Assembly (NCBI GenBank): GCA_965219455.1
Contig: OZ244744.1
Coordinates: 2,208,001-2,272,000 of the forward strand
Source of the DNA: Candidatus Latescibacterota bacterium
GTDB lineage: Bacteria > Latescibacterota > UBA2968 > GCA-2709665
Direction: 5' to 3'
Length of the DNA stretch: 64,000 nucleotides
Part shown: piece after piece, positions 1-64,000 of the stretch
Numbering within the stretch: the first letter of the stretch is position 1
Layout of the letters: each line of letters starts with the position of its first letter
Position numbers and translations under genes: made by a program
The notes under the pieces: model-generated
Databases searched by the model: none
Told to the model about the DNA's origin: nothing
Seen by the model: only the letters and a program-made list of their open reading frames with translations

Positions 1-793
1 GCGAACAGATCCAAACGCGAGCGCCGCATGCTTCCATCGCTTCTATTTTTTTTTTCGAGACCCCTCGAGCCGCGGCAAGAATCAGCGGCGCCCCATCAAA
101 TACCTTTGCCTTTCTTGAAATCTCAAGGCGACTGTCCAGCACGATTTTTACCGGATCAACACCGTCCAGATGCCGAACCGACAGCGCCGGATCGTCCGCG
201 TCGACCGTCCCCCGCCCAACCATAACCGCCGTTGCTTCAGCGCGCAGCCCGTGCGCCCGTGTTCGGGACACATCCGAGGAGATCCACTTAGATTCGCCCG
301 AAGCGGTCGCGATCCGGCCGTCCAGTGTCTGCGCCAGCTTCAGGGTGACAAACGGAAAACCCGTCGTCCGGTGTTTGACGAACACCTCGTTCTGTCGCCG
401 CGCCTCTCCCTCGAGCACGCCAACGTCCACCCGTATGGCCGCCTCGCGCAACCGGCCGATACCCCTGCCCGAAACCCGTCTATCCGGATCTACCATTCCG
501 CACACGACCCGCGCAACCCCTTTTCTAATCAATAAATCGACACACGGCGGCGTACGGCCGGTATGAGCGCACGGTTCAAGCGTCACATAAAGCGTGAGGT
601 CTGGCGTTCCGTCGGCCACGCCTTCAAGCGCATAAACCTCTGCGTGCGGTTTTCCGGATTCAGGATAATACCCATGTCCCAAAATTTGCCCATTCCGAAC
701 CGCCACCGCGCCCACCAGCGCTCCGTCCCGTACCCGGCCGCGTCCTTTTTCAGCCAACGACAACGCCAGCCGCATATAATCCACATCCGTCAT
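1..793 (-). CDS. ribD: Riboflavin biosynthesis deaminase/reductase RibD (3' end runs off the window)
   Basis: Not in the ORF track. Manual translation from ATG at 793 gives MTDVDYMRLALSLAEKGRG...PHAEVYAL...VTLEPCAHTGRTPPC (HAE and PCxxxxxxxxC zinc motifs), then PFVTLKLAQTLDGRIATASGESKWIS (reductase domain). Confidence 0.93.
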   Translation of the reverse strand, partial: MTDVDYMRLALSLAEKGRGRVRDGALVGAVAVRNGQILGHGYYPESGKPHAEVYALEGVADGTPDLTLYVTLEPCAHTGRTPPCVDLLIRKGVARVVCGMVDPDRRVSGRGIGRLREAAIRVDVGVLEGEARRQNEVFVKHRTTGFPFVTLKLAQTLDGRIATASGESKWISSDVSRTRAHGLRAEATAVMVGRGTVDADDPALSVRHLDGVDPVKIVLDSRLEISRKAKVFDGAPLILAAARGVSKKKIEAMEACGARVWICS

Positions 794-842
794 AAACCAC
801 CCCGTGTCGCCTGGACCGGGAATCCCGTAAGGTGGACGGGCT

Positions 843-2924
843 CTACTTCACATCCACCGTCGCCTTGCCAACCCCCACGTTTCCCAGCGCATCGGTCGCA
901 CGGACCACCACCGTATATTCTCCCGCCGTCAGCTCTTGAATTTCAAAACGCAAGGTTTCGGTTCTAGAGTCGAAAATCCGATCTACGGGAAAAATCACCT
1001 TCCAGTCTCCCGAATTCACCGCATAGGCCGCCTTCCAGAGTGGGCTCGCCGCGTCGTTCAGCGATCCCTCGACGAGTACGGGTCCGCCCGCAGCCAGCCT
1101 TATCTGCAGCCGCACGGAGGGCGGTGTATGGTCAAGATCGAACGGCTTGCTTTCCTTCTCGCCAACCAGCGCCAGTTCTTCCGGATTGTTCAACCGGTCA
1201 GACGCCACCACCCGGACCAGCATCGTACCTTCGGGCGCAGACTCGGTATTCCACTCGTAGAAATTGGCAAGCAAGTCCTCTTTCAGGAGTTTCCACCTTT
1301 TCTCGGAGCGACCCCGATAGTACAACGCATACACCAGTCGGTCGTTATTTGCGTCTGCGGCTTTCCAGGAGATCCGCCAGACGCCTCTTGCGTTACCGGG
1401 CGCCTGCCGGCCCTTTCCGGTGTCCTGCGGCGCGGCGCCGTTACCCTGGGACTCAAGGGGCGAGACGACGAGTGCAAGCACCTGCGGGCCCATGTTTTCC
1501 TGGAGGCCCACAAGACTCACCTCTCGAATCATCGGTGTCGCCGCGCCCGTTACCGAACTCAGCTCGGCCCGATACTGCAGGAAACGGGCGGGCGGACTGG
1601 ATATCTGACCACCCTGGGCGACTGAAGACCATTCACTCCAGGTATTGTCCGGTTTTTCGCTGTTTCCCGACCGCGTCCGGAATTGAATCGACGCATCCTG
1701 GGCGGGTTCTGAATCCCATCTGATCTTGCCCCATCTGGAAACCAGAAAGAAATCTCTCGCCCTGGATTCCAACCTGCCTTCGCGCGTGTATGCCTTACCC
1801 AACCGGTACACTTTCCCAGCACCCGTGGTCCCCACCCAGAACTCGCCTGTTGCGGACCTGCAGAATGCCCATGGTTGTACGTCTTTCAGACGGGTCAGCA
1901 GGGTGGCCTGACCGGCCAGGTCCACGCGATAGATACTCCCCCTGTCTCCCGTCAGCGCGGTAATTTCCCGGTCGTCTGCCTCCAATGCCAGGAGCAACGG
2001 TTCATCCACCTCCCAGAGACGAACCGTCGCACCCGAAGGCCGTATGGCGTACAACACGGAACCCTGTTGCGCGGAAGAGGATCCCTGACCCTTGGCGGCT
2101 GGCTGGGATCCGCCCTTTCCGCTCCCCTTGGAACGCCTGGACATCGCACCCGCAAACAGGATTCCGTCTGTTCCCATCGCCAACGCATGAATTTCATCCT
2201 CCGCCGCATCGTACAACACTTCCACTCGTCCCTTCGTATTGACCCGATAGACCAGACCGCTCTGATCCGTACCCGCATACACCTGGCCGTCGGCGTCCCG
2301 AATCAGCGAAACCACATTGTGGTCTTCGCTCTGATAAACCTCGTCGACTTTTCCGGCCGAGGAAATTCGCAGGATGCGTCCGTGTCTGCCGCCGGTTGCC
2401 GCGTACAGGCCTCCCTGTCCATCCACCACCAACGCCCAGACGTGTTCGTCTCCCGTTCGACAAAACATTTCAGGCTCTCTGCCCGGAGCAACCCTGTATA
2501 CAATCCCGTCCGGGGAGGAGCCCGCATAGAGTATCCCGTCCGGTCCGACGGCAAGACTGAATATGGCCACTTCGGGAGAATCAAAGAGAAGCACCGGCTC
2601 GCCAGAGCCATCAAACGCAAAGATCTTTCCGCCATTGCCCGTCGCAATATACAGACGGCCACCCTGCCCCTCCGCGAGTGCCCACACGAATTCTTCGCCC
2701 GTATCCGCCGCGACTTGAAGCTCCGGCGCGAGCGACACCGTGCCCTCTCTGGTTATCGAGACGCCGTCGGCTTCGCCCCTGGCAAACGCTTCCTGCGAGT
2801 GGTCGCGCCAAACGATCGGTTCGACGCCGTCTGCTGAACCCGGCAGGCAGTTCAGAACGAACCACAGGCCCATAAACAATACACGATTCTTCACATGTCC
2901 GTTTTCTCGATCCAACGGCCTCAT
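843..2924 (-). CDS. Secreted beta-propeller repeat protein with C-terminal FN3/Ig-like domains
   Basis: Signal-peptide-like N-terminus, repeated (V/I)WAL..D..G.LYA.T/G blades, and a C-terminal W.A.D.N.D.L.Y..Y and VRATDALGN segment. True start may be slightly downstream. Confidence 0.7.
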   Translation of the reverse strand: MRPLDRENGHVKNRVLFMGLWFVLNCLPGSADGVEPIVWRDHSQEAFARGEADGVSITREGTVSLAPELQVAADTGEEFVWALAEGQGGRLYIATGNGGKIFAFDGSGEPVLLFDSPEVAIFSLAVGPDGILYAGSSPDGIVYRVAPGREPEMFCRTGDEHVWALVVDGQGGLYAATGGRHGRILRISSAGKVDEVYQSEDHNVVSLIRDADGQVYAGTDQSGLVYRVNTKGRVEVLYDAAEDEIHALAMGTDGILFAGAMSRRSKGSGKGGSQPAAKGQGSSSAQQGSVLYAIRPSGATVRLWEVDEPLLLALEADDREITALTGDRGSIYRVDLAGQATLLTRLKDVQPWAFCRSATGEFWVGTTGAGKVYRLGKAYTREGRLESRARDFFLVSRWGKIRWDSEPAQDASIQFRTRSGNSEKPDNTWSEWSSVAQGGQISSPPARFLQYRAELSSVTGAATPMIREVSLVGLQENMGPQVLALVVSPLESQGNGAAPQDTGKGRQAPGNARGVWRISWKAADANNDRLVYALYYRGRSEKRWKLLKEDLLANFYEWNTESAPEGTMLVRVVASDRLNNPEELALVGEKESKPFDLDHTPPSVRLQIRLAAGGPVLVEGSLNDAASPLWKAAYAVNSGDWKVIFPVDRIFDSRTETLRFEIQELTAGEYTVVVRATDALGNVGVGKATVDVK

Positions 2925-3063
2925 CTCCTATCCTTCGCAATCGGTCTCCGCTGCAAGTTGCCCCCACCAAGTCCCGTGCGGTCCATCCGTTGCGGGCGCG
3001 CCCTTCGTCTTCGCGAAGACTTCGTGTCGGATGGACGCCTGGCGATGGCGTCCCCGGGACTGC

Positions 3064-4872
3064 CTACTTCCCTTTAGCGCCAGCGCTTCCACCCTCGGCA
3101 AATGTGACGCCGTTCGGTTTCCTGTTCACATTCAGTACAACAACCTGACTTCCCGAAAGCACATAGTCCGTGGGAATTCGTGCCCTTTGGACAACTGTCT
3201 GCCGAACCTGCTTTACCACATCCGACGAACGGGAAAACCGGAGCACCGAAAGTACCGACGGCGGCAGCCTTGACACCTCCCGTCCCTCAATCGTCACACC
3301 CTGGGCGCCGGACAGCAACTCAACAACCATTTCGTTGTTGCGGCCCGCCCGCCCCAGCAGGCGGATGAGATGATCCAGGTCTCTGGCGTTATATTCACCC
3401 GGCGCCCGCTTGGCCTCCTGTTTCTCGTGGGCGGATGCGTTGGAAACCTTGAGAATCAGCCGGCCGCCTGGCGTCTGATTCGGAATGACCAGCGCCTCCT
3501 GCACTTGCTGCAGTCCGCCCCAATAGGGTCTTAAAGAAACCGTGACGTGCACCGTATCGCCAGGCTGGAACGATGTCTTCTGCAGACCGATTGACTTGAT
3601 GTGAGCGGTGTGCGCCCGCTCTGCTTCAACATCCAGGTCGAAGGTCACCCGTTCGATCTGTACCGGCTCAAATGGATTCCGGATCAGCTTCGCAAGCGGC
3701 GCGGTGACCCCCAGCACGGCATGACCCAGCCCCAACGGGCCGGCATAGACGTTTTCGGCCTCAACGGATGGACGTCCTTTCAGGTCAATTCGCACACGGG
3801 ACTTCACCGTTACCTCTCCCGTCAGCTTCTCGGACGAAATCATCGCGCTGAATACCGCCATATTCAACAACGTGGGGCTGAGATCACGGTTTCGCAGGAC
3901 CTCCATCCGGAACTGGGCACGCTTGCCCGGGGAACGCAAATTGATCTGTGCCGGCATCATGTCCACGTCCAGGCCGATGGTACCCGCAATGCCGGGTGCG
4001 CGGTCCTGAACGATGGCACCCATGGTTTTCCCGGCCACACCCAGTTTGAAGGACGCAAATTGACTGGGCAACACTTCGTGAATATAGGCTGCCGTCATCG
4101 GCAACGCCGTGGCGCCGCCGAAAATCATGGAATGCCCGAAACCGACCACCCGGTCTCCGTCGCGATGGGTCAGCGTTCCGATTCCCGTAACGCTGAAATC
4201 GCCGCGTACCAGTTGCACGCCAAGGGCGGCGCCCGGTTCGAACGCACCGGCAGGCAGACCTGGATCCATTCCACCCCCGCCCTGAACCGGCGTCCAGCCC
4301 ATCTTCGAAAATTCCCGTCGGAATTCAGCCACCGCCTGCCGTGCGAAACCGGAGACCACGATCGGCAGGCTGATCGGCGTCAACTCAGCCGCATCCATCC
4401 CCGTCAGATCGACCAGGCGGCGCACGCTGGATTCCGTCGTCAATCGGGCCGCGGAGCTGACGCCCTGAGACGCGGTTGGTCGGTTGAACAGATCAACCAT
4501 TGCCGCTATCGGAGTAATCCCGGCGATGGGTTCTTTGGCGAAAGCGCCAACTCGATACGATACCGCTCCGACCAGCTTTCCATCGACATAAACCGGACTG
4601 CCGCTCATCCCCAGGATAACCCCGGTATTCGACAGGGGGCCGCCGGACAGCCGGGCGAGAATAAGGTCGCTACGTGGACCGATCGCGTTGCGTAGTACAC
4701 CCAGGATTTCGACCTGAAAGGTATCGATGCGCATGCCCTGGAAGACCGTCCGTCCGATACCCCGCATACCTCTCCGGAGTTCTTCCACGGGCATAGTCGC
4801 CACAGTCCCCCAGGAATTGCCGACCAATGCGCCCCATAGTAAAGCGGGGAGCGTTATTTTCAGCAGGCTCAT
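3064..4872 (-). CDS. SpoIVB peptidase S55 domain protein, secreted
   Basis: GVILGMSGSPVYVDGKLVGAVS catalytic-Ser motif, GxGxTV.G....F.VEILGV N-terminal signature and FGH motif. Start set at MSLLKITLP, downstream of the promoter at 4916-4944. Confidence 0.85.
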   Translation of the reverse strand: MSLLKITLPALLWGALVGNSWGTVATMPVEELRRGMRGIGRTVFQGMRIDTFQVEILGVLRNAIGPRSDLILARLSGGPLSNTGVILGMSGSPVYVDGKLVGAVSYRVGAFAKEPIAGITPIAAMVDLFNRPTASQGVSSAARLTTESSVRRLVDLTGMDAAELTPISLPIVVSGFARQAVAEFRREFSKMGWTPVQGGGGMDPGLPAGAFEPGAALGVQLVRGDFSVTGIGTLTHRDGDRVVGFGHSMIFGGATALPMTAAYIHEVLPSQFASFKLGVAGKTMGAIVQDRAPGIAGTIGLDVDMMPAQINLRSPGKRAQFRMEVLRNRDLSPTLLNMAVFSAMISSEKLTGEVTVKSRVRIDLKGRPSVEAENVYAGPLGLGHAVLGVTAPLAKLIRNPFEPVQIERVTFDLDVEAERAHTAHIKSIGLQKTSFQPGDTVHVTVSLRPYWGGLQQVQEALVIPNQTPGGRLILKVSNASAHEKQEAKRAPGEYNARDLDHLIRLLGRAGRNNEMVVELLSGAQGVTIEGREVSRLPPSVLSVLRFSRSSDVVKQVRQTVVQRARIPTDYVLSGSQVVVLNVNRKPNGVTFAEGGSAGAKGK

Positions 4873-4915
4873 CACGACGCAGACCCTTTCACGTAAATCG
4901 GTACGGGAGCCACGG

Positions 4916-4944
4916 AATCTACGGTGTGCCATAAGAAAAGTCAA
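4916..4944 (-). promoter_or_regulatory. Sigma70-type promoter for the S55 / propeller / ribD genes
   Basis: TTGACT-17 nt-TAGATT on the minus strand. Confidence 0.6.
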
Positions 4945-4961
4945 GCATTGTGACGTTCTAA

Positions 4962-5111
4962 TGTTCTGTCCCGGAAATAGATTGCCGAAACTCGGCCGAC
5001 GAGTCGCCCGGCTCGCAAGGCACCTGAGCGAGGCGACCTGCGCAAGGTCGGAAACGCAGCGAGACGGGATGAATCGTCGGAAGAATGGTGTTATCTTTCT
5101 GGGACAGAACA
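4962..5111 (+). mobile_element. MITE-like family A, full copy (150 bp)
   Basis: Terminal inverted repeats TGTTCTGTCCC / GGGACAGAACA with flanks CTAA / CTGA; homologous to copies at 47945 and 62611. Confidence 0.75.
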
Positions 5112-5226
5112 CTGAGTTCTTGCAGAACAATATCGGAACGTTTTCAATTACGCGTATAAATTACCCGTTTTTGGAGTGTGGAACAAGCCCCTTGTGCAAA
5201 CTCGATCTTATCGTTATCATAATCCC

Positions 5227-5698
5227 ATGCAAATCATGTTGCTGGCCGTTGGCAAATGCCGCAAACCGTACCTCAGAGAAGGTGTGTCGGACTATATCGA
5301 TCGCATCCGGAAGATACACCAGCCTGGAGCATATCGAACTGAGAGAGGAACGCACCCCGAGAACGGGCACCGCGCCGGGTGGCCTCTGCAAAGAACGCGA
5401 ACGCATCCTCCGAAGCCTGCCGGAGAAGGCTTATGTTGTCGCCCTGGATCCGGCCGGAGATACCTGCAGTTCCGACGCCCTCGCCCGGCGTATCCTGAGA
5501 ATCGGTATCGAAGGGTTAAGCCGAATCGCGTTTGTAATTGGCGGCCCCTCCGGCCTTTCCTCCCGGGTTATCCGGCGTCCCGACTGGCGCCTGTCGCTGT
5601 CTTCCTTCACGTTTCCGCACGAAATCGCCCGTCTGCTTCTCCTTGAACAGATCTACAGGGCATTTACCATTATGCGCGGCGAACCGTATCACAGGTAG
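5227..5698 (+). pseudogene. rlmH: 23S rRNA pseudouridine1915 N3-methyltransferase RlmH, frameshifted near 5311
   Basis: N-terminus MQIMLLAVGK...DYIDRI is in one frame and RYTSLEHIEL...FVIGGPSG...SLSSFTFPHEIARLLLLEQIYRAFTIMRGEPYHR is in another; one extra base in ATCCGGAAGATAC. May be a sequencing error. Confidence 0.8.
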
Positions 5699-5764
5699 TC
5701 GCCACCACAGACAGACCCGTAACGACTGTGAAGAATTCAGGCCGAACTTTTTCGGCAGTCTGCA

Positions 5765-6010
5765 GAAACAAAAAGCCCGGAAAACAGGTTCATCCGACAG
5801 CCGTGGAGAGATGATTCCGCCACTGGAATCCGGCTGCCGCGAACGCCTCCTGTTTCCGGGCTTTTTAAACACAGACCGAAATGCCTGGATATGCAGTTTC
5901 GGGGGAATGGAAGAGATCCGGATCCGACAACCGCTGACAACGGCCGAAGGGGGATCGGCCCGAGGGGCGCCGGAAGAGGGGTTGCCTCAATCGCATACTT
6001 TTTGAGAGCA
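5765..6010 (-). ncRNA. Candidate structured small RNA (~240 nt)
   Basis: Downstream of an orphan promoter; ends in a long hairpin (5770-5788 with 5849-5866) followed by a T run; C/U-rich segments. Confidence 0.35.
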
Positions 6011-6015
6011 ATTGA

Positions 6016-6044
6016 AAGATAAGCCATTGTTTTTTTTTAGTCAA
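6016..6044 (-). promoter_or_regulatory. Sigma70-type promoter with no convincing CDS downstream
   Basis: TTGACT (6044-6039)-17 nt-TATCTT (6021-6016), with an AT-rich upstream region. Confidence 0.55.
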
Positions 6045-6412
6045 GGGTAAGTTTGTCCTAATATACTGTTTTACATTATCTTGTGGTCTCCCAGTCGAGA
6101 TATACCTTATATAGATTTTGACGCGGCGAACCATCGCAAAACGCGTTTCACGTCGCTGGCCGCGAAGGGATTCCCGGAATCGCATGACGACTTCGCCCTT
6201 TCCCCCCACACCTTATTCTCGCACGATTTCGAAAGAACGTCCCTGTTCCATATCGCCACGTTGAGCGAGGAGGGTGGACCTCCCGACCTCAGCCGTCGAT
6301 AGATACTTCTGGACAGGTTCCCTATTCAGCGCTATCTTCGATACCCGGCGATAAGGAATCGTGTCCGTACAATTCGAGCTCACACGCTTTCCTCTTTCAT
6401 CGCAATTTACCC

Positions 6413-7765
6413 ATGCCACATACCCTTACCATAACCCAGGCCGCGGCGGAAATTCGGGCGGGCCGTCTTTCTCCCGTGGAACTTCTACACGCATGTTTTT
6501 CGCAGATCGACGCCCTCGACAGCCGCCTGCACGCCTGGGTCAACGTGGACCGGGAAGGGTCCGAGCTTTGCGCACGGCGTCTTCAGGAGGAACTCGCCCA
6601 GGGCCGCTACCGTGGTCCCCTGCACGGAATCCCGGTGGGTATCAAGGACATCATCAACACAAAAGGCTTGCCTACCACCGCTGGAGCAAGACATCTTTAC
6701 AACCTGGTATCGAAAGAAGATGCAACGGTGGTTGCCCGCTTGCGCCGCTCCGGGGCGGTCATCCCCGGCAAAACGGTTACCACGCCGTTTGCATGTTTCG
6801 ATCCGGCCGAAACCAGGAACCCCTGGAACCCTGATCATTCGCCCGGCGGCTCCAGCAGCGGTTCCGCAGCCGCCGTCGCGGCGCGAATGTGTCCCGCCGC
6901 CCTGGGTTCCCAGACCGGCGGCTCCATCAGTCGTCCCGCCGCGTATTGCGGCCTCGTGGGTCTCAAACCCACCTTTGGCCGGATCAGCCTGTATGGGATC
7001 CTGCCCGTCAGCTACGAACTGGACCATCCGGGTCCGATCACACGTTCAGTCTCCGATGCAGCCGTAATCCTCCAGAGCCTGGCCGGCAAAGATCCGCTGG
7101 ATCCGCTCAGCGCCGACGTTCCTGTTGGAAGTTTCCGCATCAACCCGTTGACGCGTCCTCCCCGCATAGGCATCATCCGTACATACTTCCCTGAAAACGC
7201 CGACGAAACCATGCGTGCGGCGACCAACGAAGCCACAAAACGCCTCGACGCCGCCGGCGCCGAATTCAACGACGTGCACATGCCAGCATCCTTTGCGGAA
7301 CTGCACGAGAATCACGCCCTCCTGCTCGCCGTTGGCGCGGCAAGCGTCCACCGGGAACGATATGACGCGCACCGCGACCGCTTTCCGCCCGGCCTCCGCG
7401 AAATCATCGAACGGGGTCGCGCCGCCAGCGCCGTCGACTACGCCGAGGCACGGCGCCACCAGATAGCATTCAAATCGGAGGTTCTCGCTGCTTTCGAAGG
7501 CGTGGACCTGCTCCTCACCCCCGCAACGCCCACACCGGCGCCGTCAGGCCTGACATCCACCGGCAACCCTGCCTTCAACAGCCCCTGGAGCTACGCCGGT
7601 CTCCCCACGACCGTCCTGCCGGCTACCTGTACCCCCGACGGGCTGCCCGCCGGCATCCAGCTGGTTGCCCGACCCTTTGCCGAATCCTGCCTGCTCTCTA
7701 TTTGCGCCTGGTGCGAAACCCACCTTGAGTGGACCCTTACCCCATCGAATCTATCTGGCAATTAG
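6413..7765 (+). CDS. Amidase signature family protein
   Basis: GPLHGIPVGIKD, PGGSSSGSAAAVA and GSQTGGSISRPAAYCG motifs. Confidence 0.92.
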   Translation: MPHTLTITQAAAEIRAGRLSPVELLHACFSQIDALDSRLHAWVNVDREGSELCARRLQEELAQGRYRGPLHGIPVGIKDIINTKGLPTTAGARHLYNLVSKEDATVVARLRRSGAVIPGKTVTTPFACFDPAETRNPWNPDHSPGGSSSGSAAAVAARMCPAALGSQTGGSISRPAAYCGLVGLKPTFGRISLYGILPVSYELDHPGPITRSVSDAAVILQSLAGKDPLDPLSADVPVGSFRINPLTRPPRIGIIRTYFPENADETMRAATNEATKRLDAAGAEFNDVHMPASFAELHENHALLLAVGAASVHRERYDAHRDRFPPGLREIIERGRAASAVDYAEARRHQIAFKSEVLAAFEGVDLLLTPATPTPAPSGLTSTGNPAFNSPWSYAGLPTTVLPATCTPDGLPAGIQLVARPFAESCLLSICAWCETHLEWTLTPSNLSGN

Positions 7766-7769
7766 AGTT

Positions 7770-8987
7770 ATGTGTCCGCGTCGGGCCCTCAAGCATCTCG
7801 TATGGTTGACGTTCGTTGTACATATTTCCGGCATCGCCCATGCTGCCCGCGTGCATGCCCCCAGGCAGCATGCCGTTCGCTTGGGGATTGACCATATGCT
7901 CAACGAGCGTTTCGACCTCTCCCACGCCATATTCGATTCCCTTGTCGCGGTCGAACCCGACCGCCCCGAAGGGTACCTGGGTAAAGCCCTTGCGTACTGG
8001 AACGAAAGCATGCTTCTGGCAGACGGCGAACGGTTTGTCGACCGCGTTGACCACCTGACCGGACGCGCCATCAAGTTTGCCGAGCGGGCCCTCAAAACCG
8101 ACAATGACAACGCGGAGATGGTATTCCTTCTCGGAAAAGCCTATGGCCTGCGCGCGGGCCTGGCGCTCATCCACGGCAGCCCCATAGACGGCGTGCTCCA
8201 CGGCCTGAAGTGCCGCGACTACCTCAAGGAGACCATCCGCCTGGATCCGAACCTAGTGGACGCCTATTTCGGACTGGGTCTTGCAGACTATGTCGCCGCG
8301 CGGCAGCCGCGTTTCCTCCGGATGGTGAGCCGACTCCTATCGCTTCCCGACGGGAACCGGAAACGCGGCCTCGAACGACTGCAGCGGGTTGCCCGGGAAG
8401 GCATCTACACCCAGCGGCATGCCGTCTCCAGCCGTGCCTTCATCGCCCTATATTACGAGAAAGATTACGAAGACGCCCGCCTTCGTTTCACGGACCTGCA
8501 CCGGCGCTACCCCCACAGCCTGGATTACCGTATCCGTTATCTGGACGCTCTCTTCGGACTCACCATCCAGGGCAGGCAGGATTACCGCCAGGCTCTGATC
8601 GACTCCGTGCGATCGATCCGGCGCCTGGCAAAAAAGCGCAACTGTGACCTGAATCGCTGGTCCCGTACCAAACTGGATTTTATTGAAGGTTTTGGCCACT
8701 ACCTCTCCGGCAACGAGGAGGCAACAAGAAGACATCTGGAAATCTACATACGGGAAGCCTCAAAAAAGAGCTGGCTGCTCGGCCCCGCACATCTCATTCT
8801 GGGCAAACTGGCCGACCTGCGAAACGACCGGGAAATCGCAATCCGCCATTACCGCCGCGCACGAAAACATGAAGACGTATGGGGCGTCCACAACGAAGCC
8901 GACACCTATCTTCGGCACCGGTTTACCGGGGATGAGCCCGGCAGGCGCCCTCCGGACACGGTCCGGCGCTATCCGGAGAAACCTTGA
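7770..8987 (+). CDS. Exported tetratricopeptide repeat protein
   Basis: Signal peptide ending AHA; TPR-like helices such as TIRLDPNLVDAYFGLG. Confidence 0.7.
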   Translation: MCPRRALKHLVWLTFVVHISGIAHAARVHAPRQHAVRLGIDHMLNERFDLSHAIFDSLVAVEPDRPEGYLGKALAYWNESMLLADGERFVDRVDHLTGRAIKFAERALKTDNDNAEMVFLLGKAYGLRAGLALIHGSPIDGVLHGLKCRDYLKETIRLDPNLVDAYFGLGLADYVAARQPRFLRMVSRLLSLPDGNRKRGLERLQRVAREGIYTQRHAVSSRAFIALYYEKDYEDARLRFTDLHRRYPHSLDYRIRYLDALFGLTIQGRQDYRQALIDSVRSIRRLAKKRNCDLNRWSRTKLDFIEGFGHYLSGNEEATRRHLEIYIREASKKSWLLGPAHLILGKLADLRNDREIAIRHYRRARKHEDVWGVHNEADTYLRHRFTGDEPGRRPPDTVRRYPEKP

Positions 8988-9297
8988 AGCTTGCTCAACC
9001 CGGAAAACTCCGGCAGCGTCCCATGAGGCGCGATACCTCACTGGCCAATGGCACACGCCAGCAGCGCCGTTCCCGTTCTCGCGGGAGGAGTCCCCTGCAA
9101 TTTCCAGGGGATCGATTAATTCTTGCAGGATGGCCTTGACGACCCCGCACAAATAGGCTTAATTTATCTAATGAATCAATGTGATATTCCTCATACGGGA
9201 CGGTCCGCGGAAGAACGGCCGATCGCAGAAACCGAAGAAAATCCCCGCCGTACTCCGTACAGGAACACGCCGGGATCTATTCTCTTAGGGAATCGGT

Positions 9298-10104
9298 ATG
9301 GCGTTAGCATCCTCGATATCCTTGCACCACACGAGACTCGGTCATTCCCGGGAGCCTATCCGTTACCCTACGCCTTCGGCACCGCCGTGGATCGTCCCCA
9401 CCGTGGTCCGCATCAAAAACCCGGATGTAGATCTGAAGCTTCATTATGTGAAGGCCTTCCGCGTTTCTATCGTCCTTTCCTCAATCCTCCTCGCTGTTCT
9501 GTGCCTTGTCTTCCCTGAATATGAATCTCGCAGCTATTCAGCCTACCCCGCGCCGGTTATCATCACGCTCGAAGACATACCTGAAACCTATCAGGCGCCA
9601 AGACCCGAAACCGAAGATGTGATTTTGGGCGCGGGCGACCTGGATGGCGTGGCAGTCGTTGACACCGCCGAAGAAGAGGAATCGGACATCGACTTTCTTG
9701 CCAACCTCCACATCGATGACACCCTTGGAGATATGGATCGGACGCTTGACGAGGATGCCGTGGATTTCTGGGATGTTTCAAAAGAACCGGTACTCGTACG
9801 GGAAGTTCTGCCCATCTACCCCAAAATCGCCCACGAGTCCGGCCGCGAAGGGGTTATCTTCGTCAAATTCGCCGTTGGCACGGACGGACGAGTCAAAGAA
9901 GCCTCCATTCTGAAGGGTCCCAGGATTTTTCACGCATCCGCCCTGGAAGCCGTCTACAAATTTACCTTCAGACCGGCCCTTCAAAACGACAAGCCCGTCG
10001 CGGTCTGGATGACGCGCCCCATACGCTTCCGCCTGGTTGACAACCCGCTCGAGCCCCTGCCCCTGCAGGTAATCGAAACGCCATCGGTGCGCATTTCGCA
10101 TTAG
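9298..10104 (+). CDS. TonB family energy transducer
   Basis: One TM helix, acidic linker and a TonB_C domain (P.YP..A...G.EG.I.VKF.V..DG.V...FRPALQNDKPV). Start uncertain. Confidence 0.85.
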   Translation: MALASSISLHHTRLGHSREPIRYPTPSAPPWIVPTVVRIKNPDVDLKLHYVKAFRVSIVLSSILLAVLCLVFPEYESRSYSAYPAPVIITLEDIPETYQAPRPETEDVILGAGDLDGVAVVDTAEEEESDIDFLANLHIDDTLGDMDRTLDEDAVDFWDVSKEPVLVREVLPIYPKIAHESGREGVIFVKFAVGTDGRVKEASILKGPRIFHASALEAVYKFTFRPALQNDKPVAVWMTRPIRFRLVDNPLEPLPLQVIETPSVRISH

Positions 10105-10123
10105 ACCTACCCACGCCTCCATT

Positions 10124-11122
10124 CTACTGCTCCCGTTCGATCGCACCGCCTGAATAAACCACTTCCTTCAGGCGATCCTGTTCGTCCAGCCGAACCCGCA
10201 GGGTGAACGCTCGCCTGTTCAGAAATTGCGGATTGTGATCCAGCGCCGCACGCAAGGCCAGCGAACCCAGCCACCCCAGGCCGTCGGCCCGAATGCCAAA
10301 CCGCAAATCGTGGATCAAAAATGTTCGCCCGCTGTCACCGGACTCCGCCACCACCGGAAAACGCGCGAACCAGCGATAAATTCTCCCATCCCGCCGTTCC
10401 CACAGGCCTTCCAGACGGGGATCGGCAAGGGCCGACCGGTACGCGGTCGGCGCCTCGGCGATCCCCGATAACAAAGACACGGGTATTTCGTACCATTCTC
10501 CTTCACCGGATGCGATTCCCCGCCGGTGCAGAGGCGAAAAAGGCACTGGAACGGCCGCTACGGCCGTCAGGCCCCTATCGGTTGCCCAGCGGTCCACGTA
10601 GAGAAAGGCGATAGCCGAAACGGCGATACTGAGCGCCATATAGGCGCCAAGCGCCGCAGCGCCCAGGCGGTACCCCCTTTCTCCCCATCCCTTCCATCCG
10701 AGAACCAGTCCGCCGATCAGAATAATGTCCAGGTACGGGTCGATGATGAACAGCACGTCAAACAACGCCCGGTACCTGGAAAATGGCATAAAGATCATGG
10801 TCCCATAGGAGGTCACCAGGTCGAACAGAATATGCAGCGAAAAACCGGAAAGGGCGACAGCATACAGCTTGAGAAACGGAACTTCCTTGAGTATGAATCG
10901 CCGGACAACCCACGCAACGGCGAGGGCGCCGATTGCAGCACCGAAAAACGAATGTGTCATCCCCCGGTGCGTCTGCAGGCTGTCGAGCGCGTCGCTTGAC
11001 AGGAACACATCCACGTCGGGCAACACACTGGTGAGGGTAACCAGATTTACAAACCCACGGTTCTGCGGCCATACGGATCGCGCAACCAGACGGCCAACGA
11101 GGCCATGGGTCGGGGTGTCCAT
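10124..11122 (-). CDS. YdjM-like membrane metal-dependent hydrolase
   Basis: MDTPTHGL, LPDVD, HRGMTHS, HILFDLVTSYGT and IIDP motifs. Confidence 0.88.
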   Translation of the reverse strand: MDTPTHGLVGRLVARSVWPQNRGFVNLVTLTSVLPDVDVFLSSDALDSLQTHRGMTHSFFGAAIGALAVAWVVRRFILKEVPFLKLYAVALSGFSLHILFDLVTSYGTMIFMPFSRYRALFDVLFIIDPYLDIILIGGLVLGWKGWGERGYRLGAAALGAYMALSIAVSAIAFLYVDRWATDRGLTAVAAVPVPFSPLHRRGIASGEGEWYEIPVSLLSGIAEAPTAYRSALADPRLEGLWERRDGRIYRWFARFPVVAESGDSGRTFLIHDLRFGIRADGLGWLGSLALRAALDHNPQFLNRRAFTLRVRLDEQDRLKEVVYSGGAIEREQ

Positions 11123-11343
11123 CCCGTTTACCTTTGCTTGTGAAGAGAATGAAACGGAAATTACAGGCGGCGTTCTCTGTTCTCAAGTCCCTGCTGTGGG
11201 GCGCCACTTGCAGCGGTCATCTGACGCCGGATCGATGCGTTTGCATTTGAATTGCGGGACACACAGAATATACCCAATGCTCCGGCTGAATCAACCCCGC
11301 ACAAACGCCGCTTGACAGCGCGTGACCTGACGATGTAACATAG

Positions 11344-11503
11344 CAGTCCGTTGATAAAGTCGCTCTGCAGGCGAGGCCGAGTCATTGTGACCGAGGACAA
11401 GGCGCGCGACCGCGTCGAATCGAGGGATTCGGGGAGGGAGTGCAACGCAGTAATTCGGCCACAAGGGCCGGACGCAGCCCGGATGGACTTTTTCAACGGG
11501 CTG
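11344..11503 (+). mobile_element. MITE-like family B, full copy (160 bp)
   Basis: Inverted ends CAGTCCGTTGATAAAGTC / GACTTTTTCAACGGGCTG, with an exact 4-bp direct repeat ATAG on both sides. Confidence 0.8.
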
Positions 11504-11511
11504 ATAGGTCC

Positions 11512-11561
11512 AGACGGGATGAACCGGTGGAATCATGGTGCCATATTTCCGGGACAGGACG
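11512..11561 (+). repeat. MITE family A, right-end fragment
   Basis: AGACGGGATGAACCGGTGGAATCATGGTGCCATATTTCCGGGACAGGAC matches the right end of the 4962-5111 copy. Confidence 0.7.
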
Positions 11562-11609
11562 CTAATTGCCCCTTCCTCAAAAGTGAAGGGTTGATGGGAG
11601 GCTGAAAAT

Positions 11610-12341
11610 ATGTCCAGGCTCGAAGGAAAAGTCGCGTTGGTAACCGGCGGAAACCAGGGTATCGGGAAAGGAATCGCGCGGGCACTGGCCAAAGAGGGCG
11701 CGAATCTGGTGTTGACCGCCCGAACGGTGGAGACACTGGAATCGGCAGCGGAAGAGATCAGGGCGGAGGGCGTGGAGGCGCTGGTCGCTCCCGCGGACGT
11801 CACCGACGAATTGCAGGTCGAGGCTGTGTTCGCCCAAACGATGGACCGGTTCGGGAGGGTGGATGTCCTGGTGAACAATGCGGCGGCTTTTGACGGGGGA
11901 CCTATCGACGAACTATCCGCATCGGCCTGGGATTGGGCGATGGCGGTGAATCTGCGCGGACCCTTTTTGTGCACGCGGGCGGCGTTTCGCATCATGAAGG
12001 AACAGGGCGGAGGCCGGATAATAAATATAGGCAGCATTTCCGCGCAGCGGGTTCGTCCGAATTCCGCGCCCTACAGCACGAGCAAATTCGGCATCACGGG
12101 CCTTACGCATGCCACGGCGCTGGACGGCCGGGACTACGGTATTGCCTGCTCCTGCCTGCATCCCGGCAATACCCTGGTGGAACGGCGCCAGGAATCCAAC
12201 GTGCCCACGGACGAGGAACCAATGATGACGGTGGATGAATTGGCGCAGGCCGCGGTAACTATGGCCACGCTGCCGCTTCACGTCAACATGCTGGAGGCAA
12301 TCGTTTTGCCCGTAGGGCAGCTGTACGTTGGGAGAGGATGA
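11610..12341 (+). CDS. Short-chain dehydrogenase/reductase
   Basis: TGGNQGIG, NNA and YSTSK motifs. Confidence 0.93.
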   Translation: MSRLEGKVALVTGGNQGIGKGIARALAKEGANLVLTARTVETLESAAEEIRAEGVEALVAPADVTDELQVEAVFAQTMDRFGRVDVLVNNAAAFDGGPIDELSASAWDWAMAVNLRGPFLCTRAAFRIMKEQGGGRIINIGSISAQRVRPNSAPYSTSKFGITGLTHATALDGRDYGIACSCLHPGNTLVERRQESNVPTDEEPMMTVDELAQAAVTMATLPLHVNMLEAIVLPVGQLYVGRG

Positions 12342-12501
12342 ATGGATATCGGCATGTATCCCGACCTACCTGCATCCGAAACCCGGCGCCGGCCACAGGC
12401 GATCACAGGAAGGGGAAGCGGCTGTATCGGGAATCGAGTCCGCGAGTGTGTGATGGCTGAGTTTTAGGCGCCGCCGGATTTTTTCAAATCGAGGAATTTT
12501 C

Positions 12502-12530
12502 TTGACACTCGCGGTATGATTGTTTAATGT
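12502..12530 (+). promoter_or_regulatory. Sigma70 promoter of the aromatic amino acid operon leader
   Basis: TTGACA (12502-12507)-17 nt-TAATGT (12525-12530). Confidence 0.65.
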
Positions 12531-12616
12531 TACACCGTCCCTAGTTGGTGCGGCTATTCGGCGAAAACCGGCGCCGGTAATAGGTCGACAGGGGCTTGGA
12601 ACAAGGGGGATCGAAC

Positions 12617-12724
12617 GTGACGGATCATGGACAGTACGGGTTTTCCTGGCGCGGGTATTTTTATCGCTCCTACCGGTGGTATTACCGGGAGGTCTCGGAA
12701 CGTCATGTCTGCCCACGCGAATAA
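12617..12724 (+). CDS. Aromatic-rich attenuator leader peptide, 35 aa: MTDHGQYGFSWRGYFYRSYRWYYREVSERHVCPRE
   Basis: SD-like AAGGGGGA (12603-12610) 6 nt before GTG; 10 of codons 7-23 are Tyr, Phe or Trp; lies just before a terminator upstream of trpE. Confidence 0.85.
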   Translation: MTDHGQYGFSWRGYFYRSYRWYYREVSERHVCPRE

Positions 12725-12747
12725 GCCGTTGACAGAGTTGGAAACTT

Positions 12748-12778
12748 AGCCGTGGGCGTCTGCTCACGGTTTTTTTTT
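12748..12778 (+). terminator. Attenuator (intrinsic terminator)
   Basis: Stem-loop AGCCGTGGGC-GTCT-GCTCACGGTT with a T9 run; its left arm CGTGGGC is also complementary to GCCCACG at 12711-12717. Confidence 0.85.
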
Positions 12779-12925
12779 ATCCCGTCGAAACAGAACGCCA
12801 GTGAGACGTTAAAGCGTCAATCCCGCCGGCTGGCTGCCTGTCTCCGGATGCAGGACAATCGCTCGTCCGGCACAAACGGACGCGGAAGTTCGATGCGCGA
12901 ATTCTGATATATATTTCGAAGTCAG

Positions 12926-14416
12926 GTGAAATTCGTGAGTACACCCGATTTGAAGGCGTTGAAAACGCTGGCTGAAGGCCGGGGGGTGGTTCCGATTTCC
13001 AGGGAAATCCTCGGGGATACGGAAACCCCGGTGTCCGCCTATCTGAAGCTGCGGCCCCGGAGTCCCTACAGCTTTCTTTTCGAGAGCGTGGAAGGGGGAG
13101 AGAAGATCGGGCGCTATTCTTTCCTGGGAGTGGAGCCCTTTCTTGCGTTTCGGTCGTGGAAATCCCGGATAGAGGTGGAGGATTTGAAGCAGGGCGACGT
13201 TCGGGTATATGAAGGGTCACCCATCGCCGAGCTCAGGCGGCTGCTGAGAAAATACCGTTCAGCGCAGTTGGAGGGACTGCCCAGGTTTACCGGAGGGGCT
13301 GTAGGTTACGTGGGCTACGATGCAATCCGGTTGGTTGAAAATATCCCCGACCGCACGCGCGACGACCACGGTTTGCCGGACATCGTGCTGCTTTTCTACG
13401 ATACGCTTCTTGGCTTCGACAACATTCGGCAGAAGATCCACCTGATTTCCAACGTGCATACCTCCGGAGATATTGAAGACAATTACCGGGAGGCGGAGGC
13501 GCGAATCGATGCGCTGGAAGGTGCCTTGCGCGCGCCGATTCCCACGACCTGCGTTCCGGAAAGAGCGCCCCGACGCCGGGCGTGCGACATCCGGTCGAAC
13601 ACGGAGCGGTCAGTCTATCTGGACAAGGTGCGGCGCTGCAAGGAATATATCGTGGCAGGCGATATTTTTCAGGTCGTACTTTCGCAGCGCTTCGAGACGG
13701 AGATAACCGTCGGGTCACTGGACATTTACCGTGCGCTTCGAACGGTGAATCCGTCTCCATATATGTTCCATCTGGATTTGAAGGACGTGCGGCTTGTCGG
13801 CGCGTCGCCGGAGCTGCTGGTTCGGGTCGAGAACGGCGTTGTGCAGGTGCGTCCGATTGCGGGCACACGGTGGAGAGGGGCTACGGAAGAGGAGGATTCC
13901 GCTCTCGAAGCGGATCTGCTGGCAGACGAAAAGGAACGTGCGGAGCACATTATGCTTCTGGACCTGGGCCGGAATGACGTGGGGCGGGTATCCCGTTACG
14001 ATACGGTACGCGTAACGGAACAGATGGCGATTGAGCGCTATTCTCATGTGATGCATATTGTGTCGAATGTTCAAGGGCGCCTCAAAGATGGCGTGGATGC
14101 TCTGGATGCGCTTTATGCCTGTTATCCGGCAGGCACGGTTTCCGGCGCGCCCAAGATCCGCGCCATGGAAATTATCGACGAACTGGAGCCGACCCGGCGT
14201 GGACCGTACTCGGGGGCCGTGGGCTATATTGATTTTTCGGGCAATATGGATACGTGCATTGCCATTCGTACGATGGTGTTGCTGGGCAAGAAAGCCTACG
14301 TTCAGGCCGGTGGGGGAATTGTGTTCGATTCCGTGCCGGAGAACGAGCACCAGGAAACGATGAATAAGGCGAAGGCGCTGTTCCAGGCCGTGGAATTGGC
14401 GGAAGGTACGGTGTAG
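12926..14416 (+). CDS. trpE: Anthranilate synthase component I
   Basis: [33 protein letters not shown] and [10 protein letters not shown] motifs. Confidence 0.96.
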
Positions 14417-14466
14417 CATCTAGGGATATATCCTGCCACTCTTCAACGATCACGACCCACATTCTT

Positions 14467-15030
14467 ATGATTCTGGTAATCGACAATTACGATTCGTTCA
14501 CGTACAATCTGGTTCAGTATCTGGGCGAGTTGGGTGCGCGGATAGAGGTGTTTCGGAACGATCAGATCGGGCTGGACCAGATCGGCGCGTACCGACCTGA
14601 GAAGATGGTGATTTCGCCCGGGCCATGTACGCCGAACGAGGCGGGAATCTCCGTGGATCTGGTCCGGCGGTTTAGCGGAGAGATTCCGATGCTGGGCGTC
14701 TGTCTGGGGCATCAGTGCATCGGACAGGCCTTCGGCGGCACCGTCGTGAGGGCTCCGGCGATTCTACACGGGAAAGTGTCCGAGATTCATCACGACGGAC
14801 GTTCGATTTTCAGGGGGATGTCACAGCCCTTTATCGCCACGCGATACCATTCCCTGATTGTCGAACGGGACAGCCTGCCGGACTGCCTCGAGGTTACCGC
14901 GCAGACACACGACGGAACAATAATGGGGTTGCGGCACAGGGAGTATCCGGTTGAGGGCGTGCAGTTTCATCCGGAGTCAATTCTGACGGCTGAGGGCAAA
15001 GTGTTGTTGAAAAATTTCCTGGATGGTTGA
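14467..15030 (+). CDS. trpG: Anthranilate synthase glutamine amidotransferase component II
   Basis: [22 protein letters not shown] and QFHPES motifs. Confidence 0.95.
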
Positions 15031-15085
15031 ATTCGGGGATCGAAAGGCTGGACCGGATCTCTGTTTACGGGTTGGGGAGACGGCT

Positions 15086-16105
15086 ATGGCGATACAGGAT
15101 GCGATTGCGAAGCTGATTGAGGGACAGGACCTGACACGTGACCAGATGATCGGGACGATGGACCAGATTATGTCGGGGGAGGCGACGGACGCGCAGATCG
15201 GTGGGTTTCTGGTGGCTCTGCGTGTCAAGGGGGAGACAGTTGAGGAGATCGCGGGCGCCGCGGAGGTGATGCGGGAGAAGGCGACCCGGGTCGTGACGCG
15301 ACACACCACGGTGGTCGATACATGCGGCACGGGGGGCGATGGGTCGGGAACGTTCAATATATCGACGGCGGCAGCGTTTGTCGTGGCCGGCGCTGGCCTG
15401 TGTGTGGCCAAACATGGTAACCGCGCGGCAACCAGCCTTTGTGGAAGTGCGGATGTCTTGAAGGAACTGGGGGTAAATATCGAAGCGGCGCCGGGGACGG
15501 TGGGGCAGTGTCTGGATGAGGTGGGCATCGGGTTCCTGTTTGCTCCTGCCCTGCATGGCGCCATGAAATATGCGATTGGACCCAGACGCGAGGTCGGCGT
15601 GCGTACGATTTTCAACGCGCTGGGCCCACTGACCAATCCGGCTGGCGCAACCCGACACCTGATCGGGGTATATAGTCGATCGCTGACTGACCGGCTGGCC
15701 GAGGTGTTGCAAACATTGCAATCGGAACGCGCGTTTGTGGTACACGGGCTGGACGGGCTGGATGAGATCACCACGACCGGACCAACGCAGGTGAGCGAGT
15801 TGAAGAATGGGACCGTGTCCACGTATGAGATCAGGCCGGAGGACCTGGGCATCGCCAGGGCGACAGCAGGTGATCTGGCAGGTGGCAACGCCGAGACCAA
15901 TGCGGCGATCCTGCGCAGGGTGTTGCATGGTGAGCCCGGTCCGCGGCTGGATATTGTCCTGCTGAATGCGGCAGCCGCCATCGTTGCGGGTGGCGCCGCG
16001 GATGACCTGTCGGCGGGATTGGAACTGGCCAGGGAGACCGTGGATTCGGGGCGGGCGATTGATAAGCTGGAAAAACTGAAACTCGTCGCGAACGAGGGCA
16101 GTTGA
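15086..16105 (+). CDS. trpD: Anthranilate phosphoribosyltransferase
   Basis: DTCGTGGDG, NIST, KHGNR and GLDE motifs; start at MAIQDA after GGAGA. Confidence 0.96.
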   Translation: MAIQDAIAKLIEGQDLTRDQMIGTMDQIMSGEATDAQIGGFLVALRVKGETVEEIAGAAEVMREKATRVVTRHTTVVDTCGTGGDGSGTFNISTAAAFVVAGAGLCVAKHGNRAATSLCGSADVLKELGVNIEAAPGTVGQCLDEVGIGFLFAPALHGAMKYAIGPRREVGVRTIFNALGPLTNPAGATRHLIGVYSRSLTDRLAEVLQTLQSERAFVVHGLDGLDEITTTGPTQVSELKNGTVSTYEIRPEDLGIARATAGDLAGGNAETNAAILRRVLHGEPGPRLDIVLLNAAAAIVAGGAADDLSAGLELARETVDSGRAIDKLEKLKLVANEGS

Positions 16106-16192
16106 CACCGGGCAATTTCGTCGCTCACGCCCCGAGCGTACCCCTTGAACGGGAAAATTGGAGGTCGCCCGGCCGAAACGAAGATGGGGAGT

Positions 16193-16984
16193 ATGGCTAC
16201 GATCCTCGATGAGATCATCGCATATAAGCGGCGCGTGGTGGCTGCGGCAAAACAACGGGTCTCCCCCGAGGTGTTACAGAAGCGGGCGGACCTGGTCCGT
16301 GAGCCGGGCTCGCTGATGGAAAGCCTGACTGTCGCGGAGGATATCGCGCTGATCGCGGAGATAAAAAAGGCGTCTCCGTCAAAAGGGGTGATCAGGGAAA
16401 ATTTCGATCCGGTGGAAATCGGTCGGGCTTACGAGGAAAACGGCGCGGCGGCAATTTCCGTGCTGACGGACGTGAAGTATTTTCAGGGCTCCGACGACAG
16501 TCTGACGGCCGTAAGCGAAGCCGTGGAATTGCCGGTACTCCGGAAGGATTTCGTGGTTGATCCTTATCAGATCCATGAAGCCAGGACAATCGGGGCGTCT
16601 GCGGTTCTGCTCATTGTTTCAGCGCTCTCGTTTCGTGAATTGGCAGGGATGCTCGCCGTTTGCAGGGAGTCGAAACTGGGCGCACTGGTAGAAGTGCATA
16701 CCAGAGAGGAATCGAGGATTGCGCTGGATGCTGGAGCGGATCTGCTGGGAGTGAATAACCGCGACTTGAAGACGTTTGAAACAGACCTGCGAACCACGTT
16801 CGATCTGATTGAACATCTACCGGCAGAACTGGTAATTGTAAGCGAGAGCGGCATTGAGACCCGGGACCATGTGGTCCGCTTAAGGGATGCGGGCGTGGAT
16901 GCGGTGCTGGTCGGGGAACATCTGATGCGTCATCCTGATGTCGGTCGAAAGCTTCGAGCGCTGTTGGGCAAGGAAGGCGGCTGA
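16193..16984 (+). CDS. trpC: Indole-3-glycerol phosphate synthase
   Basis: IAEIKKASPSKG, LRKDF, VEVH, GVNNRDL and SESGI motifs. Start approximate. Confidence 0.96.
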   Translation: MATILDEIIAYKRRVVAAAKQRVSPEVLQKRADLVREPGSLMESLTVAEDIALIAEIKKASPSKGVIRENFDPVEIGRAYEENGAAAISVLTDVKYFQGSDDSLTAVSEAVELPVLRKDFVVDPYQIHEARTIGASAVLLIVSALSFRELAGMLAVCRESKLGALVEVHTREESRIALDAGADLLGVNNRDLKTFETDLRTTFDLIEHLPAELVIVSESGIETRDHVVRLRDAGVDAVLVGEHLMRHPDVGRKLRALLGKEGG

Positions 16985-16992
16985 TCCAAACC

Positions 16993-17625
16993 ATGGTTCG
17001 GGTGAAGATTTGCGGCATCACGAATCCGGAGGATGCGCTCTTTGCGGTTGCCCAGGGCGTTGACGCCCTGGGGTTCATCTTTTATGAACCCAGCCCGCGT
17101 TACGTGCATCCTGGCCACGTGAGCGAGATCGTGTCGGCGTTGCCGCCGTTTGTCACGCCAGTTGGCGTTTTCGTGAACAAGGTCAGGGAGGATATCCTGG
17201 CAATCGTGCGTTCGACGGGGCTTCGGGCGGTCCAATTGCACGGCGACGAGACGCCGGCTGATTGCCAGGGGTATCCTTTTCCGGTCATCCGTGCGTTGCG
17301 GGTCGGCGAGGGATTCAACCCTGCGTCGCTGAGCGTTTATCCCGTAAACACGTTTCTGCTGGATACGGCCAAGAAAGGATGGTACGGCGGCACGGGAGAA
17401 ACGTTCGACTGGCGGGTTGCAAGGGCGGCTTCGGCACACGGTCGGATCATTCTATCGGGGGGGATCGATCCGTCAAACGTGGCGGAGGCGGTCCGGACGG
17501 TGAATCCATATGCAGTCGACTGCGGCAGTGGCGTTGAGGCCGCGCCTGGCAGGAAAGACCACAACAGAATCGCCGAATTCTTCGGCGCGCTTCGCTCCGT
17601 AACAAGTGTTCTGCCCCGGAAATAG
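16993..17625 (+). CDS. trpF: Phosphoribosylanthranilate isomerase
   Basis: VKICGIT, QLHGDE, GGTGETFDW and SGVE motifs; the last codons come from a MITE A end. Confidence 0.96.
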   Translation: MVRVKICGITNPEDALFAVAQGVDALGFIFYEPSPRYVHPGHVSEIVSALPPFVTPVGVFVNKVREDILAIVRSTGLRAVQLHGDETPADCQGYPFPVIRALRVGEGFNPASLSVYPVNTFLLDTAKKGWYGGTGETFDWRVARAASAHGRIILSGGIDPSNVAEAVRTVNPYAVDCGSGVEAAPGRKDHNRIAEFFGALRSVTSVLPRK

Positions 17626-17880
17626 ATTGCCGAAATTCGGCCGACCAGAAGCAGCAAGAACAGCTATCAGCGATCAGCCGTCAGCTTGAAGCAAAAACCC
17701 AATCAGTTGACGTCAGCGCCGTGAAAAGCCAGCACCCGGAACGGGCGCAATGAGGGCACTTCTACAGGCTCGGTGTCAACATTTCCACAAACTTGCTTCG
17801 GCAAGCCGTTTCGACAGGCTCGACGTAGAAAACGCACCCGGCGAACGCAAAGCGGATAGATTGCCGAAATCTGCGACAAT
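17607..17880. repeat. MITE A left end plus degraded REP-like and heptamer repeats
   Basis: TGTTCTGCCCCGGAAATAGATTGCCGAAATTCGGCCGAC; TCAGCNN x3; CTTCTACAGGCTC and TTTCGACAGGCTC; a second ATAGATTGCCGAAAT near 17857. Confidence 0.6.
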
Positions 17881-17927
17881 CAGCGTAATTTTGCTTCATC
17901 AACCGAATCGATCTGGAGCGAGACATT

Positions 17928-19190
17928 GTGGACATCTTGAAAGATCTGGAGTTCCGGGGGTATGTTTTTCAGGTAACGGACGCCAGCGGACTCACGGCGC
18001 GGCTCGCCCGGGGGCCGATAACGCTCTATTCGGGGTTCGACCCCACGGCAGCCAGCTTGCACGTCGGCAACCTGATACCCATTCTGGGACTGCGGCGGTT
18101 CCAGTTGGCCGGGCATCATGCAATCGGCCTTATCGGAGGAGGTACCGGTTTGATTGGCGATCCGAGCGGAAGTAAGGAAGAACGCCGATTGAACCCGCCC
18201 GAGGTGATCGCGGCATATACCGAGAAGCTGACAGAGCAACTGGCTAAATTTCTGGATTTCGATACAAGAACCAATCCCGCCCAGGTGGTCAGCAATATGG
18301 GCTGGCTCTCCGAGCTCAAGGCAATTGACTTCCTGAGGGACGCGGGCAAGCATTTCCCCATGGGTTATATGCTGGCGAAAGAGTCCGTGGCTTCCCGTCT
18401 GGAATCCGGAATATCCTTCACCGAGTTCAGCTATATGGTCATTCAGGCATATGATTTCATGGAGTTGTTTCAAACGTGCGGATGCGAGTTGCAAATTGGC
18501 GGGAGCGATCAATGGGGCAATATTACAGCGGGAATCGAGTTGATCCGACGTCGTCTGGGCGGACAGGCACACGGTCTGACGTTTCCACTGCTGCAGAAAG
18601 CCGACGGTTCCAAGTTCGGCAAGACGGCCTCCGGTACTGTCTGGCTGGACGCGAGAAAGACAACGCCCTATCAGTTCTACCAGCACTGGATCAATACGGA
18701 TGACCGGGACGTCGTGAGCTTTCTGAAGCTGTTTACGTTTCTCTCGGAGGATGAGATCCGAAATCTGGAAATGGAGGTGTCACAACGCCCCGAGAAGCGC
18801 GAGGCACAGCGGGTTCTGGCCGACGAGGTAACCACATTCGTACATGACAGTACCGCAACAGACCGGGCGCGACGGATTTCCGAGGCATTGTTTTACGGGG
18901 ATCTGCGAGATCTGAGTGCACAAGAGATAGAGGAAGGGTTCAGCGACGTGCCATCTCATGCGCTCAATGGCGCGACTGAAGTGGGTTTGATTGGCTTGTT
19001 GGTCAATGTCCGCATTTCATCTTCCATGCGCCAGGCGCGCGAAGATATCAAGTCCGGCGCGATACATATCAATGGCCGGCGTTGCACGGATATGGGCCGG
19101 ATCCTTGAACCTTCCGAGAGACTCGCCGGAAAATACCTGGTGGTTCGCCGGGGCAAACGCCGCTACTTTCTGGTGCGCTGGAACAATTGA
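17928..19190 (+). CDS. tyrS: Tyrosine--tRNA ligase
   Basis: YSGFDPTAASLHVGN, QIGGSDQWGN and KFGKT motifs; C-terminal S4-like domain. Confidence 0.97.
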   Translation: MDILKDLEFRGYVFQVTDASGLTARLARGPITLYSGFDPTAASLHVGNLIPILGLRRFQLAGHHAIGLIGGGTGLIGDPSGSKEERRLNPPEVIAAYTEKLTEQLAKFLDFDTRTNPAQVVSNMGWLSELKAIDFLRDAGKHFPMGYMLAKESVASRLESGISFTEFSYMVIQAYDFMELFQTCGCELQIGGSDQWGNITAGIELIRRRLGGQAHGLTFPLLQKADGSKFGKTASGTVWLDARKTTPYQFYQHWINTDDRDVVSFLKLFTFLSEDEIRNLEMEVSQRPEKREAQRVLADEVTTFVHDSTATDRARRISEALFYGDLRDLSAQEIEEGFSDVPSHALNGATEVGLIGLLVNVRISSSMRQAREDIKSGAIHINGRRCTDMGRILEPSERLAGKYLVVRRGKRRYFLVRWNN

Positions 19191-19286
19191 CGGGCAGGCG
19201 CGGGGCGGCTTGTACGTATCGGAATGCAAATCAGGATATGAATATTCGGAACTCAGCAGCAAAAACAAAAGGAGAGGATTCTTTAC

Positions 19287-20264
19287 ATGAAAGCACCATG
19301 GATTACCTATCGGCCGGAACTCAAGGTACTTGATTGTACGATTCGAGACGGCGGATTGATGAATGACCATCATTTTACCGATGATTTCGTGAAGGCAGCT
19401 TACGAAACCTGCGTTGAAGCAGGGGTCGATTATATGGAAATCGGGTACCGAAACTCCAAGGAGATGTTCCCAAAAGGACAATTCGGACCCTTTCGACACA
19501 GTGACGAAGAAGATATCCGCAAGATTGCGGGCGATCACGACCCTGAAACGACCGGCCTGAAGCTCGCCATTATGGCCGATGCGGGCAAGAGCGATTGGGC
19601 GGAAGACATCCTGCCGGCCAGCGAGAGCGTGGTCAGCATGGTGCGCGTAGCCTGCTATGTCGAGCAGATCCCTGAAACCGTCGAAATGCTTTGCGACGCC
19701 CATGAGAAAGGTTATGAAACCAGCTGTAACATTATGGCCATTTCGACCGTGCAGGAGGTCGAGATCGACCAGGCGCTGGAAGTACTGATAAAAACCCCGG
19801 TTGGAACAATATGTGTTGTAGATAGTTTTGGCGCATTGTACCGCGAGCAGGTGGATATGCTCATTCGGAAGTATATGGAAGCCGTCAGCGGAACGGGAAA
19901 AGAAGTGGGCATTCACGCGCACAACAACCAGCAACTGGCGTTCGCCAATACCCTGGAAGCGCTTATTCTGGGCGCCAACCGGGTTGATGCCACGGTGGAC
20001 GGACTTGGCCGCGGCGCAGGAAATTGCCCGCTGGAATTGCTGCTCGGTTTCTTGCGCAATCCCAAATTCAAGATTCGACCTGTCTACAAGCTATTGGAAG
20101 ACCATTTTGTCAAATTGCGCGGTGAATTGACGTGGGGGGCCCTCATTCCGTACAACATCACGGGTCAGCACAACCAGCATCCCCGCTCGGCAATGGCGCT
20201 CCTGGACGGGGACGACCGCGATCGGTATCTGACATTCTACGATCAGGTGATGAGGGATATCTAG
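19287..20264 (+). CDS. DRE-TIM metallolyase (HMGL-like / 4-hydroxy-2-oxovalerate aldolase-like)
   Basis: LDCTIRDGG, VVDSFG, HAHNN and GLGRGAGN motifs. Confidence 0.85.
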   Translation: MKAPWITYRPELKVLDCTIRDGGLMNDHHFTDDFVKAAYETCVEAGVDYMEIGYRNSKEMFPKGQFGPFRHSDEEDIRKIAGDHDPETTGLKLAIMADAGKSDWAEDILPASESVVSMVRVACYVEQIPETVEMLCDAHEKGYETSCNIMAISTVQEVEIDQALEVLIKTPVGTICVVDSFGALYREQVDMLIRKYMEAVSGTGKEVGIHAHNNQQLAFANTLEALILGANRVDATVDGLGRGAGNCPLELLLGFLRNPKFKIRPVYKLLEDHFVKLRGELTWGALIPYNITGQHNQHPRSAMALLDGDDRDRYLTFYDQVMRDI

Positions 20265-20307
20265 TGTTCTGTTCCGGAAATAGATTGCCGTAGTTCGGCC
20301 GCCGAGG
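20265..20307 (+). repeat. MITE family A left-end fragment directly after a CTAG stop
   Basis: CTAG followed by TGTTCTGTTCCGGAAATAGATTGCCGTAGTTCGGCCGCCGAG. Confidence 0.7.
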
Positions 20308-20364
20308 CGCGGGCCCCGAACAACGACGGCGCCTGAGTCCGCCCGGCCACCACACCTTAACGGG

Positions 20365-21585
20365 ATGGAAATTATGGCACTTCCCAAAGCAGATGAATCC
20401 ACCGGCACAACACCCGACTCCGGGGGGCATTTCGGACCCTACGGTGGGCGCTACGTGCCGGAAACGCTGATGCCCTTGTTGGAGGACTTGGAGGCAGCCT
20501 ACCGCGATGCGAAGGACCGTCCGGATTTCAAGGAAGAACTGGACCGGTATCTCAGGGAATTTGTGGGAAGGCCGACGTCACTTTATTTTGCGCAGCGGCT
20601 GACCGCCGAACTGGGTGGAGCCAGAATCTATTTGAAGCGGGAGGACCTCGCGCACACCGGCGCGCACAAGATAAACAACACGATGGGCCAGATTCTCCTT
20701 GCCAAGCGAATGGGCAAAACGCGGATCATCGCGGAAACGGGCGCAGGTCAACACGGTGTGGCGACAGCAACCGTGGCGGCGATGTTCGGAATGGACTGCG
20801 AGATTTACATGGGCACCGAAGACATGGACCGTCAGGCGTTGAATGTGTTTCGAATGCGGCTCCTGGGCGCGAATGTAACGGGGGTGGATTCGGGCAGCAG
20901 GACTCTGAAGGATGCGATCAACGAAGCCATCCGGGATTGGGTGACGAATGTGGAAGATACGTTTTATATATTCGGATCCGTCCTGGGACCGCATCCGTAT
21001 CCGATGATCGTGCGCGATTTTCAGCGGGTGATCGGGGTGGAAACGCGCGAACAGATCCTGCAAGCCGAAGGCCGCTTGCCGGACTGTCTGATCGCATGCG
21101 TCGGCGGCGGCAGCAATTCCATCGGGCTGTTTCACGCCTTTTTGAATGACACGGACGTGCGGATGGTTGGTGTCGAAGCGGGAGGGCATGGCATTGCCTC
21201 CGGCGACCATGCGGCGCGATTTCAGGGCGGGGATCTGGGCGTACTGCACGGGGCAAGGATTTACCTCCTGCAGGACGAGGACGGGCAGATCGCGCTGACC
21301 CATTCGGTGTCCGCGGGCCTGGATTATTCGGGTGTGGGGCCCGAGCACTGTCATCTGCGGGATGCGGGTCGGATCGAGTACGTCTATGCCACCGACGACG
21401 AAGCCCTGAAGGCTTTCCAGCAGTTGAGTCGCACTGAGGGTATAATTCCCGCACTGGAAAGCGCACACGCGATCGCGCACGTGTCCAGAGCGGCGCCCGA
21501 ACTGGGCAAGGATGCCGTAATCGTGGCGAATCTTTCCGGCCGGGGCGATAAAGACGTGCAGCAGGCGGCAAAATACCTGCATTAG
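20365..21585 (+). CDS. trpB: Tryptophan synthase beta chain
   Basis: [24 protein letters not shown] and GGGSN motifs. Confidence 0.98.
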
Positions 21586-21638
21586 GCAGTATTGCACCGT
21601 TCGTTTTCAGGTCGGAATCGAAGAATGGGGTCGATCGG

Positions 21639-22451
21639 ATGACAAGAATCGGGAAACGGTTCGAGGCGTTGAAAGAAGCGCGCAGGACCGGATTTGTGGC
21701 CTACATCACCGCGGGAGATCCGGACCTGGCAATCACCCGCAAGCTGGTGCCGGAACTGGAACGGCGCGGGGTGGACATTCTCGAGTTGGGCGTGCCGTTC
21801 TCCGATCCACTGGCGGATGGACCGGAGATCCAGCGGGCATCGCAGCGCGCCCTGCGACATCGGGTGTCAATCGGTGACGTGCTGGATCTGGTGGCAGACC
21901 TGCGGCGGGAGACGGAGATACCGATTGTGCTGTTTACGTATTTCAATCCGATGCATCGTTTTGGTCTGAAACGACTTGTCGACCGGGCGGCCGAAGCGGG
22001 GGTGGACGGCATTCTGGCGCTGGATCTTCCGCCCGAGGAGGCGGCGGAGTACAAGTGTCTGATGTCGCAACAGGGACTGGATACGATTTTTTTGATTGCG
22101 CCAACGAGCCGTGAGGATCGTATTCAACGGATTGCGGCGCATTCCAGCGGGTTTGTGTATTACGTGTCACGCACGGGCGTAACGGGGGAACGGAAAAGCC
22201 TGGAGGAGACACTTGGCGCCAAGGTGGCGACCATCCGTCGCTACACGTCGCAACCGGTTGCGGTGGGATTCGGTATTTCGACGCCCGAACATACCAGGGA
22301 GGTTGCAGTTTATGCGGATGCAGTCGTCGTTGGCAGCGCGATCGTGCGGCGAATTGCGGAGCGGCAGGGCGACCCGGATCTCGTTTCACACATCGGAGTA
22401 TTTGTGGAAGAACTCGTGCAACCGTTGAAGGGAGCACCCGATGGATCTTGA
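21639..22451 (+). CDS. trpA: Tryptophan synthase alpha chain
   Basis: ELGVPFSDPLADGPEIQ, GVTG and VGFGI motifs. Confidence 0.97.
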   Translation: MTRIGKRFEALKEARRTGFVAYITAGDPDLAITRKLVPELERRGVDILELGVPFSDPLADGPEIQRASQRALRHRVSIGDVLDLVADLRRETEIPIVLFTYFNPMHRFGLKRLVDRAAEAGVDGILALDLPPEEAAEYKCLMSQQGLDTIFLIAPTSREDRIQRIAAHSSGFVYYVSRTGVTGERKSLEETLGAKVATIRRYTSQPVAVGFGISTPEHTREVAVYADAVVVGSAIVRRIAERQGDPDLVSHIGVFVEELVQPLKGAPDGS

Positions 22452-22773
22452 AGACTGGCGAAAGGAAATCGACGTCCTGAATCAACAACTGCTGGAGCTT
22501 CTCAATCGACGAGCCGAATGTGCACTTGAGATTGGCAGGATTAAACAGGCAATCGAGCAACCGATTTATGCGCCGGAACGGGAGACGTCGATCCTGAACC
22601 GAATCCGTAAACTGAACACGGGGCCCCTGACCGACGAAGCGGTGCATCGGATATTTCAGCAGATAATCGATGAGTCCAGGCGCCTGGAACAGGAGCATGG
22701 CGACCGGGAAACGGGGGCACAAAACCCCTCTGAATCCGTTCGTGAAACCGGCCGAACGACTAAACCGGATTGA
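22441..22773 (+). CDS. Monofunctional AroQ chorismate mutase
   Basis: LEDWRKEID...LLNRR...IGRIK...IYAPERE...IIDESRRLEQ pattern. Confidence 0.92.
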   Translation: MDLEDWRKEIDVLNQQLLELLNRRAECALEIGRIKQAIEQPIYAPERETSILNRIRKLNTGPLTDEAVHRIFQQIIDESRRLEQEHGDRETGAQNPSESVRETGRTTKPD

Positions 22774-22802
22774 CGGTCGCCAACCCCCGGAGCTGAAGGC
22801 AA

Positions 22803-23831
22803 ATGGCGTTCAGAAAGATCCTGAAGATACCCACCCCGGAAGCCGTACTGGAGAAGATGTCGCTTCCGAAGAAGCTGAAGGCTGTAAAGGATGAACGCGA
22901 CGCGGAAATCAGGGATATTTTCGCGCGGAGGAGCGATAAGTTTCTGCTGGTGATCGGCCCCTGTTCGGCGCACAACGAAGATGCCGTATGTGAATACGTG
23001 TCCCGGCTGGCGAAACTGCAGGAGGCCGTCCGGGAAAAACTGGTTCTGGTGCCGCGCATTTATACCAACAAACCCCGAACAACCGGCGAGGGGTACAAGG
23101 GGATGGGGCATCAGCCGGACCCGCGGAAGGCACCGGATATTTCCGAGGGGATCTATGCGGTTCGTCAGATGCATATCCGGGCGGTCCGGGAGTCCCATCT
23201 GACGGCCGCCGACGAAATGCTGTACCCGGGCAATCTGCCGTATGTCGAGGATCTGCTGAGTTATATAGCCGTGGGCGCACGGTCGGTGGAGAATCAACAG
23301 CACCGCTTGACCTGTAGCGGCGTCGGCGTGCCGGTCGGAATGAAGAACCCGACGGGAGGAGATCTTTCGGTCATGCTGAACGCGATTCACGCCTCACAGA
23401 TTCCACACGTCTTCATTTATAACGGCTGGGAGGTGAGTACCGATGGCAATCCCCTGGCACACGCCGTGCTTCGGGGCGCCGTGGATGTGACCGGGCGCAG
23501 TATTCCGAACTATCACTTTGAAGACCTCATACACGTTGCGGAACTCTATCGCCAGCGGCCGCTTGCCAATGCCGCAATCGTTGTGGATACGAATCACAAT
23601 AATTCCGGCAAACAGTTCAGCGAACAACCCAGGATCGGGTTGGAGGTGATACGCAGCCGGCAGAGTTCGGGATTCTTGAACGATATGATCCGTGGGTTGA
23701 TGGTGGAAAGTTTTCTGGTTGAGGGCACACAGAACGTTAATGACGGCGTGTACGGCAAATCCATTACCGATCCGTGCCTGGGGTGGAAGGATTCCGAGGT
23801 GTTTGTGAAGGAACTGGCGGAAAAAATATGA
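22803..23831 (+). CDS. aroF: DAHP synthase, class I-alpha
   Basis: IGPCS, KPRTTGEGYKG, GARS, GMKN and YGKSITDPC motifs. Confidence 0.93.
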   Translation: MAFRKILKIPTPEAVLEKMSLPKKLKAVKDERDAEIRDIFARRSDKFLLVIGPCSAHNEDAVCEYVSRLAKLQEAVREKLVLVPRIYTNKPRTTGEGYKGMGHQPDPRKAPDISEGIYAVRQMHIRAVRESHLTAADEMLYPGNLPYVEDLLSYIAVGARSVENQQHRLTCSGVGVPVGMKNPTGGDLSVMLNAIHASQIPHVFIYNGWEVSTDGNPLAHAVLRGAVDVTGRSIPNYHFEDLIHVAELYRQRPLANAAIVVDTNHNNSGKQFSEQPRIGLEVIRSRQSSGFLNDMIRGLMVESFLVEGTQNVNDGVYGKSITDPCLGWKDSEVFVKELAEKI

Positions 23832-23909
23832 GAGCGGCCGGGCTCCGGATTCAGGAGTGAATCGGAACGTTTTCCTGACGCTCTTGCCTGTTCTTCCGAG
23901 GATGAAGGT

Positions 23910-25022
23910 ATGGCGAATGATCCTCCGTTTGCGCGTGAGACGATTGCTATTGTGGGTGTTGGGTTGATCGGCGGATCTCTTGGCGTGGCACTCAAGGGTC
24001 TGGGCATCGGGCGAAGCATCGTTGGCGTCAGCAGGCAGGAGACACTGGATGCAGCCGGCGAATTGAATGTAATTGACGCGGGCTATCGCTATGAAGAGCT
24101 GGCAGCGGGAATTGCCGAAGCGGCGCTGGTTTTCCTGTGTACTCCCATTGTACGTATTCTGGACCTGCTGCCGCGGGTGCTGGGGGCGGCGCGGAAGGGT
24201 GCGGTCGTGACCGATGTGGGCAGCACCAAGCACGCGATTGTTTCCGCGGCGACGGCGCATCAACGGGATGGCGTGTGCTTTGTGGGAGGGCATCCGATGG
24301 CCGGGTCCGAACATCGCGGGGTAAGCGCGGCGGATCCTTTCCTGTTTCAGAACGCCATTTACGTATTGACGCCGTCGCCGGACACGCCCGATTTCGTGGT
24401 CGAAAAGCTCGCGCGCCTCGTGAGGGCGCTCGGGGCGAGACCCATGAGGATGACGCCTCAGGCACACGACAGGGCGGCGGCGGCGGTGAGCCATTTGCCG
24501 CAGATGATGGCCACAAGCCTGGTGTCCATGATCGGACGGATGACCGAGGCCGAAGGGTTGCCGATACGGATGGCGGCGGGTGGGTTTCGGGATCTGACAC
24601 GCATTGCATCCAGCCCGTATGAAATGTGGCGGGATATCTGCCATACAAACGGGGCCTCGATCCGTGAGATGATCGATCTCTATATTGAGTCGCTGGCAGC
24701 GATTCGCGGGGAAGTGGACCATGACGGTCTGGAGCAGGCATTTGTCTATGCGAATCGGGTACGGGGACAGATCCCGAAGGACTCCAAGGGGTTTTTGCAT
24801 CCCCTATACGAAATCCTCCTGGTGGCGGAAGACAGACCGGGCGTGATTGCCGACGTCGCTCAGACCCTGGCCGGAGAGAACATCAATATTAACGACATCG
24901 AGGTGTTGAATGTACGGGAGGGGGAAGGGGGCACCATCCGGATGGGGTTCGATTCACGTCCATGCGCGGAAGAGGCCGTAGGTGTGTTGGGGAAGGCGGG
25001 ATACAGCGTCAGGCTGAGATAG
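23910..25022 (+). CDS. tyrA: Prephenate/arogenate dehydrogenase with C-terminal ACT domain
   Basis: GVGLIGGS, DVGSTK, GGHPMAG, SHLP, GFRDLTRIA and DRPGVI (ACT) motifs. Confidence 0.94.
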   Translation: MANDPPFARETIAIVGVGLIGGSLGVALKGLGIGRSIVGVSRQETLDAAGELNVIDAGYRYEELAAGIAEAALVFLCTPIVRILDLLPRVLGAARKGAVVTDVGSTKHAIVSAATAHQRDGVCFVGGHPMAGSEHRGVSAADPFLFQNAIYVLTPSPDTPDFVVEKLARLVRALGARPMRMTPQAHDRAAAAVSHLPQMMATSLVSMIGRMTEAEGLPIRMAAGGFRDLTRIASSPYEMWRDICHTNGASIREMIDLYIESLAAIRGEVDHDGLEQAFVYANRVRGQIPKDSKGFLHPLYEILLVAEDRPGVIADVAQTLAGENININDIEVLNVREGEGGTIRMGFDSRPCAEEAVGVLGKAGYSVRLR

Positions 25023-25101
25023 ACGGAAGGATCCCGAACGGGAAACGGTTGAACGAGAGAGATTGCTGCCCGTCCTTTAGTGACTCCATTTTGAAGAAGG
25101 C

Positions 25102-26415
25102 GTGGTTTTGGAATTCGCGGGTTCGGTGATTTCCCGGGGCACGATCAGGCCCTCGCCAGGGCTTGTGGGGACATGCGACCTCCCGGGCGATGCCAACATG
25201 TCGATAATGGCCCTGGTGCTATCGTCCACGGCCGATGGAATCTCCCGGATTCACAGGTGTTCGCGACGACGCGACGTCGGGCGAGCCGTAGAATTGCTGT
25301 CGAAACTCGGGATTTCGGTCGGGTGGGACGGTGAGACCGCGACGGTGACCGGCGGCCGCTTCAGGGCGCCGGACGACGTGCTGCACGTGGATGGGTCCCC
25401 GGTTCTGTTTTCCTGTCTGGCGGGATTGCTGTCGAATGCGCCCTTTGTGACCAGACTCTCCGGAGTTCGGGCGGATGCCGACGTCGACAGGGTTTTCGGG
25501 GCGCTCCGCGCATTGGGCGCACAACTGGACATTCCGGCTGAGGATCGGACATCGGCAGGTGTGGGAGGGGGTAAGTTAACGCCCGGTTCCTACCGCGTCG
25601 GACTTCCGGATATGTTGGTGAAGTGTGTAATGCTTATGGCCGGGTTGGGTGTGGATGGTCCGGTTGAACTGTTGCAGGACACCCGTGGGGATGACGACCT
25701 GGAAGTGTTGCTGCAAGCAGCAGGATGCGGGCTGAAGAAGAGGCGCATGAAGGGCGCCGGCGGTCATCGATTGTTGATGGAAGGACCCGTACGGCTCCAT
25801 GGCGTTACCCATGAGTTGCCGGGTAGTTCGGACGCGGGGCTGTTTCTTGCTCTCGCTGCGGCAATGTTGAAACGGTCTGATGTGACGGTAACCCATTTCG
25901 GAATGGATTCGAGAAGCCGCAGGATCGTAGATATATTGCGGCGAATGAACGTATCTATGGATGTGGAGCAATACTGGACGAATTCCGGTTTTCCCGTACG
26001 ACGACTTCGGATCAGGGGGTCCGAATTGCGTGGTATAAAAATCTCGGGTGCGAATGCGAGACGCTTCAGGGACGTGCTCCCGCTCCTGGCAGTCGCGGGC
26101 GCGGTATCCCGGGGTGAAACGATTTTACGGGATGCCGAGGCGTTGAGGGACGGCCCGGTGGACTGTATTTCGGTAATGGTGGAAAACCTCAGGAAGATGC
26201 AGATTCAAGTTGGGGAGATGCCGGATGGGCTGGTTGTGAAGGGCGGGCAACTGCAGGGCGCCGAACTGGATGCTGCCGGCGACGCCCGTGTGTCAATGGC
26301 ACTCACGCTGGCAACGCTGGCGAGCGAAGGGGAAACCCTTGTAATGAACCCTGGGCCCGTGGATCAGATGCATCATGGGATCATGGAAAGATTGGCTACG
26401 GTTTTGGAGACGTAA
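25102..26415 (+). CDS. EPSP-synthase-fold protein lacking catalytic residues (AroA-like pseudoenzyme candidate)
   Basis: Collinear with class II AroA over 437 aa, but motifs read PGDANMSIMA, DGSPVLFS, PDMLVKC, RDGPVDCI and GDARVSM. Confidence 0.8.
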   Translation: MVLEFAGSVISRGTIRPSPGLVGTCDLPGDANMSIMALVLSSTADGISRIHRCSRRRDVGRAVELLSKLGISVGWDGETATVTGGRFRAPDDVLHVDGSPVLFSCLAGLLSNAPFVTRLSGVRADADVDRVFGALRALGAQLDIPAEDRTSAGVGGGKLTPGSYRVGLPDMLVKCVMLMAGLGVDGPVELLQDTRGDDDLEVLLQAAGCGLKKRRMKGAGGHRLLMEGPVRLHGVTHELPGSSDAGLFLALAAAMLKRSDVTVTHFGMDSRSRRIVDILRRMNVSMDVEQYWTNSGFPVRRLRIRGSELRGIKISGANARRFRDVLPLLAVAGAVSRGETILRDAEALRDGPVDCISVMVENLRKMQIQVGEMPDGLVVKGGQLQGAELDAAGDARVSMALTLATLASEGETLVMNPGPVDQMHHGIMERLATVLET

Positions 26416-26507
26416 GTCGTGTACGTAATTCGGTTGCCCGACGTGTATTGTGGCGGCATGGGCCGCTCAAAACAACGTGGGTCAATCATCGGTACGAGGA
26501 GAGTCTT

Positions 26508-26648
26508 ATGAGACTGGTTGGCAGGTTGTTCTTTCTGGCGTTACTCGTGTTCCTGGGAGGCGTGGTTTTCATTCGGTACACCTACAACTGTTCCTGGAAA
26601 GAGAGTTTTGCAATTGCCGATCAGTTTGTGTCTGACCTGACCGGTTGA
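26508..26648 (+). CDS. Small single-TM protein (46 aa)
   Basis: GAGGAG SD before ATG; MRLVGRLFFLALLVFLGGVVFIRYTYNCSWKESFAIADQFVSDLTG. Confidence 0.6.
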   Translation: MRLVGRLFFLALLVFLGGVVFIRYTYNCSWKESFAIADQFVSDLTG

Positions 26649-26738
26649 GCAACGCGATGCTGGTCGACGTGCGGGGGAACTTCAACCGGCCAGACGCGAA
26701 AACCGGGTTTAGGAACTGATAGGTCAGGGGAGTCTGTT

Positions 26739-27605
26739 TTGGGTATTGTGTCAACCACGCAGTTGCTGGGGGTGATAGGCGATCCGATTGCCCATTCGTT
26801 GTCGCCGGACATGCACAATGCGGCCATAAGCGTTCTTGAAGCAGACTACTGTTACGTTGCCTTTCACGTATTGCCGAATGGGGTTGAATCGGCGCTTCAG
26901 GGGATGCGCGCCTTGCAGATCCGGGGTTTGAACGTAACCCTTCCGCACAAGACTGCAGTGATGGCACACCTGGACCGGATTTCCGAAGAAGCACTGGCCG
27001 TGGGCGCGGTGAATACGATTTCTTTCAATGACGGCGAACTGGTCGGGCACAATACAGACGTGTACGGGTTGGCCACCGCGCTGGAGCGGACGGCCGGCCT
27101 CGCCGTGTTGCCGGAGCATTGCGTGATTCTCGGCGCGGGCGGCGTGGCGCGGGCGGCTGTTTATGCGCTGGCTACGCAAAATGAGGTGCGGCGGGTGAGC
27201 ATTCTGAATCGAACTGTAGGCCGGGCGGAAGCGCTTGCGCGTAATATGGAACGGATCACAGGCAAGACAATAGACGCGGGCGATCTGACGACAGACACCC
27301 AAATGAGGCGGTTCGCGGATGCCGGCCTCGTCGTGAATGGTACTTCGCTGGGGATGCACCCGAACGTAGAGCGGACGCCGCTTGCGGATACAGACACGAT
27401 ACACTCACAACTGGTGCTCTACGATACGGTTTTCAACCCGCTGGATACGCTGCTGATGCGGCAGTTTCGATCCGCGGGCGCGCTGGCTTTTGGAGGACTG
27501 GATATGCTTGTACACCAGGGTGCGCGTTCGTTTGCCATCTGGACGGGAGTCGAGCCGCCCGTCGACGTCATGAAGCAGGCGGTAATCGACCGGTTTCGGG
27601 CGTAG
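26739..27605 (+). CDS. aroE: Shikimate dehydrogenase
   Basis: HSLSP, NVTLPHK, GAVNT, NTD, GAGG and NRT motifs. Confidence 0.95.
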   Translation: MGIVSTTQLLGVIGDPIAHSLSPDMHNAAISVLEADYCYVAFHVLPNGVESALQGMRALQIRGLNVTLPHKTAVMAHLDRISEEALAVGAVNTISFNDGELVGHNTDVYGLATALERTAGLAVLPEHCVILGAGGVARAAVYALATQNEVRRVSILNRTVGRAEALARNMERITGKTIDAGDLTTDTQMRRFADAGLVVNGTSLGMHPNVERTPLADTDTIHSQLVLYDTVFNPLDTLLMRQFRSAGALAFGGLDMLVHQGARSFAIWTGVEPPVDVMKQAVIDRFRA

Positions 27606-27607
27606 CT

Positions 27608-28327
27608 GTGGTGAGGTCCGACCTACAGGAACGCCGGGCAAAACGGACTTTTGTGCGTCAGATGTTCGACGGCATAGCCGGTACGTACGATCTGTTGAAC
27701 CACCTGCTGAGCGCCGGCGTGGACATTGTCTGGCGGCGATGGACAGTAGACGCACTGGAATTGCAAGCCGGAGAGTGGATCCTGGACCTTGCAACGGGAA
27801 CGGGCGATTTGGGCCTCGAAGCGGCTGCGCGTGATTCGGGCGTGCGGGTTGTGGGCGCGGACCTGTCCCTACCGATGCTTCGGCTAGCAAACAAAAAACG
27901 GGATAGGGGATCCGGCCGACTGCTTCTCCTATGTGCAGACGCGGAGCGGCTGCCGTTTCCCGACGTGCAGTTTCATGCCGTAACGATTGGTTTCGGAGTA
28001 CGGAATTTTTCGGACTTGAACAATGGCCTTCAGGAGATACATCGGGTTTTACGCGCCGGAGGCCGGTTGGCAATTCTGGAGTTTTCCAGGCCCAGGGCGT
28101 TTCTATTACGCAGGATCTACTTTTTTTATTTCAAATTTATCCTGCCCGGCATCGGCCGGCTTGTTTCCCGGAATCCTCTGGCGTATCGGTATCTTTATGA
28201 GTCTGTAATGGGTTTTCCTGAGGGGGAAGCATTCCGAAGGCGTCTGACGCAGGCCGGTTTTGTCGAGGCGGTGGAACGCCGGTTGACCTTTGGGATTGCG
28301 ACCATCTATTTGGCTTCAAAACCGTAA
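27608..28327 (+). CDS. ubiE: Demethylmenaquinone / ubiquinone methyltransferase (UbiE/MenG)
   Basis: MFDGIA..YD..N..LS.G, LDLATGTGD, FGVRN and YLYESV motifs. Confidence 0.93.
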   Translation: MVRSDLQERRAKRTFVRQMFDGIAGTYDLLNHLLSAGVDIVWRRWTVDALELQAGEWILDLATGTGDLGLEAAARDSGVRVVGADLSLPMLRLANKKRDRGSGRLLLLCADAERLPFPDVQFHAVTIGFGVRNFSDLNNGLQEIHRVLRAGGRLAILEFSRPRAFLLRRIYFFYFKFILPGIGRLVSRNPLAYRYLYESVMGFPEGEAFRRRLTQAGFVEAVERRLTFGIATIYLASKP

Positions 28328-28505
28328 AAGCGCTTTGCTTATTGGTCAGCGTGTTGGGCTTGAGAAAGTAACGAGATGGCATTTTCAAAGCGCGAGGATT
28401 ACAAGTTTTACGCATTTCAAATGTTGAAATTCGCACGCATTCAGATGGCGTTCTCAAATCAATCAGAGCATATATAAGGCAGCGTTCGCTCAACGCTTGG
28501 TTCAA

Positions 28506-28545
28506 CTCCCCCTTTCCTTGTAGGAGAGGGGGCTGAGGGGAGAGG
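28506..28545. repeat. REP-like palindromic unit upstream of argS
   Basis: Hairpin CCCCTTTCCT-TGT-AGGAGAGGGG followed by GCTGAGGGGAGAGG; resembles a widespread intergenic repeat type. Confidence 0.45.
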
Positions 28546-28554
28546 TCCTCCTTT

Positions 28555-30258
28555 ATGGTCAATCCTTTTATTGAAGAAATTGTATCGCAGGTGTCAAAAA
28601 CGACTGACATGCGCCCCGATGAGGTGAGGGCGCTGATCGAGGTCCCTCCAAAACCCACTATGGGGGACTACACCCTTCCGTGTTTCAGGCTTGCAAAAAC
28701 GCTGCGAAAGGCGCCGAATCAGATCGCCGCGGATCTTGGAGAGCGGGTACGGACGGGCGGACGCATCGCCCGGGTCAGGGCTGAGGGCCCATATCTCAAC
28801 ATTTTCGTTAGCCGGACCGAATTTGTACGGGAGACGCTTTCGGAAATTCTCGCAAGGGGCGAGCAATTCGGACGGAGCGAGGCAGGCGCGGGGAAAACAG
28901 TCGTGGTCGATTTTTCGTCACCGAATATCTCCAAGCCATTCACTATAGCCCACATCCGTTCGACAGCGATTGGAAATTCGCTCTGCAGGATATACAGGGC
29001 CCTCGGTTGGAACGTGCTCGGTATCAATCACCTTGGTGACTGGGGCGCCCCGCACGGGATGAATATCGCGGCGTACAAACGCTGGGGAGACGAGAACGCG
29101 GTTCGCAGGAATCCGGCCTATGAGCTATTTAACCTGTACGTAAAATTCAATGCCGAGATGGAACGGGATCCGTCTCTCAGAAACGACGTGAAGGACTGGA
29201 CCAGGAAGCTGGAGGCGGGCGATGCCGAGGCGCTCAGACTCTGGAATTGGTTCAGGGACGAGACCATAAAGGACTTCAAGCGAATTTATGAATTGATGGA
29301 CGTGGAATTTAGTGAATATACAGGAGAGAGTTTTTTTCACAATAAGGTGGGGCCGGTTATCGAAGCACTTAAGGCGAATGGCCTGGCGGTGGAGAGTGAG
29401 GGCGCCCTCGTGGTGATGCTGGACGATGAAGATATGCCCCCGGCCATCATCCAGACCGGACACGATACCAGCGTCTATCTCACACGCGATCTGGCCGCGG
29501 CGATTTACCGCAAGCAGACCTACGACTTCGATAAGTTGATCTATACGACCGACGCCGGGCAGTCCCTGCATTTTCGGCAGCTATTCAAGGTGCTGGAACG
29601 GATGGGCTATGAGTGGGCGAAAGACTGTGTGCACGTCCCGTTCGGTATCATTTCCTTCAAAGAGGGAAGGATGTCTACGCGCAGGGGCAACGTGATTTTC
29701 CTGGAGGACGTGCTGAACCGTGCGATAGAGCTGACACGGGATATTATAGAGGACAAGAATCCGGAGCTTCCCAATAAAGACGGGATCGCCCGGGACGTGG
29801 GCATCGGCGCGGTGGTCTACGCGGATCTCGATTCCCGCCGGACGCGGGACGTGGTGTTCGACTGGGATGAGATCCTTAACTTTAACGGCGAGACCGGCCC
29901 CTACGTCCAATATACCCATGCGCGTTATCGCAGTGTCCTACGTAAATACGGAGGCGCCGTGCCGCCGCCCGATGCAGACCTTTCTCTGTTAACCGAACCC
30001 GAGACGGTGGCGGTGGTCAAGTGCCTGGAACGGTATCCGGCGCGAATCCGGAACGCGGCCGAGGCCTGCGAGCCGTCTCTGATTGCCGGGTTCCTGATCG
30101 AACTCTGTACAGAGGCGAACCGGTTTTACAACGCCCACCGGGTCATTTCAGATGACCTGCCCCTGACCCGGGCGCGCATCGCCCTGGTTTATTCCATCAC
30201 TGTCGTGCTGTCGGCCGGCCTTCATCTGCTCGGGTTGCGGGCGCCCGAGGAGATGTGA
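28555..30258 (+). CDS. argS: Arginine--tRNA ligase
   Basis: DFSSPNISKP, NHLGDWG, YLTRDLA, RMSTRRG and GETGPYVQYTHAR motifs; ends in EEM. Confidence 0.96.
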   Translation: MVNPFIEEIVSQVSKTTDMRPDEVRALIEVPPKPTMGDYTLPCFRLAKTLRKAPNQIAADLGERVRTGGRIARVRAEGPYLNIFVSRTEFVRETLSEILARGEQFGRSEAGAGKTVVVDFSSPNISKPFTIAHIRSTAIGNSLCRIYRALGWNVLGINHLGDWGAPHGMNIAAYKRWGDENAVRRNPAYELFNLYVKFNAEMERDPSLRNDVKDWTRKLEAGDAEALRLWNWFRDETIKDFKRIYELMDVEFSEYTGESFFHNKVGPVIEALKANGLAVESEGALVVMLDDEDMPPAIIQTGHDTSVYLTRDLAAAIYRKQTYDFDKLIYTTDAGQSLHFRQLFKVLERMGYEWAKDCVHVPFGIISFKEGRMSTRRGNVIFLEDVLNRAIELTRDIIEDKNPELPNKDGIARDVGIGAVVYADLDSRRTRDVVFDWDEILNFNGETGPYVQYTHARYRSVLRKYGGAVPPPDADLSLLTEPETVAVVKCLERYPARIRNAAEACEPSLIAGFLIELCTEANRFYNAHRVISDDLPLTRARIALVYSITVVLSAGLHLLGLRAPEEM

Positions 30259-30527
30259 TTCACGGCCCGCTGTATCACCCTTCCGAAATGACGTTTAACG
30301 CCGCCGGTATCCAGGCGTCGTCGTTATTGACGGGACACTGGAGACATATTTCTTCACAGGTGGTAGTGAATGAAAACCGGACCGGCAACGCTTAATTCCA
30401 TTAACCCGCTACTGGAAACGCGACACCCGAGCCCTCTTGCTGCATCCGGAATGAACTCCGCGCTGGTCGTCGCAGTTCAGAGCACCATTACAGATCGCCA
30501 GGCGCACGCAGGGCGGGGGCGCGCATC

Positions 30528-31073
30528 GTGAACCGGTTGCAGGGCAGGCATATTTTCCTGACCGGGTTCATGGCGACCGGCAAGAGCAAGATCGGGCCAA
30601 TTCTGGCGCAGCGCCTGGGTCGGGTATTTGTAGATACGGATGAGATGATCGTTGAGACGGCCGGTAAGTCGATACCCCGGATCTTCGCGGAAGACGGAGA
30701 GGCCGCATTCCGTCGTATCGAGCGCGGTTGCGTGGTGCGGGCGGGCGGGATGAGGGATGCCGTGATTGCTCTGGGTGGCGGCGCGGTCACACACGAGGAG
30801 AACTGGGATACGATTCGCGCATCCGGTGTGTGCCTGTGTCTGCGGGCATCTGCTGAGACCATCTTCATGCGCCTGCGCAGGGTGGAGGGTGAACGGCCGC
30901 TGATGGCCGGATTAAACGATGAAGATCGGATGGCAAAGATCCGGTCGATGCAGGCCGCCCGGGCGCCGTTTTACGAACGTGCGGATGTATTCGTGGAGTC
31001 GGCGGAGTGCCGTACGCTGGAAGAGACCGTTGAACTGGCAGTGTTGGCTTTGAAAGGCCTTGATTCGCAATAA
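30528..31073 (+). CDS. aroK: Shikimate kinase
   Basis: GFMATGKS, DTD, GEAAFR, LGGG and RP motifs. Confidence 0.95.
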   Translation: MNRLQGRHIFLTGFMATGKSKIGPILAQRLGRVFVDTDEMIVETAGKSIPRIFAEDGEAAFRRIERGCVVRAGGMRDAVIALGGGAVTHEENWDTIRASGVCLCLRASAETIFMRLRRVEGERPLMAGLNDEDRMAKIRSMQAARAPFYERADVFVESAECRTLEETVELAVLALKGLDSQ

Positions 31074-31095
31074 GGGCATTGGAAGGCCACTGCGT

Positions 31096-32232
31096 ATGGA
31101 ATCTCAAGTCGTACAGAGCGGTATGCAGACGGTGCAGGTCGATCTGGGCAGTCGCAGTTATCCGATCCTTATTGGACACGGGGTTCTGTCCGAATTCGGC
31201 GAGGCATACGCTGCGGCCGGGTTGGGTTCGACCGCGGCGGTGGTGACCAACCCGACAGTGGCGCCGCTCTACCTGGAGCCGGTCAGGGCCGGTCTGGAGG
31301 CGCGGGGTGTGGCCGTGAGGGTGGTGGAGATTCCGGATGGAGAGGAATTCAAGACCCTGGAGACGGCAGGTTGGATATATGGCGAACTGATTCAGGCCGG
31401 CCTGGATCGGCGCAGTTGTATTGTAACGCTGGGGGGCGGTGTTGTGGGCGATACGGCGGGATTCGTGGCGGCGACGTATCTGCGCGGAGTCGACTTCGTG
31501 CAGGTCCCCACCACCCTGGAGGCGCAGGTCGATGCCAGCGTGGGCGGGAAGACCGGAGTAGATCACCCGCTGGGTAAGAATATGATCGGGGCATTTTATC
31601 AGCCGAAGCTGGTTTATGTTGACACGGAAACGCTGATGACCCTGCCCAGGCGGGAGGTGGCTGCCGGGATGGCTGAGGTGATTAAACACGGATTGATCCG
31701 CGACGTGGGACTCGTGGAAGTCCTGGAAAAATCTATCGAGAATGTGGCGGATCTGGCGATAGGACCGGAACAGCTGGTGAGGTTAATCGCTCGAAACTGT
31801 CGCATTAAGGCCGACGTCGTGGCGGCGGATGAGACCGAGGCGGGATTGCGGGAAATCCTCAACTACGGTCACACGGTGGGACACGCGATAGAGGCGGAGA
31901 CGAATTACACGGTTTACAAACACGGAGAGGCCGTATTGTTGGGCATGCTCGCCGCTGGTAGAATCGGAGTCATCAAGGGGTTCTGGGAACCCGCGGAACT
32001 GGAGCGGCAGAACACGTTAATCGGAAGACTCGGGATTCCGTCCGGCGCCGGGATACTCGGAGCAGACGAACTGATCGGGCGAATGGCGAGCGACAAGAAA
32101 GCGCGGGATGGGGTGATCCGGTTTGTACTGCCGGAGGCGATCGGACGTGCTGTGTCCTGCGACACGGTGGATAGAAAGGAGATTAAGGCGGGGATCCGGT
32201 ACATGCAGGAACTTTCGCCCGCATCGGGTTGA
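31096..32232 (+). CDS. aroB: 3-dehydroquinate synthase
   Basis: GGGVVGD, PTTLEAQVDASVGGKT, LNYGHT, HGEAV and DKK motifs. Start could be 31123. Confidence 0.96.
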   Translation: MESQVVQSGMQTVQVDLGSRSYPILIGHGVLSEFGEAYAAAGLGSTAAVVTNPTVAPLYLEPVRAGLEARGVAVRVVEIPDGEEFKTLETAGWIYGELIQAGLDRRSCIVTLGGGVVGDTAGFVAATYLRGVDFVQVPTTLEAQVDASVGGKTGVDHPLGKNMIGAFYQPKLVYVDTETLMTLPRREVAAGMAEVIKHGLIRDVGLVEVLEKSIENVADLAIGPEQLVRLIARNCRIKADVVAADETEAGLREILNYGHTVGHAIEAETNYTVYKHGEAVLLGMLAAGRIGVIKGFWEPAELERQNTLIGRLGIPSGAGILGADELIGRMASDKKARDGVIRFVLPEAIGRAVSCDTVDRKEIKAGIRYMQELSPASG

Positions 32233-32261
32233 AGGTCGTCGTGACCGGGCGACCATCCGCG

Positions 32262-32765
32262 TCAACGCGTCAACCGTTTGATAACCGCGCTGTGTTCGGG
32301 AAAGTCCCTGATCAAATCGGCCCGATTCGCCAATTCAAAGTCCTCGAATTCGAAACCGGGAGCAACCGTGCCGCCCACCAGCGCGTATGAGTCGGGCTTA
32401 TTCAGCGTCGCGCCGTACCAGCAGCGGGCGTTGATGACCGCCGCGAACCATTCATCGTTTTCGGGGTTGTTGCCGAGCAGGATTCGGTCGTATTCGCCGC
32501 TTTGATCGATTGTATGGATGGTGATGGACGATCCCGCATAGAAGTGCCAGACTTCGTTGGACTGAATACGGTGAAGGGCGGAAAAGTCGTCGCCCTCAAG
32601 CAGGAAGTAGATGGCGGTTGAAAGCGATCGGGGGCCGTTGAACCGCTCCGGGAGGGCCTGAGCGGCGACGGTCTCCACCGAGCGGTATATTTCCCGATAG
32701 AAGCCGCCTTCGGGATGCTTTTTGAGTTTCAGCTTTGAGATCCAGTAATCGGCATTCTGGCCCAT
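32262..32765 (-). CDS. Cupin_5 (DUF985) protein
   Basis: HPEGGFYRE, TAIYFLL, EVWHFYAG and VAPGFEFEDF motifs. Confidence 0.92.
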   Translation of the reverse strand: MGQNADYWISKLKLKKHPEGGFYREIYRSVETVAAQALPERFNGPRSLSTAIYFLLEGDDFSALHRIQSNEVWHFYAGSSITIHTIDQSGEYDRILLGNNPENDEWFAAVINARCWYGATLNKPDSYALVGGTVAPGFEFEDFELANRADLIRDFPEHSAVIKRLTR

Positions 32766-32789
32766 AACAATAGAAAAAACCCACGGATC

Positions 32790-32815
32790 AGGGGCGAGAC
32801 AATCTCGCCCCTTTT
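32790..32815. repeat. REP-like palindrome or possible terminator
   Basis: AGGGGCGAGA-CAA-TCTCGCCCCT followed by TTT. Confidence 0.45.
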
Positions 32816-32884
32816 GATTTCTTGGAGACGAATCCCATCACAATCTCAGGTCCTGGGACGGCAACAAGACTTGGCGATATACGC

Positions 32885-33937
32885 CTATGCTATAACACCG
32901 CCCCCCAGACAAATATCGCCATCGTAAAAGACGGCCGATTGTCCGGCGGCCACACCAGGGTCCTTTTCCGACATTTCCACGGTCAGGCGGGTACCGCAGG
33001 CGGGCGCAATACGACACGGTACGGTCCGGGGCCCGTGTCGGATTTTGACATGAACGTCGTGTCGATCGGGAGCGCCGGAGATCCAGTTCGGATTTGATAC
33101 CGTGAAACGACTCGACGACCGGTCCGCCAGGTGTGTCTTGTGGGACACGTAGACAACGTTGTCTTCGGTGTCTTTCCTGACCACGTACCAGGGACCGGCG
33201 GCAAGGCCGAGACCTTCGCGCTGTCCGATGGTGTAAAACCAGTAGCCCCGGTGACGACCGAGCCGGGTGCCCGACTCCAGTTCGATGATGTCACCGGGCT
33301 TTTCTCCCAGGTGCGCCCTGACAAAGTCGGTATAGCTTATTTTACCCAGAAAGCAGATCCCCTGGCTGTCCTTGCGGTTGTGGTTCGGCAGACCGAAGAT
33401 CCGTGCGTGTTCCCTCACCTGCGGTTTGGTGAGATGCCCGATGGGAAAACATGCGCGTTTGAGCTGCGCCTGTTTGAGTGCGGATAGAAAGTACGTCTGG
33501 TCCTTGACGGGGTCCGGCGCTCGCCTCAGGTAACAGGTACCGTTTAGTTCGGCAATTCGGGCATAGTGCCCCGAAGCGACTTTGTGGTAGCTGCTGTCGA
33601 TTCGGGCCGCGAACTCGCCGAATTTGATGCGCCGATTGCAAACGATGTCCGGGCTGGGGGTTCGTCCGGCTCTGAGTTCGGACACGGCGTGGGAGACCAC
33701 CTGGTCCAGGTATTCGCCCTGAAGGGGAATAATACGCAGGGGTACCCCGGCCTGTTCGCAGACAGCGCGCGCGTACTTGAGATCTTTCTCCCAGGGGCAG
33801 TCGCCCAGGAAGGCAAGTTCGTCTTCAAGCCAGACCTTGAGGTAGAAGGCAGTGATCTCGTGGCGCCCTTCTCTGCACAACAGGTTGAGGGCCACGGAAC
33901 TGTCGACGCCGCCGGAGAGCAGGAGGGCGATTTTCAT
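32885..33937 (-). CDS. mnmA: tRNA 2-thiouridylase
   Basis: SGGVDS, PSPDIVCN, GHYA, KDQTYFL and DSQGICF motifs. Confidence 0.96.
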   Translation of the reverse strand: MKIALLLSGGVDSSVALNLLCREGRHEITAFYLKVWLEDELAFLGDCPWEKDLKYARAVCEQAGVPLRIIPLQGEYLDQVVSHAVSELRAGRTPSPDIVCNRRIKFGEFAARIDSSYHKVASGHYARIAELNGTCYLRRAPDPVKDQTYFLSALKQAQLKRACFPIGHLTKPQVREHARIFGLPNHNRKDSQGICFLGKISYTDFVRAHLGEKPGDIIELESGTRLGRHRGYWFYTIGQREGLGLAAGPWYVVRKDTEDNVVYVSHKTHLADRSSSRFTVSNPNWISGAPDRHDVHVKIRHGPRTVPCRIAPACGTRLTVEMSEKDPGVAAGQSAVFYDGDICLGGGVIA

Positions 33938-33945
33938 GGATCGAT

Positions 33946-34209
33946 TCAAGACACACCATCCGCGTAAAAAGGATTTGTTGAATAGCTGGCGCCCGGGGCA
34001 CTGCCTATCCTTCCCCTGCCCGCGACCGTGGCTTCGTCGCCCGGGAATACCGCCGCGGCGTAGTCCGCCATAATATTCGCGGCGGGCGTGGCCATGCCTG
34101 CAATGGTTGCGGCGAATAGGTCCAGAAGATTCTTGCTCAGTTGCTTCCGGACATCATCCGGAAGATCGCCGTATCGGACGTGTGTAATAAAATCGTTTAT
34201 CGGGTGCAA
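33946..34209 (-). pseudogene. N-terminal fragment of an MmgE/PrpD family protein
   Basis: FITHVRYGDLPDDVRKQ...LLDLFAATIAG matches the family N-terminus; stops before the conserved N...H..D.DD region. Confidence 0.7.
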
Positions 34210-34228
34210 GAGATCCGGGCTTCCCGCT

Positions 34229-35143
34229 TCATTCCGTCAGAATCTGATTCTCGATGTCCAGCCCGACCCGGTTGCTCCAGGCAGCCATCATATCTCTGAA
34301 AAGCGGACCGGGTTCACCGCTGCCAACGGGTATGTTGTTGAATTTCGTACAGGGGGCGATGCAATATGGCGTGGTGGTCAGCCAGGCCTCGTCGGCATTC
34401 GCGACGTCGTATGGCTGAATGTCTTTTTCTATCCAGTTGAGACCGAGTTCGGCAGCGAGTTCCTTGACGGTGAGGAGGCTGACGCCCTGGAGTATGTTCC
34501 GCGTGGTGGGGGAGTAGATTGTGCCGTCCGCAACGACGACAAAGTTGGAACCCGCGCATTCCGTGACGTTTCCATCCAGGTCGAGAAGCAGCGTTATCGC
34601 TTCCGGGTCGACCGCGTGGGTCTGCTGGTCGGCCAGCCACCAGTGCAGGCGGGACCGGTTCTTGGACTTCGGATCCAGGCATTGGGGCGGGACGTGCCGA
34701 ATGGCCGGCGTGACGACGTGGGCGCCGACCTCGAAGAGATGACGCCAGACGCGGAAGGGCAACGGAAAGGAGTGAATACAGACGGTTGGCGTGAAGCGCA
34801 CGCTCCCCGCGGCGCTACCGGCGTAGATTTCGTTCTCACCCGCAGTGATGAAGTGTACGATCCCGAGGTCCGCTTCAGGTTCGATCAGTTCATTATTGGT
34901 TTCAATGAGTTCGAGGGTCTTCTCCCGCATCTCGTTGCGCGTCAGCGGCGGTTGAATGCCGGCGTATTTGCACGATCGGTAGAGCCGGTCCAGGTGATCG
35001 TCCAGGCGAAACGGCGCGTGGGCGAAGGTACGGGTCATTTCGGTGAGCGTGGCGCCCAGAATGATGCCCAGGTCGTAGATCTTGATGGCTGCCTGGGAGG
35101 CGGGCACGAAATCTCCGTTGAGGAAGACAATCGGTTCTTTCAT
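34229..35143 (-). CDS. Class IV PLP aminotransferase (BCAT / ADC-lyase family)
   Basis: FRLDDHLDRL, KSKNRSR, VTECAGSN, ILQGVS and ADEAWLT motifs. Confidence 0.9.
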   Translation of the reverse strand: MKEPIVFLNGDFVPASQAAIKIYDLGIILGATLTEMTRTFAHAPFRLDDHLDRLYRSCKYAGIQPPLTRNEMREKTLELIETNNELIEPEADLGIVHFITAGENEIYAGSAAGSVRFTPTVCIHSFPLPFRVWRHLFEVGAHVVTPAIRHVPPQCLDPKSKNRSRLHWWLADQQTHAVDPEAITLLLDLDGNVTECAGSNFVVVADGTIYSPTTRNILQGVSLLTVKELAAELGLNWIEKDIQPYDVANADEAWLTTTPYCIAPCTKFNNIPVGSGEPGPLFRDMMAAWSNRVGLDIENQILTE

Positions 35144-35486
35144 GTAATGGCTCTATCTGGCGAATTGCCGGTGACGGCGTTGTGTGATTCCCCGGGATAT
35201 AATTGCGGGCGGAACACGGCCACGCACGGGAGAAACGTCTCGGCCTGTTGACGGAGCGGGTTGCACCGAAAGGCGTTGCGGGCCCCATTGATCGAATGCA
35301 CTGGTATTCGGAGATGCTTCGGCGAGCGGAACCGGATGGCGAAGAGGCCCCCTGTAGTTCCGGATGGGATACGGAAGGCATGGATTTCAGAAATCCCGAC
35401 GCCTCGCAACTCGTCCATAATATACCGGATGGGTATTGTCAAGACAAACGGAAAGGGATTTTGTGGGGTTGCGGCGGAAGGGCAAG

Positions 35487-35570
35487 CTGCAAGGTAGAAG
35501 GCTTTGTTGCCCACAATACAGACAAAGACGCTACCGCATATACAGATGATGCCTCAGCCCATAAAGGTGT
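35487..35570 (+). mobile_element. Relic of an IS1595-like transposase
   Basis: Translates as (LQ)GFVAHNTDKDATAYTDDASAHKG, resembling the LQGFV...ATVYTD...AY.G segment of IS1595 DDE domains. Recognised from memory. Confidence 0.5.
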
Positions 35571-35620
35571 TCAGGGCTTGAGGCATCGGGGGGTAAAGAC
35601 TATGATTGTATGGGACGTCT

Positions 35621-36031
35621 TCATTTCTGGCCGCTTTGCGCGTCTTGTAGCATTTCGGATATCTTCTCCATTCGGGCTCTTTCTTCCTTTTGATTTTTTT
35701 CTAATGCCTCCAGGAGCGCACTCAATTCTCCTTCGCGCTTTTTGCTGGAAGCTTCCAACTCCCTTAGAGCCTTAATTGCTCTTGCTCTCGTTTTGGCCTC
35801 GCTCTCCGCGATCCACTTATCGGCAAGCTTCATCATTGCGCCCATGAAATCAACTCCTTCTATGATGAAAAAGGATAGCGTTACGGAGAATATACCCGCC
35901 TCGTATAGATTTTCGACTAAATCTCTTTCAGGTGGTCTATATCGATCTGTCAGGGTGAACAAGAAAATGAGCAAATTCAACGCCCCAAAAAGAGCGCGGT
36001 CACTTACGCTCCATATGGGCTCTCGTTCCAT
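35621..36031 (-). CDS. Hypothetical membrane / coiled-coil protein, lower GC
   Basis: 136 aa with two hydrophobic segments then a charged coiled coil; AT-rich context with an upstream TTGACT-17-TTTAAT. Confidence 0.6.
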   Translation of the reverse strand: MEREPIWSVSDRALFGALNLLIFLFTLTDRYRPPERDLVENLYEAGIFSVTLSFFIIEGVDFMGAMMKLADKWIAESEAKTRARAIKALRELEASSKKREGELSALLEALEKNQKEERARMEKISEMLQDAQSGQK

Positions 36032-36466
36032 TTATTTTATTCTCTTGCGTGAGTTGACTTAATGGTGTACACGGAAAATTAAATGTATTTACACGAGTAA
36101 AGTCAAGCGTTTTTTAGCATCCTTTATCGAAATCCGAAAAACCGCATGATAGCGGGCTTTTTCGAGGATTGTTGGCCTTGATTTGCCTGTCTATGATGTG
36201 CTCGCCCCTTTGCAAAATGCAAGTAATCATGACAACTTAACAGAGAGGGTTTGCAATGAGTAAGGCGATGGAAATGGTAGGGCGTGGTGTTGCGGGCCAG
36301 GATCAGGATCTGTGGAAAAAAGAAGCAAGAATAAGATGGATTGACCAGCGACCTTCTGTTGTTTGCCCCTCGCAAATGTGACTTTGGGTTATAATCCTCT
36401 TTTTTTTGCAACCGCAGTTTCAATGACGGCCTTGGGCTTGGCGCCTCCTCAACGGTCGCCCAATCG

Positions 36467-38002
36467 CTACATCCACAGATTCCGATCCAGACTGCGGTAC
36501 TGAATGGCCTCCCCGACATGCTGAGGTTTGATTTCGGATTCTTCTTCCAGATCCGCAATGGTGCGGCTCACTTTCAGGATGCGGTCGTAGGCGCGTGCGG
36601 ACAGGCCGAGTTTCGTGATTGCCATTTTGAGAAGTTCTTCCCCTTTGCCGTCGATTCTGCAATATTCCCGAATTTCCGCGGAGCCCATGTGCGCATTGCA
36701 GAACAGGTGTTGTTTCTCGCGGAAGCGATGAAGTTGCACCTTGCGGGCGGTATTGACCCCTTCGCGAATGGCATCGGACGTATCTCCGCCGGGTTCACCG
36801 ACAAGTTCAGAGTAGTCGACCCCGGGTACTTCAATGTGAATGTCGATGCGGTCAAGGAGTGGGCCGGAAATTCGGGCCATATACCGCTGGATGATCGGCG
36901 GGGAACATGTACAATCGTTTTTGGGATCGCCGAAGTATCCACATGGGCACGGGTTCAGGGCGCACGCGAGCATGAATTGGGCCGGATAGGTCAGAGAGAC
37001 CATCGCGCGGGCAATGGTGACAAATCCGTCCTCAAGAGGTTGGCGCAGAACTTCGAGGACATGCTTTTTGAACTCAGGTAGCTCATCCAGGAAGAGTACG
37101 CCGTGGTGTGCAAGGGAGACCTCGCCGGGTCGCGGGTGAGGTCCGCCGCCGATCAGGCCGGCGTCCGAGATCGTGTGGTGAGGGGACCGAAAGGGCCGGA
37201 TCGCCACCAGGGTGGTATCCGGAGGCAACAGTCCGGCCACGGAGTGAATCTTGGTGGCTTCGAGGGCTTCATCCAGGGTCAGATCGGGCAGGATGGTGGG
37301 CAGGCGGCGGGTGAGCATCGTTTTGCCGGAACCGGGCGGACCGATCATGATGATGTTATGGCCACCGCTGGCAGCCACCTCCAGCGCACGCTTGGCGTGC
37401 ACCTGGCCCCGGACGTCGCGGAAATCTATACGGTAGTCCAGGGCCTGGCTGAAGATCTGGTCGATATCGATCTGGAGTGCCGGCACGGCTCGATAGCCCT
37501 CCAGGAAGTCCAGTGTCTCCAGCAGGTCGCCGACAGGATGGACATCGATACCGCCGGCAATGGCTGCCTCACGGGCGTTCTCACGGGGGAGGATCATGCC
37601 CTTGAGGCCTGCCTGGCGGGTCTCGACCGCCATCGGCAGAACGCCCCGGACGGGCCGGACCGCTCCGTCAAGAGCAAGTTCGCCCAGAATCGAGTATTGG
37701 GAGAGGATTTCAGGCGAGATATCTCCGGCAGCGGCCAGGATGCCCACCGCGATGGGCAGGTCGAAAGCCGAGCCTTCCTTGCGGATATCCGCGGGAGCGA
37801 GATTGACCGTTACACGGCGATTCGGAAAGGTCCGACCGGTGTTTTTTATGGCGGCGGTCACGCGATCCCGGCTTTCCTTGACGGCGTTGTCCGGCAGACC
37901 TACCATCGAGAATGCGGGAAGTTGATAGTCCAGATCGGTCTCTATGCGCACAATATAGGCGTCAATGCCCAGGGTGGCGCAACTCAACACGCGGGACATC
38001 AT
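36467..38002 (-). CDS. comM: YifB/ComM Mg-chelatase-like AAA+ ATPase
   Basis: NLAPADIRKEGSAFDLPIA, GPPGSGKT, GVLFLDELPEF and NPCPCG motifs; SD GAGGAGG at 38014-38008. Confidence 0.94.
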   Translation of the reverse strand: MMSRVLSCATLGIDAYIVRIETDLDYQLPAFSMVGLPDNAVKESRDRVTAAIKNTGRTFPNRRVTVNLAPADIRKEGSAFDLPIAVGILAAAGDISPEILSQYSILGELALDGAVRPVRGVLPMAVETRQAGLKGMILPRENAREAAIAGGIDVHPVGDLLETLDFLEGYRAVPALQIDIDQIFSQALDYRIDFRDVRGQVHAKRALEVAASGGHNIIMIGPPGSGKTMLTRRLPTILPDLTLDEALEATKIHSVAGLLPPDTTLVAIRPFRSPHHTISDAGLIGGGPHPRPGEVSLAHHGVLFLDELPEFKKHVLEVLRQPLEDGFVTIARAMVSLTYPAQFMLACALNPCPCGYFGDPKNDCTCSPPIIQRYMARISGPLLDRIDIHIEVPGVDYSELVGEPGGDTSDAIREGVNTARKVQLHRFREKQHLFCNAHMGSAEIREYCRIDGKGEELLKMAITKLGLSARAYDRILKVSRTIADLEEESEIKPQHVGEAIQYRSLDRNLWM

Positions 38003-38004
38003 AC

Positions 38005-38190
38005 GGGCCTCCTCAGAGCCTCTTGGGAACGTGACTGAACTCCGTGGAAGCGCGTTGTACTGCAAGGAGTCCTGTGTTGGTGAATCCCCGACATCCTCTG
38101 AGAAGGCAAAGGGTGTGCCAGCGAAACCGGACGCACCTAACCTGCTGTACGGAAAAGAGATGGAGTTGACGGCAGGAACATTGGAGGGAA
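38005..38190. promoter_or_regulatory. Candidate structured RNA in the comM leader
   Basis: Nested complementary segments 38038-43 with 38162-67 and 38057-64 with 38143-50, enclosing internal hairpins. Confidence 0.35.
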
Positions 38191-38252
38191 CGGCGGGAAA
38201 GGGATTTTCAAAATTCGGCGAAGGGATTGAACAATATGTCGATGCGAACCGG

Positions 38253-38327
38253 CGATTCAACTCGGTCGCGCACCTTGTCTTCGGTCACACTGGGCGTCAC
38301 ATGCAGAGCAACTTTATCAAGGGACTG
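38253..38327 (-). repeat. MITE family B, left half, starting right after the fabV stop codon
   Basis: Minus strand TAG then CAGTCCCTTGATAAAGTTGCTCTGCA...GAAGACAAGGTGCGCGACCGAGTTGAATCG. Confidence 0.75.
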
Positions 38328-39506
38328 CTAAAGGGACTGGTCCGGGTTTACGTCGGCCGCATAGTCGACCGCAGGAAGGCCGAAGCCGAAGAGCTTGAGG
38401 AATTCCTTGCGATAGCCATGCAGATCCGAAATCACTTCCAGATTTTCGGTCGTTACGGATTCCCAAAGGGATGAGATGCGCGACTGTACGTCTTCTCTGA
38501 TCTCCAGGTCATCGATCCGGATGCGCCCGGTCTCGTCCGTGAGAACTTGAGGACCGGCATAGACTCGATCTTTCAGGAGCCGGTACATCTGTTGTATACA
38601 TCCCTCGTGAAATTTCTTCTCCTTCATAATCTTGTAGAGCAGCGAAATGTAGAGGGGTACCACCGGAAGCGCCGCGCTGGATTGTGTGACCACGGCCTTG
38701 TTTGCGGAGACGTAGGCGCTTCCGTTTCTTTTTTTCAGCCGGGCGCTTAATTTGCGAGCCGTGGCCTCGAGGTGAATTTTCGCTTTTCCAATGGTGCCGT
38801 CTCCGTAGATCGGCCGGGTCAGGTCCGGGCCGATATAGGTGAAGGCGACCGTGCGCACGCCCTCGGAAAGCACGCCTGCTGCTTCAAGCGCCCGAATCCA
38901 CAGCTCCCAATCGTCTCCTCCCATCACGGCAACGGTATCGTCGATCTCTTCGTCGCTGGCCGGTTCTATCGTAACATCCGAGACGACGCCAGTGTGGATA
39001 TCGACCGTTTTGCCCGTGTAGGGTTCGCCCACAGGTTTCAATACGGAGGTGTATTGCGCCCCAGTTTGCGGATGGATTCGCCGCGGCGACGCCAGGCTGT
39101 AGACGACGAGGTCGACGCCTCCCAGGTTGTTTTTGATGGCTGAAATGGTCTGTTCCTTGATTTCATCAGAAAACGCGTCGCCGTTTATGCTCGTCGAAAA
39201 ACAGCCGGCGTCCCTTGCGGCGCTTTCAAAGGCGACCGAATTGTACCATCCCGCCGAGGCCGTGCGATTCCTGAAGGCAGGTCTTTCAAAGAAAACACCC
39301 ACGGTCCGAGCGCTTCCGCCGAAGCAGGCTGCAATTCGAGAGGCCAGCCCGTATCCGGTCGACGCGCCGACAACCAGCACATTCCGGAATCCATTCAAGG
39401 GCGGCTGTTTCTTCACCCAGTCGATCTGTTCACGTACATTCTGCGCACATCCGACGGGGTGCGCCGTCGTACATATGTATCCTCGAATTCTGGGTTTGAC
39501 AATCAT
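38328..39506 (-). CDS. fabV: Enoyl-ACP reductase FabV / trans-2-enoyl-CoA reductase
   Basis: HPVGC, GASTGYGLA, GDAFS, YSLASP, VMGGDDW and Y...TIG.AK motifs. Confidence 0.95.
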   Translation of the reverse strand: MIVKPRIRGYICTTAHPVGCAQNVREQIDWVKKQPPLNGFRNVLVVGASTGYGLASRIAACFGGSARTVGVFFERPAFRNRTASAGWYNSVAFESAARDAGCFSTSINGDAFSDEIKEQTISAIKNNLGGVDLVVYSLASPRRIHPQTGAQYTSVLKPVGEPYTGKTVDIHTGVVSDVTIEPASDEEIDDTVAVMGGDDWELWIRALEAAGVLSEGVRTVAFTYIGPDLTRPIYGDGTIGKAKIHLEATARKLSARLKKRNGSAYVSANKAVVTQSSAALPVVPLYISLLYKIMKEKKFHEGCIQQMYRLLKDRVYAGPQVLTDETGRIRIDDLEIREDVQSRISSLWESVTTENLEVISDLHGYRKEFLKLFGFGLPAVDYAADVNPDQSL

Positions 39507-39538
39507 GAGGCCGTCCTTTCGCGGGAATCAGGCCTTAA

Positions 39539-39601
39539 CAGCCCGTTGAGAAAGTCCATCCGGGCTGCGGCCGGCTCTTGTGGCCGAATGACTGAGTTGC
39601 G
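39539..39601 (-). repeat. MITE family B, right half, upstream of fabV
   Basis: Plus strand TTAA then CAGCCCGTTGAGAAAGTCCATCCGGGCTGCGGCCGGCTCTTGTGGCCGAATGACTGAGTTGCG. Confidence 0.75.
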
Positions 39602-39642
39602 GGAGATCGTGCGCTTGACGCCGCCGCGAAAGCGTCGTGGAA

Positions 39643-41061
39643 TCACGTTTTTTCCTCCGGTTCGACGGCGGGTTGTGTTTCTGTCCAGGGTGAGAGCGAT
39701 TCAAAAGCGGCGGAGGCGCGCAATACGCCCACGTCGTCGCGCCAGCGCCCGACAATCTGGAGGCCAACCGGCAATCCGTTCCCTGCAAAGCCGGCCGGAA
39801 CGCTGGCCGTCGGCTGGCCCGTGATGTTGAAGGGATACGTGAAAGCGGTCCAGCCGAGATAGCTGGTCGGATGGCCCGCGATATCACCAGGATGGTCGCA
39901 TCCGGCGGTAAAGGCTGTAACCGGAAGTGTCGGGCTGAGAAACAGGTCGTAGGCGCCCATGAATTCGCGCCACCCGTGGTAATAGTCATTGCGCCGCGCG
40001 TAGGCCGTTGCCAGCTCGGCGCCGGAGACGCATTTCCCCCTTTCAATCACGGCGAGGAGGCCGGCGTCCAGGAGGTCCCGGACGTCGTTCAGGTTGTCCT
40101 TGAACACACCCGCGAACGAGGCGGACCAGATCGTGTCGGCAATATCCCAGGGGTCGGGCAGCCCCGGATGGGCTTCTTCGACATTGCAGCCGAGTTCCTG
40201 AAACCGCGCCGCCGCCGCCGCCGCGATCGTTCGGACATCGGGGTCGATCCGGGCGTATCCGAGATCGGGAGACCACGCAATGCGCATGCCGGCGATATCG
40301 CCTTCCATTTCGCTGAGGTAGTCGGTGGAATCGGGCAGCGAGAGGCGGTCCATGGGGTGGGCGCCGGCCATGGCCGTGAGCATCAACGCGGCATCCTTCA
40401 CCGTGCGGGTAATGGGACCCGCGTGGGAGAGCAATTCGACCAAACTGGCCGGGTATTGTGGAACACGCCCCCAGGAAGGTTTGAGTCCGTAGAGGCCGCA
40501 AAAACTGCACGGGATGCGGATGGAGCCGGCACCGTCCGTTCCCTGGGCGAGCGGTCCCATACCCAGGGCGACGGCGGCCGCAGCGCCTCCGCTGGACCCG
40601 CCAGCCGTACGGCCGTACATCCAGGGATTGTGCACCGGGCCGTTGACGCGGTTTCCGGAATCTCCCTTCCAGCCCAGTTCAGGGGTGGTGGTCTTGCCGA
40701 GAAGGACCATTCCGGCGTTGTAGAGGCGTTCCGCAAGCGGTGCGTCGTAATCCGGCACCCAGTTGTTGTAGAGCAGGGATCCCCGGGCGGTGCGGATACC
40801 CTTTGTGGGGGTGAGATCCTTGAGCGAACCGGGGATACCGGCCAGAATCCCGGTCTCACCCCTGATATAGGCACGTTCGGCGCAATTTGCCTGTTCGAGG
40901 GCACGTTCGCAGGTCACCGTGACGTAGGGGTTGAAAGCAGGGTTGAGCCGTTCAATTCGGCGCAGCAGCGCTTCCGTGACTTCGACGGGCGAGAGTTTAC
41001 GCTTTTGATACAGGTTGCGCAGTTCGAATGCCGAAAGATAGCAAAGATCGTCTGAATTCAT
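39643..41061 (-). CDS. Amidase signature family protein
   Basis: SLKD, GGSSGG and GTDGAGSIRIP motifs. Confidence 0.93.
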   Translation of the reverse strand: MNSDDLCYLSAFELRNLYQKRKLSPVEVTEALLRRIERLNPAFNPYVTVTCERALEQANCAERAYIRGETGILAGIPGSLKDLTPTKGIRTARGSLLYNNWVPDYDAPLAERLYNAGMVLLGKTTTPELGWKGDSGNRVNGPVHNPWMYGRTAGGSSGGAAAAVALGMGPLAQGTDGAGSIRIPCSFCGLYGLKPSWGRVPQYPASLVELLSHAGPITRTVKDAALMLTAMAGAHPMDRLSLPDSTDYLSEMEGDIAGMRIAWSPDLGYARIDPDVRTIAAAAAARFQELGCNVEEAHPGLPDPWDIADTIWSASFAGVFKDNLNDVRDLLDAGLLAVIERGKCVSGAELATAYARRNDYYHGWREFMGAYDLFLSPTLPVTAFTAGCDHPGDIAGHPTSYLGWTAFTYPFNITGQPTASVPAGFAGNGLPVGLQIVGRWRDDVGVLRASAAFESLSPWTETQPAVEPEEKT

Positions 41062-41687
41062 CCTTCCACTCCGGGTTTGGAACCATGCACGTCCGGGGTT
41101 GACGGCGTTGAACAGACAGAATGACCCAATAGCGTCAGCAACTGCGCGACCAGTCGGTATGAAATGCCCCAGAGGACGCGCCGGCCGGAACCGGGCAGAT
41201 CGATGGTGTCAAAGAGACGTTCCGCGTTGTCGATCCGGAAACAGCGCTCCCGATGGCGTCTGGCGTCGGCGAGTACGTCTAACCCCACCCAGAAGGCGTC
41301 TTTCACTTCGTCGTTTGGAAGAAGCCGACCGCAAGTTCTGACGTCATAGACGAAACCCGACACCAGGATGGGTAGGGTGGCGCCTGTGACGTCATCCAGG
41401 CGACCGAGGTATTCGGCGTTCCCGAGATCCAGGCCGACTTCTTCCCGCGTCTCGCGCTCGGCAGCCAGGCGCGGGCTCCTATCGACAGGTTCGACCATAC
41501 CCCCCGGGAACGCGACGTGGCCGGACCACGGATCGTCATCACGCTGCGACCGCTGAATAAAAAGCAGTCGCACTGCTTGCGCATGTTGATGCAGAACCAT
41601 CGCGACGGCGGCACGGGTTTTGTCTCCGGAGGCCAGATGCGGCCGATATACTGTCAGAACCCGGCGGATGTCTGCAATCGAGGTCAT
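41058..41687 (-). CDS. Nudix hydrolase, CoA pyrophosphatase type
   Basis: PWSGHVAFPGG, AAERETREEVG and LWGIS motifs. Confidence 0.9.
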   Translation of the reverse strand: MTSIADIRRVLTVYRPHLASGDKTRAAVAMVLHQHAQAVRLLFIQRSQRDDDPWSGHVAFPGGMVEPVDRSPRLAAERETREEVGLDLGNAEYLGRLDDVTGATLPILVSGFVYDVRTCGRLLPNDEVKDAFWVGLDVLADARRHRERCFRIDNAERLFDTIDLPGSGRRVLWGISYRLVAQLLTLLGHSVCSTPSTPDVHGSKPGVEG

Positions 41688-41846
41688 GGTGGCCTGATCC
41701 GGTGGACAATACCGGGGCCGGAGCCGGTTGGAACGTCGCTCACCCCTTGGTCCGGAGCCGGGGCGCCGTCTGCGCCTGAGGAATCCCGAAATGCCGAAGC
41801 ACCGGCACGGTCGGGATTGCGGCGCAACCAATTAAGTCGTTGTGTT

Positions 41847-42299
41847 TTAAGGGCTTTTTCGTCCCCTGGCTGGCTTGTGTTTTCGATATAGGCTGTAAAC
41901 CAGATATCCGAGGCCAAGACCGGCATTGATCAGCACCGGAACGCGGTATATGCTGACCATTTCGTACCTGAACACGGCACCCGAGGCGCCTGCGGAAACG
42001 ATCAGAAACGACAGGACGATAAGGGGTTTACAGATCACGGGCGGTACAAACGGTGCAGTTACGATAAACAAAAGCGCCGAGTGAAAGATGAAGAACCCGG
42101 CGTAGCCGTTTCTGACGGCCATGGCGAACTGCCAATCGTACCGGTAGGCCCAGACCAGATAAACGTGGGCGACGACAACAAGCGCGACCAGGGCGATCAC
42201 CGGGCGCTTGAAGGAACCCCTGGAGACGAGTACCAGATTCCCCGAAAGGCCGAGATAACCCAGAAAAGCCAGAAGAAACGTGAAGGTTTCGAGCGTCAA
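41847..42299 (-). CDS. Hypothetical multi-pass membrane protein
   Basis: About five hydrophobic segments; TTG start inferred. Confidence 0.65.
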   Translation of the reverse strand: MTLETFTFLLAFLGYLGLSGNLVLVSRGSFKRPVIALVALVVVAHVYLVWAYRYDWQFAMAVRNGYAGFFIFHSALLFIVTAPFVPPVICKPLIVLSFLIVSAGASGAVFRYEMVSIYRVPVLINAGLGLGYLVYSLYRKHKPARGRKSP

Positions 42300-42653
42300 G
42301 GCGAGATCGTTATCGGCGACGTGGAAGCGTGCCGTGGATGCGCGGACCGAAGGACGTCGGACCGGAAGAGCGCACAAAAGCCGTAATCGGGAATGGGTCC
42401 ATTAAGGTGTCCATGCCCCTGGTAGAAGAAGGCACCTGCCCGGAGAGGACTTTTAAGACGTTAAACGGAAAGTTCAAGGAATGGGATTTAATCCGGACGC
42501 GCGCCGGCTGATGGTCGGCGGCTAAAGACAGTATCGAGGTGAATGGTTGTGATAAAACCGGCTTTGTGAGGCTCCCGCGGTATCCTGGAGGGCGCCGGAT
42601 GATGTGGAATCAGTCGCCGGGGATTTGCACACCGGACTCCTTCCGCCGTACTG

Positions 42654-43868
42654 CTATTCTCCGGTGTCCACCGGGTTTTTGATCCGGTCGATCTTATCCT
42701 CGCAGTACTTTTTCCACTTGCGGGCTCGGAGTCCCTTTTGGTAGCTCCGTATCGCTTTTTCCTTCCAACCCTGAGGCCGCCAGGCATCGTATATATCGCC
42801 GATGATGACGTGTGCCGGAACCCCGAACCTTCGGCTCGAAACGGCTTTTCGGGCGAGGTTCAGCGCGTTCTGATATTGTTTGAGTTCGACATAGGCGACC
42901 GCCGCCCTGTACTGGGCTTCGCTGTCTCTGGAGTTCAGGGCCAGGGCCTGCTGGTACGCAGAGACCGCGCTCCGGTAATTTTTCCCCCGTTCATGGGAGT
43001 GTCCCAGCGCCGTGTAGACCTTGACCTTGTCTTTCCTGGTAGGCGCCACAGCAACGGCTTTTCTGAGCGTGGCGACTGCTTTTGAACGTTGTTTCGTGCT
43101 ATTGTAAACGACGGCCAGGTTGCGATAGGCGTTGATATTCCTCTTGTCTTTGCAATTCGGATCGCTATCGATTGCCCGGTTGTAACTCCGGATTGCCCTG
43201 CTGTTTTTCTTGGTAATCCGATACAGGTCCCCCAGTTGCCGGTGGGCCTTGGCGTATTTCGGGTTGAGTTCTACGGCCGTATTGAAGGCGTTCTCCGCCT
43301 GTCTATACTTTCGGGAATGTCTGGCGGCTAACCCCAGATTGTAGTAATTGGTGGCATCCGTCGGATCGAGTTGCGTGGCATTTTCGTACTCTTCAATCGC
43401 CTTCCTGTAATTCTTGCGAAGAAGGTAATCCCTGCCTTGCTTTGCATAGGCCGCCTTCAGGAGTTTCCTGACGCCGCCATCCAGAAAATTGGCGTCCAGA
43501 TTCAGGACCACCTTAAACGCCACCTGTGCGTCCTTGTAATTTTTCAGGTTGAAATACAGATTGCCCAGTTCATAATGGGCTTCTGCGTAATCCGGTTTTA
43601 CAGTTGCGGCCATCCTGAAATTGCCGATGGCCTTGTCAGTATCTTTGAGCTTCTGATAGGTCTTGGCCATGCCCCGATACGCCTGGGCGTTATTGCCGTC
43701 CAGTTTGACGGCTTCTTCGAACGCCTGCAGGGCTTGCTGATAACGCCTTTTCTCGAAGAGCGTCTGACCGGCGTTGTATTTTTCCGCCGATTCGGGAGAC
43801 ACTTGAGCCCACGCCGGCTGGCAGAACAGAAGACACAAAAGCAGGAGAAATGGCTGTCGACAACGCAT
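42654..43868 (-). CDS. Exported TPR protein
   Basis: Signal peptide ending AWA; about ten canonical TPRs such as PDYAEAHYELG. Confidence 0.9.
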   Translation of the reverse strand: MRCRQPFLLLLCLLFCQPAWAQVSPESAEKYNAGQTLFEKRRYQQALQAFEEAVKLDGNNAQAYRGMAKTYQKLKDTDKAIGNFRMAATVKPDYAEAHYELGNLYFNLKNYKDAQVAFKVVLNLDANFLDGGVRKLLKAAYAKQGRDYLLRKNYRKAIEEYENATQLDPTDATNYYNLGLAARHSRKYRQAENAFNTAVELNPKYAKAHRQLGDLYRITKKNSRAIRSYNRAIDSDPNCKDKRNINAYRNLAVVYNSTKQRSKAVATLRKAVAVAPTRKDKVKVYTALGHSHERGKNYRSAVSAYQQALALNSRDSEAQYRAAVAYVELKQYQNALNLARKAVSSRRFGVPAHVIIGDIYDAWRPQGWKEKAIRSYQKGLRARKWKKYCEDKIDRIKNPVDTGE

Positions 43869-44027
43869 ATCAGGTGATCCTCTCGAAAATGCCGGTTAAC
43901 AGGAACGCGATTTACAGACGGATAATATTGCCATTTTCCGAGTTGCTGTCAACCGCTTTAGACAAGCGGAAAGGCCACCACCGGTTACGTGATGGCCTCC
44001 GCGGAGTTGAAATTGCCCGGCTCGGGT

Positions 44028-44699
44028 TCAATCGTGCAGCTTGAAGCGGATGCGCTGGGTCATCCAGACATTCACGGGTTTGTCGTTCTGGATGGCCGGC
44101 TTGAATACGAATTGTCTCACGGCATTGATGGCCGCCTGCCTGAAAATTTCCTGGCCCTTTAATACCGTAACCCTGTCCGTCCGCCCATCTTTGCGTACCA
44201 TAAACTTGACGAAAACGTTGCCCACCAACCCCGCTTTGCGCGCAATTTCGGGGTAGTCTGGGTTGACTTGCTTGATCAGCTCCGGTTTTTCCTCCACGCT
44301 CCAGAACTCCATCACTTCCTCTTCCATCGGCGCTTCGGTAGCACCCGGTGGAGGGGGTGGCAGATCTACGGGCGCCTGATCCAGGTTGAGGTCGGTCGTT
44401 TCGATGGTCACGTCGTCGGGTACGTCGTCGCTCTCGGTCTCAACCGGCATGGCGGGCCTTGGCGGAGGGGGCGGGCGCTGAATCTGGCGCGTCTCCGGAA
44501 TCTCCTCCATCTGGATGATGATCTGGTCTTTCTTGCCCGCCGAGGCCCGTATATCGAACGTGGGAAAAAGGATAGCCATTAAAAGGTGCAGGGCGCAGGA
44601 AATACCGACCGACGACCAGAAGACTTTGGGATAACGCCTTCTGAGATCGTGTTCAGGGTATTTCCTGCGGACGATATCCTTCCCTTTGATATAGGCCAT
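44028..44699 (-). CDS. tonB: TonB family energy transducer
   Basis: TM helix with SxxxH, Pro-rich linker and a TonB_C domain. Confidence 0.9.
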   Translation of the reverse strand: MAYIKGKDIVRRKYPEHDLRRRYPKVFWSSVGISCALHLLMAILFPTFDIRASAGKKDQIIIQMEEIPETRQIQRPPPPPRPAMPVETESDDVPDDVTIETTDLNLDQAPVDLPPPPPGATEAPMEEEVMEFWSVEEKPELIKQVNPDYPEIARKAGLVGNVFVKFMVRKDGRTDRVTVLKGQEIFRQAAINAVRQFVFKPAIQNDKPVNVWMTQRIRFKLHD

Positions 44700-44704
44700 A
44701 TGCG

Positions 44705-45115
44705 TTACCTCTCTCGATCGGTTGCAAAGTTGACGCGGAGGGCGTCGGCCTTGCGAAGTTCCTCGATCACTCTGGAGACCAGCCCGTAGGGCGCGCGTGT
44801 ATCGGACTTCAGGGAAACGATCAGGCGCGGATTCTGGACCCGGCGTTCGTAGAAGATGGGGGCAACCTGATTGATCTGAGCGATTTTATCGTCGATGTAG
44901 ACCTTCTGGTCTGCGGAGATCCAGACATAGGATATGTGGCGACGCGTTTTGATTTCCTCGACCTTTTCCGCTTTGGGCAGCACAATACCGGTGACCCGAT
45001 AGCGGACAAAAACCGTCGTGACCATGAAAAAGATCAGGAGGAGAAAGGCGATATCTGCCATTGAACCGGTCGGAATGGACGTATGTACCCCGGATTTTTT
45101 TGAAAAATCTGCCAT
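44705..45115 (-). CDS. exbD: ExbD/TolR family protein
   Basis: SMADIAFLLLIFFMVTT motif. Confidence 0.92.
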   Translation of the reverse strand: MADFSKKSGVHTSIPTGSMADIAFLLLIFFMVTTVFVRYRVTGIVLPKAEKVEEIKTRRHISYVWISADQKVYIDDKIAQINQVAPIFYERRVQNPRLIVSLKSDTRAPYGLVSRVIEELRKADALRVNFATDRER

Positions 45116-45143
45116 GCTGAGGGTCTCCTGTTGCCGGACGGGT

Positions 45144-45560
45144 CTACTTTTCCGGGGATGCTAGAGAGATCCGCGTTGCGCCAGAAAGCTTGATCTCATC
45201 CAGAACGTTTATGAATGCGTTATAGGGGGTCTCCTCATCGGCTTTGAGAGAAACGATCAGCTTGTCGTTTTCGCCCAGACGCCGCTCAACGTCGGCGCGG
45301 AGTTGCGTCAGAGGTATTTCCTGTTCCAGGTTGATAAGAATATCGCCGCCGGCATTCACCCAGACGTTGCAGATGTTCTTCTTCTGGATCTTTTTGTTTT
45401 CTCCGGCGGGCGGAAGCTGCATCCCAATGCCCTTGTCCTGGTTCATCGTGGTGGTCACCAGGAAAAAGACGATCAGCAGAAAGGCGATGTCCGCCATTGA
45501 CGAAGTCGGAATTTCAGGGTTGGATTTGTTTCGCCTTGACAGCGCTGGCTTGTTTGCCAT
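45144..45560 (-). CDS. exbD: ExbD/TolR family protein
   Basis: SMADIAFLLIVFFLVTT motif. Confidence 0.92.
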   Translation of the reverse strand: MANKPALSRRNKSNPEIPTSSMADIAFLLIVFFLVTTTMNQDKGIGMQLPPAGENKKIQKKNICNVWVNAGGDILINLEQEIPLTQLRADVERRLGENDKLIVSLKADEETPYNAFINVLDEIKLSGATRISLASPEK

Positions 45561-45563
45561 GGC

Positions 45564-46190
45564 CTATTCTCCCGCAGGGGTATCGTAGCCGGCCCGGATC
45601 AGTTCGTCCACGAACTGAGAAGAACTTTCCTGCATATCGATGATGATTTTATCGATCTTGGAAACAAAAAGGTTGTGAAATGCCTGGATGGGAATGGCGA
45701 TAACCAGGCCGGAGGCGGTGGTGATAAGTGCCTCGGAAATGCCGGAAGCCACAATACTGGGCTCTACGTCGCCGGCTTTTGCAATGGCGTCGAAGGCGCT
45801 GATCATGCCGCTCACGGTCCCGAGGAATCCGAGCAGCGGGGCGATATTGGCCACGGTGGACAACCAGACCATGCCTTTTTCCAGGAAAGCCATTTCAATG
45901 GCGCCGGATTCTTCGATGGCCTTTTCCACGTGTTCAATCCCTCGATCGAGACGGAGAAGGCCGGCATGGAGAACCGAGGCCACCGGGCCTCGGTGGCTCG
46001 CGCAGACTTCGGCGACGCCTTCCGGCCCTCGTTGCTTGAGCGCTTCCTGAACCGCAGTGAAAAATTCCCGGGTGTCGATTGAAGACCGCCACAGCGACCA
46101 GAAACGTTCAATACTAACCGCAATACCGAAAAGCAACATAAGCAGTAGCGGGTGCATAAAGGGCCCGCCGTTAACATAAAGTTCAACCAT
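45564..46190 (-). CDS. exbB: MotA/TolQ/ExbB proton channel
   Basis: APLLGFLGTVSGMI and GISEALITTASGL motifs. Confidence 0.93.
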   Translation of the reverse strand: MVELYVNGGPFMHPLLLMLLFGIAVSIERFWSLWRSSIDTREFFTAVQEALKQRGPEGVAEVCASHRGPVASVLHAGLLRLDRGIEHVEKAIEESGAIEMAFLEKGMVWLSTVANIAPLLGFLGTVSGMISAFDAIAKAGDVEPSIVASGISEALITTASGLVIAIPIQAFHNLFVSKIDKIIIDMQESSSQFVDELIRAGYDTPAGE

Positions 46191-46376
46191 GCTTCAATCC
46201 CCCAGTTGATGATGTGAATGTTCGCTTCGGTGGTATAATGCGCGAAAGAAGCGCAGGCCGCCGACGATTGTCCACGATTCAATTAGGATCCCGGACGGTC
46301 CGCGAGCCCTGGCATTCTGAAAATTGACGCGACGCAGTAACGGAGAATTCGTCGCATTTCCAGAGACCGGCATGCC

Positions 46377-47579
46377 CTATTTTTTGCCTTCGATATCTAC
46401 CTCCTCCTCTTTCTTCTTTTTAAAGAATTCCAGTCTCTTTTTCTCCTCCTCGGAGATGGGAGGATTGATTTCATCGATCATCCGCTTGGCGTTTCCGGCC
46501 CAAAGAGGATCTCTTCCGGCTCTCTTGAACCATTTCAGCGCGTTGACGGAATCCCGGTCGGCATTGGATTTTTTCCATTTTCTGTAATGGAACTCTCCTC
46601 GCATGTAGTTGAATTTCCCGTTTCCCGGATCCAATCTGAGCCCTCTGTCGACCAGATTAATATCACCGGTTAAATCGGCCAGTTGCTCGACGACGCTCAG
46701 GTTATCGGGCTGAAGCCTGATCATTTTTCTCAGGAGGCCGATCTGAAACCGCCTGGGTTTTTCGAGCAGTTTACCAAGCGCAAGCAACTGGTCCAGATAA
46801 AGATAATCCTCCGGGTTGCGGGCGCGGAGTTTCTGATACGCGCTGAATGCCTTCCGGTCCATTCCGAGCCGCCGGTACATTCTGGCGAGATGGTCCAGCG
46901 TGGCGTAATCTTCGGGGTTTATTTCCAGAAGCCGCTCCATCTCCTTGAGGGCTTCGTCTTCGTCACCCATATACAGGGTGAGCTTTGCAATCGCATCCTG
47001 GACTTCGGGATTGTCCGGCTCCAATTCGCTCCAGCTGCGCGTATGCTTCAGCGCCGACTCGTAGTCTTCGATATCGATATAAAGTGTGACCAGGTGGTGC
47101 AGGTATTGGATTTGCTTTTCCGGCTCTTTGGCAATGCTGAGGAGCTTTTCGTAAACCTCGATGGCCTCCTGCCACATTTCTTCCATTTTGAAAAGCTGTC
47201 CGAGGTAGTAGAGGGCGTTACGCGCATTAGGACCCGCCGGATTCAGGTCGATCGCTTTCTTGAACCAGGTAATGGCGTCATCTGGTTTTTCGGTCTCATT
47301 ATACATCTTAGCCAGATAGTAGGCGGTCTGGGCATTCCGGGGATTGAAGTCCCATGATTTGGTCAATTGCACATGGGCGTCTTCGTATTGTTTGTTTTCC
47401 AGATATCGCTTGCCAAAGTAAACGTGTTTCCGTGACATTGCCCCCGAGTCGACGGGCGCTTCCCGTGGCTTGTGCTTGTCCTTCTTCGACTTTCTTCTGG
47501 CCTCGACCGGGGACAACAGTCCCAGGATAAGGAAACCGCAAAGAAAAATAACGACGACGTCTGAAAGTCTGGATTTCAT
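46377..47579 (-). CDS. Exported TPR protein
   Basis: Signal peptide ending VEA; TPRs such as NPRNAQTAYYLAKMY. Confidence 0.85.
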   Translation of the reverse strand: MKSRLSDVVVIFLCGFLILGLLSPVEARRKSKKDKHKPREAPVDSGAMSRKHVYFGKRYLENKQYEDAHVQLTKSWDFNPRNAQTAYYLAKMYNETEKPDDAITWFKKAIDLNPAGPNARNALYYLGQLFKMEEMWQEAIEVYEKLLSIAKEPEKQIQYLHHLVTLYIDIEDYESALKHTRSWSELEPDNPEVQDAIAKLTLYMGDEDEALKEMERLLEINPEDYATLDHLARMYRRLGMDRKAFSAYQKLRARNPEDYLYLDQLLALGKLLEKPRRFQIGLLRKMIRLQPDNLSVVEQLADLTGDINLVDRGLRLDPGNGKFNYMRGEFHYRKWKKSNADRDSVNALKWFKRAGRDPLWAGNAKRMIDEINPPISEEEKKRLEFFKKKKEEEVDIEGKK

Positions 47580-47680
47580 GACAACCACTCCACGTCGAGA
47601 CAACACTTCTAAACCGCCGATACTGCGTAAATCGCTGGTATCAAGACGCATAGACGTTGTGTAATTCTTAGAAACATAGA

Positions 47681-47709
47681 AATCTAACGAATAGGAATTT
47701 GGATGTCAA
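47681..47709 (-). promoter_or_regulatory. Sigma70 promoter for the TPR-exbB-exbD-exbD-tonB genes
   Basis: TTGACA-17 nt-TAGATT. Confidence 0.65.
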
Positions 47710-47826
47710 GGCAAAATCCATACCTATCTTAAGGAATTGAAAACGCGACGCGGCGGGAAAATTGACCCGGGGCGACACGATGGATGAGTCGCAAGCTCCT
47801 TCCAGGCAATCCTCTCCAAATGCCTG

Positions 47827-47855
47827 TTGACACATCTTGGTGAATCCGGTATAAT
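47827..47855 (+). promoter_or_regulatory. Perfect-consensus sigma70 promoter facing guaB
   Basis: TTGACA-17 nt-TATAAT. Confidence 0.75.
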
Positions 47856-47944
47856 TGGAATACTATCTTTGGGACGGATTTACGATCATAGCAGTCGCAC
47901 CCGGGAGTCTCGCATGCACAAGAAAATCTGGGCATCCGACCTGG

Positions 47945-48105
47945 CGTTCCGTCACGGAAATATGTCACCATTCATCCGACGATTCATCCCGTCTCGCTGT
48001 GTTGCCCTCGCTCGCCGACCTTGCCCAGGTCGCCTGCACTCAGGCGCCTTGCGAGCCCAGCGACTCGTCGGCCGAATTTCAGCACCCTATTTCCGCGACA
48101 GAACA
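47945..48105 (-). mobile_element. MITE family A, full diverged copy (161 bp)
   Basis: Reverse-complement homolog of 4962-5111; flanks CTGG / CTCG. Confidence 0.72.
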
Positions 48106-48159
48106 CTCGCCGTTAAGGACAGGTCTTCTCCGCCTTTGCTCACGTGCGCGGGGAGGAGG

Positions 48160-48259
48160 TGTCCGGCCTTGTAATGGGCAGCTATGCAAACCCCTTGACA
48201 CTGTCCGGCCTTGTAATGGGCAGCTATGCAAACCCCTTGACACGTGTGTCAAGGGGTTT
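48160..48259. repeat. 42-bp exact tandem duplication running into a 14-bp inverted repeat
   Basis: TGTCCGGCCTTGTAATGGGCAGCTATGCAAACCCCTTGACAC x2; AAACCCCTTGACAC-GT-GTGTCAAGGGGTTT at 48230-48259. Confidence 0.85.
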
Positions 48260-48312
48260 CTTGTATCCGGATATGAAGTAATGGCTGAGCGCGAAAGCGC
48301 CGCAATACTTAA

Positions 48313-48530
48313 CAGTCCGTTGACAAAGTCGCTCTGCAGGCGAGGTCTCGTGTCCCGTCCCAGAAATATGTCACCATTCGGCAATCTATTTCCGGGACAG
48401 AACACTTGCGATTGTGAACGAAGACAAGGCGCGCGACCGAGTCGAATCGGGGGATTCGGGGAGGGAGCGCAACGCAGCAATTCGGCCACAAGAGCCGGCC
48501 GCAGACCGGATGGACTTTTTCAACGGGCTG
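48313..48530 (+). mobile_element. MITE family B copy carrying a nested 54-bp family A mini-element (48351-48404)
   Basis: B ends CAGTCCGTTGACAAAGTC / GACTTTTTCAACGGGCTG with flanks TTAA / CTAA; the insert TGTCCCGTCCCAGAAATA...TATTTCCGGGACAGAACA is absent from the other B copies. Confidence 0.8.
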
Positions 48531-48548
48531 CTAAACGGGGAGACACCT

Positions 48549-50021
48549 ATGGACAGATCTACGGAAAAAATCGCCAAAGAGGGTCTGACTTATGACGATG
48601 TGTTGTTGATTCCCGGAAAATCCGAAGTACTGCCCAACCAGGTGGATCTGACCACGCAACTCACCCGTATGATCAGGTTGAATATTCCACTGGTGAGTGC
48701 CGCCATGGATACGGTTACCGAAGCCCGGCTGGCCGTCGCACTTGCCCAGGAGGGCGGTATCGGAATTGTCCACAGGAATCTGTCCATCGACGAGCAGACC
48801 GAGGAAGTGGCCAAGGTGAAGCGGTCGGAAAGCGGGATGATCGTCGATCCGTTGACGCTTTCACCCGATAATTATATTCGAGAAGCGCTGGAGATGATGT
48901 CCAAGTATCGAATTTCCGGAGTGCCGATCGTTGATGGCGGAAAGAGGCTGGTGGGCATCCTGACCAACCGGGACCTCAGGTTCGAAAAGAACGTGCATCG
49001 GAAGGTGTCCGAGGTCATGACGCACAAGGGGCTGGTGACGGCCCGGTTGGGGATATCTCTTGAGGAAGCACAGGAAATTCTCCAGGAACATCGTATTGAA
49101 AAGTTGCCCGTGGTCGACGAGAAAGGCGTGCTTAAAGGCTTGATCACCGTAAAGGATATTGAGAAAAAGATCCAGTATCCGCACGCGTGCAAAGACAACC
49201 TCGGAAGGCTACGCGTCGGCGCCGCGGTGGGGGTGGGTAATGACCTGGAAGCCCGTGTCGGAACGCTGGTTGACCGGGACGTGGATGTGATTGTCGTGGA
49301 TACGGCGCACGGACACTCGCGGGGTGTTCTTGAAGCCGTCGAACGCATCAAGAATGCCTTTCCGGAAACCGAAGTGATTGCCGGAAACATTGTAACGGCC
49401 GAAGCGGCCCGGGATTTGATTCTGGCTGGAACGGATGCCGTCAAGGTTGGCATGGGGCCTTCGGCAAGTTGCACCACCCGGGTGATCGCCGGAGCCGGCG
49501 TGCCCCAGGTTTCGGCGATTATGGATTGCGCCGAGGTTGCGGAGAAGGCCGGCATTCCGGTGATCGCTGACGGCGGAATCACCCAGTCGGGAGATATCAC
49601 CAAGGCCATCGCGGCCGGCGCGAATTCCGTGATGATCGGATTCCTGTTCGCTGGGACGGACGAGAGTCCCGGAGAGACGATCATTTATCAGGGACGGACG
49701 TTCAAGGTTTATCGGGGTATGGGTTCGCTGGGCGCAATGCAGCGGGGAAGCAGGGACAGATATTTCCAGGGAGATGTTGAACCCAACAAACTGGTACCCG
49801 AGGGAATTGAAGGGCAGGTTCCATACAAAGGTTCAATTTCAGGATTCATATATCAACTCGTTGGCGGGTTGAGAGCGGGCATGGGCTATTGCGGAACGAG
49901 AACCATTGCGGAACTCCAGAGGAACGGTCGATTCGTGAAAGTGTCGTCGGCCGGTGTCCGGGAGAGCCATGCGCACGACGTGTCGGTTACGAAAGAGGCG
50001 CCAAACTACCGGCTGGAGTAG
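48549..50021 (+). CDS. guaB: IMP dehydrogenase with CBS pair and atypical active-site loop
   Basis: [36 protein letters not shown] and PEG motifs. Confidence 0.93.
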
Positions 50022-50106
50022 AACCCGGACGGCGGGACGGCACACGGCAGATGGTACTTCACATCTGCCGTTTCACATGGAGTTCCGAGGCGCCCGGGAG
50101 GCGAGC

Positions 50107-51234
50107 GTGCAGATCGATATCGAGGAAATTCGGACCCGGTTTCCCGTTACGCGGAATTGGATTTACATGAATCACGCCGGTATCGCGCCCATCTCACAGT
50201 GCGTCTACGGGGCAATGGACGGTATGCTGCGGGACCTGACCCACAACGGTATGGCAAACCTGCCCGAATGGGACGAGGTATGTAATCAGACGCGGGAATC
50301 GGCCGCCCGTCTGATTGGCGCAAACGCGGCGGAAATTGCCTTTGTCAAGAATACGACTGAAGGTATCTTGATGGTCGCCAACGGATTGGCGTGGCGGGAG
50401 GGCGACAACGTCGTCATCCCCGATCGGGGATTCCCGGCTAATATCTACCCGTGGTTGAACCTGCGTTCAGAAGGCGTCGAGGTCCGGCGTGTTCCCGAGG
50501 TTGACGGCCGTATCCCCTTGAAGGGCTTGTTGAACGCTGTCGACGAACGGACACGAGTGCTTTCCGTGAGTTCAGTGGAGTTCGCAAGCGGATTCAGGCA
50601 CGACCTGCGGAAAATCGGCAGATTCTGTAGAGAGCGGGGCGTTCTTTTCTTTGTGGACGTTATTCAGAGCCTCGGGGTGCTGAACCTGGACGTGGCTGAC
50701 GCCGAAATCGATTTTGTTTCGGCCGACGCTCACAAATGGCTTCTGGGTCCGGAGGGAATCGGCGTCTTCTATTGCTCACACCACGCCCGGCCAAACCTGC
50801 GCGTGGTGAATCTGGGCTGGGCGAACGTCGTGGAGCCGAGGGATTTTCTTTCGTACGATACCACTCTATTGTCCGATGCGCAGCGGTTTGAATGCGGCAC
50901 ATTGAATACGGTCGGCATCCACGGGTTGAGGGCCGGTCTCGAACTCCTTCATCGTGTCGGCATCGAACGGATCGAGGCGAGGGTATTGTCATTAACCGAT
51001 CAACTCTGCACCGGGCTCGAGGAAAAAGGTTATCGGGTGGTCAGTTCGCGAGCTGGAGGCGAAAAGTCGGGCATTGTCGTCTTCCACCATTCCCGGATCG
51101 CCACGGAAGCCATTTATCGGAAGCTGAACGGGGCACGGATCGTTTGCGCGATACGGGGGGGACGTATCCGACTGTCGCCGCATTTCTACAATACCGAAGA
51201 GGAAGTCGATCGTGTGCTGGAAACCATTCCGTAA
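50107..51234 (+). CDS. Class V PLP-dependent enzyme (cysteine desulfurase / lyase-like)
   Basis: YMNHAG, NTTEG, VDVIQSLG, HKWLLGPEG and SPHFYN motifs; GTG start after GGAGG. Confidence 0.9.
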   Translation: MQIDIEEIRTRFPVTRNWIYMNHAGIAPISQCVYGAMDGMLRDLTHNGMANLPEWDEVCNQTRESAARLIGANAAEIAFVKNTTEGILMVANGLAWREGDNVVIPDRGFPANIYPWLNLRSEGVEVRRVPEVDGRIPLKGLLNAVDERTRVLSVSSVEFASGFRHDLRKIGRFCRERGVLFFVDVIQSLGVLNLDVADAEIDFVSADAHKWLLGPEGIGVFYCSHHARPNLRVVNLGWANVVEPRDFLSYDTTLLSDAQRFECGTLNTVGIHGLRAGLELLHRVGIERIEARVLSLTDQLCTGLEEKGYRVVSSRAGGEKSGIVVFHHSRIATEAIYRKLNGARIVCAIRGGRIRLSPHFYNTEEEVDRVLETIP

Positions 51235-51279
51235 GACGCTTAACCGCGTCGCAGGCGGCGAAACCCGCGCAGGGTGCAT

Positions 51280-51699
51280 ATGATGACGGAGAATGTCGCC
51301 GGCGAGGTCGAGGGTCTTCTTGACTCACTGGAAAATGCCGTAGTCGATCGGGATTCGGATGCACTGGAAGAGATTCTGGCGGAGGATATCTGTGCGTTTT
51401 TTTCGGGAGGAGACACACCGGTACGCGGCCGGGAGGCCGTGCTCGCGACATGGATACGACACTTCGAGCGCTGGTCTGACGTGCGAATCGTGCGAAGGAC
51501 TACCGGGGTGGAAACCCGCGGAAATGTGGCCTGGGGACGCTTTCTGTGGGACGGCGAGGGCAGGGTGGGCGCGCAACGCTACAGGTTGGAAGGGGAGCGG
51601 TGGACCGTGGTTCTGCGATTCGAGAGTGGATGCTGGCGGTTCGTACAGATGCATTCGTCCATGCCGTACAGGGATTGGGAAGCGCATCGCACGGAGTGA
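51280..51699 (+). CDS. NTF2/SnoaL-like protein
   Basis: VRGREAV and RWTVVLR....WRFVQMHSS motifs. Confidence 0.8.
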   Translation: MMTENVAGEVEGLLDSLENAVVDRDSDALEEILAEDICAFFSGGDTPVRGREAVLATWIRHFERWSDVRIVRRTTGVETRGNVAWGRFLWDGEGRVGAQRYRLEGERWTVVLRFESGCWRFVQMHSSMPYRDWEAHRTE

Positions 51700-51862
51700 T
51701 TTTCCGGGGATAGTGTCCGGTGCCGGCATAAAGGATTCATGGCTTTGGGAATCCATGCATCCCTTCAGCGCCGGGAGGATGCATCTGCGCCTCACGATGC
51801 GGATTCCTTACGCCTGGACCGCAGGGTAAAGCGTCGGCGAAGACGGATTTCAAACGAGGGTC

Positions 51863-52978
51863 GTGGTGGATGGATTGCCGGAAACGATTCTGCAGTTTGG
51901 CGGAGGCAGTTTTCTCCGGGCGTTCGCGGATGTGTTCGTACACGAGGCGAATGCCCGCGGTGAATCCGTGGGGCGCGTCGTGGTGGTGCAGTCCACCGAG
52001 GGCAATCGCGCTGCGTTGCTGAACGCGCAGGGTGGACGGTATCACGTGGTCTTCAGGGGGTTGGCCGAGGGGGAAGAAATCGACAGAACACTCGCGGTTC
52101 GAAGTATCAGCCGTGCGCTGGTTGCGAAATCCGAGTGGGCTAAGGTGATGGAGGTTGCCCGGTCGCCGGCTTTACGCATGGTCATTTCCAATACGACCGA
52201 AGCGGGGTACTCGCTCGTCGACAAAGATAATCCCCACATGCCCCGTTCATTCCCCGCCCGACTGCTTTGCGTTCTCCAGGCACGTTACGAAGGTGGTCTG
52301 GCGGGTTTAACGGTGTTACCCTGTGAACTGGTAGAGCCGAATGGGGAGTTGCTGCAGGAACTGGTGCTTGCCCAGGCCGAAGCCTGGCGCCTGGATGCGG
52401 GGTTTCAGGACTGGATCCGCCGGAACGTCCGATGGGTGAATACACTGGTGGATCGAATCGTAAGCGGCAGGCCGGAAGCGCATCCGCTTCTGGCGTCTGA
52501 CGGGCTGCTGACGGCAGCGGAACCGTTTGCCCTCTGGGTGATCGAAGCAGGAGCAGGGGAACTATTCGCACACGGGTGTGTCCGGTGTGTTGACGACGTT
52601 CGACCGTATGCGTTGAGGAAGGTGCGCATTCTGAACGGAGCGCATACGGCGCTGGTGTGCAGGGCGCTTCCGTCGGGATTGCGGACGGTTCGGGAGGCGG
52701 TGGGGGATCCGGTGGTCGGGCCGTGGCTGCGGCGCCTGGTTTTCGAGGAAATCGTACCCACGCTTCGGGATGTCGTGGAAGACGCCGTGCCGTTTGCCGA
52801 ACAGGCTCTCGATCGATTCGCCAATCCCTTCCTGGATCACCGGCTCGAGGACATCGCGCTGCATCACGACGAGAAAGTAAGGGTCCGGTTGAAGCCGACC
52901 TATGAGGCGTTTCTGAAAGCATTTGGCCGGCCGCCGGATTTGCTGGGAAACATACTCGCTCGAGAAGCGTGGCGATGA
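51863..52978 (+). CDS. Tagaturonate reductase / mannitol dehydrogenase family
   Basis: ILQFGGGSFLRAF, SNTTEAG, PCEL, NTLVDRIV, KVRILNGAH and RFANPF motifs. Confidence 0.88.
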   Translation: MVDGLPETILQFGGGSFLRAFADVFVHEANARGESVGRVVVVQSTEGNRAALLNAQGGRYHVVFRGLAEGEEIDRTLAVRSISRALVAKSEWAKVMEVARSPALRMVISNTTEAGYSLVDKDNPHMPRSFPARLLCVLQARYEGGLAGLTVLPCELVEPNGELLQELVLAQAEAWRLDAGFQDWIRRNVRWVNTLVDRIVSGRPEAHPLLASDGLLTAAEPFALWVIEAGAGELFAHGCVRCVDDVRPYALRKVRILNGAHTALVCRALPSGLRTVREAVGDPVVGPWLRRLVFEEIVPTLRDVVEDAVPFAEQALDRFANPFLDHRLEDIALHHDEKVRVRLKPTYEAFLKAFGRPPDLLGNILAREAWR

Positions 52979-53220
52979 CGTCTACAAAAAATCGCCGATA
53001 TCCGATTCCCGCCGGAATGGGTCGGTACGAAGAAACGATTCAACGCAGCCGGTTCATTACTACATTGACCCATGCGCAGACAGTGGGTGCGGCGAAATCC
53101 TTCGTGGCGCGAATGCGCGCGGAGTTTCCGGACGCAAGCCACAATTGCTGGGCCTATCTGCTCGGGCCGCCGGGGGTCTCTATGACAAATGCCCAGGTCA
53201 AGGGAGGTGTGGATGGATAA
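52969..53220 (+). pseudogene. Truncated YigZ/IMPACT family gene
   Basis: IQRSRFI...DASHNCWAY is present, but the frame diverges and stops before the SDDGEP.GTAG motif. Confidence 0.8.
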
Positions 53221-54442
53221 AGCAGCACTGTTGGGCGGAACACCCGTCCGATCCGAACCGTTTCCGTCCTGGCCGCAGTCGGACGGGCGCGACCTGGATT
53301 ATCTGAGCGAGGTACTGGATACCAGTCTTTGGGGAGGCACCATTCATGGCCCGAGGGTGACGGCGTTCTGCGATGCATTCGCACAGTATTCGGACGCACG
53401 GCATGGCGTGGGGATGGGCAGCTGTACGGCCGGGCTGGAGTTGTCCCTGCGGGCATTTGGCGTTGGACCGGGAGACGAAGTGATCGTCCCTGCCTACACC
53501 TTCATTGCAACGGCGCTGGCGCCGCTTGCGATAGGCGCGGATATTGTTTTCGTGGACATCGATCCCCGGACGTTCTGCGCAACGTCGGAGACGATGGAAA
53601 GGGCCATATCCTCGCGTACGAAAGCGGTGATTCCCGTTCATTTTGCAGGACACGCCGCGGACGTGGCAGGAATTCGGACGTTGGCGGACAAGCACGGGCT
53701 GAAGGTCGTATGGGACGCGGCCCACGCGCACACATCCGGGTGGCGGGGCAGGATGCTGGGCGGTCCGGGCGACGTGGCGGTCTACAGTTTCAACCACGCA
53801 AAGAATCTGACGTGCGGCGAGGGAGGGATTGTGACCACGAACGACGAAGGGCTCGCGGATTTTCTGAAGTACACACTCTCCACGTTCGGAAGGAAAAAGG
53901 GCCGGCCCTGGTACGAACATCACCATTTGGGATTTTCGGATCCGTTGACGGAGTTCCAGGGCGCGATTCTACTGGCACAGTTCGAGCGGCTGGAGGAGCA
54001 GAGCCTTAAGCGCGAGGAGAATGCCAGGTTGCTGATTCGCGGGCTGACGGAGGTTAAAGGGATAGAACCGCCATACGTCGGTCCGGACGTCACACGCCAT
54101 GGCTGGCACGTGTTTGTCATGACCTATAACGGAGACGCGTTCAAGGGGCTACCCAAGGAGACGTTTCGCAGGGCGCTCGAAGCGGAGGGAATCCCGAACG
54201 GCGGGTATACCTATCCGTTATATGACAATCCCATGTTCAACAAAGAAACGGGCGAAGTCGCCGGAGCGCAGGGCAGGTGTCGCGTGATGCCCTGTCCGGT
54301 GAGCGAGTGGGCTTGCAGGGACGGCGTATTCAATATAGCGCAATCAGTGCTGCTGGATGACGCCGACGGCATGAACGATATTGTCACCGCCATAGAGAAG
54401 GTGAAAGCGAATGCCGACGCGCTTCTGGAGTGGAAGGAGTAA
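53213..54442 (+). CDS. DegT/DnrJ/EryC1/StrS aminotransferase
   Basis: GDEVIVPAYTFIAT, PVHFAG, DAAHA and SFNHAKNLTCGEGG motifs. Confidence 0.92.
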   Translation: MDKAALLGGTPVRSEPFPSWPQSDGRDLDYLSEVLDTSLWGGTIHGPRVTAFCDAFAQYSDARHGVGMGSCTAGLELSLRAFGVGPGDEVIVPAYTFIATALAPLAIGADIVFVDIDPRTFCATSETMERAISSRTKAVIPVHFAGHAADVAGIRTLADKHGLKVVWDAAHAHTSGWRGRMLGGPGDVAVYSFNHAKNLTCGEGGIVTTNDEGLADFLKYTLSTFGRKKGRPWYEHHHLGFSDPLTEFQGAILLAQFERLEEQSLKREENARLLIRGLTEVKGIEPPYVGPDVTRHGWHVFVMTYNGDAFKGLPKETFRRALEAEGIPNGGYTYPLYDNPMFNKETGEVAGAQGRCRVMPCPVSEWACRDGVFNIAQSVLLDDADGMNDIVTAIEKVKANADALLEWKE

Positions 54443-54445
54443 GAA

Positions 54446-55264
54446 ATGGCCGAGACGGTTGCACTGACGTTGTCCCAGCGGTATCATTTCGACACATACG
54501 GTTACGTATTGCTGGAAGACGCGTTGACGCAGGGCGAGGTAGCGCGCATGAAGGCGGCGCTTTACCGGCTGAAAGCCGATCCCGAATCGGCGGCACCGCG
54601 CGTGTACGTGCGCCCGAGGGACGATCACCACGTGCTGTTTGGAAATCTGGTGGAGTACGACCCTGCTTTGCTGGAATACGCGGCCCATCCCGGGCTGGTT
54701 CCTCTGGTGGAAGAGGTGGTGGGCGGGGCGGTTCGACTGGAGGAGACGGAAGCGATTATCAATCGGCGGGATTCGAAGACGGATCTGGATCAACTTCGGA
54801 AACGCCGGACCAATCCTACGGGTTTTCACAGGGGAACTACGGCGACCTGGGGTTGTTATACGGAGCAGGATCGGTTTCACTGTATCTTTGTAAAGACGCT
54901 CGCTTATCTGACGGACGTGGGTCCGGATGACGGAGGCACCTGCCTGATTCCCGGCAGCCACCGGTTGACGTGGCCCCGCGAAGAGATGATTCGGGCGGCC
55001 ATGGACGACGAGAGGCTGATCCATCAGGTCGAAGCCAGGGCCGGTTCGGTACTCTTGTTCGGGGAGTCGCTGATTCACAGCACCACGGCCATCAGGAGCG
55101 ATAGGGAGCGGGTGATTCTGGTTGCGGGATACACGCCGCCGATGCTCCGGGAGTGGATGGGCAACGAAGTGAGCCCCGGATTTGTCGCGACCCTGCCCCA
55201 AGAGATGCGGCCGCTGATTTCGGGCAGCGACAGCTGGAACTGGCGGCGGAACTATACACAGTAG
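54446..55264 (+). CDS. PhyH-family Fe(II)/2-oxoglutarate dioxygenase
   Basis: FDTYGYV.LE.AL, YLTDVGPDDGGT.LIPGSH and AGSVLLF...LIH motifs; the first iron motif reads HRG rather than HxD. Confidence 0.85.
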   Translation: MAETVALTLSQRYHFDTYGYVLLEDALTQGEVARMKAALYRLKADPESAAPRVYVRPRDDHHVLFGNLVEYDPALLEYAAHPGLVPLVEEVVGGAVRLEETEAIINRRDSKTDLDQLRKRRTNPTGFHRGTTATWGCYTEQDRFHCIFVKTLAYLTDVGPDDGGTCLIPGSHRLTWPREEMIRAAMDDERLIHQVEARAGSVLLFGESLIHSTTAIRSDRERVILVAGYTPPMLREWMGNEVSPGFVATLPQEMRPLISGSDSWNWRRNYTQ

Positions 55265-55291
55265 AATCAATTCTTGCGAGGAGTTCTCTCA

Positions 55292-56035
55292 ATGGCGGAC
55301 TTGCGTGTATTTGTCGGAGATCTGACCCGATCAGAGTTTCGGAAGCGGATGGAGTCGGGTGTGATCGAGGCGGGGATTGTGCCGATCGGCGCCACGGAGC
55401 AACACAACGAACACCTGGAGATGATTCACGATGCATTTCACGTGAGTCACGTCGCGGAACAGGCCGCCAGGCGGCTTCATCCGCAGGTCGTGGTGGCGTC
55501 TCCGGTTAGCATCGGCGTCTCGGAGCAATGGATGGAACATATCGGAACGCTGACGGTCCGGCCGGAGATTTTTTGCGAGTACGTTTACGACGTGTGTGAT
55601 TCACTCAGACGGGCGGGTGTTCGGAATATTCTGATTCTGAATGGCCATGGGGGTAACGTGAAACCGCTTATGCGCCGTATTGACGAGTACCGGGAACGGC
55701 TGGGTCTGAATCTCCGGTTTCAATCATACTGGGATGTGTACGATCCCGCGCTGGTTTTTTCGACCATGGAGACCAACCGTCTTCCCGGACACGCCTGTGA
55801 ATACGAAACCTCGACGATGATGTTGCTTGCGCCGGAACGGGTGCACACGGCGGATATCGTCAATGAGGCGGCAACGCTCGCAACGAGAGAAAAAGGGGAG
55901 CTGCTAATTGAGGCGGCTGCTACGGGTGTGGCGGACCTGGTGCGCCAAATGATCGCGGGCGAACCGGTGAATAAACCTCCGGTCACGTTCGTGGATGGAC
56001 AACGCATTCATATGGTGACCGGCGACCCGGTTTAG
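55292..56035 (+). CDS. Creatininase family amidohydrolase
   Basis: PIGATEQH..HL...HD, NGHGGN and HACEYETS motifs. Confidence 0.9.
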   Translation: MADLRVFVGDLTRSEFRKRMESGVIEAGIVPIGATEQHNEHLEMIHDAFHVSHVAEQAARRLHPQVVVASPVSIGVSEQWMEHIGTLTVRPEIFCEYVYDVCDSLRRAGVRNILILNGHGGNVKPLMRRIDEYRERLGLNLRFQSYWDVYDPALVFSTMETNRLPGHACEYETSTMMLLAPERVHTADIVNEAATLATREKGELLIEAAATGVADLVRQMIAGEPVNKPPVTFVDGQRIHMVTGDPV

Positions 56036-56085
56036 GCTGGCGACCCTACGCGATGCGTATCGGCCTTCAGGCGAACCGCAAAAAA

Positions 56086-56160
56086 TGGAGCCGCCCGGGG
56101 GACTCGAACCCCCGACCTACGGATTACAAATCCGTTGCTCTACCACTGAGCTAGGGCGGC
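56086..56160 (-). tRNA. tRNA-Thr(TGT)
   Basis: GCCGCCCTAGCTCAGTGGTAGAGC ACGGA TTTGTAA TCCGT...GGTTCGAGTCC...GGGCGGCTCCA folds as a cloverleaf with encoded CCA. Confidence 0.96.
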
Positions 56161-56187
56161 TTGAATTCAGCACTTGACGACGGTCCG

Positions 56188-57600
56188 TCAGGACCGCTTC
56201 CAGACCGTCCCTTCGGGTGTGTCCTCCAACGAATAGCCCAATTCCGTGAACCGATCCCGAATCTCGTCCGCCCGCGCCCAATTCCTCTCCTGCCTCGCCT
56301 GGTCGCGTTCCCCGATCAACGCCTGAAGATCGTCGGGAAGTTCTTCCTCCTGGTCATCCTCCGATGGCGTATAGAACACCCCAAGAACCTGATCGATTTC
56401 GTCCAGGAAGCCGCCAATCCTGTCTGCGCCGACCCGGTCCACCCGTCCCTCTCCAAGCAGATCCTCCACGGCATTTACCATCTCAAATACGGCGCTCATC
56501 GCACGCGGTGTGTTCAGATCGTCATCCATGTGCCTGATAAACCCGTCCCGCGCCGTTTCCAACAGCGACGCGGGTTCCTCCCCGCCGTCCGTCTGTGTAA
56601 TATTGCTCAGCCTGCGCCTGAAATTGTCCAGCCTCCGCATGGTATTCCGGCCCGCGTCGAGCACTTCCCCGGAGAAATTGAACGCGGTACGATAATGGTT
56701 GCTCACGACCAGGTAGCGGAAAGCGCGGGCGTCATTTGGCGTATTCACGATATCCCGCACCGTCAGAAAATTGCCAAGGCTCTTGGACATCTTTTCGTCG
56801 TCTACGTTGATATGCGCGCCGTGCAGCCAGTAATTGACAAAGCGCCTGCCCGTTACGGCCTCGCTTTGCGCGATCTCATTCTGATGGTGCGGAAAAATCA
56901 GATCCACGGCCCCGGCGTGGATGTCGATGGTTTCCCCCAGATATTTAATCGACATGCATGAGCACTCCATGTGCCAGCCCGGCCTTCCCGTACCCAGGTC
57001 CGTTTTCCAGAACACGTCTCCGTCTTCGGATTTCCACGCCTTCCACAACACGAAGTCGCGCGCATCTGCCTTGTCATATTTATCCGTATCCACACCGCTG
57101 GCGCCTTCCTGCAATCCGGAAACGTCCAGTTGCGCCAATTCCCCGTATGAGGGAAAGCTCCGTATCGAGAAATATACGGATCCGTCGTGTACGTATGCAT
57201 GACCGTCTTCTATCATCCGCGCGATCATTTCCACCATTTCGGATATGTGGTCCGTGGCCCGCGGATAATGATCGGCCGGGAGCAGATTCAACGTTGCCAT
57301 ATCCTCGAAGAAGGCGGCCGTATACCGATCGGTGAGTTCCTTTAGCGTTGTCTTCTCGTCGCGCACTTTCCCGATAATATTGTCGTCCACGTCCGTTATG
57401 TTCATCACATGGCAAACCTGATAGCCACGATACGTCAGATAGCGTTTTATCACGTCAAAGACGACAAATGTCTTGAAATTTCCGATATGGGAATAGTCGT
57501 GAACCGTCGGCCCACAACTATAGAACGTGACCTTGCCCGGCTCGATCTCCCTGAATTCCTCTTTTTCCCGGGTCAAACTATTGTAAAAACAAATGGCCAT
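56188..57600 (-). CDS. cysS: Cysteine--tRNA ligase
   Basis: CGPTV, HIGN, GRPGWHMECS, FPHHQNE and KMSKS motifs. Confidence 0.97.
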   Translation of the reverse strand: MAICFYNSLTREKEEFREIEPGKVTFYSCGPTVHDYSHIGNFKTFVVFDVIKRYLTYRGYQVCHVMNITDVDDNIIGKVRDEKTTLKELTDRYTAAFFEDMATLNLLPADHYPRATDHISEMVEMIARMIEDGHAYVHDGSVYFSIRSFPSYGELAQLDVSGLQEGASGVDTDKYDKADARDFVLWKAWKSEDGDVFWKTDLGTGRPGWHMECSCMSIKYLGETIDIHAGAVDLIFPHHQNEIAQSEAVTGRRFVNYWLHGAHINVDDEKMSKSLGNFLTVRDIVNTPNDARAFRYLVVSNHYRTAFNFSGEVLDAGRNTMRRLDNFRRRLSNITQTDGGEEPASLLETARDGFIRHMDDDLNTPRAMSAVFEMVNAVEDLLGEGRVDRVGADRIGGFLDEIDQVLGVFYTPSEDDQEEELPDDLQALIGERDQARQERNWARADEIRDRFTELGYSLEDTPEGTVWKRS

Positions 57601-57645
57601 TGACGGTTCCCCTGTTGCAGCGTTCCAATACCCCATCGCACGTGG

Positions 57646-58749
57646 CTATACGGATGTCTTCAGCCGCTGCTGCCGCCGGTGCCGTTCAAACGCGAGCTGA
57701 ATCAGGCGATCGACCAGTTCCGTGTACGATATCCCGCTCGCCTCCCAGAGTTTCGGATACATGCTGATCCGTGTAAAGCCGGGAATGGTGTTGATTTCGT
57801 TGATCAGCACCTCGTCTTCTCCGTGTAAAAAGTAATCCACGCGCGCCATTCCCTCACAGCATAACACCTTGTAGGCCCGGATTGCCAGCGCCTGGACCGA
57901 GCGTACAATCGCCTCGGGAAGATCTGCAGGAATCGCCAGTCCGGCTCCGTTTTCGTCGATATATTTCGCTTCGTAGGTGTAGAATTCGCTATGCGGAATA
58001 ATCTCTCCTGGAACGGATGCGATCGGATCGTCGTTGCCCAGCACGGAACACTCGATCTCACGGCCGGCCGCGTTTGACTCAATCAGGATCTTGTGGTCGT
58101 ACTGAAACGCAAGTTCGAGCGCATCGGCAAACGTATCCCGCCCGTCCACCCGGCTCACGCCCACCGACGAACCCAGATTGGCCGGCTTTACAAATACGGG
58201 CAATCCCAGCCGGTTCACAACCGCATCGAAATCAATTTCCACACCGGACCGGGAAAATGACAGAAAATCAGGGGTCGGAATGCCTGCCTCCCGCAGCAGG
58301 CGTTTCATGACGTCTTTATCCATCGCCACCGCCGAACCCAGGACACCGGCGCCCACGAAAGGAATATCGGCCAGTTTCAACATCCCCTGAATGGTACCGT
58401 CCTCTCCGAATGGCCCGTGCAGAACGGGAAACACGACATCCAGCGCTTCCAGCCGCTGATGATCGGAAGAACGAACGAGATGCGCACCGCCGGTGTCCTG
58501 CGGCACCAGCGTCACTCCGACGTCCGTGTCCCTTACCATCAGCTCAGGGAGCGCCGACCCCGCAGCCTCGACATACAGATGAGACGGTGTGCCCAGGTGC
58601 CACTGCCCTCCCCTGTCGATTCCGATCAATACCACTTCGTATTTGCTCTTGTCAATCGCCTCTACGACGTTTTTGGCGGACTCCAGCGACACTTCGTGCT
58701 CGGCTGACTTCCCGCCGAAAAGTACGCCGACGCGAATCTTTTTACCCAT
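57646..58749 (-). CDS. ddl: D-alanine--D-alanine ligase
   Basis: GGKSAEHEVS, LHGPFGEDG, GSSVG, FYTYEAKY and NEINTIPG motifs. Confidence 0.96.
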   Translation of the reverse strand: MGKKIRVGVLFGGKSAEHEVSLESAKNVVEAIDKSKYEVVLIGIDRGGQWHLGTPSHLYVEAAGSALPELMVRDTDVGVTLVPQDTGGAHLVRSSDHQRLEALDVVFPVLHGPFGEDGTIQGMLKLADIPFVGAGVLGSAVAMDKDVMKRLLREAGIPTPDFLSFSRSGVEIDFDAVVNRLGLPVFVKPANLGSSVGVSRVDGRDTFADALELAFQYDHKILIESNAAGREIECSVLGNDDPIASVPGEIIPHSEFYTYEAKYIDENGAGLAIPADLPEAIVRSVQALAIRAYKVLCCEGMARVDYFLHGEDEVLINEINTIPGFTRISMYPKLWEASGISYTELVDRLIQLAFERHRRQQRLKTSV

Positions 58750-58805
58750 CGACGTTACCCCAGGTGAAAACTGGCGCCTGTCGCGCCTTTATTCGGTCAG
58801 TCCAT

Positions 58806-59507
58806 TCAATGCGGGGGGCCGTCAGGACGCCCGATATCAGGTGGTGTTGAATCCCCGGAATCGTCTGAATCTCTCCGGACCTTCATTCTCCACCACAGCC
58901 AGTACCCGATTCCGCCGGCCACCATCAGTACGAGAATCACCCGATTATAAGCCCGCAGTACATCGACCACCAGCCCCCAGTTTTCGCCCACCTTCAGCCC
59001 GAAATACACCAGCAGGCTGTTCCACAGAATCGTGCTCAGGACGACATAGCCCAACATCCGAAGCGGATGAATGCGGCTGATCCCGGCCCCGATCCCGACA
59101 AATGCCCGCACGGTAGGCAAAAACCGGTTGAAGATCACAATCCGATCGCCATACCGCGAAAAACCCGCCTCCACGCGGTTCAGATTTTTCTCTGAAAAAA
59201 TCCGGGAATTGAAACTCAGGATAAATGCACGCCCTTTCCAGTACGCCACCGCGTAAACCAGCAGACATCCCATTGTGCTGCCCAGCCACATTGCCACATA
59301 TGCCGGCACCAACCGGACAATGCCCATCCCGGCGAGATAGGCGCCAAAGACGATTAGGGTATCTCCCGGAAGGGGCGGTATCAAATTCTCCATAAAGGCG
59401 CCGAGAAACAAAAAAAAACAGATCAATTCCGGTGGCTGATCGCCCAGAAACAGCAGAAACTGCTCCCATGCCCCCGACAAAAACACAAGATCGAACGAAA
59501 AATCCAA
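58806..59507 (-). CDS. DedA family membrane protein
   Basis: ENLIPPLPGD and F.RYG....FNRFLPTVR motifs. Confidence 0.9.
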   Translation of the reverse strand: MDFSFDLVFLSGAWEQFLLFLGDQPPELICFFLFLGAFMENLIPPLPGDTLIVFGAYLAGMGIVRLVPAYVAMWLGSTMGCLLVYAVAYWKGRAFILSFNSRIFSEKNLNRVEAGFSRYGDRIVIFNRFLPTVRAFVGIGAGISRIHPLRMLGYVVLSTILWNSLLVYFGLKVGENWGLVVDVLRAYNRVILVLMVAGGIGYWLWWRMKVRRDSDDSGDSTPPDIGRPDGPPH

Positions 59508-59561
59508 CCGCCCCCCTTAATCCCGGTTTCCGTTTCCCGGGTCATGGACCGCTGCCCTTAG

Positions 59562-59722
59562 CAGCCCGTTGAAAAAGCCCATCCGGGCTGCTGCCTGCCC
59601 TTGTGGCCGAATTACTGCGTTGCGCTCCCTCCCCGAATCCCCCGATTCGACTCGGTCGCGTGCCTTGTCTTCGGCCACAACGACTCGGCCGCGCCTTCTC
59701 ACGGCGCACTATCAACGGACTG
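59562..59722 (-). mobile_element. MITE family B, full copy (161 bp)
   Basis: Same ends as the 11344 copy; exact CTAA duplication on the minus strand; overlaps the ispDF stop codon. Confidence 0.8.
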
Positions 59723-60887
59723 TTAGCGCAACCAGCGCGACAGCCTGCGCCGCGATTCCCTCTTCTGTCCCTACAAATCCCAGGCCCTCGGTGGTCGTTG
59801 CCTTTATCGACATCCGATCCTTCCCGATTCCAAGCGACCCTGCCATTTTTGCCCGCATATCTGAAATGTACGGCGCAAGCTTCGGGCGCTGCGCAATCAC
59901 GGTCGCGTCCACGTTTATGATTTCGGCGGCGGTTTCGCGGGCCAGCGCCGACACCCGCTCCAGCAGAATCAGACTGGAAATACCGGCATAGGCCGGATCG
60001 GCATCGGGAAAATGCCTGCCGATATCGCCCCGACCCATCGCGCCGAGAATGGCATCCGCAACCGCATGGGAAAGCACATCGGCGTCGGAGTGCCCCTGCA
60101 GACCCCGTTCGAACGGAACCGTCACCCCGCCCAGAATCAACGGACGGCCCGAAACCAGCCGGTGTACGTCATAACCCTGTCCTGAGCGCAATTCTGATGG
60201 CACACTCCCTGTTCTGGATCTCAAAATCGATTCAGCCATCGCCAGATCTTCCGGCGCCGTGATTTTCAGATTGTCCTCCCGGCCCGTCACGACGTATACC
60301 GGCGCCTTCAGGTGCTCAACAAGCGACGTGTCGTCCGTGCCCACGTACCCACGTCGGGCGGCCGCTTCATGCGCCCGTCGCAATATTGGCGCGTGAAACG
60401 CCTGGGGGGTTTGGACGCGCCACAACCGTGACCGGTCCAGCGTACGCAACACACGCCCGTTTTCGATCTCCTTGACCGTATCCGTTATGGGCGTACCCAG
60501 CACCGCCGCGCCCTTCTGCCGGGTCAGATCGATGACAGCGTCGATCTGCTCCGGCAGAATCAATGGCCGCGCCCCATCATGGATCGCAATGACACCGGCG
60601 GTGTCCGGTACCGCCCGAAGTCCCTCCGCAACAGAATCCTGGCGCCGCGCCCCTCCCGTCACCACGGACGTTACCTTCCGTATGCCCCACCCTCGAACAA
60701 CCTCCCGGCATCGATCCACGCTATCCGCCAGCGTGACAAGCACCACGCGGTCGACCTGATTTGCGCGCTCGAAGGCCGTCAGCGCATGGAAAAGCATGGG
60801 TCGCCCGGCCAAGCGCATGAACTGCTTGGGCAGGTCGCTCCCCATCCGACGGCCGGAGCCGGCGGCAAGCAAAATTGCGTATACCAT
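59712..60887 (-). CDS. ispDF: Bifunctional IspD/IspF
   Basis: LAAGSGRRM..PKQF, HDGARP and QTPQ, then GYDVH, HSDADV and KATTTE. Start could be 60917. Confidence 0.95.
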   Translation of the reverse strand: MVYAILLAAGSGRRMGSDLPKQFMRLAGRPMLFHALTAFERANQVDRVVLVTLADSVDRCREVVRGWGIRKVTSVVTGGARRQDSVAEGLRAVPDTAGVIAIHDGARPLILPEQIDAVIDLTRQKGAAVLGTPITDTVKEIENGRVLRTLDRSRLWRVQTPQAFHAPILRRAHEAAARRGYVGTDDTSLVEHLKAPVYVVTGREDNLKITAPEDLAMAESILRSRTGSVPSELRSGQGYDVHRLVSGRPLILGGVTVPFERGLQGHSDADVLSHAVADAILGAMGRGDIGRHFPDADPAYAGISSLILLERVSALARETAAEIINVDATVIAQRPKLAPYISDMRAKMAGSLGIGKDRMSIKATTTEGLGFVGTEEGIAAQAVALVALTVR

Positions 60888-60913
60888 AGAAACCGACGAA
60901 TCTTCAACACGGT

Positions 60914-61951
60914 TCACATAATCAACATTGCGTCGCCGTAGCTGTAAAACCGATACTGCTTCCGCACCGCCTCATTATACGACTCCAATATGAACGCTCG
61001 ATCCGAAAATGCGGAAACAAGCATCAGCAGCGTCGACCGGGGCAGATGAAAATTGGTGACCAGCCTGTCTATAAGCTTGAACCGGTACGGAGGATAGACA
61101 AATAACCGGGTCCAGCCCGACCCGGGATTCAGAATCCAGCTATCGCGGGTTCGCGACGCCGACGACTCGAGCGCACGCACGGTGGTTGTGCCCACCGCCA
61201 CAATCCGCCCTCCATTCCGCCGGCATGCATTCACCTTCCCGGCGGCTTTGGTACCAATCTCAAAGTACTCCGCATCCATTACGTGCCGCCGGGGATCTTC
61301 CACTTCCACGGGCTTGAACGTGCCCGGACCCACGTGGAGCAGCACCGGGACGATCTCCACGCCGGACGCCCGGATCCGATCAAGGAGATCCGACGTAAAA
61401 TGCAGGCCCGCGGTAGGCGCCGCCACCGCCCCCCGGGTACGCGCGTACACCGACTGATATCGTTCTCGATCAGTCGGATCCTCTTCCCGTCTGATATATG
61501 GCGGCAGTGGGATGCGTCCCTGGCTCTGCAGAACCGATTCCAGAGACGCACTGCCCTTGAACCGAACCATCCGGCGGCCCGACGGCAGAACCGCGGTCAC
61601 TTCCGCAACAAGATCCACGTCCGGAAAGGCCACCTGTGCGCCCTCCCGGAGCCGGCGGCCCGGACGCGCGAATACTTCCCAGCAATCCCCTTTGCAACGA
61701 ACCAGCAAAAGCTCCACGGCCCCGCGGGTGCCGGGTCGGTACCCGTTGAGGCGGGCCGGAAAAACGCGCGTTTCGTTGACGACCAGACAATCTCCGGGAC
61801 GCAGAAAGTCCGGAAACGACCTGAACACCGTATGGTCAATCCGCCCGGTTTTCCGATCCAGAACCATCAACCGGGCGCCGTCCCGTTCGGAGGCCGGGTA
61901 CTGGGCGATCAATTCCTCCGGAAGCCCGTAATCGTAGTCGGCAAGATTCAT
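60914..61951 (-). CDS. queA: SAM:tRNA ribosyltransferase-isomerase
   Basis: PLPPYI, AAPTAGLHF, TNFHLP and FYSYGDAM motifs. Confidence 0.97.
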   Translation of the reverse strand: MNLADYDYGLPEELIAQYPASERDGARLMVLDRKTGRIDHTVFRSFPDFLRPGDCLVVNETRVFPARLNGYRPGTRGAVELLLVRCKGDCWEVFARPGRRLREGAQVAFPDVDLVAEVTAVLPSGRRMVRFKGSASLESVLQSQGRIPLPPYIRREEDPTDRERYQSVYARTRGAVAAPTAGLHFTSDLLDRIRASGVEIVPVLLHVGPGTFKPVEVEDPRRHVMDAEYFEIGTKAAGKVNACRRNGGRIVAVGTTTVRALESSASRTRDSWILNPGSGWTRLFVYPPYRFKLIDRLVTNFHLPRSTLLMLVSAFSDRAFILESYNEAVRKQYRFYSYGDAMLIM

Positions 61952-62128
61952 GGAACCCGATGTGCGGTATCAGGAATGCCCGGACATAATTGCCGCCGTT
62001 TCGTCCCGTGTGGCGGGTTTCCACGTTTGCTGCTTCCCGCAGGCAGACCGGCGAGCCCACGCCCTCGGATCCGGCCGTGAGGGCCGCGTCAGGCGGACGC
62101 CGCGGTGGGCGGATTCGCTCGATATTCG

Positions 62129-62353
62129 TCATCGCCGGGAAATCAGATTCAGGATCACGGTCAGGACGATGCTGATTACAATACACGTCACAATTGGGAA
62201 ATAAAACCTGAAGCCCTCCCGGCGAACGACAATATCTCCCGGCAACCGCCCAGGAAAAGGAATCTTGTCTCCGACCCAGAGTACAAAGCCCACCGAAAAC
62301 ACGAGAATCCCCACAATCATCAGGACCCTGCCGAAGCCGGAAAACTCGTTCAC
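62129..62353 (-). CDS. DUF2905-like small membrane protein
   Basis: GRLPGDI......FYFPIVTCIVIS motif; commonly found next to queA. Confidence 0.85.
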   Translation of the reverse strand: MNEFSGFGRVLMIVGILVFSVGFVLWVGDKIPFPGRLPGDIVVRREGFRFYFPIVTCIVISIVLTVILNLISRR

Positions 62354-62378
62354 GACAACAACCTTTCACAGAAGTCAA

Positions 62379-62407
62379 AACTTACAGAATTCTTGAACCG
62401 ACGTCAA
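62379..62407 (-). promoter_or_regulatory. Sigma70 promoter for the DUF2905-queA-ispDF genes
   Basis: TTGACG-17 nt-TAAGTT. Confidence 0.55.
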
Positions 62408-62610
62408 GGCATTGCGTCCCACGAAGAGGCTCCGGAACAAGCGGGCGAGAAGTCAGAGCCAGGCAAATCCGGCTTTACCGACCCTCTCGAAATTTCGATC
62501 GAATCCACGCCCGTTGTCGCCGCCTTCCCAACAAAATAAAAACGTGAAACACGCCACACCGCAGCGGTGGGCCGTTTCACGTTTGGCATCTGGCGTGGGG
62601 CGTACTTAAG

Positions 62611-62718
62611 TGTCCCGTCCCCGAAATATGTCACCATTCATCCGCCGGTTCATCCCGTCTCGCTGCGTTCCCCTCGCTCGGCGGCCGAATTTAGGCAATC
62701 TATTTCAGGGACAGAACA
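62611..62718 (-). mobile_element. MITE family A, internally deleted copy (108 bp)
   Basis: TGTCCCGTCCCCGAAATA...TATTTCAGGGACAGAACA, abutting the TAA stop of the dehydrogenase gene. Confidence 0.75.
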
Positions 62719-63753
62719 TTACGGCGTAAATACGACCTTAAGCGCCTCCATATTTTCCGCTGCCGCGAACCCCCGCTCCCAATCTGTAAGGGGCAGCCGA
62801 TGTGTAATCATCGGATCCACGTCGATCTTGCCGTCCGCAATCATCCAGATCGTTTTGTCCCAACTCGCGTATTCGGTCGACATGTTGAAAAAGAGCGTTA
62901 CGACCTTGGTCATGGCGGCGTCCCAGTCCAGTTGCACGGGTCGCTTGCCGGTAAGGCCGATGGCGCATATCCGACCCCATTTACACACCAGATCGACCGC
63001 CTGCGCGATGGCCGGTGGCGCGCCGGAGCACTCAATCACCAGGTCCGCCCCCTTGCCGCCGGTCAACGCCAGGCAGCGCTCCACCGGATCCGCCTCGGCG
63101 AAATTCACCACATGCTCGACGCCCAACCTGCGCGCCGTCGCCAGGCGCAATTCCTCGTCTGCCGGCGCGCCTACGATCATCACTTCCCGCGCCCCCGCCA
63201 CCCGCGCCACCTGGGCCGCCAGCAAGCCGATAGGCCCCGGCCCCAGAACCACCACAAAATCGCCCACCTCAATTGCTTGCCGATCAATGATATCCGTCAC
63301 CGTATTGGCCGCCGGTTCGACCAACGCACCCTGCTCAAAACTCATATGATCCGGTATCCGGTGCAACAGGTTGGTGGGATATTTTATATATCTGGTGAAC
63401 GCGCCATCGATACCCCATCCGGGAGATCTTTTCTCCAGGCAGTTCTGTATATGCCCCTTCCGACACAGGAAACACTTGCCGCAGTGCAAGGTATGGGGCT
63501 CGCCAACCACGCGGTCGCCGACCTTCCAATCCGATACCGAATTTCCAACTTCGACGATCTCACCCGAGAACTCGTGGCCCAGGATCACGGGCGGCCAGTA
63601 CGGAAACGTATCGTGTTTAACGTGTACGTCCGTACCGCAAATGCCTGCCGCCTTTATCTCAATCAGAACCTCGTCGTCCGTAATCTCGGGCTCCGGCACG
63701 TCGCGCAATTCCAGAAACCCAACGCCTCGTTTGGTCTTGACAACCGCCTCCAT
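62719..63753 (-). CDS. Zinc-dependent medium-chain dehydrogenase (sorbitol / threonine dehydrogenase-like)
   Basis: GICGTD, GHE, C..C..C.......C and GPGPIG motifs. Confidence 0.92.
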   Translation of the reverse strand: MEAVVKTKRGVGFLELRDVPEPEITDDEVLIEIKAAGICGTDVHVKHDTFPYWPPVILGHEFSGEIVEVGNSVSDWKVGDRVVGEPHTLHCGKCFLCRKGHIQNCLEKRSPGWGIDGAFTRYIKYPTNLLHRIPDHMSFEQGALVEPAANTVTDIIDRQAIEVGDFVVVLGPGPIGLLAAQVARVAGAREVMIVGAPADEELRLATARRLGVEHVVNFAEADPVERCLALTGGKGADLVIECSGAPPAIAQAVDLVCKWGRICAIGLTGKRPVQLDWDAAMTKVVTLFFNMSTEYASWDKTIWMIADGKIDVDPMITHRLPLTDWERGFAAAENMEALKVVFTP

Positions 63754-64000
63754 AATCTGCTCCTTGTTATGTTGGATCGTTACAACTCCGCTTAGTCGGC
63801 CGGTGCGAAACAACCTCAACGCCGTGAGACGGATACCTCAGGATCGCGTGTTCCCTGCCGAACCCTGCGCGGCTGTGAAATCTGGCGAAGAAGGCACGCA
63901 CAAGGCACGAATTCCCCTTGAAATTTCGGGTCGGATAATGTATAATCAAATTTACAATGCAGCCGACCGGGGTTTCACCGGTCGGCTGATCCGATTGTAA

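What the first reader, a model, noticed from the sequence alone, without database searches (positions are those of the whole stretch)
12502..12778. Candidate attenuator whose leader peptide senses Tyr, Phe and Trp together
Seen, in order: promoter (12502-12530); SD AAGGGGGA; GTG at 12617 opening a 35-aa ORF missing from the ORF track, MTDHGQYGFSWRGYFYRSYRWYYREVSERHVCPRE, with 6 Tyr, 2 Phe and 2 Trp in codons 7-23; terminator 12748-12778; trpE. GCCCACG (12711-12717, last leader codons) is exactly complementary to the terminator left arm CGTGGGC (12751-12757). A ribosome reaching the stop would mask it and allow termination; one stalled on the aromatic codons would free it to antiterminate. Known: this is the geometry of E. 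coli trpL/pheL attenuation, and multivalent leaders exist for thr and ilv. Inference: one leader integrates all three aromatic aminoacyl-tRNA pools to control a combined trp + tyr + shikimate operon. I do not know of a characterised tri-aromatic leader, but cannot check the literature.
Basis: partly seen in the sequence, partly recalled or inferred. Interest (0 to 1): 0.9.

Follow-up and report, generated by a model that had tools for sequence, protein, structure and literature searches.

The report
Tyr/Phe/Trp-rich leader attenuator before trpE
A short upstream reading frame packed with tyrosine, tryptophan and phenylalanine codons, followed by a terminator, very probably switches a 16-gene aromatic amino-acid operon on when charged aromatic tRNAs run low; it is a new flavour of a textbook mechanism, in a poorly studied bacterial lineage.

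Summary
Relatives conserve it: 29 of 29 evaluable genomes from two families have a 30-35-codon ORF rich in Tyr/Phe/Trp, then a terminator about 25 nt after its stop.

- **Terminator:** supported by compensatory changes.
- **Antiterminator:** the ORF's 3' end and the terminator's 5' arm co-vary. Cognate pairs average -15.7 kcal/mol against -12.0 for swapped pairs, in 0 of 5000 permutations.
- **Rivals:** no Rfam family, TRAP or TrpR was found.

I read it as a classical ribosome-mediated attenuator of trpEGDCF-tyrS-trpBA-aroQ-aroF-tyrA-aroA-aroE-ubiE-(argS).

**New here:** related leaders occur more widely in the phylum. They are Trp-dominated where the operon lacks tyrS and Tyr/Phe-dominated where it holds tyrS.

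**Weak points:**
- The two Phe codons in this window are not above background.
- The segment 1:2 hairpin is no better than chance.
- There are no usable expression data.
- A Phe-Tyr-Phe leader (aroR) is already known in Corynebacterium glutamicum.

Verdict: a real attenuator and a new variant of a known kind, of moderate interest.

The parts
12502..12530 (+). Candidate sigma-70 promoter: TTGACA, 17-nt spacer, TAATGT
   Evidence: Read. Not called by the consensus scan, because the -10 hexamer matches only 3 of 6. In 13 of the 14 same-genus loci one search lists an ORF starting at this spot, which suggests indirectly that the sequence is kept. The transcription start is not mapped.
12603..12610 (+). 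Shine-Dalgarno AAGGGGGA, 6 nt before the GTG start
   Evidence: 27 of 29 relatives have an SD-like purine motif 4-16 nt before the in-frame start.
12617..12724 (+). Leader ORF: 35 codons plus TAA
   Evidence: A homologous ORF of 30-35 codons is present in 29 of 29 evaluable relatives. It matches no Pfam or NCBIfam family.
12635..12685 (+). Regulatory codon cluster, codons 7-23: Tyr at 7, 14, 16, 19, 22, 23; Phe at 9, 15; Trp at 11, 21; Arg at 12, 17, 20
   Evidence: P = 2e-8 for 10 aromatic residues in 17. Across 12 same-genus leaders, of 108 cells at aromatic consensus codons 90 are identical, 5 synonymous, 3 another aromatic residue and 10 non-aromatic.
12648..12657 (+). Candidate segment 1 (GGCGCGGGTA), which could pair with segment 2
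   Evidence: RNAalifold pairs GGCG with UGCC in 27-29 of 29 sequences, but these columns hardly vary. The pairing appears in the window's fold. It is not above chance: 19 of 29 loci against 56% of shuffles. Inferred, and weak.
12710..12717 (+). Segment 2 (TGCCCACG): 5' strand of the antiterminator. It ends 5 nt before the stop codon
   Evidence: antiterminator hairpin -16.7 kcal/mol. The four core pairs are kept in 29 of 29 sequences. It co-varies with the terminator arm across 26 groups.
12748..12757 (+). Segment 3: 5' arm of the terminator, shared with the antiterminator
12762..12771 (+). Segment 4: 3' arm of the terminator
   Evidence: 96.9% of cells paired, 4 pairs with compensatory changes, reached by 0 of 500 shuffles.
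12770..12778 (+). Run of nine T, the expected release site
12926..17625 (+). trpE, trpG, trpD, trpC, trpF
   Evidence: NCBIfam equivalog matches.
17928..19190 (+). tyrS (tyrosine--tRNA ligase) inside the operon
   Evidence: TIGR00234 at 390 bits; Pfam. At the same position in 8 of 9 loci of the order and in a neighbouring family.
19287..20264 (+). HMGL-like aldolase-family gene of unknown role
   Evidence: Present only in this genus and in the sister family, at 88-89% identity.
20365..22451 (+). trpB, trpA
22441..22773 (+). aroQ-type chorismate mutase (CM_2)
   Evidence: PF01817, 88 bits.
22803..26415 (+). DAHP synthase (aroF/G/H type), tyrA (prephenate dehydrogenase), aroA
26739..28327 (+). 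aroE (shikimate dehydrogenase) and a ubiE/menG methyltransferase
28555..30258 (+). argS (arginine--tRNA ligase), on the same strand 228 nt after ubiE. Co-transcription is possible but not shown
   Evidence: TIGR00456 at 479 bits. No convincing terminator lies between aroA and argS. argS follows the aromatic cluster in 13 of the 21 loci mapped.

Best explanation
This is a classical ribosome-mediated (leader-peptide) transcription attenuator for a roughly 17.6-kb aromatic operon: trpEGDCF-tyrS-(aldolase-like)-trpBA-aroQ-aroF-tyrA-aroA-aroE-ubiE, perhaps also argS.

**How it would work**
1. Transcription starts near 12537, and a ribosome loads at the SD and GTG (12603-12619).
2. With ample charged tRNA-Tyr, -Trp and -Phe, the ribosome runs to the stop at 12722-12724. 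Its footprint then covers segment 2 (12710-12717). The terminator (12748-12771 plus the T run) folds and RNA polymerase releases the transcript before trpE.
3. If the ribosome stalls on an aromatic codon (12635-12685), it sits at least 24 nt upstream of segment 2. Segment 2 is then free to pair with the terminator's 5' arm (12751-12758) as soon as that arm is made. This antiterminator blocks the terminator and the operon is read through.

Stalling on any one codon class should be enough, so the logic is 'OR'. Tyr codons dominate (6), Trp has 2 and Phe has 2. I therefore expect the strongest response to Tyr-tRNA and Trp-tRNA shortage and a weaker one to Phe.

**Shown:** the sequence features, their conservation, terminator covariation, co-variation of segment 2 with the terminator arm, and the operon content.
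**Inferred:** translation of the ORF, the stalling, which amino acids matter, and the extent of the transcript.
For: **Anatomy.** All features are at the stated coordinates.

**Conservation of the leader.** 29 of 29 evaluable relatives, from two families with TrpE 69-93% identical, have the following (L022 had only about 140 nt upstream and was dropped):
- an in-frame start 30-35 codons before the stop, with an SD-like motif in 27 of 29;
- 5-12 aromatic residues in the best 20-codon window;
- a terminator at a fixed distance, so that the stretch from 27 codons before the stop to the end of the T run is 137-143 nt in all 29.

**Terminator.** 11 pairs, 96.9% of cells paired, 4 pairs with compensatory changes, reached by 0 of 500 shuffles.

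**Antiterminator.**
- The four core pairs are kept in 29 of 29 sequences.
- Across 51 leaders in 26 sequence groups of the phylum, each leader's 3' end binds its own terminator arm better than other groups' arms: mean -15.7 against -12.0 kcal/mol, reached by 0 of 5000 permutations.
- One pair runs C-G in this genus, U-G in the sister family and U-A in a more distant genome.

**Geometry.** In the order, segment 2 begins within 12 nt of the stop and 19-24 nt after the last aromatic codon (read by eye).

**Match between codons and genes.**
- The operon makes Trp and Tyr and the common pathway, and it holds tyrS.
- Leaders in the three families whose mapped operons hold tyrS (10 of 11 mapped) average W 1-1.9, Y 4-5, F 1.9-4.
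- Leaders in families without tyrS in the mapped stretch average W 2.7-3.1, Y 1.2-1.4, F 1.1-1.7.

**Rivals absent.** No Rfam family matches at E up to 1 or at gathering score in the whole window. Neither TRAP nor TrpR is found in the complete genome, and both searches found their positive controls.
Against: - **No expression data.** The only RNA data were assembled contigs, which cannot show 3' ends or levels.
- **No support for a 1:2 hairpin.** Segment 2 pairs upstream in 19 of 29 minimum-energy folds, against 56% of shuffles. In this window a synonymous CGC (other genus members have CGT) puts a mismatch in the candidate helix.
- **Weak codon-position signal within the genus.** Variable sites by codon position are 11, 11 and 15. 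Synonymous against non-synonymous variants are 14/31 in frame, against 11/35 and 9/37 in the other two frames. Translation therefore rests on the conserved frame, start and stop rather than on substitution patterns.
- **Unremarkable antiterminator fold.** The window's antiterminator is no more stable than shuffles (z -1.06).
- **Phe not enriched.** The window's two Phe codons are at background (P = 0.34).
- **Trp21 poorly kept.** It is lost in 5 of 14 genus members.
- **Codons need not mean sensing.** For C. glutamicum AroR the review passage says Tyr supply has no effect.
- **The tyrS correlation may be a single event.** The three tyrS-bearing families have the most similar TrpE, so kinship may explain it.
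- **Synteny is not universal.** One of 9 loci of the order keeps only trpEGD, and another stops after trpA.
Confidence: 0.72

Rival explanations
1. It is a leader-peptide attenuator, but in effect a Trp sensor, as in the other families of the phylum. The Tyr and Phe codons would be tolerated filler, or would only tune translation speed, and would not make the operon respond to Tyr or Phe supply.
For: - Leaders elsewhere in the phylum are Trp-dominated, with 2-4 Trp and 0-2 Tyr, so Trp sensing is the likely ancestral state.
- At least one Trp codon is kept in all 29 leaders of the order.
- The window's Phe count is at background.
- In C. glutamicum AroR, Tyr supply reportedly does not affect attenuation despite a Tyr codon.
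Against: - Trp codons fell to 1-2 while Tyr rose to 4-6, and this happened in the families whose operon holds tyrS.
- Tyr at 6 of 35 is far above background (P = 3e-4).
- Changes at aromatic codons within the genus are mostly synonymous or to another aromatic residue or a near neighbour.
- Trp21 is dispensable in 5 of 14 genus members.
- Any rarely charged codon in this window of the ORF should stall a ribosome equally well.
Confidence: 0.13
2. The conserved peptide acts as a nascent-chain arrest sequence, in the manner of TnaC. It would stall the ribosome near the stop when a free aromatic amino acid is bound, so the signal would be the free amino acid rather than tRNA charging.
For: - Cys-Pro is kept 3-4 codons before the stop in most of the order's leaders, and a Trp-Arg pair is kept.
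- The comparison with TnaC is recalled; it was not tested here.
Against: - RNA pairing explains the Cys-Pro codons. They are segment 2, and they change together with the terminator arm.
- A ribosome arrested at the stop would mask segment 2 and favour termination. That gives repression by abundance, which the simple model already gives without any arrest.
- The peptide varies freely outside the aromatic and Arg positions.
Confidence: 0.05
3. The leader is a translation-independent RNA or protein-binding switch (T-box, riboswitch, or a TRAP-like or other RNA-binding protein), and the ORF is incidental.
For: The 5' leader, about 240 nt long and ending in a terminator, has the size of a T-box leader. 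The whole leader folds no better than shuffles (z 0.27), so structure alone does not settle the question.
Against: - No Rfam match, even at E up to 1.
- No TRAP gene in the complete genome.
- The frame, start, SD, length and stop position of the ORF are kept across lineages whose nucleotide sequences differ (63% mean column identity).
- Aromatic codon richness is kept while the exact positions move.
Confidence: 0.05
4. The ORF encodes a small protein that works in trans, as reported for the rhizobial TrpL peptide, in addition to or instead of cis attenuation.
For: Abstracts listed (PMC7298713, PMC7968998) report a trans role for a trp leader peptide in Sinorhizobium. I saw only the abstracts.
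Against: - No family match.
- The peptide is poorly conserved outside the regulatory codons and segment 2.
- Nothing here bears on a trans role.
Confidence: 0.05

Closest known systems
Escherichia coli trpL / trp operon attenuator (textbook knowledge; summarised in PMC11802643, passage read)
   Same: A short SD-led ORF before trpE, with regulatory codons upstream of a segment that can pair with the terminator's 5' arm. The stop codon lies close to that segment, and an intrinsic terminator precedes trpE.
   Different: - No match to the Rfam Trp_leader model.
- 35 codons here rather than 14 (the latter figure is recalled).
- Ten aromatic codons of three kinds, rather than two Trp codons.
- The 1:2 pause hairpin is not supported here.
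- The operon is far larger and holds tyrS, tyr and shikimate genes.
- No TrpR is present.
Multivalent leaders of E. coli thr (Thr + Ile) and ilvGMEDA / ilvBN (Ile, Leu, Val). Recalled; no paper read here
   Same: One leader carries codons for several amino acids, so shortage of any of them relieves termination.
   Different: Those serve branched pathways of the aspartate and pyruvate families. Here the set is the three aromatic amino acids, and the operon also carries an aminoacyl-tRNA synthetase.
Corynebacterium glutamicum aroR leader upstream of aroF (Neshat et al. 2014, as described in PMC11802643, section 7, passage read)
   Same: A leader peptide with mixed aromatic codons (Phe-Tyr-Phe) that attenuates an operon containing DAHP synthase.
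   Different: - Three regulatory codons with no Trp, against ten of three kinds here.
- aroR controls the aroF operon only, and the trp operon has its own trpL.
- It is reported to respond to Phe but not Tyr.
- It comes from a different phylum.
- I did not read the original paper.
E. coli pheST leader (attenuation of an aminoacyl-tRNA synthetase operon; mentioned in PMC11802643)
   Same: A synthetase gene placed under a leader rich in codons for its own amino acid, as with tyrS and the Tyr codons here.
   Different: pheST is a dedicated operon with a Phe-only leader. Here tyrS sits inside a biosynthetic operon.
Bacillus subtilis aromatic supraoperon with TRAP-controlled trp genes (abstract of PMC3064811, listed; the rest recalled)
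   Same: trp, tyr and shikimate genes are linked in one large transcription unit, with attenuation before trpE.
   Different: There the sensor is the TRAP protein binding (G/U)AG repeats. No TRAP gene is present here, and the sensor is a translated ORF.

Membership tests
Ribosome-mediated (leader-peptide) transcription attenuator | Short ORF with a ribosome-binding site in the 5' leader of an amino-acid operon | tested here: met
   SD at 12603-12610, GTG at 12617, 35 codons. An in-frame start 30-35 codons before the stop in 29 of 29 relatives, with an SD-like motif in 27 of 29.
Ribosome-mediated (leader-peptide) transcription attenuator | Cluster of codons for the amino acid(s) the operon provides | tested here: met
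   Ten of 17 codons are aromatic, P = 2e-8, and this is kept in all 29 relatives. The operon makes Trp, Tyr and chorismate/prephenate and encodes TyrRS.
Ribosome-mediated (leader-peptide) transcription attenuator | Intrinsic terminator between the leader ORF and the first structural gene | tested here: met
   Stem 12748-12771 plus nine T; -16.0 kcal/mol, z -4.87; covariation in 4 of 11 pairs.
Ribosome-mediated (leader-peptide) transcription attenuator | Alternative antiterminator that uses the terminator's 5' arm, with its 5' strand close enough to the stop codon for a terminating ribosome to mask it | tested here: met
   12710-12717 pairs with 12751-12758. The four core pairs are kept in 29 of 29. 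Cognate against swapped duplex energies: 0 of 5000 permutations. Segment 2 ends 5 nt before the stop.
Ribosome-mediated (leader-peptide) transcription attenuator | Anti-antiterminator / pause hairpin (segments 1:2) overlapping the regulatory codons | tested here: inconclusive
   Candidate helices exist in each clade, but they are no more frequent than in shuffled sequence: 19 of 29 against 56%.
Ribosome-mediated (leader-peptide) transcription attenuator | Read-through responds to the charging of the cognate tRNAs and needs translation of the leader | not testable with these tools
   Only assembled RNA contigs were available.
Rfam leader families (Trp_leader, Phe_leader and the like) | Score at or above the family's covariance-model threshold | tested here: not met
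   No match at E up to 1 in 12000-13400. The only gathering-score match in the whole window is a tRNA.
T-box leader | Match to the T-box covariance model (specifier loop and T-box sequence) | tested here: not met
   No Rfam match.
TRAP-mediated trp attenuation | mtrB (TRAP) gene in the genome | tested here: not met
   PF02081 not found in the complete genome; the B. subtilis control was found.

The most novel reading that the evidence does not exclude
The leader is a four-input sensor whose codon make-up has tracked the operon's gene content.

- **Ancestral state.** Elsewhere in the phylum the leader is Trp-rich and sits before trpEGDC-...-tyrA-aroA-aroE-argS.
- **Derived state.** In the lineage that placed a tyrosyl-tRNA synthetase between trpF and trpB, Tyr and Phe codons multiplied and Trp codons dwindled. 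That slot is now filled by two TyrRS subtypes only about 32% identical.
- **Arg codons.** They are interspersed throughout, at 3-7 in the last 30 codons in every family. They would be a fourth input, matched to argS, the last gene of the cluster in 13 of the 21 loci mapped.

One 35-codon ORF would then couple the charging of four tRNAs to three biosynthetic branches and two synthetases.
Probability: 0.2. Interest if true: 0.75.

Novelty: new variant of a known kind. Interest (0 to 1): 0.55.

Why it matters
Leader-peptide attenuation is textbook, and multivalent leaders are known. I found no described leader that combines Tyr, Phe and Trp codons in six full-text searches. I also found none described for this lineage. 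The related records that one search returned carry Gemmatimonadaceae and Latescibacterota titles.

A 2010 survey stated that leader-peptide systems had until then been shown only in Proteobacteria and Actinobacteria, and it added Firmicutes (PMC2965389, passage read).

If the reading holds, it gives three things:
- a natural case in which an attenuator's input set was rewired by changing codon composition as genes joined the operon;
- a compact sensor of all aromatic pools, about 180 nt from SD to T run, which could be useful as a part for strains that produce aromatic compounds;
- an annotation rule for an unannotated small ORF found here in 51 of the 69 evaluable genomes sampled from the phylum.

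Tried and rejected
**Searches that gave nothing**
- Rfam: no match.
- Whole-leader fold: no more stable than shuffles, z 0.27, so global stability is not evidence.
- Segment 1:2 hairpin: clade-specific helices looked attractive, but the shuffle control removed the support.
- Antiterminator covariation inside the order: none, because the core is invariant. The support comes only from the wider swap test.
- Codon-position test within the genus: weak.

**Other attenuators in this genome**
- A scan for terminators with the same arms found only this one followed by a T run.
- A crude scan for leaders with at least 5 of 7 identical residues before a terminator gave no His, Thr, Ile, Val, Phe or Trp candidate. 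The single Leu candidate is antisense to a CorC/HlyC-type gene.
- The Trp-rich ORF at genome position 466725 (- strand) lies out of frame inside an EPSP-synthase-family gene.
- pheA, 80 kb away, has no leader or terminator before it.

**Expression**
One run search gave six RNA runs, all kept only as assembled contigs, each holding 7-14% of the sampled words. I laid four of them. A 1606-nt contig of run X19 covers 12482-12738 at about 96% identity and ends 31 letters further on in unlike sequence. trpE contigs in the same run are from relatives at 90-95%. Contigs show neither RNA ends nor levels, so I draw nothing from this.

**Wider sampling**
It returned mostly distant TrpE genes, of which only L031-L033 had a comparable leader.
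- Of the 40 class- and phylum-level upstream regions fetched, 18 had no leader by my criteria: at least 4 aromatic residues in 12, a terminator, and 90-280 nt to trpE. Some of these may be misses.

**Arg codons as a signal**
Arg at 6 of 35 in the window is not significant against an 8.1% background (P = 0.06). The genome without argS in the mapped stretch (L178) has 2 Arg in its leader, but so do three leaders of families with argS. I kept this only as the novel case.

**Not available**
Supplementary files of papers were not consulted. The original aroR paper (Neshat et al. 2014) and the Vitreschak and Lopatovskaya comparative papers that I recall were not in the searchable library, and they may list related leaders.
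Full report
**1. What is in the sequence**

- TTGACA at 12502-12507, 17 nt, then TAATGT at 12525-12530.
- AAGGGGGA at 12603-12610.
- GTG at 12617 opening a 35-codon frame that ends at TAA 12722-12724.
- A hairpin at 12748-12771, running into nine T at 12770-12778.
- trpE at 12926-14416.

GCCCACG (12711-12717) is the exact complement of CGTGGGC (12751-12757). The promoter was not called by the consensus scan, because its -10 hexamer matches only 3 of 6. I treat it as plausible only.

The terminator alone folds at -16.0 kcal/mol (z -4.87, matched by 0 of 200 shuffles). The alternative hairpin joining 12710-12717 to 12751-12758 folds at -16.7 kcal/mol, which is comparable but not unusual against shuffles (z -1.06).

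**2. Is it more than chance?**

In the operon's own 16 proteins Trp, Tyr and Phe together make 6.6% of residues. Ten in 17 codons gives P = 2e-8. A six-frame scan of the complete 5.84-Mb genome found 269 short stop-to-stop segments with at least 7 aromatic residues in 15. Six of them are followed by a terminator-like hairpin, and the trpE leader scores highest among those, with 9 of 15. The next candidate is out of frame inside a gene.

Taken singly in this window, Tyr (6 of 35, P = 3e-4) and Trp (2 of 35, P = 0.018) are enriched. Phe (2 of 35, P = 0.34) is not.

**3. The surroundings**

The genes downstream, all on the + strand, are:
- trpE, trpG, trpD, trpC, trpF;
- tyrS;
- an HMGL-like aldolase-family gene;
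- trpB, trpA;
- a CM_2 chorismate mutase;
- a DAHP synthase, tyrA, aroA;
- aroE and a ubiE/menG methyltransferase;
- argS, after a 228-nt gap.

The only strong terminator on the + strand from 12400 to 30700 is the one at 12748.

The prephenate dehydratase gene lies 80 kb away and has no leader. The genome has neither TRAP nor TrpR, and both searches found their positive controls. Rfam matches nothing in the leader, even at E up to 1.

**4. Relatives**

A TrpE search of 41 related genomes gave 30 loci. One of them (L022) has too little upstream sequence to judge. All other 29, from two families of one order (TrpE 69-93% identical), share these features:
- an ORF of 30-35 codons rich in Tyr, Phe, Trp and Arg, ending a few codons after a Cys-Pro or Met-Pro pair;
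- an in-frame start, with an SD-like motif in 27 of 29;
- a terminator with the same core about 25 nt after the stop.

The stretch from 27 codons before the stop to the end of the T run is 137-143 nt in all 29, while mean column identity is only 63%.

The terminator is supported by covariation: 4 of 11 pairs carry compensatory changes, 96.9% of cells are paired, and 0 of 500 shuffles reach this.

The antiterminator core is invariant within the order, which says nothing by itself. To test it I widened the sample to the class and the phylum. Of those 40 loci, 22 carry a comparable leader.

Across all 51 leaders, sorted into 26 sequence groups, each leader's 3' end pairs better with its own terminator arm and loop than with those of other groups. 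The means are -15.7 and -12.0 kcal/mol, and 0 of 5000 permutations reach the observed value. This is the main evidence that the antiterminator is real.

By contrast, the classical 1:2 hairpin is not supported. Segment 2 finds an upstream partner in 19 of 29 folds, but it also does so in 56% of shuffled controls.

**5. Mechanism**

The conserved geometry is an aromatic cluster, then 19-24 nt, then segment 2, then at most 12 nt to the stop, then about 25 nt to the terminator (read by eye).

This fits the simple occlusion model. A ribosome that reaches the stop covers segment 2, so the terminator forms. A ribosome stalled on an aromatic codon leaves segment 2 free to capture the terminator's 5' arm. 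Without a proven 1:2 hairpin, an untranslated leader would be expected to read through.

All steps after 'the sequence can fold both ways' are inferred. The only RNA data were assembled contigs, which show neither RNA ends nor levels.

**6. Which amino acids?**

Counts of W, Y, F and R in the last 30 codons of each leader:

| Group | n | W | Y | F | R |
|---|---|---|---|---|---|
| This genus | 14 | 1.5 | 5.0 | 1.9 | 6.7 |
| Rest of its family | 7 | 1.4 | 4.1 | 3.0 | 4.3 |
| Sister family | 8 | 1.9 | 4.9 | 3.9 | 4.8 |
| A neighbouring family of the class | 2 | 1 | 4 | 4 | 3.5 |
| The large family of the class | 14 | 3.1 | 1.4 | 1.1 | 4.9 |
| Other families | 6 | 2.7 | 1.2 | 1.7 | 3.0 |

Operon maps show tyrS between trpF and trpB in 10 of 11 mapped loci of the Tyr-rich groups. 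In two lineages it is a different TyrRS subtype, about 32% identical but still TIGR00234 at 350-380 bits. None of the 10 mapped loci of the Trp-rich groups has tyrS in the stretch fetched.

So the codon make-up of the leader follows the gene content. The tyrS-bearing families also have the most similar TrpE, however, so this may be a single evolutionary event.

Synteny is not perfect. One locus of the order keeps only trpEGD, and another stops after trpA.

argS closes the cluster in 13 of the 21 mapped loci. In two more loci of the order, and in one contig that ends early, the fetched stretch stopped short. Arg codons are frequent in all leaders, but in this window they are not significantly so (P = 0.06).

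**7. Comparison with what is known**

It works like the E. coli trp attenuator and like the multivalent thr and ilv leaders (recalled). It matches no Rfam leader family.

The closest described case is the C. glutamicum aroR leader. It carries Phe-Tyr-Phe, sits before aroF, and is reported to respond to Phe but not Tyr (PMC11802643, section 7, passages read).

Six full-text searches found no leader that combines all three aromatic codon types, and none for this lineage. In one search no listed paper held the word 'Gemmatimonad'. I read passages of PMC4833913 and PMC2965389; neither mentions tyrosine or aromatic leaders. Papers outside the library, and supplements, could hold such cases.

**8. 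Taxon**

Record titles of related contigs returned name Latescibacteria/Latescibacterota and Gemmatimonadaceae. The window also encodes a TonB-domain protein. I take the lineage to be an uncultured member of that neighbourhood and go no further.

**9. Verdict**

- The attenuator reading is well supported by comparison (about 0.85 for 'leader-peptide attenuator').
- Joint sensing of Tyr and Trp is likely. Phe is likely in the sister family and weaker here. None of this is tested.
- It is a new variant of a known kind. The interest is moderate and lies in three points: the three-amino-acid input, the synthetase genes inside the operon, and the shift of leader composition with operon content.

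Noticed in passing
window 17622-17870: The trpF-tyrS gap is about 300 nt in this genome, against 19-43 nt in eight relatives. It holds a stretch bounded by two exact 15-nt direct repeats spaced 234 nt apart. This looks like a small insertion inside the operon. No ORF with a family match and no + strand terminator lies in it.
   Followed up: partly
window 19287-20264: An HMGL-like aldolase-family gene sits between tyrS and trpB. It is 88-89% identical between this genus and the sister family, while its neighbours are 57-83% identical. It is missing from the other genera of this family. This suggests lateral transfer; its role in an aromatic operon is unknown.
   Followed up: partly
L116 5023-6246; L170 5190-6386: Two tyrosyl-tRNA synthetase subtypes, only 31-35% identical to the window's TyrRS but both TIGR00234 at 350-380 bits, occupy the same slot between trpF and trpB in different lineages. 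This looks like in-place replacement of the synthetase.
   Followed up: partly
window 28555-30258; L113-L117, L123, L170, L172-L175, L179, L181: argS follows the aromatic cluster (after aroE or ubiE) in 13 of the 21 mapped loci. In the large family of the class the gap is only 14-40 nt.
   Followed up: partly
L112, L118, L119 (trpG-trpD gap about 1.8 kb); L111, L112 (trpD-trpC gap about 1.1 kb): Several genomes of the sister family have extra, unidentified genes inserted between the trp genes.
   Followed up: no
L123, L172-L175, L181: about 1.0-1.3 kb between trpC and aroQ: In the Trp-rich-leader family an unidentified gene fills the place where the window has trpF-tyrS-trpBA. It was not matched by any of the window's operon proteins. 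It may be a DAHP synthase of another type.
   Followed up: no
genome G000 C1 2140645-2141178 (outside the window): The only prephenate dehydratase gene is unlinked to the operon. It follows another gene directly, with no leader or terminator, so the Phe-specific step appears to escape this control.
   Followed up: yes
window 12553-12585: A strong predicted hairpin lies in the 5' untranslated region, between the putative transcription start and the SD. I did not examine whether it is conserved.
   Followed up: no
window 12482-12738 in run X19: A 1606-nt metatranscriptome contig from a close relative (11 differences in 257 nt) covers the promoter and leader. It ends 31 letters after 12738, in sequence unlike the window. 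The contig end cannot be read as an RNA end.
   Followed up: no

What the first reader, a model, noticed from the sequence alone, without database searches (positions are those of the whole stretch)
25102..26415. Full-length AroA homolog with a dismantled active site
Seen versus class II EPSP synthase consensus (E. coli numbering, aligned by eye): PGDKSISHRA to PGDANMSIMA (K22, S23, R27 lost); GNSGTTMR to DGSPVLFS; the RP motif (R124) absent; SAQVKS to DMLVKC (Q171); RVKESDRI to RDGPVDCI (K340, E341, R344); DHR to DAR (H385). Only D313 (RDVLP) and R386 remain. The frame is still open for 437 codons and occupies the usual position after tyrA. MurA motifs are not present either. Inference: a maintained pseudoenzyme (scaffold, sensor or partner of a real AroA encoded elsewhere) or a neofunctionalised enolpyruvyl-transferase fold.
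Basis: partly seen in the sequence, partly recalled or inferred. Interest (0 to 1): 0.75.

Follow-up and report, generated by a model that had tools for sequence, protein, structure and literature searches.

The report
Dead EPSP synthase kept beside tyrA
This gene is a catalytically dead copy of the shikimate-pathway enzyme EPSP synthase that has stayed in its old operon slot under selection since a second, intact copy elsewhere in the genome took over, and in some relatives it has shrunk to a single protein domain.

Summary
Window 25102-26415 (+) is an open 437-codon EPSP-synthase homologue (PF00275, 157 bits). It scores far below the aroA equivalog cut-off (143 vs 287 bits) and lacks nearly every substrate-binding or catalytic motif.

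- **Other copies:** the genome holds a canonical AroA 0.6 Mb away and a MurA.
- **Origin:** the dead copy descends from the phylum's own class II aroA, in the conserved slot tyrA-X-aroE. All copies I examined from families f1-f4 of its class are degenerate. A relative from another class has an intact enzyme in that slot and no second AroA.
- **Selection:** it is not a decaying pseudogene. None of the 30 best matches has an internal stop. dN/dS is 0.32 (CI 0.26-0.38), against 0.14 and 0.19 for tyrA and aroE.
- **Reduction:** two lineages independently cut out the whole shikimate-3-phosphate-binding domain in frame. This left a ~215-aa single-domain protein, present in 21 of 21 genomes of one genus, with dN/dS 0.13, as low as its enzyme neighbours.
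- **Loss:** one congener deleted the gene outright, so it is dispensable there.

The function is non-catalytic and sits in the retained domain. No partner was identified.

The parts
25102..26415 (+). Pseudo-AroA ORF: a catalytically dead class II EPSP-synthase homologue. It is 437 aa from GTG 25102, or more likely 435 aa from TTG 25108.
   Evidence: AF2 model: pLDDT 92.6, pTM 0.91. Best Foldseek hits are class II EPSP synthases, TM 0.75-0.85.
25180..25812 (+). Codons 27-237: domain 2, the half that binds shikimate-3-phosphate in real enzymes. This part is cut out in frame in genus g11 and family f3. It is the less constrained half in genus g1.
   Evidence: (dN/dS 0.33 here against 0.21 for the rest).
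25813..26412 (+). Codons 238-437. Together with codons 1-26 (25102-25179) this forms domain 1, the part that all reduced versions keep.
23910..25022 (+). tyrA: prephenate/arogenate dehydrogenase with a C-terminal ACT-like tail. It is the upstream neighbour in every locus examined.
22803..23831 (+). DAHP synthase. It lies upstream of tyrA in most of the loci compared.
   Evidence: The name rests on conserved synteny with aromatic-pathway genes and my reading of the translation; this ORF had no family scan.
26508..26648 (+). 46-aa ORF with one predicted membrane helix and a conserved C-terminal tail. It follows the AroA or pseudo-AroA gene in every tyrA-X-aroE locus examined.
   Evidence: No Pfam or NCBIfam family matches it.
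26739..27605 (+). aroE (shikimate dehydrogenase), the downstream neighbour in every locus examined.

Best explanation
The ORF is the positional and phylogenetic descendant of this phylum's own class II EPSP synthase gene, in the operon slot tyrA-aroA-aroE. A second, intact EPSP synthase at an unrelated locus now does the enzyme's work. The operon copy lost its substrate-binding and catalytic residues once, near the base of the class.

Since then it has been kept as a folded, translated protein with no EPSP synthase activity. The selected function lies in domain 1, formed by the N-terminal strand plus the C-terminal half. Domain 2 can be cut out without loss of constraint.

Shown: it is dead as an enzyme, it has been displaced, it is under purifying selection, and one domain is enough. 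Inferred only: what domain 1 does. My preferred guess is binding to another product of the same operon. TyrA comes first, because of its fixed adjacency and a published Pseudomonas parallel. The conserved 46-aa membrane protein encoded just downstream is the second candidate.
For: **Loss of the active site**
- Motif losses appear in HMMER and MAFFT alignments.
- The aroA equivalog scores 143 bits against a cut-off of 287.

**Replacement**
- The genome has three PF00275 genes: a canonical AroA (410 bits, all motifs intact), a MurA, and this one.
- The canonical copy lies among unrelated genes: an M48 peptidase, a PHP-domain protein and an LD-carboxypeptidase.
- Relatives of that canonical type (E <= 1e-40) occur in 142 of 168 genomes of the phylum, G000 included. 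Not counting G000, that is 20 of 21 in f1, 31 of 31 in f2 and 3 of 3 in f3.

**Origin**
- tyrA-X-aroE is syntenic in all 38 loci fetched around matches to the pseudo-AroA and compared.
- G010, from another class, has an intact class II enzyme at X and no match to the second type.
- In the tree, the f1-f3 dead copies (support 100), the f4 operon copies (100) and the degenerate P0123 form one clade (99). That clade is sister to the intact G010 and P0041.

**Selection**
- None of the 30 best matches has an internal stop.
- Five independent species pairs in genus g1 give dN/dS 0.32 (CI 0.26-0.38), against tyrA 0.14 and aroE 0.19.

**One domain is enough**
- All 21 g11 genomes carry a ~215-aa gene that joins the N-terminal strand directly to residue ~240.
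- It models as one EPSP-synthase domain: pLDDT 85.7, Foldseek TM 0.78 over 198 columns.
- Its dN/dS is 0.13 (CI 0.10-0.17), against 0.10 and 0.14 for its neighbours.
- The domain-1 tree places g11 inside the full-length f2 clade and f3 as a separate branch, so the excision happened at least twice.

**Published parallel**
- Song et al. 2005 (PMC1173090, passages of sections 23 and 30 read) report a Pseudomonas syringae TyrA-EPSP synthase fusion. It lost about 200 residues of its synthase domain when a stand-alone synthase was acquired. The authors suggest the remnant could become a regulatory domain.

**Expression (weak)**
- Three contigs from libraries labelled, or guessed to be, RNA overlap the ORF.
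Against: - One of the 15 g1 genomes (G050, 95% complete) has cleanly deleted the gene. It keeps about 30 nt of the 3' end and the small ORF. G040 keeps only a 160-174-aa C-terminal remnant. The function is therefore dispensable in some backgrounds.
- The full-length form evolves about twice as fast as its neighbours.
- No fused TyrA form turned up among the 120 longer homologues listed.
- No conserved charge signature marks domain 1.
- The positions that face the former cleft are mostly variable within the family, so no ligand site stands out.
- Only 4 of the 76 f4 genomes were inspected at residue level.
- The RNA-library contigs cannot exclude contaminating DNA.
Confidence: 0.72

Rival explanations
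1. It is a ligand sensor. Domain 1 binds a small anionic metabolite, such as a pathway intermediate or an aromatic amino acid, through newly fixed arginines, and passes that signal to the pathway.
For: Several arginines are invariant in the family but not in intact class II enzymes. They lie in the DWKTRR motif, the SELR motif and the strand around residue 300. The fold's helix N-termini form anion sites in the real enzyme (recalled).
Against: Cleft-facing positions other than these vary within the family. The f4 copies share only part of the arginine pattern. Net charge is inconsistent across members.
Confidence: 0.13
2. It is a relic with no protein function. The reading frame is kept only because its translation or position serves the neighbours, for example by translational coupling to the 46-aa ORF just downstream or by operon architecture.
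For: The small ORF starts 3-20 nt after the stop of the upstream gene in g11, f2, f4 and G010. The gene has been shortened repeatedly and once deleted.
Against: Coupling would keep a frame open but would not hold amino-acid change to dN/dS 0.13-0.32. It would also not preserve a complete foldable domain in two independent excisions. In G000 the small ORF lies 93 nt downstream with its own GAGGAGAG site, and it survives in G050 without the gene.
Confidence: 0.08
3. It is a neofunctionalised enzyme: the enolpyruvyl-transferase fold now catalyses a different reaction at a rebuilt site.
For: Full-length members share their own conserved motifs in domain 2, RCSxRP and GDDDLEVL. Both domains are under purifying selection in g1.
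Against: Two lineages dispense with domain 2 altogether, and constraint tightens rather than relaxes. The positions matching the catalytic Lys, Glu, Arg and His are not replaced by any conserved alternative.
Confidence: 0.05
4. It is still an EPSP synthase with an unusual active site.
For: Whole-length homology, and a confidently predicted EPSP-synthase fold.
Against: Nearly every residue group known to bind S3P or PEP is lost. It scores below the equivalog cut-off. An intact AroA is present elsewhere.
Confidence: 0.02

Closest known systems
Class II EPSP synthase (AroA; TIGR01356, PF00275), especially the copies next to or fused with TyrA (NF011381)
   Same: Full-length homology of about 30% identity to solved class II enzymes. 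Same two-domain fold in the model. Same operon slot after tyrA. The best NCBIfam hit is the synthase half of the TyrA-AroA fusion model.
   Different: It lacks the Lys/Ser/Arg N-terminal motif, the GNSGTxxR loop, the RP motif, SAQ, KE..R and the His of DHR. It is below the equivalog cut-off. It is not the genome's working AroA.
Truncated EPSP-synthase domain of the Pseudomonas syringae TyrA-AroF fusion (Song, Bonner, Wolinsky and Jensen 2005, PMC1173090; passages read)
   Same: An EPSP synthase beside TyrA loses about 200 residues when a second, stand-alone synthase is acquired, and the remnant is retained. The authors raise a regulatory role.
   Different: That remnant is fused to TyrA and confined to one species group. 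The paper is inconsistent about which end was lost: N-terminal in section 23 and Table 5, C-terminal in section 30. Here the gene is separate, most lineages first passed through a full-length dead stage, the family spans a whole class, and selection was measured. I could not re-examine the Pseudomonas case: the 80 loci returned were all full-length fusions.
Pseudoenzymes in general (reviews PMC5106787 and PMC10211241; seen only in a search listing)
   Same: A homologue of an enzyme lacks the catalytic residues, is kept under purifying selection, and sits beside an active paralogue.
   Different: Three full-text searches found no description of a pseudoenzyme with the EPSP-synthase fold. The step-wise reduction to a single domain is unusual.
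MurA (UDP-GlcNAc enolpyruvyl transferase)
   Same: Same superfamily fold.
   Different: MurA models score 41-53 bits against cut-offs of 297-552. The genome has its own MurA.

Membership tests
EPSP synthase (AroA, EC 2.5.1.19) | Homology to PF00275 over the whole length, and the two-domain fold | tested here: met
   157 bits over residues 20-429. AF2 pLDDT 92.6; Foldseek TM 0.75-0.85 to class II enzymes.
EPSP synthase (AroA, EC 2.5.1.19) | Score at or above the curated equivalog cut-off (TIGR01356) | tested here: not met
   143.1 bits against a cut-off of 287.25.
EPSP synthase (AroA, EC 2.5.1.19) | N-terminal PGDKS..HR motif (Lys, Ser and Arg that bind S3P and PEP) | tested here: not met
   PGDANMSIMA in the window. 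These positions vary across the family.
EPSP synthase (AroA, EC 2.5.1.19) | GNSGTxxR loop and the RP motif | tested here: not met
   DGSPVLFS, and DV in place of RP.
EPSP synthase (AroA, EC 2.5.1.19) | SAQ / SSQ motif of the S3P site | tested here: not met
   DML in the window; PDxAV in the family consensus.
EPSP synthase (AroA, EC 2.5.1.19) | LRxKExDR motif (Lys, catalytic Glu, Arg) | tested here: not met
   LRDGPVDCI. Gly replaces the Lys in every dead copy examined that keeps this segment, f4 and P0123 included; G133 has it deleted.
EPSP synthase (AroA, EC 2.5.1.19) | DHR motif | tested here: not met
   DAR. The His position varies in the family and the Arg is mostly kept.
EPSP synthase (AroA, EC 2.5.1.19) | Asp of the IDExP motif | tested here: met
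   RDVLP aligns to IDEIP. The position is Asp, Asn or Glu in the family.
EPSP synthase (AroA, EC 2.5.1.19) | Enzyme activity, or complementation of an aroA mutant | not testable with these tools
   Needs a bench assay.
MurA | Score at or above the curated cut-offs of the MurA models | tested here: not met
   41-53 bits against cut-offs of 297-552.
Pseudoenzyme (dead homologue kept by selection) | Catalytic residues are lost while the fold is retained | tested here: met
Pseudoenzyme (dead homologue kept by selection) | Purifying selection and intact frames across species | tested here: met
   None of the 30 best matches has a stop. dN/dS is 0.32 (CI 0.26-0.38) in g1 and 0.13 (CI 0.10-0.17) in g11.
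Pseudoenzyme (dead homologue kept by selection) | A demonstrated non-catalytic function (partner or ligand) | not testable with these tools
   No partner or ligand could be established here; bench work is needed.
Decaying pseudogene | Stop codons, frameshifts, or dN/dS near 1 | tested here: not met
   There are exceptions: G040 keeps only a remnant and G050 deleted the gene.

The most novel reading that the evidence does not exclude
One lobe of the EPSP-synthase fold has become an autonomous, non-catalytic module of the aromatic amino-acid operon, acting as a regulatory or scaffolding subunit. The likeliest partners are TyrA or the conserved 46-aa membrane protein encoded next to it. Evolution reached this single-domain form at least twice in this class, and perhaps a third time in Pseudomonas syringae. 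That would make the working enzyme's lobe a pre-existing protein-interaction surface, and would hint that intact bacterial AroA also has a structural role in a shikimate/tyrosine enzyme assembly.
Probability: 0.3. Interest if true: 0.75.

Novelty: new variant of a known kind. Interest (0 to 1): 0.62.

Why it matters
- **Annotation:** sources label members of this family as 3-phosphoshikimate 1-carboxyvinyltransferase or as hypothetical. Pathway reconstructions and glyphosate-sensitivity surveys that classify EPSP synthases by marker residues would miscount them.
- **Evolution:** it is an unusually complete series. An intact enzyme, a full-length dead copy, a single domain, a remnant and a deletion all occupy one syntenic slot, with selection measured at two of the stages. 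This shows how a displaced enzyme can be recycled rather than lost.
- **Pathway biology:** if domain 1 binds another pathway protein, that would point to physical organisation of the bacterial shikimate/tyrosine pathway, which is well described so far only for the eukaryotic AROM complex (recalled).

Tried and rejected
- **Complex prediction:** TyrA (alignment A4) with the pseudo-AroA (alignment A2) gave no answer, score 0.00 against a mark of 0.32. It counts neither for nor against binding.
- **Codon model:** I replaced it with Nei-Gojobori pairwise estimates and a codon bootstrap over independent pairs.
- **Rfam:** a scan of 22000-29000 found nothing at E <= 1.
- **Promoter and terminator scan:** 22400-28600 gave no more sites than shuffles.
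- **Pseudomonas syringae check:** the attempt to re-examine the truncated fusion returned 80 loci, all full-length over residues 1-735, so that case rests on the paper alone.
- **Fused forms:** none were seen among the 120 longer homologues listed. All carry PF00275 only and are 392-465 aa. This is weak evidence because the listing is capped.
- **Charge:** net charge and pI of domain 1 show no consistent basic signature, so I dropped the idea of nucleic-acid binding.
- **ESM Atlas:** it lists clusters of 211-225-aa EPSP-synthase-domain proteins in other phyla. These may be fragments and are a lead only.
- **RNA libraries:** parts of the stretch without contig cover say nothing either way.
- **Literature:** searches for a described EPSP-synthase pseudoenzyme found none. 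Paper supplements were not consulted.

Full report
**1. What is at the coordinates**

Window 25102-26415 (+) is an open frame of 437 codons starting at GTG. The third codon is TTG, preceded by GAAGAAGG at a better spacing. The 97%-identical public gene call P0002 has 435 aa, so the start is probably 25108.

Pfam EPSP_synthase matches residues 20-429 at 157 bits. The curated aroA equivalog gives 143 bits against a cut-off of 287, and MurA models give 41-53 bits against cut-offs of 297-552. The closest solved proteins are class II EPSP synthases at about 30% identity (3rmt E 1.5e-41, 4gfp).

The N-terminal Lys/Ser/Arg motif, the GNSGTxxR loop, the RP motif, SAQ, the Lys-Glu..Arg motif and the His of DHR are all gone. 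The Asp of IDExP and the Arg of DHR remain.

**2. The genome has a working enzyme elsewhere**

A search of the window's own single-contig, 5.84-Mb genome with PF00275 finds three genes.
- One, at C1:1630960-1632306, scores 410 bits and carries every motif: PGSKSYTNR, GNSGTTCR, RERP, SSQ, KETDR, DDHR and KTFP.
- One is MurA.
- The third is the ORF under study.

The intact copy sits among unrelated genes: an M48 peptidase, a PHP-domain protein and an LD-carboxypeptidase.

The dead copy sits inside an aromatic supra-operon. The gene order is trpG, trpD, trpC, trpF, tyrS, an aldolase-like gene, trpB, trpA, DAHP synthase, tyrA, the dead copy, a 46-aa ORF, aroE, a methyltransferase, argS, aroK, aroB.

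**3. A family of its own, confined to one class**

A word-indexed search gives a block of homologues from E 3e-271 down to 7e-74 (97% to 36% identity). Scores then drop to ordinary AroA at E 1e-48 and below.

The exhaustive HMMER search of 1.84 billion cluster representatives finds only four representatives at E < 1e-60 before canonical enzymes begin.

Across this block the catalytic positions are not only changed but variable. The family has its own conserved motifs instead: RCSxRP, GDDDLEVL, DWKTRR, LRxGxxDC, VGEMPDGLVV and NPGPV. Sources name members either as 3-phosphoshikimate 1-carboxyvinyltransferase or as hypothetical, from Latescibacterota, Gemmatimonadota or unnamed bacteria.

**4. 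Origin by displacement**

In the 168 genomes held for the phylum, the slot tyrA-X-aroE is conserved in all 38 loci that I fetched around matches to the dead copy and compared. What occupies X differs by lineage.

| Lineage | What occupies X |
|---|---|
| g1 | Full-length dead copy in 14 of 15 genomes, 72-100% identical |
| Other f1 genera (7 genomes) | Full-length in 5 (48-52% identical); pieces on two contigs in G044; a short remnant in G040 |
| f2, genera g6-g10 | Full-length in 10 of 10 genomes, 38-45% identical |
| f4 | Full-length in the 4 of 76 genomes inspected (G113, G133, G101, G153), 28-30% identical and also degenerate |
| G010 (another class) | Class II enzyme with every motif intact; no match to the second AroA type |

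The f4 copies read PGERVPAERA and EGLEESAL. They have no RP motif, LRQGxFD with no catalytic Lys, Glu or Arg, and DDAEL.

Relatives of the second AroA type (E <= 1e-40) occur in 142 of 168 genomes. Not counting G000, that is 20 of 21 in f1, 31 of 31 in f2 and 3 of 3 in f3. The one f1 genome without a match, G051, is 95% complete in 320 contigs. Three f4 genomes with only weak matches to that type carry a further AroA type that has all the motifs.

A maximum-likelihood tree groups the f1-f3 dead copies (support 100), the f4 operon copies (100) and P0123 in one clade (99). That clade is sister to the intact G010 and P0041. P0123 is itself degenerate. The simplest history is one loss of activity in the operon's own gene, after or while another AroA became available.

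**5. It is kept by selection**

None of the 30 best genome matches has an internal stop. Pairwise Nei-Gojobori medians in g1 (14 genomes, 91 pairs) are 0.27 for the dead copy, against 0.13 for tyrA and 0.13 for aroE.

Kin are not independent, so I pooled five non-overlapping sister pairs and bootstrapped codons.

| Group | Dead copy | tyrA | aroE |
|---|---|---|---|
| g1, 5 pairs | 0.32 (CI 0.26-0.38) | 0.14 (0.11-0.18) | 0.19 (0.14-0.25) |
| g11, 8 pairs (single-domain form) | 0.13 (CI 0.10-0.17) | 0.10 (0.09-0.13) | 0.14 (0.11-0.18) |

Within the g1 protein, domain 1 (residues 1-26 and 238-437) gives 0.21 and domain 2 (27-237) gives 0.33. The gene is therefore constrained, about twice as loosely as its enzyme neighbours, and domain 2 is the looser half.

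**6. Reduction to one domain, twice**

In all 21 genomes of genus g11 the slot holds a gene of about 215 aa. Its product begins with the family's N-terminal strand and then runs straight into the segment that starts near residue 240 of the full-length protein. The join lies at the PG(D) motif that occurs at both places. Gene callers in public assemblies predict the same 214-224-aa proteins.

This removes exactly the lobe that holds most of the S3P site in real enzymes. It leaves the other lobe complete, because that lobe is built from the N-terminal strand plus the C-terminal half; the domain boundaries of the solved enzymes are recalled.

The AF2 model has pLDDT 85.7 and pTM 0.83. It superposes on one lobe of class II enzymes: 3rmt, E 1.6e-16, TM 0.78 normalised to the query, 198 columns. 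The full-length window protein models as the normal two-lobed fold: pLDDT 92.6, pTM 0.91, TM 0.75-0.85.

The single-domain gene is as constrained as true enzymes (section 5, second table row). Family f3 (G037, G038) has a similar single-domain gene.

In a tree of domain 1, the g11 genes nest deep inside full-length f2 sequences, next to P0036, with supports of 99-100. The f3 pair branches separately, outside f1 plus f2 (100/99). The excision therefore happened at least twice.

Further decay also occurs. G040 keeps only a 160-174-aa C-terminal piece, while its congener G041 is full-length. G050, a congener of the window's organism, has a clean deletion that leaves about 30 nt of the 3' end.

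**7. What it most likely does**

Shown:
- It is not an EPSP synthase.
- It is a selected protein.
- One lobe is enough.
- It is dispensable in at least one relative.

Not shown: its activity. Catalysis of any kind at the inter-lobe cleft is hard to reconcile with the single-domain forms.

I favour a protein-binding role within the pathway. The gene has stayed immediately downstream of tyrA throughout: 55-80 nt in most loci, and more in a few such as G038.

There is also a published parallel. Song et al. 2005 (PMC1173090; I read passages of sections 23 and 30 and Table 5) describe a Pseudomonas syringae TyrA-EPSP synthase fusion. Its synthase domain lost about 200 residues when a stand-alone synthase arrived by transfer, and they suggest the remnant might serve as a regulatory domain. 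The paper gives the lost end as N-terminal in one place and C-terminal in another. I could not re-examine the case.

A second candidate partner is the 46-aa membrane-helix protein encoded right after the gene in every such locus, including those with the intact enzyme.

Against a strict dependence: the deletion in G050, and the absence of fused forms among the homologues listed. A ligand-sensor role through family-specific arginines remains open.

**8. Expression**

Contigs from two metatranscriptome runs, and from two runs whose RNA status is only a guess, cover scattered parts of DAHP synthase, tyrA, aroE and the methyltransferase gene. Three of these contigs overlap the ORF: 25033-25209, 26111-26323 and 26399-26567. 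This fits transcription at a level similar to the neighbours, but contigs cannot exclude DNA carry-over.

**9. Novelty**

Four full-text searches found no description of a pseudoenzyme with the EPSP-synthase fold. The closest precedent is the single Pseudomonas observation above. The EPSP-synthase classification preprint (10.1101/2020.05.27.118265, passages read) has a large 'unclassified' bin and does not discuss inactive homologues. Supplements were not consulted.

I rate this a new variant of a known kind: a pseudoenzyme left after gene displacement. It is notable for its age, for the measured selection, and for the convergent single-domain end state.

Noticed in passing
window 26508-26648 (+): A 46-aa ORF with its own GAGGAGAG ribosome-binding site, one hydrophobic helix and a conserved C-terminal tail. 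tblastn finds it right after the AroA or pseudo-AroA gene in every tyrA-X-aroE locus examined. That covers f1, f2, f3, f4, G010 with the intact enzyme, and G050 where the pseudo-AroA is deleted. It often starts 3-20 nt after the upstream stop. No Pfam or NCBIfam family matches it.
   Followed up: partly
G000:C1:466423-467649 (L002 1453-2745, minus strand), outside the window: The genome's MurA has Asp where most MurA enzymes have the Cys that fosfomycin alkylates (PGGDKIG). This is the naturally fosfomycin-insensitive variant known from some other bacteria (recalled).
   Followed up: no
window 19287-20264 (+): An aldolase-like (DRE-TIM/HMGL-type) gene sits inside the trp operon between tyrS and trpB. 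It is below all NCBIfam cut-offs; the best hit is 4-hydroxy-2-oxovalerate aldolase at 122 bits against 229. Where present it is the most conserved gene of the region: 93-97% identity in g1 and 89-90% in g11, against 56-93% for its neighbours.
   Followed up: no
window 17928-19190 (+): tyrS (tyrosyl-tRNA synthetase) is embedded between trpF and trpB, and argS lies between the methyltransferase gene and aroK. Two aminoacyl-tRNA synthetase genes are thus interleaved with aromatic-pathway genes, and the arrangement is conserved across families.
   Followed up: no
L076-L078 (G113, G101, G153; family f4): The working AroA of these f4 genomes is a third type, 33-37% identical to the window genome's canonical copy. 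It has Ala in the GNAGA loop where sensitive enzymes have Gly, a feature associated with glyphosate-insensitive enzymes (recalled).
   Followed up: no
L068 (G038), between tyrA (73-1176) and the single-domain gene (2491-3096): About 1.3 kb of extra DNA separates tyrA from the single-domain gene in this f3 genome, unlike the 55-80 nt seen elsewhere. I did not examine its content.
   Followed up: no
L075 (G008, family f8): tyrA is followed directly by two tandem aroE-like genes, with no AroA-like gene or small ORF between them.
   Followed up: no
ESM Atlas clusters: There are clusters of 211-225-aa proteins carrying only the EPSP-synthase domain (56-154 members; Actinomycetota and Pseudomonadota among the few with taxonomic records). 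They could be fragments, or further single-domain derivatives in other phyla.
   Followed up: no
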